Below, in pieces: positions 1-55,038 of a stretch of 55,038 bases of DNA. Where the stretch lies: NCBI GenBank assembly GCA_033813015.1, contig JAPXSN010000002.1, positions 1 to 55,038 on the forward strand. Reading direction: 5' to 3'. Within the stretch, counting starts at the first letter, position 1, and every line of letters starts with the position of its first letter. Position numbers and translations under genes: made by a program. This stretch comes from Clostridia bacterium (lineage in GTDB: Bacteria > Bacillota > Clostridia > Christensenellales > CAG-138). The notes beneath the pieces are model-generated. The model did no database searches. It was not told the DNA's origin and saw nothing but the letters and a program-made list of their open reading frames with translations.

Positions 1-12
1 GTTTATTATATC

Positions 13-240
13 TCAACTAACTCTGGGACTGGTACAAGGATTGGGGGGCAGGTCAACGAGGTAGCGCACCGCCTCGCGCAGCGTCGTGCGGCTGACGCCG
101 AGCTGCTGAGAAAGGTCGTTTTCGTTGGGCAGCTTTTCGCCCGGTGCGAAGGCTTTTTGCAGCACGATCATGCTGTACAGCTCGTTGGCCGTGCGTTCCG
201 ACAGACTGCTGCTTCCGTTTGCCATGCGGGTGCCCTCCAT
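13..240 (-). CDS. GntR-family transcriptional regulator, N-terminal winged-HTH only (75 aa, apparently truncated)
   Basis: The ORF contains a canonical GntR wHTH (KLPNENDLSQQLGVSRTTLREAVRYLV). After about nt 52 the frame runs into unrelated sequence (LPPNPCTSPRVS*). No effector-binding domain follows. Confidence 0.6.
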   Translation of the reverse strand: MEGTRMANGSSSLSERTANELYSMIVLQKAFAPGEKLPNENDLSQQLGVSRTTLREAVRYLVDLPPNPCTSPRVS

Positions 241-305
241 ACATATATTGCGGAATTATACATCATATATTCTTCCGTTTTAAGGCCGCAGCCTGCGTCC
301 TTTGC

Positions 306-332
306 TTGACATAATACATCATATCATATAGT
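306..332 (+). promoter_or_regulatory. Putative sigma-70 promoter of the ptb operon
   Basis: TTGACA at 306-311 and TATAGT at 327-332. The spacer is only 15 nt, so the assignment is tentative. It lies in the AT-rich divergent intergenic region. Confidence 0.3.
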
Positions 333-335
333 CTG

Positions 336-346
336 TTGTCAGACAA
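336..346. promoter_or_regulatory. GntR/FadR-type operator candidate (palindrome TTGTC-A-GACAA)
   Basis: Perfect 5-1-5 palindrome that matches the generic GntR operator pattern TnGTnnnACnA. It sits just downstream of the putative -10 and about 45 nt before the ptb ATG, next to the divergent GntR gene. Confidence 0.4.
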
Positions 347-388
347 ATAATCATATCATAATACATCGAGAGAATTCGGGAGCAACAT

Positions 389-1297
389 ATGACGCTGACT
401 TTGGATGCCCTGACCCGTGCTCGTTACGCCGTAAGACCGGTCGTCGCCGTCGCGGCGGCGCAGGACGCGTGTGTGCTTCATGCGCTTCGCGAGGCGGTGG
501 ATCTTGAACTGTGCGACGCGCTGCTCGTTGGCGACGCGGACGCGATCCGTGACATCGCCGCGCGCGAGGAAATCGACCTTTCCAAAATGGAAATACTCCC
601 CTGCCCCGATGAGAAGGAAAGCTGCAGGAAGGCCGTGCGCCTCGTGCACGACGGCAACGCGCAGGCCGTTATGAAAGGACTCGTGGGCACGGCGACCATA
701 CTTCACGAGGTGCTCGATGCGTACTACGGCCTGAGGAAGAACAAGCTGCTCTCCTACGTGAGCGTCTTCGAGCTGCCCGGCTTCGACAGGCTCATTTATC
801 TGACGGACCCGGCGATGAACATGTACCCCGAGCTTGAGGATAAGAAGCACATTATTGAAAACTCGCTTGAAGTCGCCAAAGCCCTCGGCAACAAGCGCCC
901 CATCGTGGCGTGCCTGTGTGCCATAGAGCATGTCAACCCCAAAATGCGCTGTACGCTGGACGCCGCGGAGCTCGTGCGCATGAACCGCGAGAGCGAAATT
1001 GAGGATTGTATCGTGACGGGCCCGCTCGCGCTGGACAACTGCCTCTACCGCGAGGCGGCTCTCCACAAGGGCATCGAGGACCCATACGCCGGGCGGGCGG
1101 ATATCCTGCTCGCGCCCGAGATAGAAACCGGCAACGCGCTCTACAAATCCTTCGCACTTGTGGCGGGAGCACCGCATGCGGGCGTGCTTGTGGGCGCATC
1201 CGCGCCCGTGATCCTCACAAGCCGTGCGGATGAGCAGAGCACGAAGCTTCGCTCCATAGCCCTTGCGATGCGCATGGCATACGAAAGGATGAGCTGA
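389..1297 (+). CDS. ptb: Phosphate butyryltransferase (phosphate acyltransferase, PTA_PTB family)
   Basis: 302 aa with a full-length Ptb-like sequence (…LLVGDADAIRDIA…, …PVILTSRADEQSTKL…). A GGGAG RBS precedes the ATG. buk follows after a 1-nt gap. Confidence 0.9.
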   Translation: MTLTLDALTRARYAVRPVVAVAAAQDACVLHALREAVDLELCDALLVGDADAIRDIAAREEIDLSKMEILPCPDEKESCRKAVRLVHDGNAQAVMKGLVGTATILHEVLDAYYGLRKNKLLSYVSVFELPGFDRLIYLTDPAMNMYPELEDKKHIIENSLEVAKALGNKRPIVACLCAIEHVNPKMRCTLDAAELVRMNRESEIEDCIVTGPLALDNCLYREAALHKGIEDPYAGRADILLAPEIETGNALYKSFALVAGAPHAGVLVGASAPVILTSRADEQSTKLRSIALAMRMAYERMS

Positions 1298-1298
1298 T

Positions 1299-2366
1299 AT
1301 GGCATATCGCGTGCTGGCCATCAACCCCGGTTCGACCTCGACTAGAATAGCTGTATATGTGGGAGAAACCCCCCTTTTTGAAGTCACTCTCCGGCACAAG
1401 CCCGAGGAGCTGGCGGCCTGCGAGGGCTTCGCGAAATCGCTTGCATTTCGGCAAAGCATCGTATTGCGCGAGCTCGCGGAGCGCGGCGTGCCCACAGGCT
1501 CGCTCGACGCGGTGATTGGCCGGGGCGGCATGCTGCGCCCCATCGAAGGCGGCGTATACGCCGTGAACGAACGCATGCTCGAGGATTTACGCGCGTGCAA
1601 ATGCGGGGAGCACGCCTCCAACCTCGGCGCGTTCCTCGCCGACGACATTGCCGCGAGCGCGAACCTGCCCGCATACATCGCCGACCCGGTCGTGACCGAT
1701 GAGATGTGCGATCTCGCGCGGCTTTCGGGCCACCCGGAGATCGTGCGCGTTTCCGTGTTCCATGCGCTCAACCAAAAGGCCGTAGCGCGGCGCTACTGCC
1801 TCAACAACGGCCTGAAATACGAGGAAATCAGCCTTATCGTCGCCCACATGGGCGGTGGCATCTCAGTAGGCGCGCACGACAAGGGCCGCGTCGTCGACGT
1901 GAATGATGGACTCGGCGGGGACGGCCCATTTAGCGCGCAGCGCTGCGGCGGCTTGCCCGCCAAGGCGCTTGTCCGCCTTTGCCTCAAAAAGAACCTGCCC
2001 GCGGCGGACATGATCCGCGAGCTCAACACGCAGGGGGGTCTGCTCGGCTATCTCGGCACGGACGACGGGCGCGAAGTGCACCGCCGCGCCCTTTCGGGCG
2101 ACGAGCGGGCGCGCCTCGTCTACGAGGGCATGGCCTACCAAGTCGCCAAGGAAATAGGCGCGTGCGCCGCCGCGCTCAAAGGAAACGTCAGTATCATCAT
2201 CCTCACGGGCGGCTTTGCTTATGACGAAATGCTCACGGGTTGGATTATGGAGCGCGTGAGCTTCATCGCAAAGGTCGTCGTCATGCCCGGCGAGGACGAG
2301 ATGCGCGCGCTGTGCGAGGCTGCCTACCGCGCACTTGACGGCGACGAGCCTATCAAGGTATATTAG
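1299..2366 (+). CDS. buk: Butyrate (branched-chain acyl) kinase
   Basis: 355 aa. The N-terminus MAYRVLAINPGSTSTRIAVY is the ASKHA acetate/butyrate kinase signature. The ptb-buk pairing supports the call. Confidence 0.92.
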   Translation: MAYRVLAINPGSTSTRIAVYVGETPLFEVTLRHKPEELAACEGFAKSLAFRQSIVLRELAERGVPTGSLDAVIGRGGMLRPIEGGVYAVNERMLEDLRACKCGEHASNLGAFLADDIAASANLPAYIADPVVTDEMCDLARLSGHPEIVRVSVFHALNQKAVARRYCLNNGLKYEEISLIVAHMGGGISVGAHDKGRVVDVNDGLGGDGPFSAQRCGGLPAKALVRLCLKKNLPAADMIRELNTQGGLLGYLGTDDGREVHRRALSGDERARLVYEGMAYQVAKEIGACAAALKGNVSIIILTGGFAYDEMLTGWIMERVSFIAKVVVMPGEDEMRALCEAAYRALDGDEPIKVY

Positions 2367-2371
2367 GGGAT

Positions 2372-3043
2372 ATGGAAAGCCGACTTACTATCGTAACGGG
2401 TCATTACGGCAGCGGCAAGACGGAGTTTGCGGTGAATTACGCCGTGTTTCTCTCTCGCACCGGACACGCCGTGACACTCGCCGACCTCGACATCGTGAAC
2501 CCCTACTTTTGCTCGCGCGAACGCAAGGCGGAGCTTGAGACCGAGGGCGTGCGGGTCATCCTCTCCCTGGGCGGCAACGCGGATCTTCCCGCCGTCAATC
2601 CAGCCGTGAACGCGCTCTTTGAGCCCGGCGTCTGCGGCGTTATGGACGTCGGCGGCGACCCGTCAGGTGCGCGCGTACTCGGCCGCTTTGCCGCAAGGAT
2701 ACGCGAGACCGATCACGAGCTTCTCTGCGTCGTAAACTTCAACCGCCCGGAAACAGCGACGCCGCAAAAGGCGGAAGCATATCTTCGCGAGATCGAGCGC
2801 AGCGCGAAGCTCAGCGTTACGGGGCTCGTGCACAACACGCACCTGTGCGGCGACACGACGGCGGAGGACGTCATGCGCGGCGCAATTCTCGCGCAGGAAC
2901 TATCCGAGCGAACGGGCATCCCGGTGCGCTTCCACGCGTTCGCGCGCGGGCTGACCAATGCGCTCAGCATCTCCACGGGCGCATTGTTCCCGATGGATAT
3001 TTATATGAAAAAACCCTGGGAAATCGAGCCAACGGAGGAATAA
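2372..3043 (+). CDS. Uncharacterised P-loop NTPase (SIMIBI/GPN-loop-like)
   Basis: 223 aa. Walker A motif GHYGSGKT and a Walker-B-like GVMDVGGDP. It sits between buk and the oxidoreductase delta subunit with gaps of 5 nt each. Confidence 0.6.
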   Translation: MESRLTIVTGHYGSGKTEFAVNYAVFLSRTGHAVTLADLDIVNPYFCSRERKAELETEGVRVILSLGGNADLPAVNPAVNALFEPGVCGVMDVGGDPSGARVLGRFAARIRETDHELLCVVNFNRPETATPQKAEAYLREIERSAKLSVTGLVHNTHLCGDTTAEDVMRGAILAQELSERTGIPVRFHAFARGLTNALSISTGALFPMDIYMKKPWEIEPTEE

Positions 3044-3048
3044 ACGGC

Positions 3049-3258
3049 ATGGCAGGAAAAGTGAGCTTCGACCGGAACCGCTGCAAGGGCTGCGAGCTGT
3101 GCGTCGCCGTATGTCCCAAGCACATCATCGCGCTGGACGCTTCCACCAACGTCAAGGGCTACCACCCCGCGAGCGTGGAGCGCATGGAGGAATGCACGGC
3201 CTGTGCCTCCTGCGCACGCATGTGCCCCGACAGCGTCATTACCGTGGAAAGGGTGTGA
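3049..3258 (+). CDS. 2-oxoacid:ferredoxin oxidoreductase delta subunit (2x[4Fe-4S] ferredoxin)
   Basis: 69 aa starting at the internal ATG of ORF 2845..3258. Two cysteine clusters are present: CKGCELCVAVCP and CTACASCARMCP. Confidence 0.85.
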   Translation: MAGKVSFDRNRCKGCELCVAVCPKHIIALDASTNVKGYHPASVERMEECTACASCARMCPDSVITVERV

Positions 3259-3263
3259 GGAAC

Positions 3264-4334
3264 ATGGCAAAGGAACTCTGGAAGGGAAACGAGGCGGTCG
3301 CCGAAGCCGCCATCCGCGCGGGCTGCCGCTATTTCTTCGGCTACCCGATCACGCCGCAGAACGAGATACCCGAGTATCTCTCCCGCCACCTGCCCGAGCA
3401 CGGCGGCTGTTTCGTGCAGGCGGAAAGCGAGATTGCGGCCATCAATATGGTCTACGGTGCTGCGGGCGCGGGCGCGCGCGTGATGACCTCCTCCTCCTCC
3501 CCCGGCATCAGCCTCAAGCAGGAAGGCATCACCTATATTGCCTGCGCGGAACTGCCCGCGGTCATCATCAACATGATGCGCGGCGGGCCGGGCCTAGGCA
3601 ACATTGCGCCCTCTCAAGCGGATTATTTTCAGGCGACGCGCGGCGGCGGCAACGGGGATTACCGTACTGTCGTGCTCGCGCCCGCGACCATACAGGAGGC
3701 CGCGGATTTCACGCAGGAGGCCTTCGACATTGCGGATTATTACCGCACGCCCGTCGTGGTGCTCGCAGACGGCATGATCGGCCAGATGATGGAGGCCATA
3801 GAGTGGAGAAAGCCCATGGAGCGCAACCTGCCGCCTAAGGACTGGGCGACCGACGGCTCCAAGGGCAAGCGGCCGCACAACGTGATCAACTCTCTTTTCA
3901 TCGACGCGAAGGACTGCACCGTACAGAACAGGAAGCTGCAGGAAAAATACGACCGTATTACGGAAAACGAAATCCGCTACGAGGAGTTCATGGCCGACGA
4001 TGCGGCGATCCTCTTCGTTGCCTACGGCACCACCGCGCGCATCGCGCGCGCCGCCGTGCTCAACCTTCGAAAGAACGGCGTTAAGGCGGGGTTGTTCCGC
4101 CCCGTCACGCTTTGGCCCTTTCCCGAGAAAGCGCTCCACGATTGTGCGGCGAGGGGGAGCGTCAAGGCCGTCATCGACGTGGAACTGAGCATGGGTCAGA
4201 TGATCGACGACGTGAAGATCGCGCTAAGCGGCATAAAGCCCGTCCGTTTTGTCGGGACGGGCGGCGGCACGATTCCTGTACCGCAAGATCTCATCGATGA
4301 GGCGTACAAGGCTTTGGGGAGGTGCGAAAAATGA
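3264..4334 (+). CDS. 2-oxoacid (likely 2-oxoisovalerate):ferredoxin oxidoreductase alpha subunit (VorB/KorA type)
   Basis: The N-terminus MAKELWKGNEAVAEAAIRAGCRYFFGYPITPQNEI is the typical OFOR alpha N-terminus. The start is the 56th codon of ORF 3099..4334. Confidence 0.88.
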   Translation: MAKELWKGNEAVAEAAIRAGCRYFFGYPITPQNEIPEYLSRHLPEHGGCFVQAESEIAAINMVYGAAGAGARVMTSSSSPGISLKQEGITYIACAELPAVIINMMRGGPGLGNIAPSQADYFQATRGGGNGDYRTVVLAPATIQEAADFTQEAFDIADYYRTPVVVLADGMIGQMMEAIEWRKPMERNLPPKDWATDGSKGKRPHNVINSLFIDAKDCTVQNRKLQEKYDRITENEIRYEEFMADDAAILFVAYGTTARIARAAVLNLRKNGVKAGLFRPVTLWPFPEKALHDCAARGSVKAVIDVELSMGQMIDDVKIALSGIKPVRFVGTGGGTIPVPQDLIDEAYKALGRCEK

Positions 4335-5077
4335 GCATCGTCTATCAGAAATCAAAGGGGCTTACCGACGCCGAGATGCACTATTGTCCCGGCTGCACGC
4401 ACGGCGTGGTACATAAGCTCGTGGCCGAAGCGCTCGAGGAGCTGAATCTCGTGGGCACCGCCGTGGGCGTCGCCCCGGTAGGCTGCTCGGTATTTGCTTA
4501 CAACTACTTCGCCTGCGATATGCACGAGGCCGCGCACGGGCGCGCGCCCGCCGTTGCCACGGGCATCAAGCGCGTACATCCCGAGCTTGCCGTGTTCACC
4601 TACCAGGGGGACGGTGACCTCGCGGCCATCGGCACGGCTGAGATTGTCCACGCGGCCATGCGCGGGGAGAAAATCACGACTGTGTTCGTCAACAACGCCA
4701 TTTACGGCATGACGGGCGGCCAGATGGCGCCGACCACACTCGTGGGTCAGAAGGCAACGACCGCGCCCTTCGGCCGACAGAAGGAGCACTACGGATCCCC
4801 CATTCGCATGGCGGAACTGCTTTCGACCATAGACGGCTGCGTTTACGCGGAGCGTGTGGCGGCCGTGGACGTGCCCAACATACTCAAAGCGAAAAAGGCC
4901 ATCAAAAAAGCGTTCCAACTCCAGAAGGCAGGCGCGGGCTTCACCTTCGTCGAGGTTCTTTCGACCTGCCCGACCAATTGGGGTTTAACGCCGCTCGAAG
5001 CCATCGCGTGGCTCAAGGCGAACATGATCCCGTACTTCCCGCTTGGCGTGTATGCGGACAGATCGGAGGCGAAGTAG
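4331..5077 (+). CDS. 2-oxoacid:ferredoxin oxidoreductase beta subunit (TPP-binding)
   Basis: Contains YCPGCTHG and the TPP motif GDGDLAAIG…VNNAIYGMTGGQ. The ATG at 4331 overlaps the alpha subunit stop (ATGA) and follows a GGGGAGG RBS. Confidence 0.88.
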   Translation: MSIVYQKSKGLTDAEMHYCPGCTHGVVHKLVAEALEELNLVGTAVGVAPVGCSVFAYNYFACDMHEAAHGRAPAVATGIKRVHPELAVFTYQGDGDLAAIGTAEIVHAAMRGEKITTVFVNNAIYGMTGGQMAPTTLVGQKATTAPFGRQKEHYGSPIRMAELLSTIDGCVYAERVAAVDVPNILKAKKAIKKAFQLQKAGAGFTFVEVLSTCPTNWGLTPLEAIAWLKANMIPYFPLGVYADRSEAK

Positions 5078-5078
5078 C

Positions 5079-5621
5079 ATGCCGCACGAGATCGTCATTT
5101 CAGGCTTCGGCGGGCAGGGCGTTATGGCCATGGGCAAGACCTTGGCCGAGGCGGGCATGAAGGAAGGGCTTTCCGTGAGCTGGCTGCCCAGCTACGGCCC
5201 GGAGATGCGCGGCGGCACGGCCAACTGCTCCGTGGTTTTGAGCGAGGCGGAGATCATCTCCCCCATGGTGCAGAACCCGACCGAGCTCATCGCCATGAAC
5301 AAGCCCTCGCTCGTGAAGTTTGAGCCGCTGATGGTGCCGGGCGGAAAGCTCTTTGTCAACAGCAGCATCATCGAGCTCAAGGCTTCGCGGCAGGACATCG
5401 CGACATATTACATCCCCTGCCTCTCCATCGCGGATGAGCTGGGCAACATCAAAGTCGCCAACATGGTCATGCTCGGCGCGTACATCGGCGCGACGGGCCT
5501 GCTCAAGACCGAAACCATACGCGAGATGCTCGCGCATATGTTCACGGGTTCTAAGGCGGCGCTCGTGGAGCTCAATATCGAGGCGCTGCGCCGGGGCGCG
5601 GCGTGCGTTAAGGAGGCGTAA
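5079..5621 (+). CDS. 2-oxoacid:ferredoxin oxidoreductase gamma subunit
   Basis: MPHEIVISGFGGQGVMAMGKTLAEAG…SYGPEMRGGTANCSV is the canonical OFOR gamma signature. Confidence 0.88.
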   Translation: MPHEIVISGFGGQGVMAMGKTLAEAGMKEGLSVSWLPSYGPEMRGGTANCSVVLSEAEIISPMVQNPTELIAMNKPSLVKFEPLMVPGGKLFVNSSIIELKASRQDIATYYIPCLSIADELGNIKVANMVMLGAYIGATGLLKTETIREMLAHMFTGSKAALVELNIEALRRGAACVKEA

Positions 5622-5623
5622 CC

Positions 5624-6700
5624 ATGGAAATCCCCATTACACGTACTGCCTCGCCCAAAGCGAAGTTTACGGATGAGAGCAAACTCGGCTTCGGCGTCGT
5701 GTTCACAGACCACATGTTCATCGCCAACCACGACGAGGAGCGCGGCTGGTATGACCCGCGCATCGTACCCTATCAGCCGCTTGCCATCGACCCGGCCTCG
5801 CCCGTGCTGCACTATTCCATCGAGATTTTCGAGGGCCTAAAGGCGTATCTCTACGAGGACGGCGAGGTGGGCCTGTTCCGCCCCGAAGAGAATGCCAAGC
5901 GCATGAACCGCAGCGCATACCGCATGTGCCTGCCCCCCATCGACGAGCAGTTGCAGCTTGACGCCATCGAAACCCTCGTGGATCTCGAGCGGGACTGGAT
6001 GCCGCACACGCCGGGCACCGCGCTCTACCTTCGCCCGACGATGATCGGCGACGGTTGCAGGCTGGGCGTGCACTCCGCGCAGAAGCACATCTTTTTCATC
6101 ATCTGCTCCCCATCGGGCGCGTACTATCCCAACGGCATCAAGCCCGTGCGCATCCACATCGAAGATGCGTATGTGCGCTCGGTACGCGGCGGCACAGGCA
6201 ACGCCAAGACGGGCGGCAACTACGCAGCGAGCCTGCGCGCGGCGAGCATCGCCAGAGAAAAGGGCTTCGACCAAGTGCTTTGGCTTGACGGGCGCGAGAA
6301 CCGCTATATTGAAGAAGTCGGCGCCATGAACACGATGTTCGTCATCGACGGCGTGCTCACCACCCCCGCCATCAACGGCAGCATACTCGAGGGCATCACG
6401 CGCATGAGCGTGCTCGAGCTTGCCGATGAGTTCAGCCTCAAGGTATGCGAGCGTGCAATCCCAGTCGACGAGCTGTTCGAGGCAAGCCGCGCAGGCGCGC
6501 TGACAGAAGCCTTCGGTACAGGTACGGCGGCGGTCATATCCCCCATCGGCGAGCTCGAATACAAGGGCAAGGCCATTTACCTCGGCGACGAGATCGGCCC
6601 CGTCGCAAAGCGCATGTACGACACGCTCACAGGCATACAAAGCGGTCGCTTGGCTGATTCCCGCGGCTGGACGCGCATCGTGCCCGGAAAGGGCCGCTGA
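5624..6700 (+). CDS. ilvE: Branched-chain amino acid aminotransferase
   Basis: 358 aa, fold-type IV PLP aminotransferase (…YLRPTMIG…, …GTGNAKTGGNYAASL…). An AGGAGG RBS precedes the start. Confidence 0.9.
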   Translation: MEIPITRTASPKAKFTDESKLGFGVVFTDHMFIANHDEERGWYDPRIVPYQPLAIDPASPVLHYSIEIFEGLKAYLYEDGEVGLFRPEENAKRMNRSAYRMCLPPIDEQLQLDAIETLVDLERDWMPHTPGTALYLRPTMIGDGCRLGVHSAQKHIFFIICSPSGAYYPNGIKPVRIHIEDAYVRSVRGGTGNAKTGGNYAASLRAASIAREKGFDQVLWLDGRENRYIEEVGAMNTMFVIDGVLTTPAINGSILEGITRMSVLELADEFSLKVCERAIPVDELFEASRAGALTEAFGTGTAAVISPIGELEYKGKAIYLGDEIGPVAKRMYDTLTGIQSGRLADSRGWTRIVPGKGR

Positions 6701-6724
6701 AATTCGCGATCTAATCAACAACTA

Positions 6725-6753
6725 CGCGGGCCGTCCGGAATGGACGGCCCGCG
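6725..6753. terminator. Bidirectional stem-loop between convergent ilvE and the FAD oxidase gene
   Basis: A perfect 11-12 bp GC stem, CGCGGGCCGTCC / GGACGGCCCGCG, around the loop GGAAT. A second, weaker hairpin (CATAAAAG…CTTTTATG) follows at about 6762-6792. Confidence 0.6.
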
Positions 6754-6808
6754 CCGACTATCATAAAAGTCCGCATAAGCAGGGCTTTTATGCTTTAGTC
6801 TCACATTG

Positions 6809-8230
6809 TCAGCCGCCCATGAGCCCTGACGGATCAAAAAAAGCCGCGAGCGCGCGCATGCGTTCCCCGCGCCGCTTGCGCGAGGGCGAATCGTCCCACG
6901 GGCGCAGTAGTTTGCCCTCCCCGTATTCGGGCGTGCGCACTTCTCCGAATCTTTCAGCCGTTTGGACGAAATCGCGGAGTAGCTCTATGCATTTCCCGCG
7001 ATCGCCTTCTCCGCGCGGGCAAAGCGAAATATGGAGCCGATTTTCAAACAAATGGCCGTATATCGCGCCGTTAAGCCCGCCTTGCAATATTCCCTGACAA
7101 TATGCGCTCAAGCTTTCGGCAAAGCGCGCCGGTTCTGCCGAGAAGCAGGCATTGAGCCTGCGCCCTCCCTGCGTGTCCGGCCGAGAATGGAGGGCCTCCA
7201 CAAGCCTGTGCCGCATATCGCGCAGCCTTTTTACGGCGAGGCCGTTCTGCGCCCAAGTGTCCTCGCCGTTCCCGCCCGCCTGCGCAAGCAGCCCGAGCAG
7301 CGCCTCGAGCATGCCTTCGAGCGCGCTGGAAGCGTCGCCGCGAAGCTCGACATAGAGCGCGGCCCGCGCGGCTTTCGGGAAAGTGGGGAGACCTGAGCGC
7401 GAGTCGCCTTCCTCGCCGCCAAGAGCGATCAGTTCCAGCGCACGGCCGTTGAAGTATTCGCAGGCGAACAGCCATTCCGCGTGTGATTCCCGCCATTCGT
7501 AAAGCCGCCGCGCAAAGGCGAGCGCAGCATCGTCATCCCCAAAGAAAAACACGATGCCCCAGCGCTGCGCATACTCAGGCAGAGCCAGCAATCGGAAATC
7601 TGCTGCAATGCCCAGCCGCCCCTCGCTGCCGGAAAGAAAATCAATGAGATCGTCGCCCTCGTCCATACCGGCGAGGCTTCTATCCAAACGCCGCCCGTCG
7701 GGCAGCAGGCAGTCCGTTTCGCCAAAGCGGTATTCTCCCTTGGCGATGCTCCATATTTCACCCGCGGGCGTCACCCAAGTCAAAGCTTCGACGAAGCTGC
7801 TCATGCGCCCGAAGCGAAGTCCACCCAGCCCCGAAGCAGCGGTCGCGTACACGCCGCCGATCGTCGCCGACGTTTCGGTGGGGTCGGGCGGGAAGAACAT
7901 GCCGCAGGAAGTCGCCTCTGCCTCGATTTGCGCGAGCGCGACGCCCGCTTGCGCGTAAAGTAGCGCACGGCCGTTGCTCCAGGTCAGTTCCGGCGCTTCA
8001 GTCATGCGCGTTAGGCTGATCACCAGGCCGCCCTGCGGCACAGCTCCGCCCGCAAGTCCCGTGCGTGCGCCCTGAATTGTAACGCGGCCTCCGTCCTGCG
8101 CGGCCTGCCGGAGCGCTTGGGAAAGCTCCGCCGCGCTTTTGGGAAAAACGATCGCCTCCGCGTGGCCCGAAAGCCGCGATTCATCGCTCAGATACCCTTC
8201 GTATTTGGGAAAAACCGGTTCAGGCCCCAC
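6809..8230 (-). CDS. FAD-binding oxidoreductase (GlcD / D-lactate dehydrogenase-like, PCMH FAD domain)
   Basis: Contains the FAD-linked oxidase motif AIVFPKSAAELSQALRQAAQDGGRVTIQGARTGLAGGAVP. The preferred start is GTG 8230, 7 nt after GGAGGGTGG. The ORF-track ATG at 8290 has no spaced RBS and lies in a hairpin loop. Confidence 0.8.
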   Translation of the reverse strand: MGPEPVFPKYEGYLSDESRLSGHAEAIVFPKSAAELSQALRQAAQDGGRVTIQGARTGLAGGAVPQGGLVISLTRMTEAPELTWSNGRALLYAQAGVALAQIEAEATSCGMFFPPDPTETSATIGGVYATAASGLGGLRFGRMSSFVEALTWVTPAGEIWSIAKGEYRFGETDCLLPDGRRLDRSLAGMDEGDDLIDFLSGSEGRLGIAADFRLLALPEYAQRWGIVFFFGDDDAALAFARRLYEWRESHAEWLFACEYFNGRALELIALGGEEGDSRSGLPTFPKAARAALYVELRGDASSALEGMLEALLGLLAQAGGNGEDTWAQNGLAVKRLRDMRHRLVEALHSRPDTQGGRRLNACFSAEPARFAESLSAYCQGILQGGLNGAIYGHLFENRLHISLCPRGEGDRGKCIELLRDFVQTAERFGEVRTPEYGEGKLLRPWDDSPSRKRRGERMRALAAFFDPSGLMGG

Positions 8231-8274
8231 GCTCCACCCTCCGTTTCGACAACATCCGAAAATCTGCTTTCGTT

Positions 8275-8302
8275 GGAAAAACCGCCGCATTCCCCGGCGG
8301 TT
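8275..8302 (-). terminator. Terminator-like hairpin plus U-run (or 5'-terminal mRNA hairpin) upstream of the FAD oxidase gene
   Basis: Minus strand reads ACCGCCG-GGGAATG-CGGCGGT-TTTTCC. It is preceded by an extended -10-like TGTTAGAAT (plus-strand 8309-8317). Confidence 0.4.
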
Positions 8303-8453
8303 TGCTTTATTCTAACATAAAAAAGCGAAACGCGCTTACGCTTCCCTCCCCTCCGCGCGAATTTATAGGCAGGGCTCGCGCAAAGCGCAAACAAAACCGA
8401 TGCCGTTTGAACCGGAGTCGGCCTACGGAATCGCATGCTGCGCCGGGGATTCC

Positions 8454-9929
8454 TTAGCACATGAGCGGGAAAAGCTCCTTCACGGAAGGATAAATCCTGC
8501 GGAACTCGCGATAGCGCCCCTCGTAGCGCGCCGCGATTTCGGGATTCGGCTTCACCGTGCCGTTCGCCCGAACTATGCGGGCCGCGACGTCGGCTACGGA
8601 TGCGTATTCGTTGCAGGCAACCGCTGCGAGCATGGCCGCGCCGAGGCCCGGCCCCTCCTCCGCGGCGATAGTGTCGAGCTCAAGGTTCAAAACATTTGCG
8701 AAGATGCTCCTCCACAGCGGGCTTTTCGCGCCGCCGCCACAGATTTTACTGCGCGCAATGGGGATGCCGATGGATCCGGCGACCTCCAATGAATCGCGTA
8801 CGCCGAAAGCCACGCCCTCAAGCACAGCCAGCGTCATGTCAAGACGCGTGGTATCCATGCTCATGCCGATAAAGGCGCCGCGCGCGGCGGGGTCGTTGTG
8901 CGGAGAGCGTTCGCCCATGAGGTACGGCAGGAAAAAAACATGGTTGCGCCCGAGCATATCATCCGTAATCCCCGCCTGCTCGGCCGTGAAATCCGAGGTT
9001 TTAAGGATGCTTTCTGCCCACCACTTGTTGCAGGAGGCGGCTGAAAGCATGCAGCCCATCAAATGATATGCCCCATCCGCGTGCGCGAAGGCATGCAGCG
9101 CGTTGTTAGCGTCCACGCGGAAGCGCTCGCTCGAAATGAACACCGTACCGGATGTGCCCAAGGAGATGTTGCAGCGCCCTTCCCCCACGGTGTTCGTGCC
9201 CACGGCGGCCGCAGCATTGTCCCCCGCGCCGGCGCAGACCACGACGCCCTGTGGCAAACCAAGCTTGCTTGCGACCTGCGGTCTGAGAGTGCCAACCGCC
9301 TCAAAGCTTTCATATAGCCGGGGCATATGCTCTAGCGAAACGCCGCAGATTTTGAGCATGGGCTCCGACCAGCGGCGATGCGCGACATCCAATAACAGCA
9401 TGCCGGACGCGTCGGAAAAATCCGTGCTGTGCACGCCTGTGAGAAGATAGACGAGGTAGTCCTTAGGCAGCATAATTTTGCGGATTTTCGCGAACAGCTC
9501 CGGCTCGTTGGTCTTCATCCACAACAGCTTCGGCGCGGTAAACCCAGCGAAGGCGATGTTGCCCGTCCACGCGGAAAGGTTCTTTTTGCCGACGGTTTCG
9601 TTGAGCCACTCGGTCTCTTTGGCGGTACGCCCGTCGTTCCACAATATGGCAGGGCGGATGACCCGATCGTCCTTATCCAGCACGACTAGGCCGTGCATCT
9701 GGCCGCCGATGCCGATGCCCGCGACGAGCGTACGGTCGAAACTCTCAAGTAGTTCCGGGATACAAGCAAACGCCGCGGCCTCCCAATCCTCGGGGCGCTG
9801 TTGCGACCAGCCGGGATGCGGAAACTCGATGGGATACTCCCGCGACACGATGCGAAGTACCTTGCCCAAGCTATCCATGAGCAGCGTTTTGACGGCGGAT
9901 GTGCCAAGGTCTACGCCTATGTAATACAT
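8454..9929 (-). CDS. xylB: Xylulokinase (FGGY carbohydrate kinase)
   Basis: MYYIGVDLGTSAVKTLLMD…FPHPGWSQQRPEDWW-like N-terminus. The length of about 491 aa is normal. GAGGTGAGGAG lies upstream of the ATG at 9929. Confidence 0.88.
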   Translation of the reverse strand: MYYIGVDLGTSAVKTLLMDSLGKVLRIVSREYPIEFPHPGWSQQRPEDWEAAAFACIPELLESFDRTLVAGIGIGGQMHGLVVLDKDDRVIRPAILWNDGRTAKETEWLNETVGKKNLSAWTGNIAFAGFTAPKLLWMKTNEPELFAKIRKIMLPKDYLVYLLTGVHSTDFSDASGMLLLDVAHRRWSEPMLKICGVSLEHMPRLYESFEAVGTLRPQVASKLGLPQGVVVCAGAGDNAAAAVGTNTVGEGRCNISLGTSGTVFISSERFRVDANNALHAFAHADGAYHLMGCMLSAASCNKWWAESILKTSDFTAEQAGITDDMLGRNHVFFLPYLMGERSPHNDPAARGAFIGMSMDTTRLDMTLAVLEGVAFGVRDSLEVAGSIGIPIARSKICGGGAKSPLWRSIFANVLNLELDTIAAEEGPGLGAAMLAAVACNEYASVADVAARIVRANGTVKPNPEIAARYEGRYREFRRIYPSVKELFPLMC

Positions 9930-9991
9930 TCTCCTCACCTCGCTAAAAATCAGGGCGGCTCGACCGCCGTCCCGATTTCAATAAACTCCGA

Positions 9992-10432
9992 TCATCCGAA
10001 AAGGATGCCGTTGACGATGCTTTCGAGATACTCCTGCCTGCCGCTGCCGGGAAGCGCCGGCTGCTTCATTTGTTCCGCATGCGCCGCGCATTCGGCAAGC
10101 GTGGCTTTCCCGCTGCGGATGCGCGCGCCGATGCCGCCGCGATAGCTCGCGTAGCGTTCCTCGAGGAAAGAGTCGATGCGCCCGTCCTCCGATATGGCGG
10201 CCGCCTTGATTAGCCCGAGCGCGAAGGTATCCATACCCAAAATGAAGGCACCGAACATATCCTTCCCCTCGTTGCACAGGTTGTGCCACCATGCCATCGC
10301 GAAGGGAAGATGCTCAGCTATGCGTTTGCCCTGAATGATGCGGTCGGGATCGTAGTATTTGAAAGCCATGGGATTCTTGCTCTGCGGCCCTTCGTAGCGT
10401 ATCTGCGGGATGCGCGGGAAGAATCCGGTCAT
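9992..10432 (-). pseudogene. xylA: Xylose isomerase remnant with an in-frame internal deletion (N-terminal ~60 aa fused to C-terminal ~85 aa)
   Basis: MTGFFPRIPQIRYEGPQSKNPMAFKYYDP…WWHNLCNEGKDMFG matches the XylA N-terminus. It joins directly to …LGMDTFALGLIKAA…ERYASYRGGIGARIRSGKA…SGRQEYLESIVNGILF, the XylA C-terminus. The ORF is 146 aa against about 440 aa for intact XylA. Confidence 0.8.
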
Positions 10433-10641
10433 TGTATAGCGCCCTTTCTTATGCGTTCTTTTTGCTGTATATCAAATATAAATCTTGAAGTATCTTTGCT
10501 TCAGCTTAATTATATCATACTCGTCTTTCCGACGTAATCCCGTATACGCTTAAGGGCAAAAGCTGTTTTCCCAGCCTTCGCCCTTGTTCCATGCTTTAGG
10601 CGGCTCGATCCCGGGACTCCTGCCGCCGAATAGAATCCGAT

Positions 10642-11628
10642 TTACTGACCGAACGTGCCGTCCTGAAGCTGCTTGACGTACTCGAGTATCTTGGCCTGAG
10701 TATCGGCGTCGATGAGCGCGTCGTTGAACTTGCCCAAGTACACGCAGTTATTTTCGAGCGAGCCGAACACGACCTCGTTGCCGAAGGTGTCGTTCTCGCA
10801 CTTCTCGAGGCAGATGGCGAGCATGGCCGCGTTGTCGGTGACGACGCTGCAGGCGACGCAGGGGTTCTGGCCGAGCAGGTCGGCGGGCTGGCCGATGTCG
10901 ATGATCTTCACGGTATCGCCGTTGGCCTGGTCGATGGCCTGTCGCGCGCCGGAGTCGACGGCGGAAGCGTCGCCGAAGAACACATCCGCGCCCTCGTTGA
11001 TCATGGAAGCGGCAAGCTCCATGCCCTTGGCGGTGTCGTTGAACGAGCCGGCATAGGCGGAGACAGCCTTGATAGCAGGGTTGATGACCTGCGCGGCGGA
11101 TTCAAAGTGCGCGAGTTTGGACTTGGTGGTGTCGAGCTCCATGCCGCCGATGAAGCCGATGACGTTGGACTTGCTCATCAGACCCGCGATGATGCCCGCG
11201 ATGGAGCCGATCTGGTCCGCGTTGGGCAGCATGCTCATGATGTTGTCGGTCGGCAGCGAGGTCGAGCCGTTGAGCACGGCGAAGCAGACGTCGGGATAAT
11301 CCGCGGCAACCTGCTTGACGGCGTCGCTGTACTGGTTGCCCGGCGCGAAAATCAGGTTATAGCCGAGGTCGCAGTAGCTGATCATGGTATCCGCGTAGGC
11401 GGACTGGTCGATGGAATCGGTGTAGGCGGTTTCCCAGCCGCGTTTCTCGGCGGCGGCAACCATGCCGTTGTAGCAGGCGGCACCCCAGCCGCCGTCGGAG
11501 ATGCTGGAGTCGCAGATCATGGCAACCTTGTAGGTCTTTTCGCCGGGGGCCTCGGGGCCTTTGGCGCAGGCGCTCAGCGCGGCGAGAGAGAGGCACAGAG
11601 CGAGCAGGAGCGCGAGAGCTTTCTTCAT
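10642..11628 (-). CDS. BMP-family (PnrA/Med-like) ABC transporter substrate-binding lipoprotein
   Basis: Signal peptide with a lipobox (LAALSAC). The BMP-type sequence includes …FIGGMELDTT… and …VFFGDASAVDSGA…. The ATG at 11628 follows GGAGG. Confidence 0.85.
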   Translation of the reverse strand: MKKALALLLALCLSLAALSACAKGPEAPGEKTYKVAMICDSSISDGGWGAACYNGMVAAAEKRGWETAYTDSIDQSAYADTMISYCDLGYNLIFAPGNQYSDAVKQVAADYPDVCFAVLNGSTSLPTDNIMSMLPNADQIGSIAGIIAGLMSKSNVIGFIGGMELDTTKSKLAHFESAAQVINPAIKAVSAYAGSFNDTAKGMELAASMINEGADVFFGDASAVDSGARQAIDQANGDTVKIIDIGQPADLLGQNPCVACSVVTDNAAMLAICLEKCENDTFGNEVVFGSLENNCVYLGKFNDALIDADTQAKILEYVKQLQDGTFGQ

Positions 11629-11711
11629 GGTATCCTTTTCCTCCAATGTTTAATGTTTTGTAATCGGGCTTTCGCCCGCGATTACCTTGGTTTCTCCCTA
11701 TAGGGCGGAAA

Positions 11712-12641
11712 TTACCGCTCCTCGCGGTAGTACGGCTTGCCCTTGGCTTTTGGCCCCGCGATCTTGCTGCCGAACAGGGTCAGCGCGATGAGTGTCATCA
11801 CATACGGGATCATCTGGAAGAGCTGGTACGGGATCAGGTCCGTGCCGATCTGGAGTCTCAACTGCAGCGCGTCGAAGAAGCCGAAAAGCAAGCAGGCCAT
11901 GAGTACGCCGGAGCCCGACCAGCGGCCGAAGATGACCGCCGCAAGAGCGATGAAACCGCGGCCGGCGACGATGCCGTCCGAATAGGTGTTGACGTAGCAG
12001 GTGGTCAGGTACGCGCCGCCCATGCCCGCGAGGAAGCCGCAGATGACGCTGGCGACGTACTTGTGCCGCATGACATTGATGCCCATGGTTTCCGCGGCCT
12101 TCGGATACTCACCAACGGCCGTGTAGCTCAGGCCGGACTTCGTGCGGTTGAAGTATACGGCCGTCACGACGACGAGCAGGTACACGGCATAGACCATCGG
12201 CGTTTGATCGAAAAGGAGCTTGCCGAGGAAGGGAATATCCTTGAGGACCGGTATCGCGACGGTTTTCATCAGCGTGGCCTGCGCGAGAGTAGAGCTCACG
12301 CCGAACACGATGCGGTAGATAAATGATGCGAGCGCGGGCGCAAAGATGTTGATAGCCATGCCGAACACGATCTGCGGGCCGGCCAAAGTTACGGTGCAGA
12401 ACGCGTAGACCATATTGACCAGCACGCCGCCGAGCGCGCCGCACAGCACGCCCAGGAACGGATTGCCTGTCCAGTAACATACGAGGAAGCCCGCGAGCGC
12501 ACCGAAGGACATGATGCCGTCAAGGCCGATGTTGACGAGGCCCGCGCGCTCCGAATAGAGCTCGGCGAGCGCCACGAACAAAAGCGGTGTCGCCATGCGC
12601 ACGGCGGAAATGAGAAGATCCGAAATCGCAGTCCATTCCAT
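11712..12641 (-). CDS. ABC transporter permease (BMP/nucleoside-type, second permease)
   Basis: 309 aa, polytopic and hydrophobic. Its start is coupled (ATGA-type overlap) to the upstream permease's stop at 12641. Confidence 0.85.
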   Translation of the reverse strand: MEWTAISDLLISAVRMATPLLFVALAELYSERAGLVNIGLDGIMSFGALAGFLVCYWTGNPFLGVLCGALGGVLVNMVYAFCTVTLAGPQIVFGMAINIFAPALASFIYRIVFGVSSTLAQATLMKTVAIPVLKDIPFLGKLLFDQTPMVYAVYLLVVVTAVYFNRTKSGLSYTAVGEYPKAAETMGINVMRHKYVASVICGFLAGMGGAYLTTCYVNTYSDGIVAGRGFIALAAVIFGRWSGSGVLMACLLFGFFDALQLRLQIGTDLIPYQLFQMIPYVMTLIALTLFGSKIAGPKAKGKPYYREER

Positions 12642-13702
12642 TATGCTGCGGCCTCCTTTTTCTCAAAAAGGTTCAGTAGAAACGAGCGGACCTTGGGCAA
12701 ATACTGCATGGACGAGCCCGCAACGGCGAAGATGATGACGAGCGCCTGTATGATGTCGATGACGCTCGTGGGGACGCCGGTCCCGACCTGCATGGTTGTG
12801 GAGCCCACGCGGAGCACCGCGAAGAAGTAAGCAACGATCATGGTCGCAATCGGATGAAGCTGCGCGATAAGCGCGATGGCCACGCCGTCGAAGCCGTAGC
12901 CGCCGCCGTAGCCGCTGATCAGGCGGAACTGGGTGCCCAGGATATCGCACGCTCCGCCTAGCCCCGCGATGGCGCCGGAAACGATGAAGGCCGCGAGCAT
13001 ATACCGCTTGACCGAAAGGCCGTTGTAGCTGCTGGCGGTCTGGTTGTAGCCCACCGCGCGAAGTTGGAAGCCCTTGGAAGTGTTGAACAGAAAATACCAT
13101 ACGGCAACGCCGAGCAGAAGGGCGACTACGATGCCCCATGTGATGCGAAGATCCGGGAAGATGCGGCCGATCCTCGTCGCATCCGGCACGGGCGCGGTCT
13201 GCGGGACGCTGCCCTCGCGAAGCGCCGTGGTGTAGAGATAGCCCATAAAGAGCGTGGCCACGTAGTTGAACATGATGGTCGTGATCATCTCGTTGAGGCC
13301 GCGCCAGATTTTTAAAAGACCCGGAAGCAGACCCCAAAGCCCGCCCACGATGGTGCCCGCGAGCACGGCGAGCAGCGTGACCCACCAGCCTTCGCCGCCA
13401 ACGAGAAGCGAAACCGTGATGGCCGCCATCGCGCCTGAGAGGAACTGGCCCTCGCCGCCAAGGTTGAAAACCCCGCAGCGGTAAGCAAAACATGTGCACA
13501 GGCCGGTAAAGAGCAGCGGCATGGCGCGCACGACCGTGTTTGCGAAGTTGCTCTTCGAGCCGAACGCACCCTTGACAAGGTAGCCGATGGCCTGAAACGG
13601 ATTCGAGCCAAGGAGCAGGATGATGAGCATGCCAATGAGGAAAGCCAACAGCACGGACAGGGCAGGAATCAGAAGGTTCAATACTTTCGTTTTCTGCATC
13701 AT
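12641..13702 (-). CDS. ABC transporter permease (BMP/nucleoside-type, first permease)
   Basis: 353 aa, polytopic membrane protein. It is the frame with a hydrophobic profile; the overlapping 406-aa Arg-rich ORF was rejected. Confidence 0.85.
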   Translation of the reverse strand: MMQKTKVLNLLIPALSVLLAFLIGMLIILLLGSNPFQAIGYLVKGAFGSKSNFANTVVRAMPLLFTGLCTCFAYRCGVFNLGGEGQFLSGAMAAITVSLLVGGEGWWVTLLAVLAGTIVGGLWGLLPGLLKIWRGLNEMITTIMFNYVATLFMGYLYTTALREGSVPQTAPVPDATRIGRIFPDLRITWGIVVALLLGVAVWYFLFNTSKGFQLRAVGYNQTASSYNGLSVKRYMLAAFIVSGAIAGLGGACDILGTQFRLISGYGGGYGFDGVAIALIAQLHPIATMIVAYFFAVLRVGSTTMQVGTGVPTSVIDIIQALVIIFAVAGSSMQYLPKVRSFLLNLFEKKEAAA

Positions 13703-13716
13703 TCGCTATCCCTCCC

Positions 13717-15225
13717 TTATTTGCCGGCCATGGCGAGGCTGATCGTCTGGATGGGCGGCTGCTTGCCGGGGTATTCTCCCATAACCTTGCCCTCGAACAT
13801 GACGATGATCCTATCGGACATCTGTAATATTTCGTCGAAGTCCGCGCTGATGAGCAGCACCGCGCAGCCCTTGTCCCGCGCAACTATCATCATGTCGCGC
13901 ACGTAGCGCGTAGCACCGATATCGAGGCCGCGCGTCGGATGCACGGCGACGAGCAGGTCCGGCTGTGCCTCAAGCTCGCGCGCGAGGATCACCTTCTGCT
14001 GGTTTCCGCCGGAGAGCATGCGGATTTCCTGGTCCGTAGACCGGCAGCGGATATCGTACTTCGCGCGCATGGCTTCGGAGTGGGACTTCATGGCCTTCTT
14101 CTTAAGCTGCCAGCCGTTGAACTTGCAGAATTCGCACTTCTGCGTGCTCTTGAGAAGCAGGTTCTCCTGCACCGACATATCGCCCACGAGACCCATGCGG
14201 TTGCGGTCCTCGGGGATGTGCGAAACATTTCTTTTGATAAAATCTGCCACGGTGAAACGCGAGACCGTGCAACCCTTGAGCGTGACCTCCCCCGCCTCTG
14301 CCGCAATCACGCCGGTGGCGAGCTGCGCAAGCTGGCTCTGGCCGTTGCCGTCCACGCCCGCGATGCCCACGATCTCGCCGCGGCGCACGCTCAATGAAAT
14401 ATTTGAAAGGCCATTGTGCTTGGATTGCTTGTTGTAATCGACGTTTTTCAATTCGATCACAGGCTCACCCTGCGATTCGACCTTCTCATACTCGCACTCG
14501 ATCAGGTCGCGCCCGATCATCAGATTGGCAAGCTCCTTGCCGTCGGTCTCGCTCGCGTTAAGCGTGCGGATGGTCCTGCCCGCGCGAAGGATGGTGATGC
14601 GATCGCTTACATGCAAAACCTCTCGCATCTTGTGGCTGATGAAGACGATGCTTTTACCCTCGCCCTTGAGCTTTTCGATCACTTTATAAAGGCCCTCGAC
14701 CTCGATATCGGTCAGCGCGGCGGTCGGCTCGTCAAGCACGAGGATCTCCGCGCCGCGGTAGAGCGCCTTGAGTATTTCCACGCGCTGCTGCGCGCCCACA
14801 GAGATATCCGTTACCTTAGCCTCCAGGTCGATGTTGAGGCCGTAGCGCCAGGAAAGCTCGAGTATTTCCTTTCTGCGCGCGTCGTGGCGGATGAAGAGGC
14901 CTTTGTCGCGCTTGTCGCCGAGGATGATGTTCTGCATCACCGTCATGGCCTCAACCAGCATGAAGTGCTGGTGCACCATGCCTATGCCAAGGCGCACCGC
15001 CTGCGCGGGGGATTCGATGTGCACTTCCTTCCCGTGAAGGTAAATTTTGCCTGCGGTGGGCTGATAAAGGCCAATGAGCACGTTCATGAGCGTAGACTTC
15101 CCCGCGCCGTTTTCACCGAGCAAAGTATGCACCTCGCCCTTTCGCACATCAAAGTGGATATCCTTATTGGCAAAAAAATCGCCAAACTGCTTGCTGATGT
15201 GCTCCATGCGCAGTATTTCTTCCAT
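13717..15225 (-). CDS. ABC transporter ATP-binding protein with duplicated NBDs
   Basis: 502 aa. Walker A GENGAGKST, signature LSVGAQQRVEI and LSGGNQQKV, and two Walker B motifs. Confidence 0.9.
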   Translation of the reverse strand: MEEILRMEHISKQFGDFFANKDIHFDVRKGEVHTLLGENGAGKSTLMNVLIGLYQPTAGKIYLHGKEVHIESPAQAVRLGIGMVHQHFMLVEAMTVMQNIILGDKRDKGLFIRHDARRKEILELSWRYGLNIDLEAKVTDISVGAQQRVEILKALYRGAEILVLDEPTAALTDIEVEGLYKVIEKLKGEGKSIVFISHKMREVLHVSDRITILRAGRTIRTLNASETDGKELANLMIGRDLIECEYEKVESQGEPVIELKNVDYNKQSKHNGLSNISLSVRRGEIVGIAGVDGNGQSQLAQLATGVIAAEAGEVTLKGCTVSRFTVADFIKRNVSHIPEDRNRMGLVGDMSVQENLLLKSTQKCEFCKFNGWQLKKKAMKSHSEAMRAKYDIRCRSTDQEIRMLSGGNQQKVILARELEAQPDLLVAVHPTRGLDIGATRYVRDMMIVARDKGCAVLLISADFDEILQMSDRIIVMFEGKVMGEYPGKQPPIQTISLAMAGK

Positions 15226-15299
15226 AGATTAAGTCCCCTTCCCGAACCAATTCGGATATGACGGCTCTATTTAATGTTCCAATCTGCAGTAAACTCCAA

Positions 15300-15316
15300 G
15301 CTATAGTAACTATAGC
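15300..15316. promoter_or_regulatory. Perfect 17-bp palindrome GCTATAGT-A-ACTATAGC upstream of the ABC operon
   Basis: Read directly from the sequence. It lies about 75-90 nt upstream of the ATPase start codon (15225, minus strand). It is a candidate dimeric-regulator operator. Confidence 0.35.
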
Positions 15317-15322
15317 AAGCGC

Positions 15323-15344
15323 TCCGTACGGAAACCGTACGGAA
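15323..15344 (-). promoter_or_regulatory. Tandem 11-nt direct repeat TTCCGTACGG(T/A) x2, candidate response-regulator box
   Basis: Minus strand reads TTCCGTACGGT TTCCGTACGGA. Each unit contains the palindrome CCGTACGG. The 11-bp phasing is typical of OmpR/SARP-type wHTH sites. The neighbouring RR has such an output domain. Confidence 0.35.
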
Positions 15345-15444
15345 TATCCTTATCCTGCCCTTAAAAATGCAGATTATTTGATTGCTTTCGGGCGAGAATC
15401 CGCGCAAAGACACCGCGCGGCGGGCGAAGATGAAAATACCCTTT

Positions 15445-15469
15445 AAAATGCGGCGTCGGACGCGCCGCA
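15445..15469 (-). terminator. Rho-independent terminator after the response-regulator gene
   Basis: Minus strand reads TGCGGCG-CGTCCGA-CGCCGCA-TTTT, starting about 10 nt after the stop codon at 15480. Confidence 0.7.
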
Positions 15470-15479
15470 ATGCGTTGTT

Positions 15480-16280
15480 TCAGCGGTTCAGTCGCTTTTT
15501 CTCGCACATGCGGTAGATGGCGGGCTCCGCCCAGGCGTATTCGCTCATGAAGCGGCCGTCGAAACGGGCGACGGCGTCGGGCTTGCCCGCCCAGAAATCG
15601 TAGTAATCGCAGGAGACAAGCTCGCGCCGGACGCGGCAGCTCCCGCGTTCGCGCACGAATATTTCCTCCAGGCCGCAGGCCTTGAGCGTATCCGTAAGCT
15701 CCTTGATAATCCTGCGATAGCCGGTGTTGCCGGCGGTCTTGTTTTCGCTGCCCTCACAAAGATGCTCAATGATCTCGTGGATGCCGACGCTGCGGCCTTC
15801 GTAATAGACGCACAGCGCCATGAGCTCCTTCGCCTTGGAGGAGTGGAAGCGGACGGGCTTGCCGTCCGCGAGCATCCCGAAGCTGCCGAAGGTGTGGAAG
15901 GAAGCGCGCTTTTGCTGGCGGCTTTGCAGCAGTTTCGCGCGCTCGAGCACATCGAGGATATCGTTGCGGTCGAACGGCTTGAAGACCATATAATCCGCCT
16001 TCATACGAAAAGCCTCCACCGCAAAGCGCGGGTGCGCGGTGACGAACACGATGATGATATCCCGCCGTAGAGCCCTAAGGCGCATCGCTAGCTCTATGCC
16101 GTTCATGCCGGGCATGTCGATATCGAGCATGGCGAAATCCACCTCGTTGCGCTCCGCGAAAGCGATTGCCTCGGCAGGATCCGTGAAATTGCCGACGATT
16201 TCAAAATCGGGCACGTCCGCGCACTTGCGCTCGAGCAGCTGCATATCAAGCGCCATATCGTCTACGAGTATCGTCTTCAT
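15480..16280 (-). CDS. Response regulator: REC domain plus SARP/OmpR-like winged-helix output domain
   Basis: MKTILVDDMALDMQ…LDIDMPGMNG is a REC domain. The C-terminal part (FGSFGMLADGKPVRFHSSKAKELMALCVYY…) resembles BTAD/trans_reg_C-type wHTH. The ATG at 16280 overlaps the HK stop (ATGA). Confidence 0.8.
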   Translation of the reverse strand: MKTILVDDMALDMQLLERKCADVPDFEIVGNFTDPAEAIAFAERNEVDFAMLDIDMPGMNGIELAMRLRALRRDIIIVFVTAHPRFAVEAFRMKADYMVFKPFDRNDILDVLERAKLLQSRQQKRASFHTFGSFGMLADGKPVRFHSSKAKELMALCVYYEGRSVGIHEIIEHLCEGSENKTAGNTGYRRIIKELTDTLKACGLEEIFVRERGSCRVRRELVSCDYYDFWAGKPDAVARFDGRFMSEYAWAEPAIYRMCEKKRLNR

Positions 16281-17752
16281 GCCCGCTCCTTCCCCAGCGC
16301 ATCCGAATAGCGAAGCAGGACGGTCGTGCCGCACCCCGGCTCGCTCTCAACCTCGATGGCGCAGCCGGGATACTGGTTCATGCGCGTGCGGATGTTGGAG
16401 ATGCCAACCGAACGGCCACTCGTTTCGCCCTCGGGCGTATAGCCAACGCCGTCGTCGCGCACGCACACCTCGTAGCATCCCTCACCGCGGCGCAAAGAAA
16501 CGTGCACGGTGCCGCCGCCGACCTTGGGCTTGATGCCGTGGATGATCGCGTTTTCAACGATGGGCTGCACGGTGAGAACGGGTATGAGGAAATCCGCGTC
16601 GAACACATCGTACTCCATATTGAGCCTGCCGTCGAGCTGGATCTGGTTAATCTCAGCATAAGCGCACACGGAGCGCATCTCCTCGCGAAACGGCACGAGG
16701 CCATCCTCGGCGTTGACGCTGTCCACCTTGAAGCGCAAAAAGCGCGAGAAGTTCTCGGTCATGCGGTACGCGGCTTCCGGTTCAAAGACGATGAGCGCCT
16801 GTATGGCGTTGAGCGTGTGGTAGAAAAAGTGCGAGCTGATTTGCGTGAGCAGCACGTTCGTACGGTCGTACTCGAGCTGCTTTTGCAGCGCGTCTATGCG
16901 GCCTAACGCGGCTTCCTTCTCCATGCGGCGTATGGTCGTGTACGCCGCTGTGCCGGAGGCGACGCCAAGGCTCAGAAGCAGGCTCAGGGCGGCGCTCAGG
17001 AAGACGCTTGCGTGCTCGTACCACGGTTTTTCGGGATACACGGTAACATGCCACTGCGCGTTATAGATCGGGAACGCATAGTCAAACCCGCGGTTTAAGA
17101 CGCCGTTGCCCGAAGAAAGGATGGTCTGCTCCGCGCCGTTGTCCGGGTTCACGCGCCAGAGCCTGCACGCAAAGCCCTGCGCGTGAAGGTTCTCGACAGA
17201 GCTCATGCTGCCCAGCACATCCGGATACTTCAGCGTAACGGAAACGATGCCCCAGAAAGATCCGTCGAGATAGACCGGCAGCCTGCCCGCGATGCCCATG
17301 CCGCCCTGCACGAGACTGAACGGCCCCGCCATAATCATGGCGCCGCGCTCGATGGCGCTCTGCGCCTCCCTATCCCCTGCGCTGCCGCCGGTCAGGTCGT
17401 GGCCGACGACGTTTTCGTTGCCCTTGAGCGGGTAAACATTCGTCACGATGCCGCGCGGTGCAAGCAAGACGTTTCGTACGCCAGGCTCAGTCACCAGCAG
17501 GCGCGCCACCTTTTCAAAGCCTTCGGTGCTGCCGTTGTTCTGCACGACGAAGGCCTCGAGGGTCTTTGCCTTGCTCATCTGCGCAGAAAGCGCCTCGTAG
17601 ACCTGGACGCTGACGGTGCTGGCAATGTAACGCATCTGCTCATCCTCCCGCGCCGTCCGCCCGTGCTCAATATAGGCCGACATGCCGAGGAACACGACAA
17701 GCGCGATAAAAAAGGCGGCAACGACCGCGCCCGTGATCCTGTGTTTGCCCAT
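16277..17752 (-). CDS. Sensor histidine kinase (LytS/YesM-type His_kinase plus HATPase) with an extracytoplasmic sensor domain
   Basis: TM helix, a loop of about 250 aa (…LAPRGIVTNVYPLKGNENVVGHDL…), a second TM helix, then LTQISSHFFYHTLNAI (PF06580-type H-box) and an ATPase domain. The start at MGKHRIT (17752) is preferred; MDKK at 17785 is possible. Confidence 0.8.
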   Translation of the reverse strand: MGKHRITGAVVAAFFIALVVFLGMSAYIEHGRTAREDEQMRYIASTVSVQVYEALSAQMSKAKTLEAFVVQNNGSTEGFEKVARLLVTEPGVRNVLLAPRGIVTNVYPLKGNENVVGHDLTGGSAGDREAQSAIERGAMIMAGPFSLVQGGMGIAGRLPVYLDGSFWGIVSVTLKYPDVLGSMSSVENLHAQGFACRLWRVNPDNGAEQTILSSGNGVLNRGFDYAFPIYNAQWHVTVYPEKPWYEHASVFLSAALSLLLSLGVASGTAAYTTIRRMEKEAALGRIDALQKQLEYDRTNVLLTQISSHFFYHTLNAIQALIVFEPEAAYRMTENFSRFLRFKVDSVNAEDGLVPFREEMRSVCAYAEINQIQLDGRLNMEYDVFDADFLIPVLTVQPIVENAIIHGIKPKVGGGTVHVSLRRGEGCYEVCVRDDGVGYTPEGETSGRSVGISNIRTRMNQYPGCAIEVESEPGCGTTVLLRYSDALGKERA

Positions 17753-17857
17753 AAGCCGTCCGCCTTTCCACGCCTTTTTATCCATTATATAAAAAACGCG
17801 CGGACTGCGCAATCCGGCCCCGACTTTGCAATTGTATACCACAACCGCATTGCGCAC

Positions 17858-17886
17858 TTGACAAAATGCAATTCGACATTTATATT
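17858..17886 (+). promoter_or_regulatory. Sigma-70 promoter of the fabT-fab operon
   Basis: TTGACA (17858-17863), a 17-nt spacer, then TATATT (17881-17886). It lies about 38 nt before the fabT ATG. Confidence 0.55.
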
Positions 17887-17923
17887 TAGTTAGTCTATCT
17901 AATCTATTTGACGAGGTGAGCCC

Positions 17924-18385
17924 ATGGATGCATTCGCCGCCCAGCTCAACGGTCTGCTGGTCGATACATTCCGAACCATCCTCAAGGTCGAGGAGCAGAT
18001 GCTTAGGGACCGCCGTACACTCGACCTTTCCATCAGCGAAATGCACCTGATCGAATCGGTCGGCAAGGGCAAGGAGGATGGCCTCACCATCAGCAGCATT
18101 GCGGAGGATCTTTCGATTTCCCTGCCCTCCGTGACAGTTGCGATCAACAAGCTGCAGCTCAAGGGCTATGTGGAGAAATTCCGCGGCGAGGCGGACAGCC
18201 GCATGGTCTACGTCAAACTCACCCGCAACGGTAGGCATGTGGACGCGATGCACAGCCGTTTTCACGAGATCATGGTTGAAAACATCGCCCGCGACATGGA
18301 TGAGTCGGAAAAGGAAGCCCTCTCGAAGGGCATCGTTCGGATCAACGCCTTTTTCAAGGGCAAGCTTAAAACGGAGGTAAACTGA
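17924..18385 (+). CDS. fabT: MarR-family regulator of fatty-acid synthesis (FabT-like)
   Basis: 153 aa with a MarR wHTH (LTISSIAEDLSISLPSVTVAINKLQLKGYV). It sits immediately upstream of fabH, as in streptococcal and clostridial fab clusters. Confidence 0.7.
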   Translation: MDAFAAQLNGLLVDTFRTILKVEEQMLRDRRTLDLSISEMHLIESVGKGKEDGLTISSIAEDLSISLPSVTVAINKLQLKGYVEKFRGEADSRMVYVKLTRNGRHVDAMHSRFHEIMVENIARDMDESEKEALSKGIVRINAFFKGKLKTEVN

Positions 18386-19351
18386 GTGAGTTTTTCGCTG
18401 ATCGGCACGGGCAGCGCGTATCCCGCGCGCCGCGTGACCAACGGCGAGCTGGCAAGGCTCGTCGATACTTCGGACGAATGGATCATAGCCCGCACGGGCG
18501 TGCGCGAAAGGCGCGTGCTCACGGACGAATCGCTCGCGGATATCGCCTATTCCGCCGCGTTGCGTGCGCTTGAAGATGCGCAGGTCGCGCCGAAGGAACT
18601 GGACCTCATCGTGTGCGCCACCATTCGCAACGACTACATCACCCCTTCCCTCGCCTGCCTAATGCAAAAGCGGCTCGGCGCGACCTGCATGAGCCTGGAC
18701 ATCAACGCGGCCTGCTCGGGCTTCCTCTACGCGCTGGATGTGGCGGACGGATACTTCGCGCGGGGTCGCGTCAAAAAAACGCTCGTCATCGCGGCAGAGG
18801 CGATGTCTAAGATGCTGGACTGGACGGATCGTGCGACCTGCGTCCTTTTCGGAGACGGCGCAGGCGCAGCCGTGCTTTCGGAAGGGAACGACCTATTGTC
18901 GCTTCGCGTGTCGGCCAGCGGGAACGCGGAGCATCTGGGCATCCCCAACATCGAGGGAAACTGCCCGTTTTCGTTGCGCGAAAAGAAGCCCCAGCACGTA
19001 TACATGAATGGGCAGGAGGTCTACAAGTTCGCGGTCAACGCGCTCTGCCATGATCTCGAGGCGGCCATAGAAGATGCGGGCGTGAGGCAGGAGGACATCG
19101 CCTTCGTGCTGCCGCACCAGGCCAACAGCCGCATCATCGACGCGGCGGCGGGCAAGCTTCGCATCAGCGCGGATAAATACCTGTCCAACATCGAACGCTT
19201 CGGCAACACCTCCGCCGCGAGCATCCCCATTCTGCTCGACGAGTGCCGCAGAAAAAACATGTTTCACCTCGGCGATCTGCTTGCGCTGAGCGCCTTCGGC
19301 GGCGGTTTCACGACCGGCGCGTGCGTGCTGCGCTGGTGCAAGCAATCATAA
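18386..19351 (+). CDS. fabH: 3-oxoacyl-ACP synthase III
   Basis: 321 aa. Active-site region INAACSGFLYAL and C-terminal …LPHQANSRII…GNTSAASIP. The start codon is GTG. Confidence 0.92.
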   Translation: MSFSLIGTGSAYPARRVTNGELARLVDTSDEWIIARTGVRERRVLTDESLADIAYSAALRALEDAQVAPKELDLIVCATIRNDYITPSLACLMQKRLGATCMSLDINAACSGFLYALDVADGYFARGRVKKTLVIAAEAMSKMLDWTDRATCVLFGDGAGAAVLSEGNDLLSLRVSASGNAEHLGIPNIEGNCPFSLREKKPQHVYMNGQEVYKFAVNALCHDLEAAIEDAGVRQEDIAFVLPHQANSRIIDAAAGKLRISADKYLSNIERFGNTSAASIPILLDECRRKNMFHLGDLLALSAFGGGFTTGACVLRWCKQS

Positions 19352-19376
19352 ATACATCTTCAAGGGAGGCAAAACC

Positions 19377-19610
19377 ATGGTGTTTGACAAAGTAGCCCAA
19401 ATCCTCGCGGAGTTCAAAGGAACAGACGCCGCGAGCATCACCCCTGAGACCACCTTCGCGCAGTTCGAGCTCGACTCGCTCGACCGGGTGCAGCTCATCA
19501 TGAACCTCGAGGAGATTTTCAGCGTGCAGATCGACATAGAGAGCCGCATCGAGTGCGTGCGGGATCTCGTGGAGATCATCGAGAAGCAGCTCCCCGGAGG
19601 GGACGCCTGA
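19377..19610 (+). CDS. acpP: Acyl carrier protein
   Basis: 77 aa with the phosphopantetheine site motif ELDSLDRVQL. Confidence 0.9.
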   Translation: MVFDKVAQILAEFKGTDAASITPETTFAQFELDSLDRVQLIMNLEEIFSVQIDIESRIECVRDLVEIIEKQLPGGDA

Positions 19611-20554
19611 TGAGAACCGCGCTCTGCGATCTGCTCAACATCGAGCAGCCTATCCTTCAAGGCGGCATGGCCTGGGTGGCGGACGCCTCGCTCGCATCCG
19701 CCGTGAGCAACGGCGGCGGCCTCGGGATCATCGCGGCGATGAACGCCAACGCGGACTGGCTTCGCAACGAAATCCGCTGCGCGCGCAACCTCACGGATAA
19801 GCCATTCGGCGTGAACATCATGCTCATGAGCCCCTTCGCGGACGACGTAGCCAAGGTGGTCGCCGACGAGCGCGTAAGCGTCGTGACGACGGGCGCGGGT
19901 ATGCCCACGAAATACATGCGCGCGTGGCTCGACGCGGGCGTCAAGGTGGTGCCCGTGGTGTCCTCGGTCGCCATCGCCAAGCTCGTGGCCCGAAACGGCG
20001 CGTGCGCGGTCATCGCCGAGGGCGGCGAATCCGGAGGCCATGTGGGCGAGCTGACCACGATGACGCTCGTGCCGCAGGTCTGCGACGCTGTGGACATGCC
20101 CGTGATCGCGGCGGGAGGCATCGCGGATGGGCGCGGCGTGGCCGCGGCGTTCATGCTCGGCGCCGTCGGCGTGCAAGTAGGCACGCGTTTCCTCGTGGCA
20201 AACGAATGTACCATCCATCAGAACTACAAGAACATGATACTCGCGGCCAAGGACATCGACACGGCCACGGCCGGCAAGCGCCTCGGGCACCCCGTGCGCG
20301 CGATGCGAAACAGCTTCATGCGCGAGTTCATCCGGCGCGAGTATGACAGCAACGTTTCCAACGAGGAGCTTGAGGCCTACGGCGCGGGCGCGTTGCGGCT
20401 CGCTGCGCGCGAGGGCGACGTAAAAAACGGCAGCGTCATGGCCGGCCAATCCTCTGGCCTCGTGAAGAAGGAGCAACCCGCGGCGGAGATTATCCGTGAG
20501 ATGATGGCCGAGGCCGAGGCGCTTTTGAAGGGAGGCGCGTCGTTTTGCGGATAG
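19610..20554 (+). CDS. fabK: Enoyl-ACP reductase II (FMN-dependent, nitronate monooxygenase fold)
   Basis: MRTALCDLLNIEQPILQGGMAWVADASLASAVSNGGGLGIIA is a FabK-type N-terminus. The ATG overlaps the acpP stop (TGATG). Confidence 0.88.
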   Translation: MRTALCDLLNIEQPILQGGMAWVADASLASAVSNGGGLGIIAAMNANADWLRNEIRCARNLTDKPFGVNIMLMSPFADDVAKVVADERVSVVTTGAGMPTKYMRAWLDAGVKVVPVVSSVAIAKLVARNGACAVIAEGGESGGHVGELTTMTLVPQVCDAVDMPVIAAGGIADGRGVAAAFMLGAVGVQVGTRFLVANECTIHQNYKNMILAAKDIDTATAGKRLGHPVRAMRNSFMREFIRREYDSNVSNEELEAYGAGALRLAAREGDVKNGSVMAGQSSGLVKKEQPAAEIIREMMAEAEALLKGGASFCG

Positions 20555-21462
20555 CCTTCCTGTTCGCGGGGCAGGGCGCGCAGTATGCCGGCATGGGGCG
20601 GGAGCTCTGCGAGGTTTCGGGCGCTGCGGCTGCGGTTTTCGCCATGGCGGACGCACTGCGTCCGGGCACGAGCGAACAATGCGCCCATGCTTCTAAAGAA
20701 GAGCTTTCGCAGACCCTCAACACGCAGCCCTGCGTGTTCGCGGCGGATCTCGCCGCGGCGCGCGCTCTCGCGGAAAACGGTATTGAACCGGATTTCGCGG
20801 CGGGTTTTTCGCTCGGCGAGCTGGCAGCGCTGACCTTCGCAGGCGCTTTTCGTGATGCGGACGGATTCCGGCTTGTGATGAGGCGCGCGGAGCTCATGCA
20901 GGCGCAGGCTGAACGTACGCCCTCAGGCATGGCGGCGGCGCTCGGCCTCGCGACGGAGCAGATCGAGGCGCTCTGCGGGGAATGCGGCGTTTATCCGGTC
21001 AACTACAATTGCCCCGGCCAGGTGGTGGTCGCAGGCGAACACGAGAAGCTTCGCGCGTTTTGCGCGCGACTCCCCGAGCACGGCGGAAAAGCGCTGCCCC
21101 TCGCGGTGAGCGGCGGCTTCCACTCTCCTGTGATGGCGGATGCGGCGGCGGATTTTGAAACGGAATTATCTTATTATTCATTCCATGCGCTCGCCTGCCC
21201 CGTCTACGCCAACCGCACGGGGCTGCCCTATCGCCCGCCCTTCGTGCAAACGCTCGCGCGACAGATCGATTCCCCCGTGCTGTGGGAAAAGACGATCCTT
21301 AACCTGCTTTCGCAGGGAGCGGATACGTTCGTCGAGCTTGGGCCGGGAAGGACGCTGTGCGGCTTTATGAAGAAAATAGCGCCGAACGTTCGGGCAGTCT
21401 ATCACGTACAAGATCGCGCAAGTCTGAACGAAACGCTTTTTGCGCTTAAAATGGGAGGCTAG
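20545..21462 (+). CDS. fabD: Malonyl-CoA:ACP transacylase
   Basis: Contains FLFAGQGAQYAGMG and the active-site motif GFSLGE. The start codon is TTG. Confidence 0.9.
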   Translation: MRIAFLFAGQGAQYAGMGRELCEVSGAAAAVFAMADALRPGTSEQCAHASKEELSQTLNTQPCVFAADLAAARALAENGIEPDFAAGFSLGELAALTFAGAFRDADGFRLVMRRAELMQAQAERTPSGMAAALGLATEQIEALCGECGVYPVNYNCPGQVVVAGEHEKLRAFCARLPEHGGKALPLAVSGGFHSPVMADAAADFETELSYYSFHALACPVYANRTGLPYRPPFVQTLARQIDSPVLWEKTILNLLSQGADTFVELGPGRTLCGFMKKIAPNVRAVYHVQDRASLNETLFALKMGG

Positions 21463-21463
21463 C

Positions 21464-22204
21464 ATGCTCGAGGGAAAAACGGCCATCGTCACCGGCGCTT
21501 CGCGCGGCATAGGCAGAGCCATTGCGCTTGCCCTTGCGGCACAAGGCGCGAGCATCGCGCTCGTCTATGCGGGCAACGAAGCCGCTGCGGCCGAGGCGCT
21601 CGCGCTCATCCGCAGCGAAGGTGCGCGAGCGGAAGCCTATCGGTGCGACGTTTCGGATTTCGCCGCGTCGAAGGCCGCGGTGGAGCAGATCCTTCGCGAT
21701 TTCAGCGGTGCGGACATCCTCGTCAACAATGCCGGGATCACGCGCGACGGTTTGCTGCTCACCACGAAGGAGGCGGATTTCGACGCGGTGGTCGACACCA
21801 GCCTCAAGGGTGCGTTTAACATGCTCAAGCACATCGCGCCGCATTTCATCAAAAAGCGCGGCGGTCGAATCATCAACATCAGCTCCATCGCGGGGCTGGT
21901 CGGCAACGCGGGTCAGACCAATTATTCGGCGGCGAAGGCAGGGCTTATCGGCCTGACCAAAGCCGCCGCCAAGGAACTCGCGCCGCGCGGCATCACCTGC
22001 AACGCCATCGCACCCGGCCTGATCCAAACAGACATGACCGACGCCATGCCCGAGGGCGCGCACGCCGCGTTCCTCGCCGCTATCCCGCTCAAACGCATCG
22101 GCCAGGCGCAGGAAGTGGCTGCGCTCGCAGCGTTCCTGTGCGGCCCGGGTGCCGGATACATCACGGGCGAGGTCATCCGCGTGGACGGCGGGCTCGCTAT
22201 GTAG
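21464..22204 (+). CDS. fabG: 3-oxoacyl-ACP reductase
   Basis: SDR with MLEGKTAIVTGASRGIGRAIAL and …NYSAAKAG…. The start is the internal ATG of ORF 21440. Confidence 0.9.
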   Translation: MLEGKTAIVTGASRGIGRAIALALAAQGASIALVYAGNEAAAAEALALIRSEGARAEAYRCDVSDFAASKAAVEQILRDFSGADILVNNAGITRDGLLLTTKEADFDAVVDTSLKGAFNMLKHIAPHFIKKRGGRIINISSIAGLVGNAGQTNYSAAKAGLIGLTKAAAKELAPRGITCNAIAPGLIQTDMTDAMPEGAHAAFLAAIPLKRIGQAQEVAALAAFLCGPGAGYITGEVIRVDGGLAM

Positions 22205-22262
22205 CTCCGCACCGGACGGAAGAGTCCGGCAAAACAAGCTAAAAACATAAGGAAGTATCGAT

Positions 22263-23504
22263 ATGAGACGAGTCGTCATCACAGGCATGGGCGTCATTTC
22301 CCCGCTGGGGAACACGCTTGCAGATTATTGGAGCGGCCTGAAGGAAGGCCGCTGCGGCATCGACTTCATCACGAAGTATGACACGGCCGAAAGCAAGGTT
22401 AAAATAGCCGCCGAAGTAAAGGGCTTCGACCCCACGCTCTACATGGAAAAAAGCGAGGTTCGCAAAACCGATCTGTTCGCGCAGTACGCCATGGCGGCTG
22501 CCGTACAGGCGGTCGCGGACAGCGCGCTTGAAATGCGCGATCCGACTAGGCTCGGCGTATACATGGCATCCGGCATCGGCGGGCTCAACACGCTCATGAC
22601 GGAGCATCAGAAGCTGCTCGAAAAGGGCATGCGCTGGGTATCCCCGCACTTCATACCGATGTTAATCTCCAACATAGCCGCGGGCATTATCGCCATACGA
22701 TTTCAGGCGACCGGTCCCTGCCTGTCCGTGGTCACGGCCTGCGCCAGCTCTTCACACGCCATAGGTGAGGCGTTCCGCGCCATCAAGCACGGCTACGCGG
22801 ACGCGATCATCGCGGGCGGCTCCGAGGCCGTGATCAATCCGCTTTCTGTCGCGGGCTTCACGAACTGCATGGCGCTTTCTTTGAAGAACGACCCGCAGCA
22901 GAGCTCCATCCCCTTCGATAAACGGCGCGACGGCTTCGTGATGGGCGAGGGCGCAGGTGCGCTCATCCTCGAGGAATACGAGCGCGCGAAGGCGCGCGGC
23001 GCACACATCTACGCGGAGATCGCGGGCTACGGCAACACCTGCGATGCATACCACGTCACGGCTCCGCGGCCCGAGCCCGAATGCGCCGCCGAGGCCATTC
23101 ACCTCGCCATGCGGGAAGCCGGTCTCGGCACGGACTGCACAGAAAGTCTTTACATCAACGCGCATGGTACGAGCACGCCGCTCAACGACAAGGCGGAGAC
23201 CCTCGCCATCAAGCGCGCGCTGGGCAATGCTGCGTATGCCACACTCGTGAGCTCCACAAAATCCATGACGGGGCACATGCTCGGCGCGGCCGGAGCGGCA
23301 GAGGCCATCGCCGCAATCAAGACGCTCGGGGAAGGCATCGTTCCACCGACCATTGGCTATGCTGAGCCTGACCCTGAGTGCGACCTCGACGTGGTGCCCA
23401 ACCGCGCGAGAAAGGCTGAACTTTCCGCCGCGCTTTCGCTCTCGCTCGGCTTTGGCGGCCACAATGCCTGTCTCGCCTTCGTCAAAGCGGAGCGGGAGGC
23501 ATGA
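22263..23504 (+). CDS. fabF: 3-oxoacyl-ACP synthase II
   Basis: 413 aa. MRRVVITGMGVISPLG, active-site ACASS, and …HGTSTPLND…GHMLGAAG. Confidence 0.92.
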   Translation: MRRVVITGMGVISPLGNTLADYWSGLKEGRCGIDFITKYDTAESKVKIAAEVKGFDPTLYMEKSEVRKTDLFAQYAMAAAVQAVADSALEMRDPTRLGVYMASGIGGLNTLMTEHQKLLEKGMRWVSPHFIPMLISNIAAGIIAIRFQATGPCLSVVTACASSSHAIGEAFRAIKHGYADAIIAGGSEAVINPLSVAGFTNCMALSLKNDPQQSSIPFDKRRDGFVMGEGAGALILEEYERAKARGAHIYAEIAGYGNTCDAYHVTAPRPEPECAAEAIHLAMREAGLGTDCTESLYINAHGTSTPLNDKAETLAIKRALGNAAYATLVSSTKSMTGHMLGAAGAAEAIAAIKTLGEGIVPPTIGYAEPDPECDLDVVPNRARKAELSAALSLSLGFGGHNACLAFVKAEREA

Positions 23505-23505
23505 T

Positions 23506-23943
<438 letters not shown>

Positions 23944-23944
23944 C

Positions 23945-24373
23945 ATGGATAGAGAAGAGCTAAAAGCGGTACTCCCGCACCGGGAACCGATGCTTCTCGT
24001 GGACGAGGCGGAGCTCGTCTCCCCGGGAAAGGCGCGCGGCAGCTATCGCGTACGCGGAGACGAATGGTTTTTGCAGGGTCACTTTCCGGGCAACCCGGTC
24101 GTGCCCGGCGTAATCCTGTGCGAAATCATGGCGCAAGCCTCGTGCCTGCTCGTCCCCGGCGGGACGGAAGGCTTTACCCCCTATCTCACGGGGCTTGAGC
24201 GCGCGCGCTTTCGTCAGAAGGTGCTGCCCGGTGATGTCATTCTCATCGAAAGCGCGCTTGAGCGGGAAAAGCCTCCCTTTTATTTCGTTAAGGCGCAGGC
24301 GAGCGTCCAAGGCCGGATATGCGCAGGCGCGGAGTTTTCCTTTATGCTCGCACGCGCCGCAAAACCGCAATGA
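23945..24373 (+). CDS. fabZ: 3-hydroxyacyl-ACP dehydratase
   Basis: LPHREPMLLVDE…FLQGHFPGNPVVPGVILCE is the FabZ hot-dog signature. Confidence 0.9.
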   Translation: MDREELKAVLPHREPMLLVDEAELVSPGKARGSYRVRGDEWFLQGHFPGNPVVPGVILCEIMAQASCLLVPGGTEGFTPYLTGLERARFRQKVLPGDVILIESALEREKPPFYFVKAQASVQGRICAGAEFSFMLARAAKPQ

Positions 24374-24420
24374 CGCTTTTTCCGCACCGGAAGCGGCGTG
24401 AAAAAAGGATGTGAAAGCAT

Positions 24421-25755
24421 TTGTTTTCTAAGATATTGATCGCCAACCGCGGCGAGATCGCCGTGCGCATTATCCGCGCATGCAAGGAAATGGGCATCTC
24501 AACGGTGGCTGTGTTCTCAGAGGCCGACCGCGACGCGCTGCATGTGAGCCTCGCAGACGAGAGCATTTGCATTGGCCCTGCCAAAGCCAAGGACAGCTAC
24601 CTGAACATGTCGGCCATACTCTCCGCGGCGGTAGTATCGGGCGCGGAGGCCATCCACCCGGGCTACGGCCTGCTCTCCGAGAACGCGCGCTTCGCGCAGC
24701 TCTGCCGCGAGTGCGGCGTAGAATTTATCGGCCCTTCGGCTGAAGTGCTCGCCCGTATGGGCGACAAGAACGAGGCGCGGCGCGCCATGCGCGAGGCGGG
24801 CGTGCCCGTCATACCTGGAAGCCCTGTCGTTTCCGCGCCGGAGGCGGCGCGCGAAGCTGCCGAGGAGATTGGCTATCCGCTGCTCATCAAAGCGCGTGCG
24901 GGCGGCGGCGGACGCGGCATACGCCTCGTCGAATCTCCCGATGCGCTCGAGCACGCCTTTTTTGCCGCATGCGCGGAGGCGCAGAGCGCGTTCGGCGACG
25001 GCGCGGTCTACCTCGAAAAATACCTGAACCCCGTCAAGCACATCGAGGTGCAGCTTCTGTGCGACCGCCACGGCGGCGTCGTGTGCTTGGGCGAGCGCGA
25101 ATGCTCCATCCAGCGCAAAAACCAGAAGCTTGTTGAAGAAAGCCCCTCCCCCGCCGTATCGCCCGAGCTTCGCGGCCGCCTGACGGAAATCTGCACCCGC
25201 GCGGCAAAGGCTGTGGGATACGTCAACGCGGGCACCATCGAGTTCCTGCTCGACCGGAACGGCGACTTTTACTTCATGGAAATGAACACGCGCCTGCAGG
25301 TGGAGCATCCGGTCACAGAAATGGTCACGGGCATTGACCTCGTCAAGTGGCAGATACGCGTGGCGGCTGGCCTCCCCCTGTCGTTTTCGCAGGTGGACAT
25401 CGCGCTGCAGGGCTGCGCCATCGAATGCCGCATCAACGCCGAGGATCCAGCGCGCGACTTTTGCCCTTCCTGCGGCCGCGTGACGTTGCTGCACGTGCCG
25501 GGCGGGCCGTGGGTGAGGATGGATACGGCGCTGTATCAGGATTATGTCGTGCCGCCCTACTATGACTCCATGATCGCAAAGCTTATTGTGCACGCAAAAA
25601 CGCGCGAGGAAGCCCTGCGCAAGATGCAGGCGGCGCTCTGTGAACTGGTCATAGAGGGTATCGCGCACAACGGCGAGTTGCAGATGGAGATCCTCTCCAC
25701 CAGGCGGTTCTCTTCCGGCAGCTATACGACCGATTTTATGACCAAGCGAGGATAA
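24421..25755 (+). CDS. accC: Acetyl-CoA carboxylase biotin carboxylase subunit
   Basis: MFSKILIANRGEIAVRIIRAC…, an ATP-grasp domain, and EMNTRLQVEHPVTE. The start codon is TTG. Confidence 0.92.
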   Translation: MFSKILIANRGEIAVRIIRACKEMGISTVAVFSEADRDALHVSLADESICIGPAKAKDSYLNMSAILSAAVVSGAEAIHPGYGLLSENARFAQLCRECGVEFIGPSAEVLARMGDKNEARRAMREAGVPVIPGSPVVSAPEAAREAAEEIGYPLLIKARAGGGGRGIRLVESPDALEHAFFAACAEAQSAFGDGAVYLEKYLNPVKHIEVQLLCDRHGGVVCLGERECSIQRKNQKLVEESPSPAVSPELRGRLTEICTRAAKAVGYVNAGTIEFLLDRNGDFYFMEMNTRLQVEHPVTEMVTGIDLVKWQIRVAAGLPLSFSQVDIALQGCAIECRINAEDPARDFCPSCGRVTLLHVPGGPWVRMDTALYQDYVVPPYYDSMIAKLIVHAKTREEALRKMQAALCELVIEGIAHNGELQMEILSTRRFSSGSYTTDFMTKRG

Positions 25756-25758
25756 ACT

Positions 25759-26628
25759 ATGCTCGGAAAAGGCATTTTCAAAAAACCGAAAAACGCGCTG
25801 GAGGCCGACCCCTTCGGGACGGACGCGAAGAAGCCCGCGGCCTCCGGGGAACCGTGCGTGAAGTGCCCCGCTTGCAAGGCGGTACTCTTCCTTTGCGATC
25901 TCGCGGCAAACGACAAGGTTTGCCCGCGCTGCGGCGCGTATTTCCGCATGGGCGCGCGGGAGAGACTCGCTAGCGTCTGCGACGCGGGTTCGTTCCTCGA
26001 GCTGTTTTCCAACGTCGTTTCCGCAGACCCGCTGCGCTTTCCTGATTATGAAAGCAAGCTCGAGCAGGCGCGCGCGCGCAGCGGGGAACCCGAGGGCGTC
26101 GTCTGCGGCACTGCGTGCGTGGACGGCACACCGCTGGCGATCTTCGCCATGGAGCCGGATTTCATGCTGGGCAGCATGGGTTCGGCGCTCGGCGAAAAGG
26201 TGACGCTGCTCTTTGAAGAGGCGGTGCGAAGCCGCCTGCCCGTCGTCGGCTTCACGGTATCCGGCGGCGCGCGCATGCAGGAGGGCATCCTCTCACTGAT
26301 GCAAATGGCAAAGACCAGCGGCGCTGTCAAACGGCACGGAGACGCGGGGCTACTCTACATCTGCGTGCTCACCGACCCCACGACGGGCGGCGTGACGGCG
26401 AGCTTCGCCATGCAGGGCGACATCACGCTCGCGGAGCCCGGCGCACTCATCGGTTTTGCGGGGCCGCGCGTGATCGAGCAGACCATTCGTCAAAAGCTGC
26501 CAGAGCGCTTCCAGAGCGCGGAGTTCCTGCTTGAAAAGGGCTTCGTGGACGCCATCGTGGAGCGCCGCGAAATAAAGCGCACGCTCTCGCTGCTCTTAAA
26601 GCTACACAGCGGGGAGGCGACCGCATGA
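25759..26628 (+). CDS. accD: Acetyl-CoA carboxylase carboxyltransferase beta subunit
   Basis: Zn-ribbon CPACKAVLF…CPRCGAYFRM and the carboxyltransferase motif SGGARMQEG. Confidence 0.9.
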   Translation: MLGKGIFKKPKNALEADPFGTDAKKPAASGEPCVKCPACKAVLFLCDLAANDKVCPRCGAYFRMGARERLASVCDAGSFLELFSNVVSADPLRFPDYESKLEQARARSGEPEGVVCGTACVDGTPLAIFAMEPDFMLGSMGSALGEKVTLLFEEAVRSRLPVVGFTVSGGARMQEGILSLMQMAKTSGAVKRHGDAGLLYICVLTDPTTGGVTASFAMQGDITLAEPGALIGFAGPRVIEQTIRQKLPERFQSAEFLLEKGFVDAIVERREIKRTLSLLLKLHSGEATA

Positions 26629-27401
26629 GCGCCATCGAGCGGGTTCGCGCGGCGCGCGCCGCAGGGAGGCCCACGGGGCTTGATTTTATACGCAATCTGT
26701 TTGAGGATTTCTTCGAGCTGCACGGGGATCGGCGTTTCGCGGATGACAGGGCCGTTGTCGCCGGCATCGCGCGTTTGGACGGAATGACTGTCACCGTAAT
26801 CGCGCTTGAAAAAGGCCACGCCACTAAGGAAAAGCTTGAGCGCAACTTCGGCTCCGCGCATCCCGAGGGCTATCGCAAGGCACTCAGGCAGATGAAGCTC
26901 GCCGAGAAGTTCCGTCGCCCAGTCGTCTGCCTCGTGGATACCGCGGGCGCGTACTGCGGCGTCGGCGCGGAGGAGCGCGGCCAGGGGCAGGCAATCGCCG
27001 AAATACTCATGGAATGCTTGGGCCTTGAAACGCCCGTCGTTTCCGTTCTCATCGGCGAGGGCGGCAGCGGGGGCGCGCTCGCGCTGGCGGTGGCCGACGA
27101 GGTGTGGATGCTGCAAAACGCGGTTTATTCCGTAATTTCGCCCGAAGGCTGCGCGAGCATACTCTGGAAAGACGCCTCGAAGACCGTTGAGGCCGCCGAA
27201 TGCCTGAAGCTTACCGCCGAGGATTTGCTCGCACTCGGCGTCATAGAGAGGATTATCCCCGAGGACGGAGAAGATTTCGCGCCGCTCTACGCAGGGTTGA
27301 AGCGGGATCTTGCCGAAACCCTGCGCGGCCTTTGTGATGCAAAACCTCAAGCGCTCGCCGCTTTGCGATACGAGAGATTCAGAAAGTTCGGGGTGAAATA
27401 A
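26625..27401 (+). CDS. accA: Acetyl-CoA carboxylase carboxyltransferase alpha subunit
   Basis: …FGSAHPEGYRKALRQMKLAEKFRRPVVCLVDTAGAY…GEGGSGGALA. It overlaps the accD stop by 4 nt. Confidence 0.9.
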   Translation: MSAIERVRAARAAGRPTGLDFIRNLFEDFFELHGDRRFADDRAVVAGIARLDGMTVTVIALEKGHATKEKLERNFGSAHPEGYRKALRQMKLAEKFRRPVVCLVDTAGAYCGVGAEERGQGQAIAEILMECLGLETPVVSVLIGEGGSGGALALAVADEVWMLQNAVYSVISPEGCASILWKDASKTVEAAECLKLTAEDLLALGVIERIIPEDGEDFAPLYAGLKRDLAETLRGLCDAKPQALAALRYERFRKFGVK

Positions 27402-27403
27402 CC

Positions 27404-28228
27404 ATGATCGCCATCGTAACCGACAGCACCGTATGCATCCCTAAATACGAGGCCGAGGCCTACGGCATCCGCATCGTGCCAAACAGCTACAGCACGGGCG
27501 GGCAGATCTACCGCGAAAGCCACAGCGACCGCAACGGGGACTTTGAGCGGCGCATCTTCTCGAACCCCGAAGCGGGCAAGACCTCACAGGCAACTCCCGC
27601 GGCGTTCATGTCCGTGTTCCGCGATCTGATCCGGGGCGGATTCGATGTGCTGTGCATCGTGCTTTCCTCGCGCTTGAGCGGCACGTACAGCAGCGCGTGC
27701 ATCGCCGCGCGCGAGGTGAACGCCGGAAAGATCGCCGTCGTGGACTCTCTCACAACCGCGGGCGGACTGTGGCTTTTGACCAAGCGCGCGCATGCTTGGG
27801 CCGCGCGGGGGCTGCCGCTTCGGCAGGTGGCCGAAAGGGTCGAGGAACTCCGCGAACACGCAGGCATTGCCTTTTCGGTGGACGATATGGCCGCCCTGCG
27901 GCGCAGCGGCAGGCTCGGTGTTGTGCCGCAGTCCATCGGCACAGTACTCAACATACGCCCCATCCTGCTGTGCGTGCGCGGCACGGTGGTGGCGCGCGGC
28001 TTCGCGCGGGGCGCGGCCGGACGCGTGCGCGAGCTCGTCGACAAAGTGCCTCTCGACGCGAAGGAAATAATCGTGCATTACATGAGCGACCCCGCTGAGG
28101 CGGAGCCGCTGCGAAAAAGCCTTCGGGAGAGCTTCCCCGCGCTGGACATCGGCCTTTACAGGCTCGGCCCCGTGCTCGGCGTGCACCTCGGCAAGGGCGT
28201 GCTCGGCGCGGCCTGGATCTGCGAGTGA
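27404..28228 (+). CDS. DegV-family fatty-acid-binding protein (FakB-like)
   Basis: MIAIVTDSTVCIP…KTSQATPAAF…LSSRLSGTYSSA is the DegV signature. It is the last gene of the fab/acc operon. Confidence 0.85.
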   Translation: MIAIVTDSTVCIPKYEAEAYGIRIVPNSYSTGGQIYRESHSDRNGDFERRIFSNPEAGKTSQATPAAFMSVFRDLIRGGFDVLCIVLSSRLSGTYSSACIAAREVNAGKIAVVDSLTTAGGLWLLTKRAHAWAARGLPLRQVAERVEELREHAGIAFSVDDMAALRRSGRLGVVPQSIGTVLNIRPILLCVRGTVVARGFARGAAGRVRELVDKVPLDAKEIIVHYMSDPAEAEPLRKSLRESFPALDIGLYRLGPVLGVHLGKGVLGAAWICE

Positions 28229-28234
28229 GCTTGC

Positions 28235-28251
28235 GTAGGAACCGTTCCTAC
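28235..28251. terminator. Short palindrome at the convergent gene junction (GTAGGAAC-C-GTTCCTAC)
   Basis: 8-nt arms read directly. It lies in the 19-nt gap between the degV stop and the minus-strand gene's stop and overlaps the latter. Weak as a terminator, since no U-run is present. Confidence 0.3.
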
Positions 28252-29036
28252 TCCGCCTTCGGATGAAGCAGTTCCCGTACCTCAAGCATGTTCTCCCAAT
28301 AGCGCTTAGGCATATGGGTCATCCTGCAGCGCGGGTTTTCCCGGCTTTCGATGGCGACGGTGTCATAAAACCGCTTCCACAGCGCCTGACAGCGCACCTC
28401 ACCCTCTGAAATTTCGGGAAATTCCACGTGCTCGATTTGTGATATTTCGGCCTTACCGTTCTGGTAGATGAGCGCCACTCTATGGGTTTTATCGAAGATC
28501 ATAAAGTTCTCCCGCTGATACCGCAGAATGAAATGCCGTGCGAGAAACGGCAGCACGTAGTTCTTCGGGGTGATCGTCGCGACCAGCGCGCCGCCGACAT
28601 CCGCGAAGCGAACGAAGCCCTTGAGCAGATGCGCTTCGCCTATGAGGTGCTTTTCCGCGCCCAACAGCGATGCCATCAGAGCATCCCCCGGCATGAAGCA
28701 CAGCCGCCCGCCTTCCCGGTAGCCTCTGAGGAGGAATTCCAGCATGCGCTGCTCCTTGTCTGCGAGGCAGGTGCAGAACACCGTCATCACGAGTTCGAGC
28801 GCGCGTGCGGAAATTTTAGTTGCGATTGAAGCGCGCACGCGCTGCGCGCGCACGGCGTCCGTCGCAACGCAATGCACCCTGAAAAGCGTCGGCTGCGCAT
28901 CCTGTTCGCGCACAATTTCAAGCGGAAGTTCGCCGGAATACACGCTTTCATACACGCAGCACAAAAAGCCCTCAAAGCTTCCGTCGTAGGTATAGACGAC
29001 GTTGGCGGGGACCGCTAAAGGCTTGAGGCCATGCAT
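28248..29036 (-). CDS. Partner of the radical-SAM DNA repair protein (TIGR03915-like, UDG-like/DUF4130 domain)
   Basis: 262 aa. The N-terminus …VVYTYDGSFEGFLCCVYESVY… is typical of this family. Its ATG overlaps the radical-SAM gene's end by 22 nt. Confidence 0.75.
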   Translation of the reverse strand: MHGLKPLAVPANVVYTYDGSFEGFLCCVYESVYSGELPLEIVREQDAQPTLFRVHCVATDAVRAQRVRASIATKISARALELVMTVFCTCLADKEQRMLEFLLRGYREGGRLCFMPGDALMASLLGAEKHLIGEAHLLKGFVRFADVGGALVATITPKNYVLPFLARHFILRYQRENFMIFDKTHRVALIYQNGKAEISQIEHVEFPEISEGEVRCQALWKRFYDTVAIESRENPRCRMTHMPKRYWENMLEVRELLHPKAE

Positions 29037-30334
29037 AGCACCGTTTCCTCCACAGCTTCGGCCACGCTCTTTACATCCCGCCCGGTCGGCAGCGGCAGAT
29101 GGGATGGCGCACCCTGAAAAAGGGACAACTGCTCCGTGCCGAATGAAAAGACGTTGGGGTCGATGAGAGCCCTGACGGTCGTTTGCTTATCCGCCTGAGC
29201 GCCTGAGGGCCAGTCCGACGCCCGGATGAAATGCTGCGCCCGTTTGAGCACCACGCCAATGCGCCTGAGCTCCGGGAGGCCCAGCCGCCCGCTCCTTCGC
29301 GCGACCACGATGCGCCTTGCGCTCACGGGGCCTATGCCGGGCACGCGCAGCAGGGTTTCCAGTGACGCGACATTCACATCCACGGGGAACTCCTGCATGT
29401 GATTGACCGCCCAGTTGCACTTCGGGTCGAGGTAGGGGTTCAGGCTGGGCATATCTTCACTTAGGATTTCCTCTGCGTCAAAGCCGTACTGGCGCATGAG
29501 AAAATCCGCCTGATAAAGGCGATGCTCGCGCAGAAGGGGAGGTTTAACATCGAGCGCGGGTAAAAGGGAATCCGCGATTGCCGGGATGTAAGCTGAGTAA
29601 AACACGCGCTTGAGCGCGTATTTGCCATACAGTGCGCTGGCGAGCCGGATGATCTGATAATCGGTGTCCGGGCTCGCGCCGATGATCATCTGCGTCGCCT
29701 GCCCGGCCGGGGCGAACTGCGGCTCTTTTTTGTAGACCGCAAGCTCCTGCCGACTCTGGCTGCTTGCGAGGTAAATCTGTTTCATGGGCGCGAGGATGGC
29801 CTCCCTCTTCTTGTGCGGGGCAAGCCGGCGAAGGCTCTGCTCACTGGGCAGCTCGATGTTGACGCTGACCCGGTCGGCGAGAAGGCCGAGGCGGCGCACG
29901 AGCTCCGGCGCCGCGCCGGGAATGGTCTTCGCGTGGATGTAACCCCAGAAATCGTAGCGGTAGCGAAGGATGTGCAGGGCCTGTATCATCTGCTCCATGG
30001 TATAATCCGGGCTTCGCATGATGCCGCTCGAGAGGAACAGCCCCTCGATGTAGTTGCGGCGGTAGAACTCGACGGTAAGCTCCGCGAGCTCTTCCGGCGT
30101 GAAGGCCGTGCGGGGTGAGTCGTTGCTTGAACGGTTCACGCAGTATCTGCAGTCGAAAACGCAGTGGTTCGTCAAAAGAACCTTGAGTAGGGTGACGCAT
30201 CTGCCGTCGGCTGAAAAGGCGTGACAGCATCCCGCGGGAACGGTTTTCCCCGGTCGGTCCGCGCCGGAGGAGGTGCAGGCCGCGTCGTACTTTGCGCCGT
30301 TGGTCAGAATGATGAGCTTTTCCATCAAATCCAT
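29015..30334 (-). CDS. Putative DNA modification/repair radical SAM protein (TIGR03916-like) with a C-terminal helix-hairpin-helix
   Basis: …EKLIILTNGAKYDAACTSSG…, a radical-SAM cluster CVFDCRYC, and an HhH motif LLRVPGIGPVSARRIV. The start at ATG 30334 is preferred; GTG 30346 and ATG 30325 are alternatives. Confidence 0.8.
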   Translation of the reverse strand: MDLMEKLIILTNGAKYDAACTSSGADRPGKTVPAGCCHAFSADGRCVTLLKVLLTNHCVFDCRYCVNRSSNDSPRTAFTPEELAELTVEFYRRNYIEGLFLSSGIMRSPDYTMEQMIQALHILRYRYDFWGYIHAKTIPGAAPELVRRLGLLADRVSVNIELPSEQSLRRLAPHKKREAILAPMKQIYLASSQSRQELAVYKKEPQFAPAGQATQMIIGASPDTDYQIIRLASALYGKYALKRVFYSAYIPAIADSLLPALDVKPPLLREHRLYQADFLMRQYGFDAEEILSEDMPSLNPYLDPKCNWAVNHMQEFPVDVNVASLETLLRVPGIGPVSARRIVVARRSGRLGLPELRRIGVVLKRAQHFIRASDWPSGAQADKQTTVRALIDPNVFSFGTEQLSLFQGAPSHLPLPTGRDVKSVAEAVEETVLCMASSL

Positions 30335-30339
30335 AGCCG

Positions 30340-30933
30340 TCACCACTTTGTGCTGGTTTCCACAACCTTGCCGAAAATCACGAGCCGCGCCAGTTCATCC
30401 CCGCGCAGCGTGACGGTTTCATACGTGTCGTTAAACGGAACGAGAGCAACCGCGCCGTCCGCGCAATGGTATTTTTTGAGCGTGGCCTCCCCCTCCCCGT
30501 AAATGACCACGCCGAGGTCACCGTTGTTCAGCGTGGACTGGAGCCGCACGAGGGCGAGGTCTCCCTCGCGGATATACGGCGCCATCGAGTCGCCCCTGAC
30601 GATCAGGTAACGATAAGCTTCCGCGTCCTTTACATCCGCTAAGGCGCTGCCCAAATCCTCCTCAAAGGCGAACGCGTCGTACCCGGCGCGCACGGCGCCT
30701 ATGATGCGCACTCTTGGCATCGGCTCGGCGGCAAGGGAATCCGACCGGCCAAGCAGATAATCCGTCGTGACGCCGAAAAAGCCCGCGATGCGTAAAATGG
30801 TCGAAGGCTCCGGCAGGGCGCGTCCCGCCTCCCACTTCGCGAGGGCCTGCTGCGTCACGCTGAATTGGGCAGCGAGCTGCCCTTGCGTGAGCCGGCGTTC
30901 CTTTCGCAGTTGTTTGAGCTTTTCCGAGAGCAT
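30340..30933 (-). CDS. XRE-HTH plus S24 peptidase repressor (LexA/HdiR-like)
   Basis: HTH_3 domain (LRKERRLTQGQLAAQFSVTQQALAKWE), a cleavage-site-like VRAGY, the Ser motif RGDSMAP, and the Lys region ATLKKY. The ATG at 30933 lies 6 nt after GGTGAGGTG. Confidence 0.85.
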   Translation of the reverse strand: MLSEKLKQLRKERRLTQGQLAAQFSVTQQALAKWEAGRALPEPSTILRIAGFFGVTTDYLLGRSDSLAAEPMPRVRIIGAVRAGYDAFAFEEDLGSALADVKDAEAYRYLIVRGDSMAPYIREGDLALVRLQSTLNNGDLGVVIYGEGEATLKKYHCADGAVALVPFNDTYETVTLRGDELARLVIFGKVVETSTKW

Positions 30934-30951
30934 CTTTTTCACCTCACCAAC

Positions 30952-30980
30952 AGAATACAACCTAAAGTTGTATTTGTAAA
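30952..30980 (-). promoter_or_regulatory. Promoter of the repressor/radical-SAM operon with an embedded inverted repeat operator
   Basis: Minus strand reads TTTACA (30980-30975), a 17-nt spacer, then TATTCT (30957-30952). The perfect inverted repeat AATACAAC-N5-GTTGTATT (30954-30974) fills the spacer and overlaps the -10. Confidence 0.5.
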
Positions 30981-31185
30981 GAGCTTTTTGTTGGATGCTC
31001 CGCGCGTCGACTGCCGATTATTTTCCGGTGGATTTTGGTTTGGGTTATGGTATACTTGTATGTAGAAATACTTTCCGAACCAGCATTCTGGCCTGATAAG
31101 TAAAAAAGGTGAAGATCGTCCCCCTGTATCGGCGCGGCGTGAATGGCCACATAAGAGTGCGGTTCGAGATCGTTAAGGATCGACG

Positions 31186-32223
31186 ATGCAAGTAACCGCG
31201 TACAAATCCCCGAAGATAACGCGCATATCGGCAATCCTGCTGTTCTTCGCAATGATTGCGCCGCTCGGCGGCTGCGAAGCCCAATCATCCAAAAGCCAAT
31301 CTGTCGAATTTTTCACAATGGATACGGTCATGAACCTAACAGCCTACGGTGGGAACGCAGATGCCGGTTTGCGCGCTGCGCAGGCGGAAATCATCCGACT
31401 GGACGGGCTGCTTTCCATATCGAACCCCGAAAGCGAAGTGTATCTGGTCAACCGCGACGGCGGCGCGGAGCTCTGTGATGAGACGGCCGCGCTGGTGCGC
31501 GAATCGCTCGCGCTGTATGAGTTGACGCAAGGCGCTTTTGACATCACCGTTTACCCTCTCATGGGCGCGTGGGGTTTTTATTCCGGCGAATACCAGGTCC
31601 CTTCAGCTGAGGAGCGCGCGCTCCTGATGAAACTTGTGGGCAGCGATAAGCTTGCACTCGAAGGCAGCAGCCTCTCTCTGCCTCTAATTGGCATGGGCAT
31701 CGACTTCGGCGGCATCGCCAAAGGCTACGCATCGGACCGCGCGGCGGCGGCGCTCGCCGAAAACGGGGTGACATCCGCACTCATCTCGCTGGGCGGCAAC
31801 ATCGTAGCACTGGGAACAAAGCCGGACGGAACGCCCTGGCGCATCGCCATACGCGACCCGCTCGACGAAAGCGCATTTTCGGGCATTGTGCGCGTCGCTG
31901 ATATGGCCGTGGTGACTTCGGGCGGGTACGAGCGTTATTTCGAGCTGGACAGCCAAAGTTATCATCACATCCTCGACCCCGCATCGGGAATGCCCGCCCA
32001 AAATGGACTGATCTCCGCGACCATTGTATGCGAAAGCGGCATGCTGGCTGACGGACTTTCCACCGCGCTTTTTGTAATGGGCGAAGAAAAGGCACTGTCG
32101 TTCTGGCGCACGCACGCCGAGCTGTTCGATTTTGTGCTGATTAAGGACGACGGGCGCATCCTCGTGAGCGCGGGCATCGCCGAAGCGTTTTCATCCGAGC
32201 ATGACTTCGAGGTGATCCGATGA
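31186..32223 (+). CDS. apbE: FAD:protein FMN transferase (flavin transferase) lipoprotein
   Basis: Lipobox APLGGC and ApbE motifs FFTMDTVMNLTAYG and …GGIAKGYASD…. Confidence 0.88.
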   Translation: MQVTAYKSPKITRISAILLFFAMIAPLGGCEAQSSKSQSVEFFTMDTVMNLTAYGGNADAGLRAAQAEIIRLDGLLSISNPESEVYLVNRDGGAELCDETAALVRESLALYELTQGAFDITVYPLMGAWGFYSGEYQVPSAEERALLMKLVGSDKLALEGSSLSLPLIGMGIDFGGIAKGYASDRAAAALAENGVTSALISLGGNIVALGTKPDGTPWRIAIRDPLDESAFSGIVRVADMAVVTSGGYERYFELDSQSYHHILDPASGMPAQNGLISATIVCESGMLADGLSTALFVMGEEKALSFWRTHAELFDFVLIKDDGRILVSAGIAEAFSSEHDFEVIR

Positions 32224-32597
32224 AAACGCGCGCGTGGATCGCTCTTTTTGCAGCTCTGCTGCTCATATCCGGCGCGGCAGCGTGGTACCTTTCCCGCGGA
32301 CGGGCGGCGGATTCATTGGTCGGCGTCTATCAAGACGGCAAACTCGTGCAGAGCGTCGACCTGGCTTTGGCTGCGGAGCCGTACGATATCGTGCTGACGG
32401 ACGGATGCGTCGTGCGTGTGGAGGGTGGAGAGATCCGCATGCTTTCCTCCGATTGCCCGGATCAGATCTGCGTCGCGCAGGGCGCGCTCAAGGGCAATCT
32501 GCCTATCGTATGCGTGCCCAACCGTGTGGTGATCCGCTATCTGTCCAAGGCGGACGCGGGATACGACGCCGTCAGCGGCGCAATCCCAAAAAGCTGA
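32220..32597 (+). CDS. NusG domain II-containing membrane-anchored protein
   Basis: 125 aa with an N-terminal TM helix. …CPDQICVAQG…LPIVCVPNRVVI is typical of NusG_II (DUF1312-like) proteins. It overlaps the apbE stop by 4 nt. Confidence 0.7.
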   Translation: MKTRAWIALFAALLLISGAAAWYLSRGRAADSLVGVYQDGKLVQSVDLALAAEPYDIVLTDGCVVRVEGGEIRMLSSDCPDQICVAQGALKGNLPIVCVPNRVVIRYLSKADAGYDAVSGAIPKS

Positions 32598-32609
32598 GCA
32601 GGGAGAACT

Positions 32610-33173
32610 ATGAACGCGAGGAAGGTCACAACCGCATCCCTTTTGACGGCGCTTGCGCTCGCGATCTACATCGTGGAGGCGCAGATACCGCCGTTGCTTC
32701 CGCTGCCCGGAATCAAGCTCGGGCTTTCCAACGCCATCACGCTGTTCGCGCTTTTCTTTGCCGGGCCGGGCACGGCGTTCCTCGTGCTCGCCGCGCGTAT
32801 ATTGCTCGGCGGCCTACTGACCGGGCAGGCATTTTCCATGCTCTACGGCGCGGCGGGAGGGCTTCTCTCGTTCGCAATGAGCGCGTGCGTCTACCGGCGC
32901 TTCCCGCTCAACCAGGTTTTCGTCGTGAGTATGATTTCGGCCATACTGCACAACATCGGCCAACTCGCCGCCGCGGCGGCGACGAGCTCCGCCGCGGTTT
33001 TCGCGTACCTCCCGGCGCTGATTGCCTCGGGCATCGTAACCGGCCTGTTCACCGGCCTATGCGCGCAGTACGCGCTGCTTCATATAAGCAAAATCGGTTT
33101 CTTCAAGAAAAACGCGCTTTTCGTAACCGCGGGGAGCCCTATTTCACAAAGGACGGAGGATAAGAACCATTGA
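32610..33173 (+). CDS. Gx transporter family protein (heptaprenyl diphosphate synthase component I-like membrane protein)
   Basis: 187 aa, about 5 TM helices. …YIVEAQIPPLLPLPGIKLGLSNAITLFAL… matches this family. Confidence 0.7.
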   Translation: MNARKVTTASLLTALALAIYIVEAQIPPLLPLPGIKLGLSNAITLFALFFAGPGTAFLVLAARILLGGLLTGQAFSMLYGAAGGLLSFAMSACVYRRFPLNQVFVVSMISAILHNIGQLAAAAATSSAAVFAYLPALIASGIVTGLFTGLCAQYALLHISKIGFFKKNALFVTAGSPISQRTEDKNH

Positions 33174-34498
33174 AACGCTTGGCAAGGCTGAAATTGAGCC
33201 ACAGCAAACACACGGCGCACAGCGTTCCCGTACGCATCCCGACGCCGCCCGTCGTGAGCATCCCCATGCTCATGCACATAGGCGCCCCGGCGAAGCCCAT
33301 CGTCAAACCAGGAGACGAGGTGAAAGTGTATCAGCGCATCGCGGACGCCGGAGGCTTCGTCTCATCCCCCGTCTATTCGGGCGTGTCCGGCAGGGTCAAA
33401 AGCGTCGGCCCGACGCGCCTCTCTTCCGGCCAGATGGCGGACGCTGTCGTCATTGAAACGGACGGCAAGCAGGCGCAGCTTTCGGACATCCGGCCACCCT
33501 CTGTGACGGGGTTTGATGAGTTCCTCGACGCCGTGCGCGAGAGCGGAGTGGTTGGCCTCGGCGGCGCGGGCTTCCCCACAGCCGTGAAGCTTTCGATTAA
33601 GGATGTGAGCCGCTGCGAATACATCATCGTCAACGGTGCGGAGTGCGAGCCGTATGTCACTTCCGACATGCGCACCATGCTCGACGACCAGGCTATGGTC
33701 TGGGAGGGCGTGCTCCTGCTCAAACGTTACTTCCCCGGCGCCCGGATCATCATCGGCATCGAGGATAACAAACCCGCGTGCGTGAAGGACTTCCGGCAGT
33801 TATGCGAGAAGGAAGACGGCGTCGAGGTTGCATCCCTTCGCTCGCGCTACCCGCAGGGCGGCGAAAAAATGCTGATTCACGCGACAACCGGGCGCGTCGT
33901 GCCGGAGGATAAGCTGCCCATCGACGCGGGTGTGCTCGTGGTCAACTGCACGACGCTCGCCGTGCTCGCGCGCTACGTAAAAACCGGCATTCCGCTCGTC
34001 GAAAAATGCGTAACGGTGGATGGATCGGCCGTGCGCGAGCCCAAAAATGTCATAGCCCCCATCGGCACGCCCGTGAGCGCCCTGTTCGACTTCTGCGGCG
34101 GCTTCGCAGCAGAGCCGAAAAAAGTATTGTTCGGCGGGCCGATGATGGGCGTCGCGGTCGCGGATTTGGATGCGCCGGTTTTGAAGAACGTCAACGCCGT
34201 GCTCGCGCTGAGCGAAAAGGATGCGGAACTGCCCGAGCAGAGCGAATGCATCCGCTGCGGCCGCTGCGTGGAGATATGTCCCATGGACCTTTCGCCGGTA
34301 CAGATCGAATTCGCCTATCGGCTCGGGCGCGCCGATCTGTTGGATAAAGACAAGGTCAACCTGTGCATCGAGTGCGGCTGCTGCGCTTATGTGTGCCCGG
34401 CCCGCCGCCGCCTCGTGCAGGTGATGAAGCTGAGCAAGCCCATTGCGAAAAAGCAACGCGACCAAAAGAAGGCTGAAAAGGAGGCAAAAGGGATATGA
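33170..34498 (+). CDS. rnfC: Rnf complex subunit C (NADH-binding, 2x[4Fe-4S])
   Basis: 442 aa. …GLGGAGFPTAVKL… and two motifs, CIRCGRCVEICP and CIECGCCAYVCP. The TTG start overlaps the preceding stop. Confidence 0.9.
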   Translation: MKRLARLKLSHSKHTAHSVPVRIPTPPVVSIPMLMHIGAPAKPIVKPGDEVKVYQRIADAGGFVSSPVYSGVSGRVKSVGPTRLSSGQMADAVVIETDGKQAQLSDIRPPSVTGFDEFLDAVRESGVVGLGGAGFPTAVKLSIKDVSRCEYIIVNGAECEPYVTSDMRTMLDDQAMVWEGVLLLKRYFPGARIIIGIEDNKPACVKDFRQLCEKEDGVEVASLRSRYPQGGEKMLIHATTGRVVPEDKLPIDAGVLVVNCTTLAVLARYVKTGIPLVEKCVTVDGSAVREPKNVIAPIGTPVSALFDFCGGFAAEPKKVLFGGPMMGVAVADLDAPVLKNVNAVLALSEKDAELPEQSECIRCGRCVEICPMDLSPVQIEFAYRLGRADLLDKDKVNLCIECGCCAYVCPARRRLVQVMKLSKPIAKKQRDQKKAEKEAKGI

Positions 34499-35484
34499 GC
34501 AAGCTTAACGTCTCCGTATCGCCCCACATCCATGCCGGGAGCAGCACCGCCGCAATCATGCGCGACGTCGTCATCGCTCTGCTGCCCGCGCTTATCGCGT
34601 CCGTGCTGATTTTCGGATACCGCGCGGCTCTCGTAATGGCCGTCTGCGTCGCCGCGTGCGTCGGCTCGGAATGGGTGTTCGAAAAGGCGCTCAAGCGCCC
34701 CGTCACCATAGGCGACCTTTCCGCCTGCGTCACGGGCATGCTGCTCGCCTTCAGCCTGCCCGTGGGCATCCCGCTCTGGCAGGCGGCCTTCGGCGGCGTG
34801 GTCGCCATCGTGGTGATCAAGCAGCTTTTCGGCGGCATAGGCCGCAACTTCGCCAATCCGGCCGTCACGGCCCGCATCGTGATGTTCCTCGCGTTTTCCG
34901 GTACGATGTCCGCGTGGGTGTTCCCGGCGGGCCTATTCCCCGCCTTCAACGTCTTGTCCTCCGCGGCCGCGGACGGCATGTCCGCCGCGACCCCCATCGT
35001 GGACGGCATATCCTCCGCGACTCCGCTTATCGCGCTCTCCGCAGCCAACAAGACGCTGCCCTCGCTTTTCGACATGCTGCTCGGCCTTCGCGCTGGCTGC
35101 ATCGGGGAGACCAGCGCCGTCGCGCTGCTGCTGGGCGGAGGGTATCTGCTATCGCGGCGGATCATCTCCTGGCACACGCCCGTCGCCTTCATCGGCACCG
35201 TTCTCCTCCTCTCGTTCGCGCTCGGTCAGGACGCGCTGTACCAATTGCTTTCCGGCGGGCTTCTCATCGGCGCGATCTTCATGGCGACGGATTATTCCAC
35301 CACTCCCATATCGAAAACAGGCAAGGTCGTATTCGGCGCGGGCTGCGGGCTCATCACCGCGCTTATCCGATTCTACGGAAGTTATCCGGAAGGCGTTTCC
35401 TTCGCGATACTTTTAATGAACATCGCGACGCCGTACATCGACAGAGGGTTTTCCCTTAAGCCCATCGGAGGTAAAGCTGCATGA
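34495..35484 (+). CDS. rnfD: Rnf complex subunit D
   Basis: 329 aa, polytopic. SPHIHAGSSTAAIMRDV N-terminus and an FMN-attachment region (…SSATPL…). Confidence 0.9.
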   Translation: MSKLNVSVSPHIHAGSSTAAIMRDVVIALLPALIASVLIFGYRAALVMAVCVAACVGSEWVFEKALKRPVTIGDLSACVTGMLLAFSLPVGIPLWQAAFGGVVAIVVIKQLFGGIGRNFANPAVTARIVMFLAFSGTMSAWVFPAGLFPAFNVLSSAAADGMSAATPIVDGISSATPLIALSAANKTLPSLFDMLLGLRAGCIGETSAVALLLGGGYLLSRRIISWHTPVAFIGTVLLLSFALGQDALYQLLSGGLLIGAIFMATDYSTTPISKTGKVVFGAGCGLITALIRFYGSYPEGVSFAILLMNIATPYIDRGFSLKPIGGKAA

Positions 35485-36014
35485 ACGAAAACACAAGGGA
35501 CATCGTAAAACCCATCGTCGTGCTGACGCTCATCTGCCTTGTCGTGTCGGCTGCTCTCGCCTTCACCAACAGCCTGACAAAGCCGGTGATCGACGAGGCC
35601 GCGATGCGGCGCTCGGACGAGATCCATCTGGCAGTCATGCCCGGAGCCGACGGCTTCGAGCAAATAGAAGTCGCCGGTATGCCCGAAACCGTGACCGGCG
35701 CTTACCGCGCGAAGAATGGCGCGGGCTATGTTTTCAACGTCATGGGTACGGGCTACGGCGGGGATATGGAGATCATCTGCGGCATCGATCCAGACGGGAG
35801 GATCACCGCGTGCATGACCCTCTCCCACTCCGAGACCCAAGGGGTGGGCTCCAAGACTGCCGAGGAGGAATACCGCAATCAGTATGCGGGCATGGACGTA
35901 AATCTCGAGGGCGTGGAGGCCATATCCGGCGCGACAGTCTCATCCGAAGCGTATGAAAAAGCGATACGGGATGTATTCGAGGCATATGAAGCAGCAAAGG
36001 AGGCAGGCCAATGA
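35481..36014 (+). CDS. rnfG: Rnf complex subunit G (FMN-binding)
   Basis: 177 aa. N-terminal TM helix and the flavinylation motif ISGATVSS, which is the ApbE substrate. Confidence 0.9.
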   Translation: MNENTRDIVKPIVVLTLICLVVSAALAFTNSLTKPVIDEAAMRRSDEIHLAVMPGADGFEQIEVAGMPETVTGAYRAKNGAGYVFNVMGTGYGGDMEIICGIDPDGRITACMTLSHSETQGVGSKTAEEEYRNQYAGMDVNLEGVEAISGATVSSEAYEKAIRDVFEAYEAAKEAGQ

Positions 36015-36694
36015 ACGGAAAGCTTAAGACTCTGTTGAACGGCATACTCAAGGAAAACCCTGTGCTCGTGCTGGTGCTGGGCACCTGCCCGTCGCTTGCC
36101 ATTTCCACGCAGGCGACCAACGCTCTGGGCATGGGCGTCGCCGCGACGCTCGTGTTGCTCGGCTCCAACATGGCCATTTCCGCGCTGCGTAACGTCATAC
36201 CGGATAAGGTGCGCATCCCGTGCTACGTTATCCTGATCGCGGGCTTCGTGACGATGACCGAAATGATCGTCGAGGCGTACGCGTATGAGCTCTATAAGGC
36301 GCTGGGCATCTACCTGCCGCTGATCGTCGTCAACTGCATCATACTCGGCCGCGCCGAAATGTACGCCAACAAGAACGGCGTTATCGACAGCGCGCTCGAC
36401 GCCGTGGGAATGGGGCTGGGCTTCACGCTGACGCTGGTGGTCATGGCATCCATCCGCGAGGTGTTCGGCAGCGGGACATGGTTCGGCATGAAAATCCCCG
36501 TGCTCATAGACAATCCCATATCCATACTCACCATGGCGCCCGGCGGCTTCTTCATTTTCGGCTGCCTGATCGCGCTGGTCAACAAAATCATGAAGGGACA
36601 GGCGCTCAAAGGAGCGGCCGCGGGCTGCGCCGCGTGCCCGTCCTGCTCCGCCTGCCCGAACGCGAATGAAGCACAAGGAGGTGGCGCGGCGTGA
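36011..36694 (+). CDS. rnfE: Rnf complex subunit E
   Basis: 227 aa. …NPVLVLVLGTCPSLA… is typical of RnfE. Confidence 0.9.
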   Translation: MNGKLKTLLNGILKENPVLVLVLGTCPSLAISTQATNALGMGVAATLVLLGSNMAISALRNVIPDKVRIPCYVILIAGFVTMTEMIVEAYAYELYKALGIYLPLIVVNCIILGRAEMYANKNGVIDSALDAVGMGLGFTLTLVVMASIREVFGSGTWFGMKIPVLIDNPISILTMAPGGFFIFGCLIALVNKIMKGQALKGAAAGCAACPSCSACPNANEAQGGGAA

Positions 36695-37290
36695 TCGATT
36701 TCAGAGGACTTGTCATCATATTGGTCAGCGCGGTGCTCGTCAACAATTATGTGCTCCAGCGCTTCCTGGGCATCTGCCCGTTCCTGGGCGTTTCAAAGCA
36801 ATTAAGCAGCGCAACGGGCATGAGCATCGCCGTCATCTTCGTCATGATGCTCTCGACCGCCGTGACCTGGCCGATACAGACCTACCTGCTGGAGCATTTT
36901 GGCATCGGATATCTGCAAACGATCGTGTTCATACTCGTGATCGCCGCGCTGGTGCAGCTTGTCGAGATTGCGCTCAAAAAATATGTGCCCGGCCTATACC
37001 GCGCGCTGGGTATCTATCTGCCGCTGATTACGACCAACTGCGCAGTGCTGGGCGTGACCATCTCCAACATAGACGCCGGTTACGGCTTTTTGCAGTCCAT
37101 GATAAACGCCCTCGGCTCGGGCCTCGGCTTCTTCCTCGCGATGGTGCTTTTTTCCGGTGTGCGCTCGCGCATGGAGGAAGCGGACCCGCCGGAAGCATTT
37201 GCAGGACTCCCGCTGACGCTGACGGCGGCCGCTATCGTGTCGCTGGCGTTCTTCGGCTTCACCGGCGTCATCGAAAACCTGTTCGGATAA
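36691..37290 (+). CDS. rnfA: Rnf complex subunit A
   Basis: 199 aa. …NNYVLQRFLGICPFLGVS… The GTG start overlaps the rnfE stop. Confidence 0.9.
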   Translation: MIDFRGLVIILVSAVLVNNYVLQRFLGICPFLGVSKQLSSATGMSIAVIFVMMLSTAVTWPIQTYLLEHFGIGYLQTIVFILVIAALVQLVEIALKKYVPGLYRALGIYLPLITTNCAVLGVTISNIDAGYGFLQSMINALGSGLGFFLAMVLFSGVRSRMEEADPPEAFAGLPLTLTAAAIVSLAFFGFTGVIENLFG

Positions 37291-37300
37291 GGAGGACGCG

Positions 37301-38125
37301 ATGAACCCTATTTTGATTTCCGTGCTCTGCGTGACCGGCATAGGCGTACTGTGCGCCGTCATACTGGCCATCGCCTCCAAGGTAATGAGCATTAAAACCG
37401 ACGAGCGCCTGCCCGAGATACGCGAGATACTCCCCGGCGCGAACTGCGGCGCATGCGGCTTCGCGGGCTGCGACGGATACGCCGCGGCCCTGATCGAAGG
37501 GAATGTCAAGACAAACCTCTGCACGCCGGGAGGCGATGCAGCAGCCCTTCGCCTGAGCGAAAAGCTGGGGCTCGCGTATGAGGATGTGATCGAGAAGGTG
37601 GCGTACGTTCGCTGCGGCGGGAACAGCCGCGCGGCGAAAGACATGGTGGAATATCAGGGCATACAGACCTGCGCGGCCGCGACGCTTCTGCACGGCGGCC
37701 AGAAGCTCTGCCCGAGTGCCTGCCTGGGCTTCGGCGACTGCGCGCAGGCCTGCCCATACGGCGCTATACGCGTCGCGGACGGCCTCGCGCAGGTGATCTC
37801 CGCCCGGTGTACGGGTTGCGGCCTGTGCGTTACCGCCTGCCCAAAGGGGATCATCGCCGTGGTGCCGGATGAAGTCCGCATCGCCGTCGCCTGCTCCAGC
37901 CATCAAAAGGGCGCGGCTGTGCGCCGCGCGTGCGAGGTCGGCTGCATCGCCTGCCGCCGCTGCGAAAAGGAGTGTCCCGAGGGCGCCATCCGGGTTGTGG
38001 ACGAGCTCGCCGTCATCGACTATGATAAGTGCACGGCTTGCGGCCGCTGCGTCGAGGTGTGCCCCACCCACTGCATCCATGCCGCCGATTTTCGCGGAGC
38101 GAGCAAGCGGCAGGGCTTCGTCTGA
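37301..38125 (+). CDS. rnfB: Rnf complex subunit B (polyferredoxin)
   Basis: 274 aa. N-terminal TM helix, CGACGFAGC, and several CxxCxxCxxxCP motifs. An AGGAGG RBS precedes the start. Confidence 0.9.
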   Translation: MNPILISVLCVTGIGVLCAVILAIASKVMSIKTDERLPEIREILPGANCGACGFAGCDGYAAALIEGNVKTNLCTPGGDAAALRLSEKLGLAYEDVIEKVAYVRCGGNSRAAKDMVEYQGIQTCAAATLLHGGQKLCPSACLGFGDCAQACPYGAIRVADGLAQVISARCTGCGLCVTACPKGIIAVVPDEVRIAVACSSHQKGAAVRRACEVGCIACRRCEKECPEGAIRVVDELAVIDYDKCTACGRCVEVCPTHCIHAADFRGASKRQGFV

Positions 38126-38147
38126 GGGCCAATAAAACATACGATCG

Positions 38148-38176
38148 AAAAGCCTTGCGATGCAAGGCTTTTTTTC
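38148..38176. terminator. Bidirectional rho-independent terminator between rnfB and the GH2 gene
   Basis: AAA-AGCCTTGC-GAT-GCAAGGCT-TTTTTT. An 8-bp stem is flanked by A- and T-runs. Confidence 0.8.
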
Positions 38177-38196
38177 ATCATATTTCGCAGTTTGCA

Positions 38197-40608
38197 TCAC
38201 CGCGTCTTCGCAGCAAGCACGGCTTTGAGCCGCAGTTCCTGCAAGCCGAAGCGCGGCGAGTCGACGGTGACGCGGATTTCACCCGCGCCCTCTGAGCTTA
38301 CCCAGAACGCGACCGATCCGCCTGCGAGCGCGAGTGCGTCGGGGCCGATGAGCGAACCCGCGCCGACAACGCTGACCCGGACTGCCTCGTTGGAATAGCG
38401 CATGACATTTCCGTGCGCGTCGACATGCTCGACGACCACGCGGCAGACGTCATAGGTATCCCCCTCGACAAGCGTTCCCGCATCCGGCGTGATGCGAAGT
38501 CCGGCGGAGGCAGCGGAGCCTTTTTTGACGCTCGCGACGAGTCGGTCTCCGATGTACCCCTCAAACGTATACTCGGTCGACTCCGTGCCCCAACCCGCGA
38601 CGTAGTGCGTAAAGAGATCGACCGCGTCCTGATACGAGAGGCGGTGTTTGAGCATCGTCCACGCCATCGAGAGCCTATATCGCAGCGGCAACGACTTGTC
38701 GCCGTAGCGCACGACAGCCGATAGGATACGCTTAATGCGCTCCGCGTCGCGCTTTTTGAAGCCCTCATTGCGCTCGAGCCGATCCCCGATAAAGTCCGCG
38801 ATTACGATGGGAGGATGAGGCAAGTTCGGGAACGCCGCGCGGTCCGGCAGATACGCGCCGATGCACTCCCCGTTGAGATAGAGCTTTACGCGCTCGCAGT
38901 TGGTGAAAACATAAACGCGCTCGAGCATCGAAGCTGCGCGTTCCCCCGGGTTCATGGAGGAGGCAACCTCCATGACCGGCGTTTCGTCCTGCTGCGAGCG
39001 ATAGGCCGCGGCGGCCTCCTTGGGCAGACGGAACATATCCATAACGCCGTGGTAACAAATCCTATCCCCACTGCCAAAATCCTTGTGCGTGTTGTAGTCG
39101 CACATGCACCAGCCGACCGCGCCTGAAATGCCGGGAGTGCCGTACATACTGTCGAGCACGCGAAGGTGGCGAAGCGCCTGTTCCACGCGCTTTTCCTCGC
39201 AGTCGAACTTCTTTGTCGGGAAAATGTGACCATTGTGCTCGGTCACGAGATAAGGCGCGCGGGAGCGCGTGACCTTTTCCGGCTTCTTGAGCGTTTCGTT
39301 GCGCCCGCTATGGACGAAATCGTTGTAGGTGTAGACATCCTCGAACAGATGGCTGAATTCGAAATTACGCACGCCGCCGGTCTGGCGCGTATCGTCGAGC
39401 CGCCGCGCGAGCGCGCTGGTCGCCTCATAAAAAGCGTCGTCGTCCCGCGACTCGTTGATGCGCGTTCCCCAGAGCACGATGCAGGGATGGTTCCAGTCCC
39501 GTTCGATCATATCCTCAAGCGCTCGAAGCGCGTTTTGCTTCCATGTTTCATCGCCTATATGCTGCCAGCCGGGTATTTCCTCAAAGACGAGAAGGCCTAT
39601 TTCGTCGCACCGATCAAGGAAATGGCGTGATTGCGGATAGTGCGATGTGCGCACGAAATTGAGTCCGAGGTCGTATTTCAATATTTCCGCGTCGCGCACC
39701 TGCGCGGTTTTGGGCATGGCGCCGCCGACATAAGGGAAGCTCTGGTGGCGGTTGAGGCCGCGCAGCTTGATCTTTTCCCCGTTGAGATAAAAGCCGTCCG
39801 GCGTGAAGCGTGCCTCGCGAAAGCCGAAGCGGACCGAGGTTTCGTCGAGCAGCTCACCATCGCAGAGCAATTCCAGCTTGAGCGTATAGAGGTTCGGTTG
39901 GTTTAGGCTCCAGATGGCGACGTTCCCAGCGTCAAACGCGGCGCTCACCTGCTGCTCCGTCCTGCCCGTAAGCGCAAGCGGCTGCTCGAAGCGCGTCGCA
40001 ATGCCGTCCGGTCCCGCGAGCGTGAGACGTATACGCACGTCCCGCCTAACGCCCCGGGCATTGTCGAGGGCAACATCCGCCTCTACCCGCCAGTTTTCGC
40101 CGTTCTGCCGCGTTTTCACGCGCAGGCTGGCTGCGAAAACCGCACCGGTCTGCTCTATGGAAACCTCGCGGTAAATGCCGCCGTAGGTCAGATAGTCGAC
40201 GGCGTAGCCGAACGGCGGAATGTCCGCGCGCTCTCTTGAATCCACGGCGACGGCGAGCACGTTGTCCCCCGCGCGGATCTTCCCCGTCAGCTCGCAGGAA
40301 AAAGGCGTGTAGCCGCCCGATTGCTCACTGAGGAATTCGCCGTTGAAATAAATGCGCGCCGCGGCCATGACGCCATCGAAGCGCAGGAAGGTGCGCTCGT
40401 CCGGAGGTTCGCCGTAATAAAAGTGCCTTCGGTAGCAGCTCACGAACTGATAGGCCCGCTCGTCGAAGTTGTTGTACGGCAGCTCCACGTTCGCGTGCGG
40501 CAGGCGAACGAGCGAAAAGCCTGCCTCGTCAAACGCAACGTTCTCCATGCCCTCGCAATATTCCGGCGAATAGAGCCAACCGTCGTTGATGGGTTGTGTC
40601 GTTCTCAT
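38197..40608 (-). CDS. Glycoside hydrolase family 2 (beta-galactosidase/beta-glucuronidase-like)
   Basis: 803 aa. Sugar-binding N-terminus (…NDGWLY…LPHANVELPYNNFDE…) and a TIM barrel with NHPCIVLWGTRINES. Confidence 0.85.
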   Translation of the reverse strand: MRTTQPINDGWLYSPEYCEGMENVAFDEAGFSLVRLPHANVELPYNNFDERAYQFVSCYRRHFYYGEPPDERTFLRFDGVMAAARIYFNGEFLSEQSGGYTPFSCELTGKIRAGDNVLAVAVDSRERADIPPFGYAVDYLTYGGIYREVSIEQTGAVFAASLRVKTRQNGENWRVEADVALDNARGVRRDVRIRLTLAGPDGIATRFEQPLALTGRTEQQVSAAFDAGNVAIWSLNQPNLYTLKLELLCDGELLDETSVRFGFREARFTPDGFYLNGEKIKLRGLNRHQSFPYVGGAMPKTAQVRDAEILKYDLGLNFVRTSHYPQSRHFLDRCDEIGLLVFEEIPGWQHIGDETWKQNALRALEDMIERDWNHPCIVLWGTRINESRDDDAFYEATSALARRLDDTRQTGGVRNFEFSHLFEDVYTYNDFVHSGRNETLKKPEKVTRSRAPYLVTEHNGHIFPTKKFDCEEKRVEQALRHLRVLDSMYGTPGISGAVGWCMCDYNTHKDFGSGDRICYHGVMDMFRLPKEAAAAYRSQQDETPVMEVASSMNPGERAASMLERVYVFTNCERVKLYLNGECIGAYLPDRAAFPNLPHPPIVIADFIGDRLERNEGFKKRDAERIKRILSAVVRYGDKSLPLRYRLSMAWTMLKHRLSYQDAVDLFTHYVAGWGTESTEYTFEGYIGDRLVASVKKGSAASAGLRITPDAGTLVEGDTYDVCRVVVEHVDAHGNVMRYSNEAVRVSVVGAGSLIGPDALALAGGSVAFWVSSEGAGEIRVTVDSPRFGLQELRLKAVLAAKTR

Positions 40609-40824
40609 ACGGATTCACCTTTTATTTGGAATGCCACGCGTGCGGCGCCAGGATTATCATGATCCTTCGTGGGAAAATAGCGGTACAGAGTGCGCCGGTT
40701 GATGCCGCGTGCCCGGCGGATTCTGTCCCATATGCGGCCGTGTTGCCGAATTCAGTATATCACAATTGGACCGAGGAATCATTTCCAGCTTAGAAAAGAC
40801 GGCCCGTTGCGCGATATTGTTAGC

Positions 40825-41697
40825 TCAGTCGCGCCGCGTTTTCCAGACCCTGCGATATTCCGCGGGCGTGATTCCCTCGTGCGCCCGGAACAGCTTGATG
40901 AAATGGCTCACGGTCTCGATGCCCGTTTCCGCGGCCACGGCGGATACCGGTATTTCCGTCATGCGCAAAAGTTCCTTGGCGTGCGCGACGCGCAAGGCTG
41001 CAAGATAGCCGTATGGGGAAAGCCCTGCGTGACGCGTAAAGAGCTTTTGCAGGTAATACTTGTTGATGGAAATTTCCTTCGACAATCGTTCCAGCGTGAC
41101 CCGCTCCCGAAAATGCGCCGCCATATAGTCCATAGCCTGCCGCACATAGGCGGGCTGCGCGGCATCGGCATGGCCGGCGGCCCCGCAGACGCACTCCGCC
41201 ATGATACCCAAAAGCAATGCGGCCGCCCGGACGTCGGCATTCGGTTCCGGCGCGTTGCGGTAGAGGCCGAGCAGTTCGTAAATGCGCGCGGAGACGCTGT
41301 TGTTCGCGGGGAGTTCCCCGGAATTCGCACCGTTTACGGCGAGGAAGCGCCGATACAGATAGTCGCATTCGGCTCCGTAGAAGTGCACCCAGACCACGCG
41401 CCAGTTGCCCGTGCGCTCGCTTGTGCAATAATACTGCTGCTTCTGGCAGTCTATCCAGAAAAAGCTGCCCTGCGGCAGAAAAACATCCTGCCCTTCATAG
41501 ACGAGGCGGCCTTCGCCCGAAAGCGTGTATTTGATCAAATATGAGGGCAGCTCCTCACGCGCCGTAAAGTATTCTCCGCGCGCGATAAAATCGCCCGCCT
41601 CCTGCACATAGGGCAGGTTGCCCCTCGCGCCCGCGCCCGCAGAAACGATGAGCCATTCCGATTCGGGTGCCATGTCAATTTTATAGGAGATCTTCAT
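40825..41697 (-). CDS. AraC-family transcriptional regulator (cupin sensor plus HTH_18), RhaR/RhaS-like by position
   Basis: 290 aa. C-terminal …ISINKYYLQKLFTRHAGLSPYGYL…ETGIETVSHFIKLFRAHEGITPAEYRR. It is divergent from rhaA. Confidence 0.85.
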   Translation of the reverse strand: MKISYKIDMAPESEWLIVSAGAGARGNLPYVQEAGDFIARGEYFTAREELPSYLIKYTLSGEGRLVYEGQDVFLPQGSFFWIDCQKQQYYCTSERTGNWRVVWVHFYGAECDYLYRRFLAVNGANSGELPANNSVSARIYELLGLYRNAPEPNADVRAAALLLGIMAECVCGAAGHADAAQPAYVRQAMDYMAAHFRERVTLERLSKEISINKYYLQKLFTRHAGLSPYGYLAALRVAHAKELLRMTEIPVSAVAAETGIETVSHFIKLFRAHEGITPAEYRRVWKTRRD

Positions 41698-41843
41698 GAG
41701 GTTGTCTCACATGCCAACATCGAAATATTTTTTGTCAACTTCGCATGCTGAAAAACACGCGAGCCCTTTGATATAATAATTTTAGCATATTGGCGATGCG
41801 ACAACAATGGAATGTTTGAGCATCATAAAGCGAGGAGAGCTCT

Positions 41844-43094
41844 ATGAATCGGGACGCCGTCATAAAAGCATACGAATACGCGCGCGAGATCTTTGCCGAA
41901 TACGGCGCGGACGCGGAGCTTGCCATACAGAAAGCGGACGTTGTGCCCGTTTCCATGCAGTGCTGGCAGGGGGACGACGTCATCGGCTTCGACGGCGCAA
42001 AGAGCCTTTCCGGAGGCATTGCCGCCACGGGCAATTATCCGGGTCGCGCGCGCACGCCTGAGGAACTGCGCTCGGACATCGTTATGGCGCGCTCGCTCAT
42101 ACCGGGCAGCGTCAAGGTAAGCCTGCACGCCTGCTATGCCGAAAAGAAAAACGCGGCGACGGATCGAGACGCCTACACCATCGCCGATTTCGAAACATGG
42201 GCGGACTGGGCAAAAGAGAGCGGCTTCGGCCTCGACTTCAACCCGACGTTCTTCTCCCACCCGATGATGGACGGGGACTTCTCGCTTTCGAGCTTCGATG
42301 AGACGAAGCGCCGCTTCTGGGTCGAGCACGGCAAACGCTGCCGCGTGATAGGCGCAGAACTCGCCAAGCGCACGGGCGAACCCTGTGTCGTCAACTTCTG
42401 GATGCCTGACGGCTACAAAGACACCTGTGTGGACACCGTCCGCCGCAGGGAGGTCATGACGCGCTCGCTCGACGAGATTTTCGCCTACGGCCCCAACCCG
42501 CTTGCGCCCTGCTCCATCGAAAGCAAGCTTTTCGGCGTGGGACTCGAGAGCCATACCGTAGCGAGCCACGAATACGCGCTGTGCTACGCGCTCACGCGCA
42601 ATCTGGCCTACTGCCTCGACGCCGGGCACTTCCACCCCACAGAGGTCGTGAGCGCCAAGCTCACCGCTGTTTTGCAGTTCTTGCCAAGCGTTCTTTTGCA
42701 CATCTCGCGCGGCGTAAGGTGGGACAGCGACCATGTCGTTTCCTTCGACGACGAACTGCAGCGCGTCATGGATGAGATCATCTGGAACGGGCTCGAAAAC
42801 CGCGTTTACATCGGACTCGACTATTTCGACGCCTCGATCAATCGAGTCGCAGCCTGGGCCATCGGCATGCGCAACGCAAGAAAGGCTCTGCTCGCCGCCT
42901 ATCTCGCGCCTTCGGACAAGCTGCGCGAGGCGGAGCAAAGCGGGGATTATACCACGCGGCTCGCCCTTTTGGAGGAGCGAAAGACCCTGCCCCTCGGCGC
43001 GGTGTGGGCTTACTACTGTATGACGCGCGGCGTTCCGCTCGACTTCATGCCCGAGGTGAAGCGCTACGAGACGGAAGTTCTCTCAAGGAGGTGA
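41844..43094 (+). CDS. rhaA: L-rhamnose isomerase
   Basis: 416 aa. …VSMQCWQGDDVIGF…, …SLHACYAE… and …CLDAGHFHPTE… are RhaA signatures. Confidence 0.9.
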   Translation: MNRDAVIKAYEYAREIFAEYGADAELAIQKADVVPVSMQCWQGDDVIGFDGAKSLSGGIAATGNYPGRARTPEELRSDIVMARSLIPGSVKVSLHACYAEKKNAATDRDAYTIADFETWADWAKESGFGLDFNPTFFSHPMMDGDFSLSSFDETKRRFWVEHGKRCRVIGAELAKRTGEPCVVNFWMPDGYKDTCVDTVRRREVMTRSLDEIFAYGPNPLAPCSIESKLFGVGLESHTVASHEYALCYALTRNLAYCLDAGHFHPTEVVSAKLTAVLQFLPSVLLHISRGVRWDSDHVVSFDDELQRVMDEIIWNGLENRVYIGLDYFDASINRVAAWAIGMRNARKALLAAYLAPSDKLREAEQSGDYTTRLALLEERKTLPLGAVWAYYCMTRGVPLDFMPEVKRYETEVLSRR

Positions 43095-43097
43095 CGC

Positions 43098-44162
43098 ATG
43101 GACAGCTTCTTTGAAACGCATCAAACCGAGCTTTCGAACTTCGCCGCGCTCTCGCAAGCCATCGGTGCGCGGGCGGACTATGTGCAGGGCGGCGGCGGCA
43201 ACACCTCGGTCAAGCTCGGAAGCGAGCTTATGGCCATCAAGGCCTCGGGGTACAAACTGAGCGACATTCGCTCAGACGCGGCCTACGCTGTGCTCGACGG
43301 GAAAAACATGCGCGAATTCTACCTTGCACATGAGCCGGATGATTTTGCCGACGTTGAAAAGGAGTGCGCCGCCTTTACAAAAGCGCAAGTCAAAGAAATC
43401 GCAGGGCTCTCCCCCTTGCGTCCTTCGGTCGAGGCGGGATTCCACTCTCTGCTCGACCGGTACGTGATCCACAGCCACAGCGTATACTGCAACCTCATTA
43501 CCTGCGTTGAGGAATGCGAAAGCCTCCTCCATGCGGCGTTTTTGAACGCATCGTTCGCTTGGGGATGGGTTCCTTACGCTGATCCCGGCGCGCGCCTCAC
43601 GTTTTCCCTGCGCGACGAAATAAAGCGCGTCGAGAGGAAAACGGGAAAACGCCCCTCGGTGCTCCTCATGCAGAACCACGGCCTCATCGTCCACAGCGAT
43701 GACCCGGATGCCTGTCTCGCGCTTCACAGCGAGGCCAACGAGCGCGCAGCGGCGTATTTCGGGTTCTGCGGCGCATCCTTCCCCGCAGTTGCCATCCGTC
43801 AAACGGGCGAGAACGTGTTCGTTTCGGATACGCCGTATCTTTGCGAATATCTCAGGGGAAGCGCATATCCGGTTGAAAAGCTGTTGTCGCAGCCGCTCTA
43901 TCCCGACCAGATGGTATTTCTGACGGGTGCGCTGGGCGAAACGGCGACCATCGACCGCACGGCCGGCGCGGTTTCCTACCGCATGTCTGAAAGCGCCGCG
44001 CTCGCGCTGGAGCAGACGCTCGCGGCGGTGGTATTCATTGAGGAAACGCTTGCGGCGGCGGGATACGCCGTGCGCTCCATGGGCGAGTCGGCGAAGGCCT
44101 TCATCGCCAACTGGGAAAGCGAAAAATACCGCAAGCAGCTTGCAGAAGGGGCGAAACCGTGA
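43098..44162 (+). CDS. Class II aldolase/adducin-family protein, resembling the aldolase half of bifunctional RhaEW (candidate rhamnulose-1-phosphate aldolase)
   Basis: 354 aa. …YVQGGGGNTSVKLG…IKASGYKLSDI…PSVEAGFHSLL…VIHSHS… The operon position is between rhaA and rhaB. Confidence 0.7.
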   Translation: MDSFFETHQTELSNFAALSQAIGARADYVQGGGGNTSVKLGSELMAIKASGYKLSDIRSDAAYAVLDGKNMREFYLAHEPDDFADVEKECAAFTKAQVKEIAGLSPLRPSVEAGFHSLLDRYVIHSHSVYCNLITCVEECESLLHAAFLNASFAWGWVPYADPGARLTFSLRDEIKRVERKTGKRPSVLLMQNHGLIVHSDDPDACLALHSEANERAAAYFGFCGASFPAVAIRQTGENVFVSDTPYLCEYLRGSAYPVEKLLSQPLYPDQMVFLTGALGETATIDRTAGAVSYRMSESAALALEQTLAAVVFIEETLAAAGYAVRSMGESAKAFIANWESEKYRKQLAEGAKP

Positions 44163-45637
44163 CGCGCGACATGCTCGCCTTCGACCTGGGCGCCTCCAAC
44201 GGGCGCGCGGTGCTCGCGCGCTTCGACGGCGAAAGGTTGGCGCTTGCGGAACTGCATCGCTTCGGAAACGCACCGTATGAGAAAAATGGCTTATCGCATT
44301 GGAATGTCAACGGGCTGTTTCATGAGCTGAAAAAGGGCTTCCACGCTTATCGGCAGACCGTCGGAGGCGAACTTGCGAGCTTTGGTATAGACACCTGGGG
44401 AGTGGATTACGGCCTGCTCGGCGCGAACGGCGTTCTTTTGGGTGACCCGCGCGCCTACCGCTGCGCGAGCGACGCTGAAATGGAACGCGCCTGGGAGAGG
44501 GTGGACAAGCGCGCGCTCTTCGAGCGCACGGGCATCGCAGCGATGAACTTCAACACCGCGTATCAGCTTTACAGGCGCGTCCTTGAGATCGACGCTGAGC
44601 TTCACAACGCGCATACGCTGCTGCTGATGCCCGACCTTTTGGGATATCTCTTTACGGGCGACCGGCTCACCGAATACACCAACGCGACAACGACAAACCT
44701 GTACAACCCTTCGGCGGGCGCGTGGGATTGGGAAACCATCCGCGCGCTGGACTTGCCGGAGGAAATCTTCACCCCGACAGACTGCGCGGGAACGCTGCGC
44801 GGCCCCATCCGCACGGAACTCGCGCAGGGACTGGGCACGAAGGGAACGCTTCTTGCCGCCGTCGGCACACACGACACCGCCTCGGCAGTGGCGGCCATTC
44901 CGGGATCGGGCAGTTTCGCGTTCTGCTCAAGCGGCACATGGTCTCTGTTCGGCGTGGAAACCGACAGATCCGTGCTGACGGATACCGTGTATAAAGCGAA
45001 TTTTTCCAACGAGGGTACCGTGCAGGGCGGCTTCCGTCCGCTCAAGAACATCATGGGGCTGTGGCTCGTCCAGGAATGCCGCCGCGAATGGGCGCGCGAG
45101 GGAAAAAAGCTTTCGTGGGATGAGATCGTACGGCTCGCGGAAAAGGAAGCACCTTTTCATTCCATTATCGATCCGGACGACGCTCCGTTCTTCTCTCCCG
45201 GCAACATGCGGGCGAAAATACGGGCATACTGCAAAAACACCGGGCAGCCCGCGCCGGAAACGATCGGCCAGTTCGCGCGCTGTATCTATGAGAGCCTCGC
45301 GCTCAAATGCCGCCGCGCGCTCGAAACGCTCGAGGCCATCAAGGGCAGCCGCATCGACGCGCTCAACATGGTGGGCGGCGGCATTCAAAATGGACTGCTC
45401 AATCAGATGACGGCGGACGCTTTAGGGCGCACGGTCATCACCGGCCCGACCGAGGGCGCATGCGCGGGCAATGCGCTCATGCAGGCGCAGGCGCTGGGCG
45501 AAATCAAGAACATTGCGGAAGCACGCGAGGTGGTGCGGCGCTCGTTCCCGCTTGAAGTTTGGGAGCCGCGACAAATATCCGCGTGGCAGGACGCTTACGG
45601 CCGACTTCTGGAATACATGGAGGGAAAACGCGCATGA
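44159..45637 (+). CDS. rhaB: Rhamnulokinase (FGGY family)
   Basis: 492 aa. …LAFDLGASNGRAVLARFDGERLALAELHRFGN… The GTG start overlaps the preceding stop. Confidence 0.88.
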   Translation: MTRDMLAFDLGASNGRAVLARFDGERLALAELHRFGNAPYEKNGLSHWNVNGLFHELKKGFHAYRQTVGGELASFGIDTWGVDYGLLGANGVLLGDPRAYRCASDAEMERAWERVDKRALFERTGIAAMNFNTAYQLYRRVLEIDAELHNAHTLLLMPDLLGYLFTGDRLTEYTNATTTNLYNPSAGAWDWETIRALDLPEEIFTPTDCAGTLRGPIRTELAQGLGTKGTLLAAVGTHDTASAVAAIPGSGSFAFCSSGTWSLFGVETDRSVLTDTVYKANFSNEGTVQGGFRPLKNIMGLWLVQECRREWAREGKKLSWDEIVRLAEKEAPFHSIIDPDDAPFFSPGNMRAKIRAYCKNTGQPAPETIGQFARCIYESLALKCRRALETLEAIKGSRIDALNMVGGGIQNGLLNQMTADALGRTVITGPTEGACAGNALMQAQALGEIKNIAEAREVVRRSFPLEVWEPRQISAWQDAYGRLLEYMEGKRA

Positions 45638-46509
45638 TCAACATGAGGCATTGGGAGGATATCGCGCGCGCGAACGCGAACAACCGCCCGCAAACGAATG
45701 GCCGCCTATCGGGGAAGATCGCTCTTGTTACGGGCGGCGCACAGGGCTTCGGGCGGGGCATCGCGGAGGAATTATATCGCGAGGGCGCGCGCGTCTGCAT
45801 CGCCGACCTCAATGGGCCGCAGGCCATAAAGGCCGCCACGTCCCTCGGAGAGCGCGCCTTTGCCCTAAAGGCCGACGTAACGGACGAGGCGGATGTTGCT
45901 AGTATGGTCGCTGCGTGCGCGGAGCGCTTCGGCGGGCTCGACCTGCTCATCTCCAACGCGGGTATCCTGAGAGCGGGTTCGCTCGACGAAATGGAGAAAG
46001 CGGACTTTGAGCTCGTCACGGCCGTCAACTACACGGCATTCTTCACCTGCGTCAAATACGCGAGCCGCATCATGAAGGCGCAGCACGAGGGCGCGCCTGA
46101 GGCTTTTTACGACATCATAGAGATCAACTCCAAATCCGGTCTCGTCGGCAGCGAAAAGAACTTCGCCTACGCGGGCGGCAAGTTTGGCGGCATCGGTCTT
46201 ACGCAGAGCTTCGCACTCGAGCTTGCACCGTGGAACATCAAGGTTAACGCCGTCTGCCCCGGCAACTACTACGACGGGCCGCTCTGGAGCGACCCCGAGC
46301 GCGGCCTGTTCGTGCAATACCTGCGCGCGGGCAAAGTACCGGGCGCGAAGACCGTGGAGGATGTGAAAGCGCATTATCTCAAAAAATCGCTCATCAAGCG
46401 CGGCTGCGCACCCGCCGACGTGGCAAAGGCCATCCTCTACGCCGTGGAGCAGACGTTTGAAACGGGTCAGGCAATACCTGTGACGGGCGGGCAGGTGATG
46501 CTCAGGTGA
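45634..46509 (+). CDS. SDR-family oxidoreductase, sorbitol-6-phosphate dehydrogenase (SrlD)-like
   Basis: GKIALVTGGAQGFGRGIA, then …IIEINSKSGLVGSEKNFAYAGGKFGGIGLTQSFALELA…VTGGQVM, which closely recalls SrlD/GutD-type SDRs. There is an ATGA overlap with rhaB. Confidence 0.75.
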   Translation: MINMRHWEDIARANANNRPQTNGRLSGKIALVTGGAQGFGRGIAEELYREGARVCIADLNGPQAIKAATSLGERAFALKADVTDEADVASMVAACAERFGGLDLLISNAGILRAGSLDEMEKADFELVTAVNYTAFFTCVKYASRIMKAQHEGAPEAFYDIIEINSKSGLVGSEKNFAYAGGKFGGIGLTQSFALELAPWNIKVNAVCPGNYYDGPLWSDPERGLFVQYLRAGKVPGAKTVEDVKAHYLKKSLIKRGCAPADVAKAILYAVEQTFETGQAIPVTGGQVMLR

Positions 46510-47573
46510 TCGACAGGCTTCTGCTTGATAGACTCAACGCGTCCGCGAAGGAAGAGCGGCTTTGCGCCCTGCGGGAAGCGCTCAAAACGGCGGCATTCCC
46601 GCCCGTGGACGCGCGGCTCGTGAACAACCACATCCACACGACATTCTCGTTTTCGCCCTACTCTCCCGCCGCCGCGGTTTATGCCGCGCGTGCCGAAGGA
46701 CTTTGCACCTGCGGCATCGTGGATCACGATTCTATGGGCGGCGCGGAAGAATTCATCGAGGCGGGAAAGCTCGCGGGCATCCCGACGACCGTAGGGGTCG
46801 AGTGCCGCGTTTCCATGGCGGACACGCCGTTTGGAAGCCTGCGCACCAACAATCCCGATCAAGTCGGTTTGAGCTATATGGTGATGCACGGCATGCCGCA
46901 ACGTTTCATTCCGCGCGTGCAGGAGTTCTTCGCACCCCTTCGCGAGCGCCGCAACGCGCGCAACCGCGCTATGCTCGCGCGCATCAACCGGAAAATAGAC
47001 GTTGAGCTCGATTTCGAGCGCGACGTGCTGCCCCTCTCCCAATATGCAAACGGCGGCACGGTCACGGAGAGGCATCTCCTGCAGGCACTCGCGCGGAAAA
47101 TAGCGCCGCAGAATGATCTGCTTGCAGAATACGACCTTATCGGCAGGCTCAAAAAGGACTGCATCCCGGATGTTTACATTGAGGCGACGGACGAATGTCC
47201 CCTGCTCGCGCAAATCGCCGCGCTCGCCGAAGAAACGCACGCCATACTTTGTTACGCGTATCTGGGCGACGTGACGGAATCCGTCACCGGCGACAAGAAG
47301 GCGCAGCGCTTCGAGGATGAGCGCCTCGACGCACTGTTTGAAACGCTCGGCGCAAGCGGCATCCGCGCCGTCACCTATATGCCCACGCGCAACACGGACG
47401 CGCAGCTTGCGCGCGTGCGCGCGCTGTGCGAGCAATACGGTTTCATGCAGGTGAGCGGCGAGGACATCAACTCGCCAAGGCAAAGCTTCATCATCGAAAA
47501 AATGCGCGACGTGAACTTCGCGAACCTCATCGAGAGCACATGGGCCATTATCCGCAACGAAAGAGAGGCGTAA
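46506..47573 (+). CDS. PHP-domain metal-dependent phosphoesterase
   Basis: 355 aa. …VNNHIHTTFSFSPYSP…GIVDHDSMGG… is the PHP motif. The GTG start overlaps the SDR stop. Confidence 0.75.
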   Translation: MIDRLLLDRLNASAKEERLCALREALKTAAFPPVDARLVNNHIHTTFSFSPYSPAAAVYAARAEGLCTCGIVDHDSMGGAEEFIEAGKLAGIPTTVGVECRVSMADTPFGSLRTNNPDQVGLSYMVMHGMPQRFIPRVQEFFAPLRERRNARNRAMLARINRKIDVELDFERDVLPLSQYANGGTVTERHLLQALARKIAPQNDLLAEYDLIGRLKKDCIPDVYIEATDECPLLAQIAALAEETHAILCYAYLGDVTESVTGDKKAQRFEDERLDALFETLGASGIRAVTYMPTRNTDAQLARVRALCEQYGFMQVSGEDINSPRQSFIIEKMRDVNFANLIESTWAIIRNEREA

Positions 47574-47657
47574 GATGAACCTTTCCTATCTGCATCCGGC
47601 CGACTTCACGGCGATGTTCATGCAGCGCACCTACGACCGCGTTAGGAGGTACCAATT

Positions 47658-48926
47658 TTGAAGACGAAAGCCCTGCGCCTCTACGGCGCGAACGATCTGA
47701 GGCTGGAGGAATTCGAGCTCGGCCCCGTCGGGGACGACGACGTCCTGTGCGAGGTCGTTTGCGACAGCCTCTGCATGTCGAGCTATAAGGAGCTTACCCA
47801 AGGCGCGGCACACAAGCGCGTGCCGCAGGATGTCGCGCAAAATCCGGTCATCATCGGACACGAGTTTTGCGGAAGGATCCTCGAGGTTGGCAGGAACTGG
47901 CGGCACAAATATCAGGAAGGCGCCGGCTTCGCCATACAGCCCGCGCATTTCTATAACGGATCTCTATCCGCCCCCGGCTACTCCTACCCGCTGTGCGGCG
48001 GCGACGCGACGCATGTGAAGATCCCCAAGGACATACTGCTTGCGGATTGTCTGCTGCCCTATGAGAGCGACACGTTTTTTTTCGGCTCTCTCGCGGAACC
48101 CATGAGCTGCATCGTGGGCACGTTCCACGCCATATACCACACGAAACCCGGCAGCTATGAGCATCAAATGGGCATTGCGCAGGGCGGCAAGCTCGCGCTG
48201 CTCGCAGGCGCGGGGCCTATGGGCCTCGGCTCCATCGATTACGCGCTGCACTGTGAGCGCAGACCGGGACTTTTGGTGGTAACGGATATTGACGAGGGGC
48301 GCCTTGCGCGGGCGCAGAGCATCTATACCTTGGAGCACGCGGCGGAATGCGGCGTCAAACTCGTCTATCTCAACACCGCGAAAGCCGAAGATCCTGTTTC
48401 CGCACTGGTGGAACTTGCGGGCGGTTCCGGCTTCGACGACGTGATCTGCTTCGCGCCCGTGCGCACAGTCGTCGAGCAAGCGGACGCCATCCTCGGCTTC
48501 GATGGCTGCCTCAACTTCTTCGCGGGGCCGTCGGACACGGCTTTTTCGGCTCCCGTCAACTTCTACAACGTCCACTATGCAAGCCATCATCTGGTCGGCA
48601 CGTCGGGCGGCAACACCGGGGACATGCGCGAGGCCATCGCGCTTATGAACGCAGGCAAAATCAATCCTGCGGCCATGATCACGCACATAGGCGGGCTCGA
48701 CTGCGCAGCCGAAACCACGGCGAACCTTCCTCGCATCCCGGGTGGGAAGAAGCTCATCTACAACCAGATCAGTCTGCCGCTGACCGCGCTCGCGGACTTC
48801 GGGGAAAAGGGCAAATCCGACCCTCTGTTTCGAAAGCTCAACGAAATCGTGAACGCGCACAACGGCTTATGGTGTGCCGAGGCCGAGAACCACCTGCTCG
48901 CGCACGCAAGAACGGAGGCGAACTAG
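47658..48926 (+). CDS. Zinc-type MDR dehydrogenase, L-sorbose-1-phosphate reductase (SorE)-like
   Basis: 422 aa. MKTKALRLYGANDLRLEEFELGPV…DSLCMSSYKELTQGAAHKRVP…IIGHEFCG…. The TTG start lies 7 nt after AGGAGG. Confidence 0.7.
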   Translation: MKTKALRLYGANDLRLEEFELGPVGDDDVLCEVVCDSLCMSSYKELTQGAAHKRVPQDVAQNPVIIGHEFCGRILEVGRNWRHKYQEGAGFAIQPAHFYNGSLSAPGYSYPLCGGDATHVKIPKDILLADCLLPYESDTFFFGSLAEPMSCIVGTFHAIYHTKPGSYEHQMGIAQGGKLALLAGAGPMGLGSIDYALHCERRPGLLVVTDIDEGRLARAQSIYTLEHAAECGVKLVYLNTAKAEDPVSALVELAGGSGFDDVICFAPVRTVVEQADAILGFDGCLNFFAGPSDTAFSAPVNFYNVHYASHHLVGTSGGNTGDMREAIALMNAGKINPAAMITHIGGLDCAAETTANLPRIPGGKKLIYNQISLPLTALADFGEKGKSDPLFRKLNEIVNAHNGLWCAEAENHLLAHARTEAN

Positions 48927-48927
48927 C

Positions 48928-50160
48928 ATGGCTACGGCGGTCATTTTGCCCAAGCAGGGGCAATCGGTCGAAAGCTGCGTCATCGGGGAGTGGCTAAAAA
49001 AGGTCGGCGATGAGATCAGGGTCGGCGATGTGCTGTTCACCTACGAAACGGACAAATCCGCCTTCGCGGAGGAAGCCAAAACGGATGGCACGCTGCTTGC
49101 CGTATTCTTTGAGCAGGGAGAGGATGTGCCCTGCCTGACTACGGTAGCCCTCATAGGGCAACGGGGTGAGGATGTTTCCTCTTTTGTACCCAAAAGCGGC
49201 GTGAGCCCTGTGCAGAAAGCAGCGATACCCGCGCAGGCCGAATTTTTCGCGGCCTCCTTCGCGCCTACTGCGGAGCGCGCTTCGGGCGTATCTGCGCGCG
49301 CACGGGCGGCGGCGGAACGCATGAATCTCGATATCAACAACGCCGCGCCCTCCGGCCCGAACGGTCGTATCATCGAGCGCGACGTGCTCGCCCTCGCGGG
49401 GAACCGCATAGGGGGTATTGGGCAGACCGCCGCGCCGCAGACCGGCGCGCAAACGCCGCTTATGGCTGTCGGCGCGTTTAAGGATGAAAAAATGTCCCCA
49501 GCGCGCCGCATCATCGCCAAGAATATGTTCGAGAGCCTGCAGGGCACGGCGCAGCTCACGCACACGGCCTCGTTCGACGCGACGGAGATACTCGCGCTTC
49601 GCGCGTGGTATAAGGTAGAGAAGGTCGCCGTCACGCTCAACGACATGATCCTCTTTGCCGCGTCGCGCGTGCTCAGAAGCTGCGCTTACATGAACGCCCA
49701 CTGTTTGGGTGAAACGTTGCGGACTTTCGAGCATGTCCACCTCGGCGTCGCGGTTGATACGCCGCGCGGCCTTCTCGTGCCCACGCTGTTCAACGCGGAT
49801 GAAAAGAGTCTCGCAGAAATCGCAGCGGAGGCTCGTTCGCTCGCGCTTGCTGCGCGGGATGGGAACATTTCGCCCGATCTTCTCCAGGGCGGCACGTTTA
49901 CGGTATCGAATCTCGGCGCATATGGAATCGAGCACTTCACGCCCGTCATCAATCCGCCGCAGGTGAGCATCCTCGGCGTAAACTGCATCACGGAGCGCGT
50001 GCGCACATTGAACGGCGTCGTCACAACCTATCCCGCGATGGGGCTTTCGCTGACCTACGATCACCGCGCGGTGGACGGTGGGCCCGCGTCGAAGTTTTTG
50101 CAGGAGCTCGCCAATGCGCTCGCGCATTTTGACGAGACGGCCGCGCAGTGCGGCATTTGA
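48928..50160 (+). CDS. Dihydrolipoamide acyltransferase (E2) of a 2-oxoacid/acetoin dehydrogenase-type complex
   Basis: Lipoyl domain with YETDKS, a peripheral-subunit-binding-like segment (…APSGPNGRIIERDV…), and the catalytic motif LTYDHRAVDGGPA. Confidence 0.88.
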   Translation: MATAVILPKQGQSVESCVIGEWLKKVGDEIRVGDVLFTYETDKSAFAEEAKTDGTLLAVFFEQGEDVPCLTTVALIGQRGEDVSSFVPKSGVSPVQKAAIPAQAEFFAASFAPTAERASGVSARARAAAERMNLDINNAAPSGPNGRIIERDVLALAGNRIGGIGQTAAPQTGAQTPLMAVGAFKDEKMSPARRIIAKNMFESLQGTAQLTHTASFDATEILALRAWYKVEKVAVTLNDMILFAASRVLRSCAYMNAHCLGETLRTFEHVHLGVAVDTPRGLLVPTLFNADEKSLAEIAAEARSLALAARDGNISPDLLQGGTFTVSNLGAYGIEHFTPVINPPQVSILGVNCITERVRTLNGVVTTYPAMGLSLTYDHRAVDGGPASKFLQELANALAHFDETAAQCGI

Positions 50161-50181
50161 ATAAAGTGAGGCGAACAAACG

Positions 50182-52647
50182 ATGAGTAAACAGTTGACCG
50201 TCGATCCCTCGAAGGTACGGAAACCCGAGGCGTGTCGCGTTCCGGAAATCCCCGTGAATGTCTATCAGAAGAGCGTGAAGGACGAGCTTTCGAACTTCAT
50301 AAAGGATGAGTTTTTGCGCATCTATCGCGACATGTGCATGATCCGCGAATTTGAAACCATGCTCAACCTCATTAAGACCACGGGCGAGTATCGCGGCGTC
50401 GCTTACGATCATCCCGGCCCCGCGCATTTGGGCATCGGGCAGGAGGCGACCTACGTCGGCGCGGCGTATTGCCTGACGCTTGAGGATGTTACCTTCGGCT
50501 CGCACCGCAGCCACGGCGAGATTCTCGCCAAAGGGCTGCGTTCCATAGAAATCCTTCCGGAGGCAGAGCTGCTCGGCGTCATGGAGGGCTTCTTCGGCGG
50601 CAAGACCTACCGCGCAGCGCGAGAGGAAGGCAAGAGCATCCGTGAGAACGGCCTGAGCTTCCTGCTCTACGGTACGATGTGCGAGATCTTCGCGCGAGAG
50701 AACGGCTTCAACAAGGGTCTGGGCGGGTCGATGCACGCATTCTTCACGCCGTTTGGCATTTACCCCAACAACGCCATCGTCGGCGGCAGCGGCTCCATCG
50801 CGCCGGGCGCGGCGCTCTATAAGCTCATCAACAAAAAACCCGGCGTTGTCGTCTGTAACATTGGCGACGGCTCGCTTGCCTGCGGCCCCGTTTGGGAAGG
50901 GCTCATGATCTCCGCCATGGACCAAGTGCGAACCCTCTGGGGAAAGAACGGCGGCGCAATGCCGATACTCTATCATATCAACGACAACTTCTACGGCATG
51001 GGCGGGCAGACGCGCGGGGAAACCATGGGCTACGACATGGCTGCGCGCGTGGCGGCGGGCGTTCGACCGGACGCTCTAAACGCAGAGCGCGTAGACGGCT
51101 ACAATCCTCTCGCCGTAATAGACGCATACAGGCGAAAGCTCCCATTGGCGAAATCCGGCGGGCCGGTCTTCCTCGACGTGGTGACTTATCGCATCTCCGG
51201 GCACAGCCCTTCGGATTCCTCAACCTACCGCACCAAGGAGGAGATCGCCGCGTGGGAAGCGCAGGACTCCATACTCTCATTCGGCGCGCAGCTCGTCGAA
51301 GCGGGCGTCGCCACGCAAAGCAGCCTCGACGCAATCCGAAAGAAGGTGGATGAAGACATCTTCCGTTGCTTCCGACTAGCGGCCGACGAGAAAATCTCCC
51401 CGCGCGCGGATGTGTTTGGCGCGCAGAATGATTTCATAGGCAATCTGATGTTCTCGAACCGGACCGTACGCGCTTTCGACGCGGATAGGAAGCCCGACGT
51501 ACTCCTGCCCTACGAGGAATGTCCGCGCGTGCAGCAGATCGCCAAGAAGGCGCGCTTCGCCTTCGATGAAGCCGGAAACCCCATCTCGAAAAACAAGGTC
51601 TACCAGCTTCGCGACGGCATAGCGGAACCGATCATAAAAAAGTTTTATGAAGACCCTACGCTCGCCGCCTTCGGCGAGGACGTGCGGGACTGGGGCGGCG
51701 CATTCGCGGTCTATCGCGGCATGACGGAGGCCATTCCCTATCATCGCCTGTTCAACACGCCCATCGCGGAAGCGGGCATCGTAGGCGCGGCGGTTGGTTA
51801 TGCCATGAGCGGTGGCCGCGCGATCGCCGAGATCATGTACTGCGACTTCGTCGGCCGCGCGGGCGACGAAATCTTCAACCAGCTTTCCAAGTGGCAGGCA
51901 ATGAGCGCGGGGCTCATTAAAATGCCGGTGGTTCTTCGCATGAGCGTAGGCAGCAAGTACGGCGCGCAGCACTCGCAGGATTGGTCTGCGCTGATCGCGC
52001 ACATCCCGGGCTTGAAGCTTGTCTTCCCCGCCACGCCCTATGACGCAAAGGGGCTCATGCAAAGCGCACTCAACGGCACCGACCCGGTGGTCTTTCTCGA
52101 GAGCCAGCGCATCTACGACGCGGGCGAACAGTTCCATGCGGGAGGTGTGCCCGAGGCGGAATACGAGATCCCCATCGGTGAGCCGGACATCAAGCGCGAG
52201 GGCAAGGATGTGACCATCCTCTCCATAGGAGCGACGCTGTATCGCGCGCTCAGGGCTTGCGACATTTTGCAGGAGAAATACGGCGTTTCGGCGGAGCTCA
52301 TCGACGCGCGCTCACTGGTGCCGTTCAATTACGAGCCGGTCCTGGCGAGCGTCAAAAAAACCGGCCGCATCGTCGTGACCGGAGACGCTTGCGAGCGCAA
52401 CAGCTTTATGCGCAACATGGCAAGCTGCATCGCCGAGCTATGCTTCGACGATCTTGACGCGCCGCCCGTGGTAGTGGGTGCTAAAAATTGGATTACCCCC
52501 GCGCACGAAATGGAAAACGCCTTCTTTCCGCAGCCGGAGTGGATCGTGGATGCGATACATGAGCGCATCCTGCCGCTGCCCGGGCATATTTGCCGGCACA
52601 ACTTCACGCTGCTGGAGCAAGTGCGGGAGAATCAGCGAGGGGTCTAG
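50182..52647 (+). CDS. Fused E1 alpha-beta TPP-dependent dehydrogenase component
   Basis: 821 aa. The alpha part carries the TPP motif (…NIGDGSLACGP…INDNFYGMGG…). The beta part is transketolase-like (…FNTPIAEAGIVGAAVGYA…, …FPATPYDAKGL…). Confidence 0.85.
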   Translation: MSKQLTVDPSKVRKPEACRVPEIPVNVYQKSVKDELSNFIKDEFLRIYRDMCMIREFETMLNLIKTTGEYRGVAYDHPGPAHLGIGQEATYVGAAYCLTLEDVTFGSHRSHGEILAKGLRSIEILPEAELLGVMEGFFGGKTYRAAREEGKSIRENGLSFLLYGTMCEIFARENGFNKGLGGSMHAFFTPFGIYPNNAIVGGSGSIAPGAALYKLINKKPGVVVCNIGDGSLACGPVWEGLMISAMDQVRTLWGKNGGAMPILYHINDNFYGMGGQTRGETMGYDMAARVAAGVRPDALNAERVDGYNPLAVIDAYRRKLPLAKSGGPVFLDVVTYRISGHSPSDSSTYRTKEEIAAWEAQDSILSFGAQLVEAGVATQSSLDAIRKKVDEDIFRCFRLAADEKISPRADVFGAQNDFIGNLMFSNRTVRAFDADRKPDVLLPYEECPRVQQIAKKARFAFDEAGNPISKNKVYQLRDGIAEPIIKKFYEDPTLAAFGEDVRDWGGAFAVYRGMTEAIPYHRLFNTPIAEAGIVGAAVGYAMSGGRAIAEIMYCDFVGRAGDEIFNQLSKWQAMSAGLIKMPVVLRMSVGSKYGAQHSQDWSALIAHIPGLKLVFPATPYDAKGLMQSALNGTDPVVFLESQRIYDAGEQFHAGGVPEAEYEIPIGEPDIKREGKDVTILSIGATLYRALRACDILQEKYGVSAELIDARSLVPFNYEPVLASVKKTGRIVVTGDACERNSFMRNMASCIAELCFDDLDAPPVVVGAKNWITPAHEMENAFFPQPEWIVDAIHERILPLPGHICRHNFTLLEQVRENQRGV

Positions 52648-52721
52648 GCGTGCGCCGTACGGCCAGCCGTGAATAGAAAAGAAAAGGAGCCAAACATGAA
52701 ACAGCAACCGGGGCGCACGCG

Positions 52722-53270
52722 TCAGAGGCAGCCGTTTTCCGTGTTCCAGCCGATCACGACAGGCAACAGCTCCTCAAACAGCGCGTCCCTGTTTTCTCCG
52801 TCTATCCGATAAACCCTTGCGTTCGGATGGGCGCGCACCTCGTTGAGGAAAGGCACGTCGAAGCGGTCCTTCACCGCGGCGATGGCCGGTATGCGCCCGT
52901 CCAGCGCTCGAAAGACGGCCTGAACGAATGCTTCCGCCCGGGCCTCCATGAAGCCCAACTCATCCATGACGATGACGCCGTCCGGCCGGGCCTCGGAAAT
53001 GTATTGCACGCCGAGCGAATTGAATACTTCGAGAGCCACCTCGCGCTCCTTTGAATTGCATACGCCTATCCGGTTTTCAGCATCATGTACCCGTTCGGAC
53101 GCGCCCGCCGGATGGATGTAAACGGGATGAAAGCCCGTTTCGTCGGCCGCAAGCCGCTTTGTGACGAAGCCGTATACGGGCCGCGCGCTGTGCGCGAGCA
53201 GTTTTTGGATCAGTGTGCTTTTGCCGATTCCGCGCTCCCCGCAGATGAGGATATGCCTGGGCTGCATCAT
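52722..53270 (-). CDS. Nucleoside-triphosphatase, THEP1/NTPase_1-like P-loop protein
   Basis: MMQPRHILICGERGIGKSTLIQKLL…VIVMDELGFME (Walker A and B). The ATG at 53270 lies 7 nt after GAGG. Confidence 0.7.
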   Translation of the reverse strand: MMQPRHILICGERGIGKSTLIQKLLAHSARPVYGFVTKRLAADETGFHPVYIHPAGASERVHDAENRIGVCNSKEREVALEVFNSLGVQYISEARPDGVIVMDELGFMEARAEAFVQAVFRALDGRIPAIAAVKDRFDVPFLNEVRAHPNARVYRIDGENRDALFEELLPVVIGWNTENGCL

Positions 53271-53366
53271 ATGTTTGCCTCGCTTATACAACGTTTTAAC
53301 CCGCACAGCGGTATTGGAAACTTTGTACCGCCATTCCTTTCCCCAGACCGTTGACGGAGAGCCAGC

Positions 53367-54563
53367 CTAATTGTCAATTCTCCAAAATCGCATCCCTCCT
53401 GCATAATCGCACGCCTGCAAAACCGCGCCCGCGCGCGCAGATAGGCGCACGCCTGGCGCTGGAAGCAGCGCGTAGTTTTCGGAATGAAAGATTCCTTTTG
53501 CGTCTATGGCGCCGAGGGCAGCGTAGGCGACGCCCCATTTGCTCGAAAATCCACGGAACGTGAGCTCGACCCGCCCGTCCGCGCGGGATACGGCGTAGTC
53601 CGCTGAAATGTCGGCTTCCGGCATGACAGGATACTCGATGCGCATCTCGGCGGCGTCCTTGAGCAAGGAACCCTCGCGGTGCCCCTCGAGCTGGCGACGG
53701 CGCAGCATGCCCATCGCGGCCGGGGAGGAATCCACAGCGAGGTAGCATCGGCCGAGCGAGGAAGCCGCGGCCGCCGTCGTGCCGCTTCCGGAAAAGAAGT
53801 CCGCCACGAGGTCGCCCTGCTTCGAGGAAGCGAGTATCATGCGGCGTAACAGCGCCGCGGGCTTCTGCGTCGCAAAGCCCGTGCGCTCGGGATCGCGCTG
53901 GTGCATGTGCTCGATGTCGTCCCACACGTCGCTCGGGTAAATGGGCGTATCCTCATAATAGGTGTAGGTCTTGCCGCCGGAGCGGATGGAAAAGCACACG
54001 CGCCCGTCCGCGTCGACGGTACGCTTCATGTTGTTGCGCTTCTGCGGGCCGCGCGGCATGCCCACGGCCGCGATGTCGAAGTAGACCGAGGGGGATTTTC
54101 GGTAGAAGAGTATGGTGTCGTGCTTCCTCGAATAGTGCCGCAGAGAGCGCCCGCCGGATTTGTAGGTCCAGACGATCTCGTTGAGGAAGTTTTCCTCGCC
54201 GAAGATCTCGTCCATCACGAGGCGCAGCTTCGCGCTCATCCTGTAGTCGATGTGCAGGTAGATCGAGCCGTCGGCCGCGAGCAGCGCGTGGCAGGCGCGA
54301 AGCACCTTTCGCATCATGCCGAGATACGCTTTCTCGCCGAGGCTGTCCGAATAGACCGGCACGACGAGCTTCTGCTTCGCGCCCGCAGGCTTGATGGAGA
54401 AGGTTTCGCCCGTTCCGAAGGGCGGGTCGATGCAGATCAGGCGCACGCGGCCTTCATACTCGCCCAGAAGCTCGGACGCGAGCTCCTCCGCCCTGCCGAG
54501 CAGGAAACGGCCGGGGCCTCCCACCGGGTACGCTTCGCCCCGGACGACGAAATTCCGTTCCAT
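53367..54563 (-). CDS. Site-specific DNA methyltransferase, beta-class N6/N4 type (probably N6-adenine), with a ~100-aa C-terminal extension
   Basis: Motif IV LICIDPPFGTGE precedes motif I DLVADFFSGSGTTAAAA. This is the beta permutation, and DPPF favours m6A. The ATG at 54563 follows GGGAGGG. Confidence 0.8.
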   Translation of the reverse strand: MERNFVVRGEAYPVGGPGRFLLGRAEELASELLGEYEGRVRLICIDPPFGTGETFSIKPAGAKQKLVVPVYSDSLGEKAYLGMMRKVLRACHALLAADGSIYLHIDYRMSAKLRLVMDEIFGEENFLNEIVWTYKSGGRSLRHYSRKHDTILFYRKSPSVYFDIAAVGMPRGPQKRNNMKRTVDADGRVCFSIRSGGKTYTYYEDTPIYPSDVWDDIEHMHQRDPERTGFATQKPAALLRRMILASSKQGDLVADFFSGSGTTAAAASSLGRCYLAVDSSPAAMGMLRRRQLEGHREGSLLKDAAEMRIEYPVMPEADISADYAVSRADGRVELTFRGFSSKWGVAYAALGAIDAKGIFHSENYALLPAPGVRLSARAGAVLQACDYAGGMRFWRIDN

Positions 54564-54757
54564 ACCGTCCCTCCCACATGATGATATGTTGCGTCCGGAC
54601 ATGCCAAGGCGAAAAGGCTTCCGCGATTCCCGGGGGATTGTCAAGCGGCCGCGGCCCCCTGGCTTTCGTACCTTCCGCGCTTTGCTGCCCGGAAACGCGC
54701 AGCGTTTCAGGCAAAGCGTGCACTCTCAAAAAAACGGCGAAGCCGCTTTTTTGATAT

Positions 54758-54782
54758 GAAAACGCCCCGGGCATGCCGGGGC
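54758..54782 (-). terminator. Rho-independent terminator after the right-hand GntR gene
   Basis: Minus strand reads GCCCCGG-CATGC-CCGGGGC-GTTTTC, starting about 12 nt after the TAA at 54795-54797. Confidence 0.65.
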
Positions 54783-54794
54783 AAGGACCGCATA

Positions 54795-55038
54795 TTACGC
54801 GTCGGCGCGGCGGTTGTGCGCGTTCGCCACATGCGCCTCCATAGCGGCCTTGGCCTCCTCGGGCTTGTGCTGCTCGATCGCCTCGAAGACGCGCCTGTGC
54901 TCGCTGAGCGAGCGCGTCGGCCGCTCGGGAGTCGTGAGGGAGTTGCGGCGCACCTGCCGCGTGTTCTGGTGGAGCTGCGCGAGTATGTGCCTGAGCACGC
55001 GGCTGTCGCACGCCGAAAAGATGACGTCGTGGAACTCC
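54795..55038 (-). CDS. GntR/FadR-family regulator, C-terminal FCD domain (5' part lies beyond the window)
   Basis: The frame is open to the window edge: EFHDVIFSACDSRVLRHILAQLHQNTRQ…HRRVFEAIEQHKPEEAKAAMEAHV, which is typical of an FCD effector domain. Confidence 0.75.
   Translation of the reverse strand, partial: EFHDVIFSACDSRVLRHILAQLHQNTRQVRRNSLTTPERPTRSLSEHRRVFEAIEQHKPEEAKAAMEAHVANAHNRRADA

Follow-up and report, generated by a model that had tools for sequence, protein, structure and literature searches.

A radical-SAM/DUF4130 operon of Clostridia with a predicted self-cleaving repressor and a candidate operator in place of a LexA box

The question raised by a three-gene operon on the minus strand (28248-30933) of a gut-type Clostridia chromosome is how it is controlled, its gene order being repressor, radical-SAM and DUF4130. 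The operon was analysed in the window, that is, the whole stretch of 55,038 nucleotides of DNA, and the features were located as follows.

30975..30980, minus strand: -35 hexamer TTTACA (promoter scan)
30954..30974, no strand assigned: candidate operator, perfect dyad AATACAAC-TTTAG-GTTGTATT, filling the promoter spacer and overlapping the -10
30952..30957, minus strand: -10 hexamer TATTCT (promoter scan), 17 nt from the -35
30940..30945, minus strand: ribosome-binding site GAGGTG of the repressor, read from the sequence, 6 nt before the ATG
30340..30933, minus strand: repressor, 197 aa, N-terminal XRE/Cro-CI HTH and C-terminal LexA-like S24 autopeptidase
29015..30334, minus strand: TIGR03916 radical-SAM/HhH protein (rSAM), by NCBIfam and Pfam matches
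28248..29036, minus strand: TIGR03915/DUF4130 protein (gene 3), 262 aa, by NCBIfam and Pfam matches

The start of the repressor was assigned to the ATG at 30933 (MLSEKL...) by homologue alignment, where the ORF listing had a TTG at 30960. The stop codon TGA (30342-30340) is followed by 5 nt (CGGCT) up to the rSAM ATG at 30334, and the rSAM stop ends at 29015 while the ATG of gene 3 lies at 29036, so that these genes overlap by 22 nt. The earlier note on this DNA had described a three-gene operon with this gap and this overlap, and both junctions were confirmed in the sequence. The overlap is kept in homologous loci (L001-L004 and L011-L013) and is a predicted translational coupling. The motifs named in the same note were all found, namely VRAGY, GDSM and LKKY in the repressor and CVFDCRYC and PGIGPVSARRIV in rSAM, and the family HMMs it had proposed (HTH_3, Peptidase_S24, TIGR03916 and TIGR03915) all gave a match.

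The domain composition of the repressor was analysed. The Pfam search revealed HTH_3 (4e-14, residues 6-60) and Peptidase_S24 (6e-18, residues 77-191), and the PHROG search revealed the CI-like repressor family phrog_4 along the full length (4e-36, residues 2-195). The PDB profile matches of the N-terminal domain include P22 C2, 434 and ICEBs1 ImmR, and for the S24 domain the best alignments were with the C-terminal domains of genuine LexA proteins, those of T. maritima and M. tuberculosis. The segments IIGAVRAGY and GDSM were in register with LIGEIRAGE and GESM of T. maritima LexA, and ATLKKY with ATVKTF of M. tuberculosis LexA; the predicted cleavage site is Ala83-Gly84 and the predicted catalytic residues are Ser116 and Lys153. 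In 11 repressor homologues of 57-82% identity these residues never vary, a sign that catalysis has been retained. The repressor was rejected as a canonical LexA, with TIGR00498 scoring 48.7 bits against the equivalog cut-off of 110.95 over residues 74-191 only; PF01726, the winged-helix LexA DNA-binding domain, was absent in the Pfam search, the N-terminus being HTH_3. The claim that gene 1 joins an XRE HTH to an S24 domain and is no canonical LexA is in accordance with these scores. The Peptidase_S24 match, the Ala-Gly site and the Ser/Lys dyad are those of LexA, and the Cro/CI-type HTH fused to S24 over the full length is that of the CI/HdiR type (COG2932; phrog_4). Judged from its sequence, the repressor is a CI/LexA chimera in which a Cro/CI-type HTH is joined to a LexA-like S24 domain.

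The promoter TTTACA-17-TATTCT was the sole sigma-70-like match in 27900-31400. The dyad AATACAAC-N5-GTTGTATT, which had been claimed to lie within it, was found to be perfect at 30954-30974 and to overlap the -10. With up to 3 mismatches allowed, the full inverted repeat (8+5+8, no mismatch) occurs nowhere else in the 55-kb window (0.03 matches expected), and its core, ACAAC-N5-GTTGT at 30957-30971, had just two one-mismatch matches elsewhere in the window, both within coding regions. The cassette (repressor-rSAM-DUF4130) recurs in 41 non-redundant loci, and a search for the -35/ACAAC-N5-GTTG/-10 layout matched 36 of them. Of the matching loci, 33 have a -35/-10 spacing of 17 nt and 2 a spacing of 18 nt, and the locus L186 was mis-registered by the search; the -35 reads TTTACA, TTTACT, TTGACA or TATACA and stands about 3 nt from ACAAC, and the -10 of homologous cassette loci reads TATAAT, TATTAT, TATACT or similar. 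The 8 close loci and the 36 of 41 overall keep the operator arms, with no constraint on the central 5 nt, and in Ruthenibacterium both arms are altered symmetrically to TACTAC-N5-GTAGTA. In 418 kb, the core dyad was found at 44 sites no more than 260 bp upstream of a repressor gene and at just 3 other sites, of which one is the cassette promoter moved away by an IS insertion. A single operator is present in the close cassette clade, and 2-4 tandem operators are present in more distant cassette loci. The candidate operator and its placement inside the promoter make a strong phylogenetic footprint.

The 41 loci have unrelated flanks and include Faecalibacterium, Gemmiger, Ruthenibacterium, Sporobacter and one spirochete; the spirochete Brucepastera carries the trio with an identical operator. 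Look-ups from repressor homologues returned the trio in 7/7 cases, with different flanks each time. Among 80 sampled reference-genome rSAM loci, the repressor lies directly upstream of rSAM in 35 (including Faecalibacterium prausnitzii, Gemmiger, Ruthenibacterium, Subdoligranulum and Allofournierella), which group together in the rSAM tree with few exceptions, and a DUF4130 homologue is present in 76, mostly directly downstream of rSAM. Co-inheritance of the three genes, as anticipated earlier, is supported by the repressor look-ups and by the 35 repressor-bearing loci.

The upstream regions of relatives lacking the repressor gave the insight into the regulation that the repressor would have replaced. 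Among 44 repressor-less rSAM loci of Clostridia and Firmicutes, a perfect GAAC-N4-GTTC box was located upstream in 23, against 0 of the 41 cassette loci; when one mismatch was allowed, the numbers were 39 and 2, respectively. The LexA box and the repressor with its operator are mutually exclusive on this operon. At the operon promoter no CGAAC-N4-GTTCG was found, and its two one-mismatch matches in the whole window (1568 and 37272) lie far from that promoter and do not exceed the chance level. In 418 kb of cassette-bearing loci, neither a LexA box nor a canonical lexA was seen. As sister lineages in the same families use canonical LexA boxes, canonical LexA would be ancestral in the group, and the boxes on the repressor-less relatives indicate that the operon is an SOS-type unit in which the dedicated repressor replaces LexA control. 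In C. acetobutylicum, CAC3343-CAC3344 is a putative LexA target (PMC3828012), the COG1573-COG4277 operon belongs to the SOS regulons of several phyla (PMC8565304) and the rSAM/DUF4130-family pair is damage-regulated in Acinetobacter (PMC12392091). As the pair is already SOS-linked in publications, only the dedicated repressor is new. From the sequence and by analogy with these operons, we infer that the operon would be induced by DNA damage.

The two enzymes were assigned by family searches. rSAM scored 592 bits for TIGR03916 (cut-off 343.5) and matched Radical_SAM and HHH_3 (residues 317-348) in Pfam, in agreement with its earlier description as a radical-SAM protein with a CxxxCxxC cluster and a C-terminal HhH. 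The cluster residues C58, C62 and C65 are invariant among homologues, and the HhH region resembles ComEA. The PDB sequence and profile searches gave the HhH region, a marginal HydG match and nothing else, and no member of the family has a solved structure. For rSAM the model obtained was poor (pLDDT 61); its Foldseek matches were generic barrels (BioB, LIAS, HydG/E and viperin), with spore photoproduct lyase not among the top 50. Gene 3 scored 229.5 bits for TIGR03915 (cut-off 112.25) and matched DUF4130 in Pfam (2.7e-41), and no PDB relative was found by sequence. Its AF2 model (pLDDT 72) gave weak matches to DHH/DHHA1 (RecJ-type) in Foldseek against PDB, the best having E 5e-3 and TM 0.36. 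The assignment of gene 3 as a uracil-DNA glycosylase (PF03167) was rejected, as no UDG domain was found in the Pfam and NCBIfam searches, all 120 closest homologues are standalone DUF4130 having PF13566 only, and no UDG fold was matched by the model. The DUF4130 part of the former label UDG-like/DUF4130 is thus retained and the UDG-like part is dropped. A report (bioRxiv 10.64898/2026.08.19.745780) describes a complex of DUF4130 and this rSAM that AlphaFold 3 predicts confidently.

The reading that we consider probable is that of a chromosomal, autoregulated SOS-type operon, in which a dedicated self-cleaving repressor and its operator replace LexA control. The G+C of the cassette (60%) equals that of the window, indicating that it was not recently acquired. 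The repressor dimer would bind the ACAAC-N5-GTTGT dyad; as this dyad lies between, and overlaps, the -35/-10 elements of the operon's only promoter, the bound repressor would block RNA polymerase and all three genes, its own included, would be repressed. On DNA damage, RecA-ssDNA filaments would stimulate self-cleavage of the repressor at Ala83-Gly84 through Ser116/Lys153, parting the DNA-binding from the dimerisation domain; the operon would be derepressed until fresh repressor shuts it down again. The rSAM and DUF4130 proteins most likely form one complex, bound to DNA via the HhH domain, which would process or reverse a DNA lesion with the 5'-deoxyadenosyl radical. In evolution, the repressor and operator would have taken the place of the canonical LexA box found on the same operon in sister Clostridia.

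A wider role of the repressor has to be weighed against this reading. Instead of being private, it may govern SOS globally in Oscillospiraceae-type bacteria, as the main regulator or a second one, and be a non-canonical LexA comparable to the HdiR and Bacteroidetes regulators; the rSAM operon would then just happen to be co-transcribed with it. We hold this to be unlikely. The repressor is highly conserved, with 634 homologues at E<=1e-10 and about 75% identity across many genera, and in one locus (L176), where no repressor is adjacent, the rSAM gene itself is preceded by the operator and promoter, so that the repressor can apparently act in trans. SOS regulons have come under CI-like repressors in earlier cases (PMC8565304), and the lack of both LexA box and lexA in the 418 kb would agree with such a takeover; in Faecalibacterium-type bacteria the repressor may act as master regulator of SOS, which would make this the third independent case of SOS passing to a phage-type repressor. 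However, the cassette and operator have moved as a unit into a spirochete and unrelated contexts, canonical LexA would be ancestral in these families, and the window holds no second site except the two coding-region matches. The core dyad stands at 44 cassette-promoter sites against 2 unexplained elsewhere, a count with little regulon-detecting power in a sample of ~0.5 Mb.

The highly improbable case that repressor and operator belong, or once belonged, to the lysogeny switch of a prophage or integrative element, with rSAM-DUF4130 as mobile cargo for, e.g., counter-defence or DNA modification, draws on the full-length phrog_4 match and on an integrative element (L222) whose repressor is 35% identical with the same recognition helix and whose divergent promoter region bears ACTAC/ACAAC-N5-GTTGT operators. 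IMG/VR 'viral' contigs also contain the repressor gene, but these (L214-L220) are prophages at a tRNA-Ser pair beside the cassette whose predicted boundary overshoots into that gene. The window has no tRNA, within it the cassette lies among housekeeping genes, with accD/accA and DegV to one side and ApbE and Rnf to the other, and the flanking ORFs scanned for families are those of sugar metabolism, transport, dehydrogenase and kinase, with one DNA methylase. The equal G+C, the lack of a PHROG or PADLOC family match for the rSAM and DUF4130 proteins and the host LexA boxes on the pair in other Clostridia also stand against cargo. Autoregulation through the dyad in response to a signal other than DNA damage, with S24 serving only dimerisation or cleaved on another cue, was judged distinctly unlikely. 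Some XRE-S24 proteins require additional factors or are unresponsive to RecA, and some S24-domain regulators have lost RecA responsiveness; against this, the Ala-Gly, Ser and Lys residues are invariant in the homologues, the operon is LexA-boxed in relatives and damage regulation of the pair is reported from other phyla (PMC12392091, PMC8565304).

For the autoregulated SOS-type operon, a bolder extension is offered tentatively, as possible rather than likely: the cassette would be a portable LexA-independent SOS 'plug-in', and the pair may carry out oxygen-independent radical repair or processing of a lesion class without a known dedicated pathway in anaerobes. With its own repressor and operator the cassette would be self-contained, the host supplying only RecA, and the intact cassette in a spirochete fits such portability.

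The arrangement was compared with known systems. In the lexA2-imuA-imuB-imuC(dnaE2) operon of Pseudomonas putida, LexA2 is a canonical winged-helix paralogue and the cargo is a mutagenic polymerase cassette, whereas the repressor here has a Cro/CI-type HTH and the cargo is radical-SAM/DUF4130; the phylum and operator differ too. HdiR (Lactococcus/Streptococcaceae) and the Bacteroidetes non-canonical LexA (COG2932) are closer, having an XRE-HTH with S24 and conserved cleavage residues and governing damage-inducible genes; the Bacteroidetes regulators bind fixed-spacer (N5) dyads, as predicted here, and their regulon includes the UDG/COG4277 rSAM operon (PMC8565304). These regulators are, however, global with many targets, while the present repressor is encoded in the sole operon showing its operator; ACAAC-N5-GTTGT differs from their operators, and the nearest relation of the S24 domain is with genuine LexA, not with CI. 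The same enzyme families are adjacent and damage-regulated in the LexA-regulated TIGR03916/COG4277 and TIGR03915/UDG operons (PMC3828012, PMC8565304, PMC12392091, PMC3765255), known in C. acetobutylicum (CAC3343-CAC3344), Verrucomicrobia, Alphaproteobacteria and Bacteroidetes, and also in the Acinetobacter DdaA regulon. Those operons are controlled in trans by host LexA or a WYL activator, in contrast to the cis-encoded repressor and different operator here, and DUF4130 is fused or linked to family 4 UDG in other phyla, whereas the partner here is a standalone DUF4130 with no UDG domain. The lambda, 434 and P22 CI repressors share the domain architecture and, as predicted here, the self-cleavage chemistry and a dyad operator overlapping the promoter, and the tandem operators of distant cassette loci recall OR1-OR3 of CI-type phage; unlike these, the window has no phage context, and the repressed genes are co-directional cargo and not a divergent lytic promoter.

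The rSAM/DUF4130(/UDG) pair is among the most widespread SOS-associated gene pairs with chemistry and structure unsolved, and the cassette provides a compact experimental system for it, with a single promoter, a single 21-bp candidate operator and a single repressor predicted to be cleavable; transferred to a model host, it could serve for controlling and studying the enzymes. The cassette is carried by dominant commensals of the human gut (Faecalibacterium prausnitzii, Gemmiger, Subdoligranulum and Ruthenibacterium), whose DNA-damage responses are almost undescribed in the literature searched. The clean either/or of LexA box and dedicated repressor is a natural example of the rewiring of SOS genes, and the cassette shows a route by which a repair module reaches independence from the host regulator.

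The cassette carries the following features.

28248-30933, minus strand: cassette of three genes
30340-30933, minus strand: gene 1, repressor of 197 aa, with HTH_3 at residues 6-60 and Peptidase_S24 at residues 77-191
29015-30334, minus strand: gene 2, radical-SAM (rSAM) member of TIGR03916 (592 bits, cut-off 343.5)
28248-29036, minus strand: gene 3, member of TIGR03915/DUF4130 (229.5 bits, cut-off 112.25)
30954-30974: putative operator dyad AATACAAC-TTTAG-GTTGTATT, the sole match in 55 kb at three or fewer mismatches (0.03 expected)
30980-30975 and 30957-30952, minus strand: promoter with TTTACA, 17 nt and TATTCT, the only sigma-70-like site in the region

The family assignments of an earlier note on this DNA were reproduced by the HMM searches, with TIGR03916 and TIGR03915 above their cut-offs and both HTH_3 and Peptidase_S24 in gene 1. 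The junctions were also as it described: the repressor TGA is followed after 5 nt by the ATG of gene 2, and genes 2 and 3 overlap by 22 nt. The related loci L001-L004 and L011-L013 share this overlap (L numbers denote the loci compared with the cassette and carry their own coordinates). The repressor start was placed at ATG 30933, all homologues having an MLS/MFS... start, with a GAGGTG ribosome-binding site 6 nt upstream; the ORF listing offers TTG 30960. A 7-bp hairpin, UAGGAAC-GGU-GUUCCUA at 28235-28251, straddles the gene 3 stop between the convergent DUF4130 and DegV genes. A terminator after gene 3 was considered and rejected, as the hairpin has no T-tract and the region does not exceed shuffled sequence in stability (z = 0.5).

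The combination of an XRE HTH with an S24 peptidase had been taken as a sign that gene 1 is not a canonical LexA, and the searches agreed on both points. The LexA equivalog model scored 48.7 bits against a cut-off of 110.95, its match being confined to the C-terminal domain, and the phage CI-like repressor family phrog_4 matched over the full length (4e-36). The nearest solved structures for the C-terminal domain are genuine LexA proteins (T. maritima 3k2z, M. tuberculosis), while the N-terminal domain resembles P22 C2, 434 and ICEBs1 ImmR. In the alignments, IIGAVRAGY and GDSM correspond to LIGEIRAGE and GESM of T. maritima LexA, and ATLKKY to ATVKTF of M. tuberculosis LexA. The self-cleavage elements read earlier from the sequence are conserved, Ala83, Gly84, Ser116 and Lys153 being invariant among 11 homologues of 57-82% identity. 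The predicted recognition helix, (V/L)(T/S)QQA(V/I)xKWE, is kept across the whole repressor family. HdiR and the Bacteroidetes non-canonical LexA proteins (COG2932; PMC8565304) have the same architecture.

The inverted repeat does lie within the promoter, as had been proposed; from the coordinates of both, the dyad starts directly after the -35 and enters the -10 by 4 nt. The 10-nt core with one mismatch has just two further sites in the window, both within coding regions. Nothing but CTTTACAAATACAAC-N5-GTTGTAT(W)(M)T can be aligned among the upstream regions of the eight closest loci, and its central five bases differ at each locus. A search for the layout (-35 TTTACA, about 3 nt, ACAAC-N5-GTTG, TATAAT-like -10) matched 36 of 41 non-redundant cassette loci, with a -35/-10 spacing of 17 nt in 33 and 18 nt in 2, L186 having been mis-registered by the search. 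The five non-matches were L009 and L140, whose dyad departs from the core by one base, L162 with a degenerate site, L173 with no recognisable site, and one IS insertion. Ruthenibacterium loci carry TACTAC-N5-GTAGTA, in which both arms are changed, as would be expected of a site bound by a dimer, and tandem dyads number 2-4 in the Faecalibacterium/Gemmiger clade, which is more distant. The core dyad, ACAAC-N5-GTTGT, has 44 occurrences no more than 260 bp upstream of a repressor gene. Outside these positions it has three sites in the 418 kb of cassette loci, and it has a single site in the 352 kb of repressor-less loci, that is, sampled rSAM-DUF4130 operons having no XRE-S24 repressor gene. One of the three sites elsewhere is a Gemmiger cassette promoter cut off from its gene by an IS110-like insertion. 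This phylogenetic footprint is strong evidence for a role of the conserved dyad as autoregulatory operator.

Some individual control regions depart from the common layout. In Gemmiger sp. An194 an IS110-like transposase gene (L149:802-2010) lies between the operator/promoter (L149:~575-640) and the repressor gene, so that the operon is presumably no longer coupled to its control region. Two tandem operators 33 bp apart, ATACAAC-CAGAG-GTTGTAC and ATACAAC-CAGAG-GTTGTAT, stand in the cassette promoter of the 4.2-Mb genome OW818648.1 (L011:~4920-4965), apparently through local duplication. A perfect core dyad, ACAAC-GAGTT-GTTGT, is located at L012:8490-8504 between rubrerythrin and DUF5692 genes, 0.8 kb downstream of the cassette of the same genome; it is either a second target or a chance match.

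The repressor-less sample comprised 45 loci, including Oscillibacter, Dysosmobacter, Vescimonas, Ca. Limiplasma, Paenibacillus, Desulfosporosinus and Sporomusa. Canonical Firmicutes LexA boxes, in many cases a pair, are found in the promoters of these loci, either in front of the rSAM gene or in front of a tiny ORF preceding it. Within 260 nt upstream, a perfect GAAC-N4-GTTC was present in 23 of the 44 repressor-less loci scored versus 0 of 41 cassette loci; with up to one mismatch allowed, the counts were 39 of 44 versus 2 of 41. This distribution indicates that the LexA box and the own repressor are mutually exclusive control schemes for one operon. Published work also connects the enzyme pair with DNA damage: CAC3343-CAC3344 of C. 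acetobutylicum is under putative LexA control (PMC3828012), the COG1573-COG4277 operon turns up repeatedly in SOS regulons (PMC8565304), the rSAM/DUF4130 pair is damage-regulated via DdaA in Acinetobacter (PMC12392091), and DUF4130 has been tied to SOS neighbourhoods (PMC3765255). Given the LexA-box exclusivity, these SOS links and the invariant cleavage residues, the cassette would most likely be induced in a RecA-dependent manner.

The tiny ORF, 36-45 aa long, follows a two-LexA-box promoter and precedes the rSAM gene in genomes of the Oscillibacter, Dysosmobacter and Vescimonas type (L169:3878-3994, L203:3873-3998, L200:711-848, L210:2653-2763, L205:506-622, L172:3848-3979). Its product is one hydrophobic helix with a basic tail, e.g. 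MIGWSFFFMLVGVSTLASQIFRVVDYIEQPARHTRRHAAAR, and is a candidate small membrane peptide under SOS induction, of the kind that acts as a toxin or division inhibitor. Nothing equivalent occurs in the window cassette.

The inheritance of the three genes was analysed from both sides. The repressor has 634 homologues at E<=1e-10; among the matches listed, most have 191-205 aa, 198 being typical, and identities span 56-99%. All seven homologues looked up have rSAM and DUF4130 genes downstream, with different flanks each time; they include Sporobacter termitidis, a Christensenellales MAG, 4.2-Mb and 0.5-Mb contigs and the spirochete Brucepastera parasyntrophica. On the rSAM side, 35 of 80 loci from a reference-genome scan (57-75% identity) have the repressor immediately upstream, among them Faecalibacterium prausnitzii, Gemmiger, Ruthenibacterium, Subdoligranulum, Allofournierella and MAGs of Defluviitaleaceae and Syntrophomonadaceae. 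The neighbour-joining tree of rSAM proteins groups the repressor-linked genes together, with a few apparent losses. The look-ups and the scan thus bear out the co-inheritance on which the reading in the earlier note depended. A histidine-phosphatase (phosphoglycerate-mutase-like) gene separates repressor and rSAM gene in Gemmiger, in Allofournierella and in one Ruthenibacterium genome (L149:2970-3827, L151:2920-3837, L186:2764-3384), and L149 and L151 also have a small membrane ORF of two helices there; these genomes therefore have a larger repressed unit.

A repressor so highly conserved might instead be a global SOS regulator, for which CI-type regulators offer precedent, and the operator can stand on an rSAM gene that has no adjacent repressor. 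The latter arrangement is seen at L176:1-420, where ACAAC-TGTTG-GTTGT and a TATAAT -10 lie directly upstream of the rSAM gene. A divergent nitroreductase-like gene is on the other side of the operator, with no repressor gene in between, so the repressor must either have another locus or have been lost. Against a global role, a spirochete has acquired the whole cassette together with its operator, occurrence of the dyad is restricted to the cassette promoter over the approximately 0.5 Mb sampled, and canonical LexA control is ancestral in the group, which together make such a role improbable. A tblastn search of the non-viral loci for lexA and recA, with B. subtilis LexA and E. coli RecA as queries, matched only S24 domains of cassette repressors; strict LexA boxes were absent from 418 kb of cassette-bearing loci, where only about 1-2 were expected; and the literature search on LexA in Faecalibacterium returned just prophage reviews. 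An autoregulated operon under its own repressor is the preferred explanation.

A phage origin of the window cassette was considered. In the protein scan of viral contigs, seven IMG/VR contigs (L214-L220) had a 50%-identical repressor right at one end, and they end inside a Faecalibacterium-type repressor gene (related coordinates L215:3556-3771, L150:2848-3063). In L215, L217 and L218, phage lysis genes are followed by tRNA-Ser(gct), tRNA-Ser(tga) and the cassette promoter, and F. prausnitzii also has this tRNA pair in front of its cassette. These contigs are prophages integrated beside the cassette, with predicted boundaries overshooting into host DNA next to tRNA-Ser, and phage origin was rejected both for them and for the window cassette. 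The CI-like repressor of the host was perhaps mistaken for a viral hallmark. The exact-operator scan of viral contigs gave at least 120 matches, which were chance ones. A different case is the 7.9-kb integrative element L222:1-7199 (IMGVR_UViG_3300031555_005324), which has DnaB-like, DnaD-like and excisionase-like genes and an integrase, and terminates at the tRNA-Ser(gct)/tRNA-Ser(tga) pair that also neighbours the Faecalibacterium-type cassette. Its own XRE-S24 repressor is 35% identical to that of the window and stands behind ACTAC-N5-GTTGT and ACAAC-N5-GTTGT dyads. Because of this repressor and its dyads, the cassette repressor/operator pair can be said to have relatives in mobile-element lysogeny switches, and an origin there is plausible; L222 may be the source of both, or there may be cross-talk between the two.

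Of the two enzymes, gene 2 has the radical-SAM motif (C58-x3-C62-x2-C65, invariant) and the helix-hairpin-helix domain (HHH_3) attributed to it before. The description of gene 3 as UDG-like proved wrong, since its closest 120 DUF4130 homologues are all standalone proteins of ~260 aa with no UDG domain and the weak structural matches are of another type. Its AF2 model, of moderate quality (pLDDT 72), had no PDB match at E<=1e-3, and the best weak matches were all DHH/DHHA1 proteins (PAP phosphatase, PggH, RecJ, Cdc45). A 2026 preprint agrees with this likeness and predicts a confident DUF4130-rSAM complex (10.64898/2026.08.19.745780). The rSAM model matched generic radical-SAM barrels, with spore photoproduct lyase absent among the top 50, and, being poor (pLDDT 61), allows no conclusion beyond fold class. 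PDB sequence and profile searches with the enzymes returned just the ComEA-like HhH region and no solved family structure. Neither enzyme matched a phage (PHROG) family, and membership of an anti-phage defence system was discarded, PADLOC giving no match for rSAM or DUF4130.

The cassette is flanked by accD/accA and DegV on one side and by ApbE, a NusG_II-domain gene and rnf genes on the other, and an 83%-identical relative shows synteny with this arrangement. The window as a whole has sugar-metabolism, fatty-acid and Rnf genes; outside the cassette and its flanks there are genes for sugar kinases, rhamnose isomerase, a GH2 glycosidase, an ABC transporter, a histidine kinase, an E1 dehydrogenase and a DNA methylase, the last being an N6/N4 enzyme near the window end (53367-54644, minus strand; PF01555, 1.6e-44). 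The ten large flanking ORFs scanned for families (metabolic, transport, signalling and one DNA methylase) included no SOS genes, and the window has no tRNAs and no convincing LexA boxes. The G+C content of the cassette, 60%, equals that of the window; the site is an ordinary chromosomal locus of high-G+C Clostridia, and the source is probably of Oscillospirales type, judging by the names on the closest homologues.

The closest functional precedent is lexA2-imuA-imuB-imuC of P. putida, a damage-inducible operon whose first gene encodes a second LexA that controls it (PMC5261740). The cargo of the cassette is the known, uncharacterised TIGR03916/TIGR03915 pair. Nothing was found in the searchable literature on a cis-encoded CI/LexA-chimeric repressor with an ACAAC-N5-GTTGT operator replacing the LexA box on an rSAM-DUF4130 operon; the new part would be this replacement across Oscillospiraceae-type gut bacteria. 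The cassette offers a compact, testable entry to an unsolved repair enzyme and a clean case of regulatory rewiring.

Follow-up and report, generated by a model that had tools for sequence, protein, structure and literature searches.

A rhamnose operon with sorbose-type dehydrogenases and a fused-E1 dehydrogenase complex suggests a candidate route from rhamnulose-1-phosphate to acetyl-CoA and a tetrose phosphate

INTRODUCTION

Several described systems resemble parts of the locus reported here. In the L-sorbose pathway (Klebsiella, Lacticaseibacillus), SorE (an MDR) together with the D-glucitol-6-phosphate dehydrogenase SorD, SorF or SrlD (an SDR) moves the carbonyl of a ketose 1-phosphate from C2 to the other end of the molecule via a hexitol phosphate. 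The acetoin dehydrogenase system (AcoA/AcoB/AcoC/AcoL) cleaves a methyl alpha-hydroxyketone to acetyl-CoA and an aldehyde, and the canonical RhaBAD/FucO/pdu fermentation of rhamnose starts with RhaA and rhamnulokinase. For RhaEW, the bifunctional rhamnulose-1-phosphate aldolase/L-lactaldehyde dehydrogenase of Bacillus subtilis (YuxG) and Chloroflexus, activity has been shown in vitro and by knockout, and the RhaE domain is reported to be an aldolase (PMC3870299).

Here we analyze a 55-kb stretch of DNA (55,038 nucleotides, called the window) from a Clostridia bacterium, a gut anaerobe. It carries an operon of which we found no description in the literature searched and which points to an undescribed breakdown of rhamnose, with chemistry that we infer. 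If this reading is correct, the cell would be spared the excretion of half the sugar as 1,2-propanediol.

RESULTS

Eight genes, all intact, lie in tandem on the forward strand (41844 to 52647), encoding RhaA, an aldolase-superfamily protein (ALD), a rhamnulokinase-like enzyme, an SDR, a PHP-family phosphoesterase, an MDR, an E2 and a fused E1 alpha-beta; Pfam and NCBIfam profiles confirmed the domain calls of all eight. The gene junctions listed in the original prediction are all as described: the SDR start overlaps the end of the FGGY kinase gene at ATGA (45634 to 45637), the PHP start overlaps the SDR end at GTGA (46506 to 46509), 84 nt separate PHP from MDR, E2 starts (48928) 1 nt past the MDR stop (48926), and 21 nt lie between E2 and E1. 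The GTG start of the kinase (44159) and the ALD stop also overlap, by 4 nt, although on sister contigs gene callers pick an ATG at 44171. Upstream of rhaA lies a sigma-70-like promoter candidate (41748 to 41777, forward strand; 10 of 12 hexamer matches and an extended −10 TG, a consensus match only). None of the intergenic gaps of the operon holds a terminator-like site, and the region as a whole has as many such sites as shuffled sequence would lead one to expect. With overlapping or nearly abutting genes and one promoter-like site, the locus fits the single transcription unit proposed earlier. An AraC-family regulator (40825 to 41697, reverse strand; Pfam AraC_binding and HTH_18) is divergent from the operon, as in loci L004 to L006, L087, L175 and L177.

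The operon layout is not an assembly artifact: two independent assemblies of the species show the same gene order, the same aldolase stump (see below) and the same absence of E3. In three assemblies none of the eight reading frames is broken, and dN/dS values are 0.09 to 0.41. Neither rhaM nor an orthologous rhamnose ABC transporter was found in the 55-kb window, and the operon and its flanks, the area checked, contain no FucO or pdu genes, in agreement with the original prediction.

RhaA (41844 to 43094; Pfam RhaA, 524 bits) scores 567.7 bits against NCBIfam NF002203, whose cut-off is 572. The FGGY kinase (44159 to 45637) is rhamnulokinase-like (TIGR02627, 424 bits, cut-off 528), and the fuculokinase model scores far lower (125 bits). 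Between the two, ALD (43098 to 44162; Pfam Aldolase_II, 64 bits) belongs to the class II aldolase superfamily and is extended at its C-terminus. It was rejected as a canonical RhaD and is instead distantly related to the RhaE domain: it shares 25% identity with that of Aminobacter, and matches the N-terminal part of bifunctional aldolase/SDR models at 47 bits (about 100 bits for a short form of ALD). A match to MtnB is weak (21 bits). The invariant residues GGGNTS, RPSVE(112), H125xH127 and NH194G make up the complete set of catalytic residues of class II aldolases. The activity of ALD may be that of an aldolase or of an epimerase. An ALD-SDR fusion occurs in L020, as in RhaEW. ALD-like genes also recur with a kinase and a FucA-like aldolase in the rha loci of Clostridia (L105 to L107, L125, L131 and L142) and Aminobacter; because minimal rhaM-rhaA-ALD-KIN-ALD2x operons, in which ALD2x is a FucA-like aldolase gene, contain no SDR, ALD needs no RhaW partner there.

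The distance between PHP and MDR was given correctly in the original prediction, but the gap is not a plain spacer. It is filled by a stump, the 5′ end of an otherwise deleted tandem gene for the FucA-like class II aldolase (47575 to 47661, forward strand), whose first 21 or so codons match the ALD2x start of L004 and L005; the stump reads MNLSYLHPAD..MFMQR.YD in the window and VNLSYLHPADQLVMFMQRIYDKG in L004. In L004 and L005 the full gene (430 amino acids) lies between PHP and MDR, whereas the stump is identical in L177 and differs by one base in L175. ALD2x scores 153 bits against FucA models and 62 against RhaD, and many of its copies stand alone in housekeeping contexts. Since ALD2x is deleted, the window holds no aldolase other than ALD.

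The SDR (45634 to 46509) and MDR (47658 to 48926) had been thought SrlD-like and SorE-like, respectively, and both assignments stand. The SDR, NAD type and of the SrlD/RhaW subfamily, scores 219 bits against the sorbitol-6-phosphate dehydrogenase model NF009050 (cut-off 307) and 157 bits against PDB 5o3z, and carries the motifs TGGAQGFG, D58, NSKSG and YxxxK. Its best named relatives are srlD genes (37 to 39% identity), and an RhaW domain shares 40% identity with it across 178 aligned residues; by sequence it is equally close to SrlD and to the RhaW domain of RhaEW. The MDR, a predicted Zn-dependent ketose-1-phosphate reductase of the SorE/YggP family, keeps GHE, GAGPMG and the D after beta-2; aligned over 99% of its length, it shares 50 to 53% identity with E. 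coli yggP and with genes that PGAP names sorE (L-sorbose 1-phosphate reductase). It is 42% identical to the MDR of the classical Lactiplantibacillus plantarum sorbose operon, which also has an SDR and a SorC-type regulator. The sorbose-type pairing of MDR and SDR genes is seen in L088.

The PHP-family metal phosphoesterase (46506 to 47573; Pfam PHP, 30 bits) has a TrpH/YciV-like fold, predicted from its sequence and an AlphaFold model (pLDDT 91) for which the top Foldseek matches were 3o0f/3e0f, 2yb1 and 9etk (TM [target] 0.66 to 0.74). Residues H42, H44, D73, H74, E99, H128, H190, D320 and N322 are invariant. Such systems repeatedly have a phosphatase, of one fold or another, as a neighbor.

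The E2 dihydrolipoyl acyltransferase (48928 to 50160; Pfam Biotin_lipoyl, E3_binding and 2-oxoacid_dh, 221 bits) is complete, as had been proposed, with the lipoyl-lysine motif ETDKS, an E3_binding segment and YDHRAVDG. The fused, thiamine-diphosphate-dependent E1 (50182 to 52647; Pfam E1_dh, Transket_pyr and Transketolase_C) is 73 to 83% identical to the 120 best-scoring homologs among the database matches listed. Its closest relatives outside Firmicutes (50 to 53%) are fused E1s of alphaproteobacterial clusters, adjoining AcoC-type E2s (NF011457, 153 to 202 bits); in Rhizobium, Agrobacterium and Pleomorphomonas these clusters hold XylB equivalogs, a fructokinase-like kinase, a psicose-3-epimerase-like protein, a polyol dehydrogenase, SorC-type regulators and lipA, without an E3 of their own. 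Ordinary E1s, acetoin type included, are only 30 to 35% identical. These comparisons support its placement in a clade tied to sugar kinases, apart from ordinary PDH, BCKDH and acetoin genes. The reported absence of E3 was borne out by tblastn, which found neither E3 nor LplA (lipoate ligase) anywhere in the 55-kb window. Relatives have E3 between E2 and E1 and also carry LplA; neither E3 nor the genes for lipoylation need to lie in the same cluster to act.

Three gene orders (those of the window and L006, of Christensenellales, and of L079) keep rhaA, the rhamnulokinase-like gene, ALD, SDR, PHP, MDR and E1/E2/E3 together. The Christensenellales order is rhaA-ABC-ALD-KIN-SDR-PHP-MDR-E2-E3-E1-LplA (L007, L009 and L014), and the L079-type rhaA passes the NCBIfam equivalog cut-off. 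Among the 32 PHP loci flanked by 8 kb or more of sequence on each side, however, only 7 contain rhaA, while in 22 the distance from PHP to E1 is no more than 10 kb. The SDR-PHP-MDR-E1/E2/E3 module lacks rha genes in most distant relatives, which partly matches a pattern that the original prediction had regarded as counting against it. Conversely, rha operons with ALD-SDR-PHP-MDR occur with no E1/E2 within 10 kb (L004, L005 and L087); around the L087 operon ALD2x is missing as well as E1. The four PHP-query loci with ALD2x (L004, L005, L054 and L060) show no E1/E2/E3 in the available sequence, which for L054 ends some 3.6 kb downstream of PHP. E1 orthologs at 77 to 79% identity also stand alone or beside transketolase, with no rha or module gene nearby, so that a general substrate is possible for the complex. 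Neighbors that fit a tetrose-phosphate product are transketolase (L001 and L092), transaldolase (L058, L061 and L067) and a TIM-like gene with ribulose-phosphate 3-epimerase (L090). Together, these results confirm the genes and layout and support the family assignments and a linkage to rhamnose, but not an exclusive association with rha genes.

DISCUSSION

Our best explanation, offered tentatively, is that the eight genes constitute a single rhamnose-responsive operon for a route that departs from the textbook pathway once rhamnulose-1-phosphate has formed, moves the carbonyl from C2 to C5 and cleaves the product to acetyl-CoA and a tetrose 4-phosphate. By homology, RhaA forms L-rhamnulose and the FGGY kinase rhamnulose-1-phosphate. 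Following the sorbose precedent, the MDR may reduce the C2 keto group of this compound, or of an epimer that ALD would supply, to a 6-deoxyhexitol 1-phosphate, and the SDR may oxidize the penultimate carbon of the opposite end, C5. The net product would be a 1-deoxy-2-ketohexose 6-phosphate with an acetoin-like CH3-CO-CHOH- group. Chemistry and gene context suggest that E2 and the fused E1, working with an E3 encoded at another site in the genome, could cut between the keto and carbinol carbons, yielding acetyl-CoA, NADH and a tetrose 4-phosphate that would enter pentose-phosphate metabolism. Simple transposition from L-rhamnulose would give D-threose-4-phosphate or L-erythrose-4-phosphate, not D-erythrose-4-phosphate, and an extra, putative epimerization is therefore needed; ALD is most likely an epimerase or aldolase acting on a ketose phosphate and setting the stereochemistry. 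In favor of the model are the operon structure, the named relatives of MDR and SDR, the three gene orders, the closeness of E1 to PHP, the E1 clade, the neighbors that suit a tetrose phosphate, and the intact frames with their dN/dS values. Counting against it are the E1 orthologs away from rha and module genes, the rha operons without E1/E2, the resemblance of the SDR to RhaW, the L020 fusion, the epimerization that it requires and the absence of E3 and LplA from the window. The model also gives PHP no step.

The main rival, itself doubtful, is that ALD and SDR form a split RhaEW that converts rhamnulose-1-phosphate to DHAP and L-lactaldehyde and then to L-lactate, with the MDR as a redox valve reducing lactaldehyde or some sugar phosphate and E1/E2 as an adjacent, general pyruvate- or acetoin-type complex. 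Because the SDR is as near RhaW (40% over the aligned residues) as SrlD and ALD is a distant RhaE relative, this route competes for both genes. The match of ALD and its short form to the N-terminal domain of the bifunctional models, the L020 fusion, the known activity of RhaEW, the loss of ALD2x as the only other aldolase, the rha operons without E1/E2 and the solitary E1 orthologs all speak for it. It offers no job, however, for an MDR 50% identical to ketose-1-phosphate reductases, and leaves PHP unexplained too. Minimal operons pair ALD with a FucA-like aldolase and no SDR, Christensenellales keep E2-E3-E1-LplA within the same gene run as rhaA, and the nearest non-Firmicute E1s accompany AcoC-type E2s and sugar kinases, not pyruvate metabolism.

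A refinement of the preferred route rather than an opponent, though improbable in this specific form, has an AraD-like ALD turn rhamnulose-1-phosphate into another 6-deoxyketose 1-phosphate, such as L-fuculose-1-phosphate, which would be cleaved by ALD2x (the ancestral state) or passed through MDR, SDR and E1/E2; this genome would have lost the aldolase branch and kept the oxidative one. The catalytic set of ALD, its recurrence with a kinase and FucA-like aldolase, the FucA-like scores of ALD2x, the ALD2x stump and the four ALD2x loci showing no E1/E2/E3 (within the limited L054 sequence) are consistent with this. Yet the epimerase role is putative, the nearest characterized relative of ALD is reported as an aldolase, many ALD2x copies are solitary, and in L087 both ALD2x and E1 are missing around the operon. 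That the operon is a decaying mosaic, no longer a working pathway after losing ALD2x, E3, LplA and any rhamnose transporter, is very unlikely: the two deletions relative to close relatives and the lack of E3, LplA, rhaM and an orthologous transporter in 55 kb would fit, but the intact frames and dN/dS values count against it, and alphaproteobacterial clusters likewise do without their own E3, which can be supplied in trans. We give least credence of all to a scheme resembling methionine salvage, in which ALD dehydrates rhamnulose-1-phosphate as MtnB would, PHP dephosphorylates the diketone, SDR and MDR adjust redox and E1/E2 cleaves a hydroxyketone (for example, to glycolaldehyde and 3-hydroxybutyryl-CoA). 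It alone has an obligatory phosphatase step, in keeping with the recurrent phosphatases, and MtnB belongs to the ALD superfamily; the MtnB match is marginal, however, the MDR and SDR are specifically SorE- and SrlD-like sugar-phosphate enzymes, and neither precedent nor neighboring genes support it.

Compared with known systems, the operon shares its RhaA and rhamnulokinase-like start with the canonical fermentation but has no RhaD-type aldolase, only a stump of the FucA-like one, and no FucO or pdu genes in or beside it. Its PHP shares the fold and most metal ligands of TrpH/YciV phosphoesterases (Cv1693 pAp phosphatase and RNase AM) but is only 13 to 21% identical to them, has Asn in place of the His that ends the D-x-H motif, has extra helices, and sits in a context of sugar rather than nucleotide metabolism. 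RhaEW resembles the window in that both of its domains are homologous to ALD and SDR, here too within a rhamnose operon; in the window these are two genes with the kinase gene in between, scoring far below the family cut-off of 568 bits (ALD 47, SDR 153), ALD occurs elsewhere without SDR, and described RhaEW loci lack the SorE-like, PHP and E1/E2 partners. The MDR and SDR are nearest to the L-sorbose families, with the SDR below the SrlD equivalog cut-off; sorbose is fed by a PTS, whereas a 6-deoxyhexose would here be fed by RhaA and a kinase, and the proposed 1-deoxyketose 6-phosphate would be unusable by glycolysis. With the acetoin system the locus shares a thiamine-dependent E1 and a lipoyl E2 (and, in relatives, E3), as well as the proposed cleavage of a methyl alpha-hydroxyketone to acetyl-CoA and an aldehyde. 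It differs in its fused E1 alpha-beta, whose substrate is predicted only, in an E2 with an ordinary 2-oxoacid_dh domain instead of the AcoC hydrolase fold, and in its setting among sugar kinases and sugar-phosphate enzymes.

Organization of the operon and its flanks

We read the operon as joining rhamnose catabolism to an acetoin-type lipoyl complex. Eight open reading frames (ORFs) occupy positions 41844-52647 of the forward strand with hardly any spacing. The first, rhaA (41844-43094), is followed after 3 nt by a gene for a class II aldolase-like protein (ALD; 43098-44162), which overlaps by 4 nt the gene for an FGGY kinase (44159-45637, or from an alternative start at 44171). The kinase gene overlaps that of an SDR (45634-46509) at ATGA, and the SDR gene in turn overlaps that of a PHP phosphoesterase (PHP; 46506-47573) at GTGA. 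A reductase gene (MDR; 47658-48926) begins 84 nt further on, E2 (48928-50160) after another 1 nt, and E1, whose alpha and beta parts are fused (50182-52647), after 21 nt. Every domain in the eight proteins was confirmed with Pfam and NCBIfam, and the intergenic gaps contain zero terminator-like sites; over the whole region, the count of such sites equals the shuffled expectation. Together, these results bear out the gene run and junctions of the original prediction. Upstream of rhaA lie a divergent AraC regulator gene (40825-41697) and a candidate promoter-like site (41748-41777).

An operon for an Rnf-type ion-translocating ferredoxin:NAD+ oxidoreductase (33170-38125; RnfC, RnfD, membrane subunits, and an RnfB-like Fe-S protein) is located ~4 kb upstream and would bear on the disposal of extra NADH or ferredoxin from a more oxidative rhamnose route. 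Adjoining the AraC regulator gene is a gene for an 803-aa GH2 glycoside hydrolase (38197-40608, reverse strand), which may be the source of sugar feeding the operon; its position is kept in two more assemblies of the species, GCA_964627285.1 (L175) and a Logan run (L177). Genes for an NTPase_1 protein and an N6/N4 DNA methylase (52722-54644, reverse strand), also paired in L175 and L177, lie directly downstream, convergent with E1. The window encodes a sugar ABC transporter (11712-15225, reverse strand), the ATPase of which shares only 33% identity with its rhamnose-linked ABC counterpart in Christensenellales; searches of the window found neither an orthologous rhamnose ABC transporter nor rhaM, transaldolase, or lipA. 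A second SDR (21467-22018) is 37% identical to the operon SDR over 190 residues.

Family assignment of the sugar-processing enzymes

By homology, the operon encodes RhaA, a rhamnulokinase-like kinase, a SorE-family reductase, an SrlD/RhaW-type SDR, and a complete E2 and E1. RhaA matches Pfam family PF06134 over its full length (524 bits; cutoff, 22) and scores slightly below the equivalog cutoff of NCBIfam NF002203 (567.7 versus 572 bits). For the kinase, TIGR02627 (RhaB) is by far the best FGGY match, at 424 bits against a cutoff of 528; fuculokinase reaches 125 bits. Over 99% of its length, MDR shares 50 to 53% identity with E. coli yggP and with Klebsiella, Citrobacter, and Serratia genes that bear the name sorE (L-sorbose 1-phosphate reductase), and it keeps C-x-GHE-type zinc ligands and the NAD-type Rossmann motif GAGPMG. 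Full-length similarity, zinc ligands, and NAD(P) fold place it in the SorE/YggP family of ketose-1-phosphate reductases, in agreement with the SorE-like call made earlier. It also shares 42% identity with the MDR from a sorbose operon on a Lactiplantibacillus plasmid; that operon encodes an SDR, a regulator of the SorC type, and a sorbose PTS as well. The call of an SrlD-like SDR stands in part: srlD genes are the best named relatives (37 to 39% identity; 157 bits to PDB entry 5o3z), but the protein falls below the SrlD equivalog threshold (NF009050, 219 bits; cutoff, 307) and is also 40% identical, across 178 aligned residues, to the RhaW domain of RhaEW, the bifunctional aldolase/SDR, from Aminobacter. 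The SDR is best described as a member of the SrlD/RhaW subfamily.

ALD retains every catalytic element of the class II aldolases (GGGNTS, E112, H125, H127, and H194, invariant in 13 sequences) and, with 64 bits to Pfam Aldolase_II, belongs to the class II (Zn) aldolase/epimerase superfamily. Its relationship to the RhaE domain is distant (25% identity, 47 bits), and both ALD (46 to 47 bits) and SDR (153 bits) score below the cutoff of 568 for the RhaEW family (TIGR02632). Sequence searches of solved structures gave only weak or uninformative matches for ALD, PHP, and MDR; the top match of the ALD profile was 3m4r, an uncharacterized protein. Relatives of the window carry a tandem class II aldolase gene, ALD2x, whose product is FucA-like (153 bits to fuculose-phosphate aldolase models versus 62 bits to RhaD). 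A metagenome scan with ALD2x recovered minimal operons of the order ABC-rhaM-rhaA-ALD-KIN-ALD2x (KIN, the FGGY kinase), with no further genes, and one operon of the order rhaM-rhaA-ALD-SDR-PHP-KIN-ALD2x. The Aminobacter rhamnose locus encodes, besides RhaEW, an ALD homologue, an FGGY kinase, a HAD phosphatase, rhaI, rhaM, and a FucA-like aldolase. The minimal operons and the Aminobacter locus thus show that an ALD-like protein, a kinase, and a FucA-like aldolase recur in two phyla, which suggests that ALD readies the substrate for a FucA-type enzyme, e.g., as an AraD-like epimerase, rather than being an aldolase itself. An RhaEW-like ALD-SDR fusion in one comparison locus (L020) argues against this role.

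The L020 protein (positions 7999-9948) is a natural 649-aa fusion of an ALD-type aldolase domain and an SrlD/RhaW-type SDR; the PHP gene follows it, in a non-sugar, housekeeping-like neighborhood (Hsp33, NIF3, and a sigma factor). In several Oscillospiraceae loci, SDR and PHP lie on either side of parE/parC-like genes.

The PHP phosphatase call also held: PHP scores 30 bits in Pfam (cutoff, 26.4), and its confident predicted model (pLDDT 91) matches 3o0f, 2yb1, and 9etk at a Foldseek probability of 1.0. Among solved structures, it comes closest to phosphoesterases of the TrpH/YciV type, including the pAp phosphatase Cv1693 and RNase AM, and the metal ligands are kept save the final His, here N322. 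The modeled fold and the His/Asp/Glu ligands place it among the TrpH/YciV-type PHP phosphoesterases. The plasmid collection contained no PHP homologue; a phosphatase of one fold or another recurs next to related systems. In E. coli, cmtB-cmtA-yggP-glpX-like-fumE-yggC (L089) has a class II fructose-bisphosphatase paralogue right after the SorE-like yggP, a further instance of a phosphatase beside a SorE-family reductase.

E2 and the fused E1 clade

E2 contains the ETDKS lipoyl-lysine motif, an E3-binding segment, and YDHRAVDG, so that the lipoyl, subunit-binding, and acyltransferase features first read from the DNA are all present. E1 holds E1_dh, Transket_pyr, and Transketolase_C in a single 821-aa chain, that is, a TPP-type alpha part and a transketolase-like beta part. 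Against PDH equivalog cutoffs of 454 and 321, the beta part scores 237 to 242 bits, and the alpha part scores 187 bits against a cutoff of 394; among solved structures, E1 is as far from PDH as from BCKDH beta subunits (~216 bits each). Neither the PDB nor NCBIfam places E1 with the PDH, BCKDH, or acetoin type, and it lies under every NCBIfam equivalog cutoff.

In the plasmid collection, fused E1s from Rhizobium johnstonii pRL8, Agrobacterium pAt15955, and Pleomorphomonas are 50 to 53% identical to the window E1 over 97% of the length; all remaining E1s are 30 to 35% identical. The alphaproteobacterial fused-E1 clusters (L084, from R. johnstonii 3841 pRL8, record 82-99 kb; L085; L086) encode a free lipoyl carrier and an AcoC-type hydrolase-fold acyltransferase (NF011457, 153 to 202 bits), together with kinases that are XylB equivalogs (463 to 495 bits; cutoff, 380) and fructokinase-like PfkB, a psicose-3-epimerase-like protein, a DalD-like polyol dehydrogenase, SorC-type regulators, sugar ABC transporters, and lipA; no E3 was found in these clusters. 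These clusters resemble a sister system for a different ketose phosphate; the Rhizobium E1 cluster is not discussed in the pRL8 transcriptome paper. Their contents tie the fused E1 clade across phyla to acetoin-type E2 and ketose kinases, and this clade context is the strongest indirect evidence that E1 acts on a sugar-derived hydroxyketone rather than on pyruvate.

Gene losses in the window lineage

The 84-nt spacing between PHP and MDR, originally taken as a plain gap, holds what is left of a tandem FucA-like aldolase gene, namely a 5' stump; the remainder has been deleted. It reads MNLSYLHPADFTAMFMQRTYD..., and in the closest relatives, L004 and L005, ALD2x (430 aa) begins VNLSYLHPADQLVMFMQRIYDKGLTTTSGG at the same spot, between PHP and MDR. 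Because the end of the 28-codon stump ORF (47575-47661) spans the MDR start codon, a present role as a leader or in translational coupling is possible.

In relatives (L002, L006, L007, L009, and L014), E3 lies between E2 and E1, often with the lipoate-protein ligase gene LplA next. The absence of E3 from the window that had been predicted was borne out over its 55 kb, which also hold no LplA; the dedicated E3 of a 2-oxoacid/acetoin dehydrogenase complex is thus missing there. The 21-nt spacer between E2 and E1 (50161-50181) is similar to L006 sequence that covers the E3 3' end and the ribosome-binding region of E1 (14950-14976), consistent with a clean excision of E3. L175 and L177 have the same layout, and the stump is retained, with one base different in L175; the stump and the loss of E3 and LplA are genuine features of the species. 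All eight genes have dN/dS values of 0.09 to 0.41 between the window and L175; these values rest on L175, since the L177 contig is nearly identical to the window and so uninformative on selection.

Linkage of the module to rhamnose genes

With PHP as the query against one genome per species, 80 loci were recovered. Besides Clostridia, Christensenellales, and Oscillospiraceae, they represent Lentisphaerae, Spirochaetota, Actinomycetota, Calditrichales, Limnochordia, and Halanaerobiaceae. When the loci were annotated with tblastn and by clustering of ORFs, a recurring module emerged, consisting of ALD (in a 354-aa or 277-aa form), SDR, PHP, MDR, and E2-E3-E1, often with LplA or LipA added. PHP is present in 84 fetched loci, 32 of which have at least 8 kb of sequence on each side of it; E1 occurs in 22 of these 32. 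Conservation of the block with rhaA and rhaB, as the original prediction would have it, is seen as linkage in three gene orders, but rhaA occurs in only 7/32 long-flank loci. One order is that of the window and L006. Another, in Christensenellales, is rhaA-ABC-ALD-KIN-SDR-PHP-MDR-E2-E3-E1-LplA (L007, L009, and L014; L002, L003, and L011 are of this type, with sequence ending short upstream). The last, in L079, is DeoR/rhaA-MDR-SDR-PHP-ALD-E2-E3-E1-KIN, where rhaA exceeds the equivalog cutoff. Elsewhere, rhaA is replaced by other feeders, among them xylulokinase-like or fructokinase-like kinases, a mannitol-1-phosphate-dehydrogenase-like gene and transaldolase, and RpiR or DeoR regulators. Some rhamnose operons carry the module with no complex nearby (L087; L004 and L005, which have ALD2x instead). 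E1 orthologues with 77 to 79% identity also stand alone, and others adjoin two SDRs, a DUF89 phosphatase, transketolase, and LplA. The idea of PHP as the hub of the system was rejected as an artifact of its use as the search query.

Proposed route and alternatives

The operon probably encodes some rhamnose route other than the textbook one, whose anaerobic branch ends in 1,2-propanediol and then propionate or propanol. The carbonyl shift by MDR and SDR is established in the sorbose pathway, and the sorbose-type MDR and SDR genes are paired in the Lactiplantibacillus plasmid operon. By analogy, MDR would reduce C2 of rhamnulose-1-phosphate or an epimer, and SDR would then oxidize C5, giving a 1-deoxy-2-ketohexose-6-phosphate whose CH3-CO-CHOH- end would mimic acetoin. 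From chemistry and context, E1/E2, with E3 in trans, would cleave this compound to acetyl-CoA and a tetrose-4-phosphate, a product that fits the transketolase, transaldolase, and TIM-like neighbors in related loci. We hold this full scheme, from the C2-to-C5 carbonyl shift to cleavage by E1/E2, tentatively. Straight transposition of L-rhamnulose would yield D-threose-4-phosphate or L-erythrose-4-phosphate, so that epimerization, perhaps by ALD, or tetrose-phosphate isomerization would be required; an epimerase-then-branch idea refines the scheme. Further weak points of the full scheme are that it has no step for PHP and that the complex is not constantly linked to the module.

The main alternative, which we hold to be only slightly less likely than the full scheme, is a split RhaEW route, in which ALD and SDR would yield dihydroxyacetone phosphate (DHAP) and lactate, as RhaEW does (PMC3870299), beside a general dehydrogenase complex that is merely adjacent. 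This route leaves the SorE-like enzyme and PHP jobless and ignores the location of E2-E3-E1-LplA inside the Christensenellales rhamnose operon. A methionine-salvage-like dehydratase/phosphatase route and a reading of the operon as a decaying mosaic are minor possibilities. Three further ideas were discarded. ALD and PHP as a sedoheptulose-bisphosphate-like aldolase/phosphatase pair assimilating erythrose-4-phosphate would be attractive, but RhaE/RhaD-type stereochemistry would not lead to sedoheptulose; action of E1 on hydroxyacetone or methylglyoxal would release formaldehyde or formate, with nothing in its support; and an ordinary 2,3-butanediol/acetoin cluster conflicts with MDR and SDR, which are sugar-phosphate types.

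Implications and comparison with known systems

Rhamnose occurs commonly in plant pectin and in the glycans of bacteria. It is possible, if doubtful, that an undescribed anaerobic L-rhamnose pathway operates in Clostridia of the gut and rumen (Christensenellales, Oscillospiraceae, and relatives), coupling a SorE/SrlD-type shift to lipoyl cleavage by a fused E1, and that related fused-E1 systems in Rhizobiaceae do likewise on other ketose phosphates. Were the proposed cleavage to occur, the methyl end would become acetyl-CoA and the other four carbons would stay sugar phosphate; the predicted products would shift away from propanediol and propionate toward acetate and hydrogen, with a higher predicted ATP yield in abundant, mostly uncultured gut Clostridia, including Christensenellales. 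It would also add sugar phosphates to the substrates of lipoyl dehydrogenase complexes and give a function to the large fused-E1 family now labeled "alpha-ketoacid dehydrogenase subunit alpha/beta" and to its PHP, SorE-like, and aldolase-like partners. We regard with caution the possibility that, within the family of 2-oxoacid-dehydrogenase complexes, this one would be the first to cleave a sugar phosphate.

Full-text literature searches on rhamnose catabolism and lipoyl/thiamine complexes turned up no description of this cluster. All of its parts come from known families; it is their combination and the proposed reaction that are undescribed in the searchable literature. RhaEW is one polypeptide with an N-terminal aldolase and a C-terminal SDR, whereas the window has two genes with the kinase gene between them.
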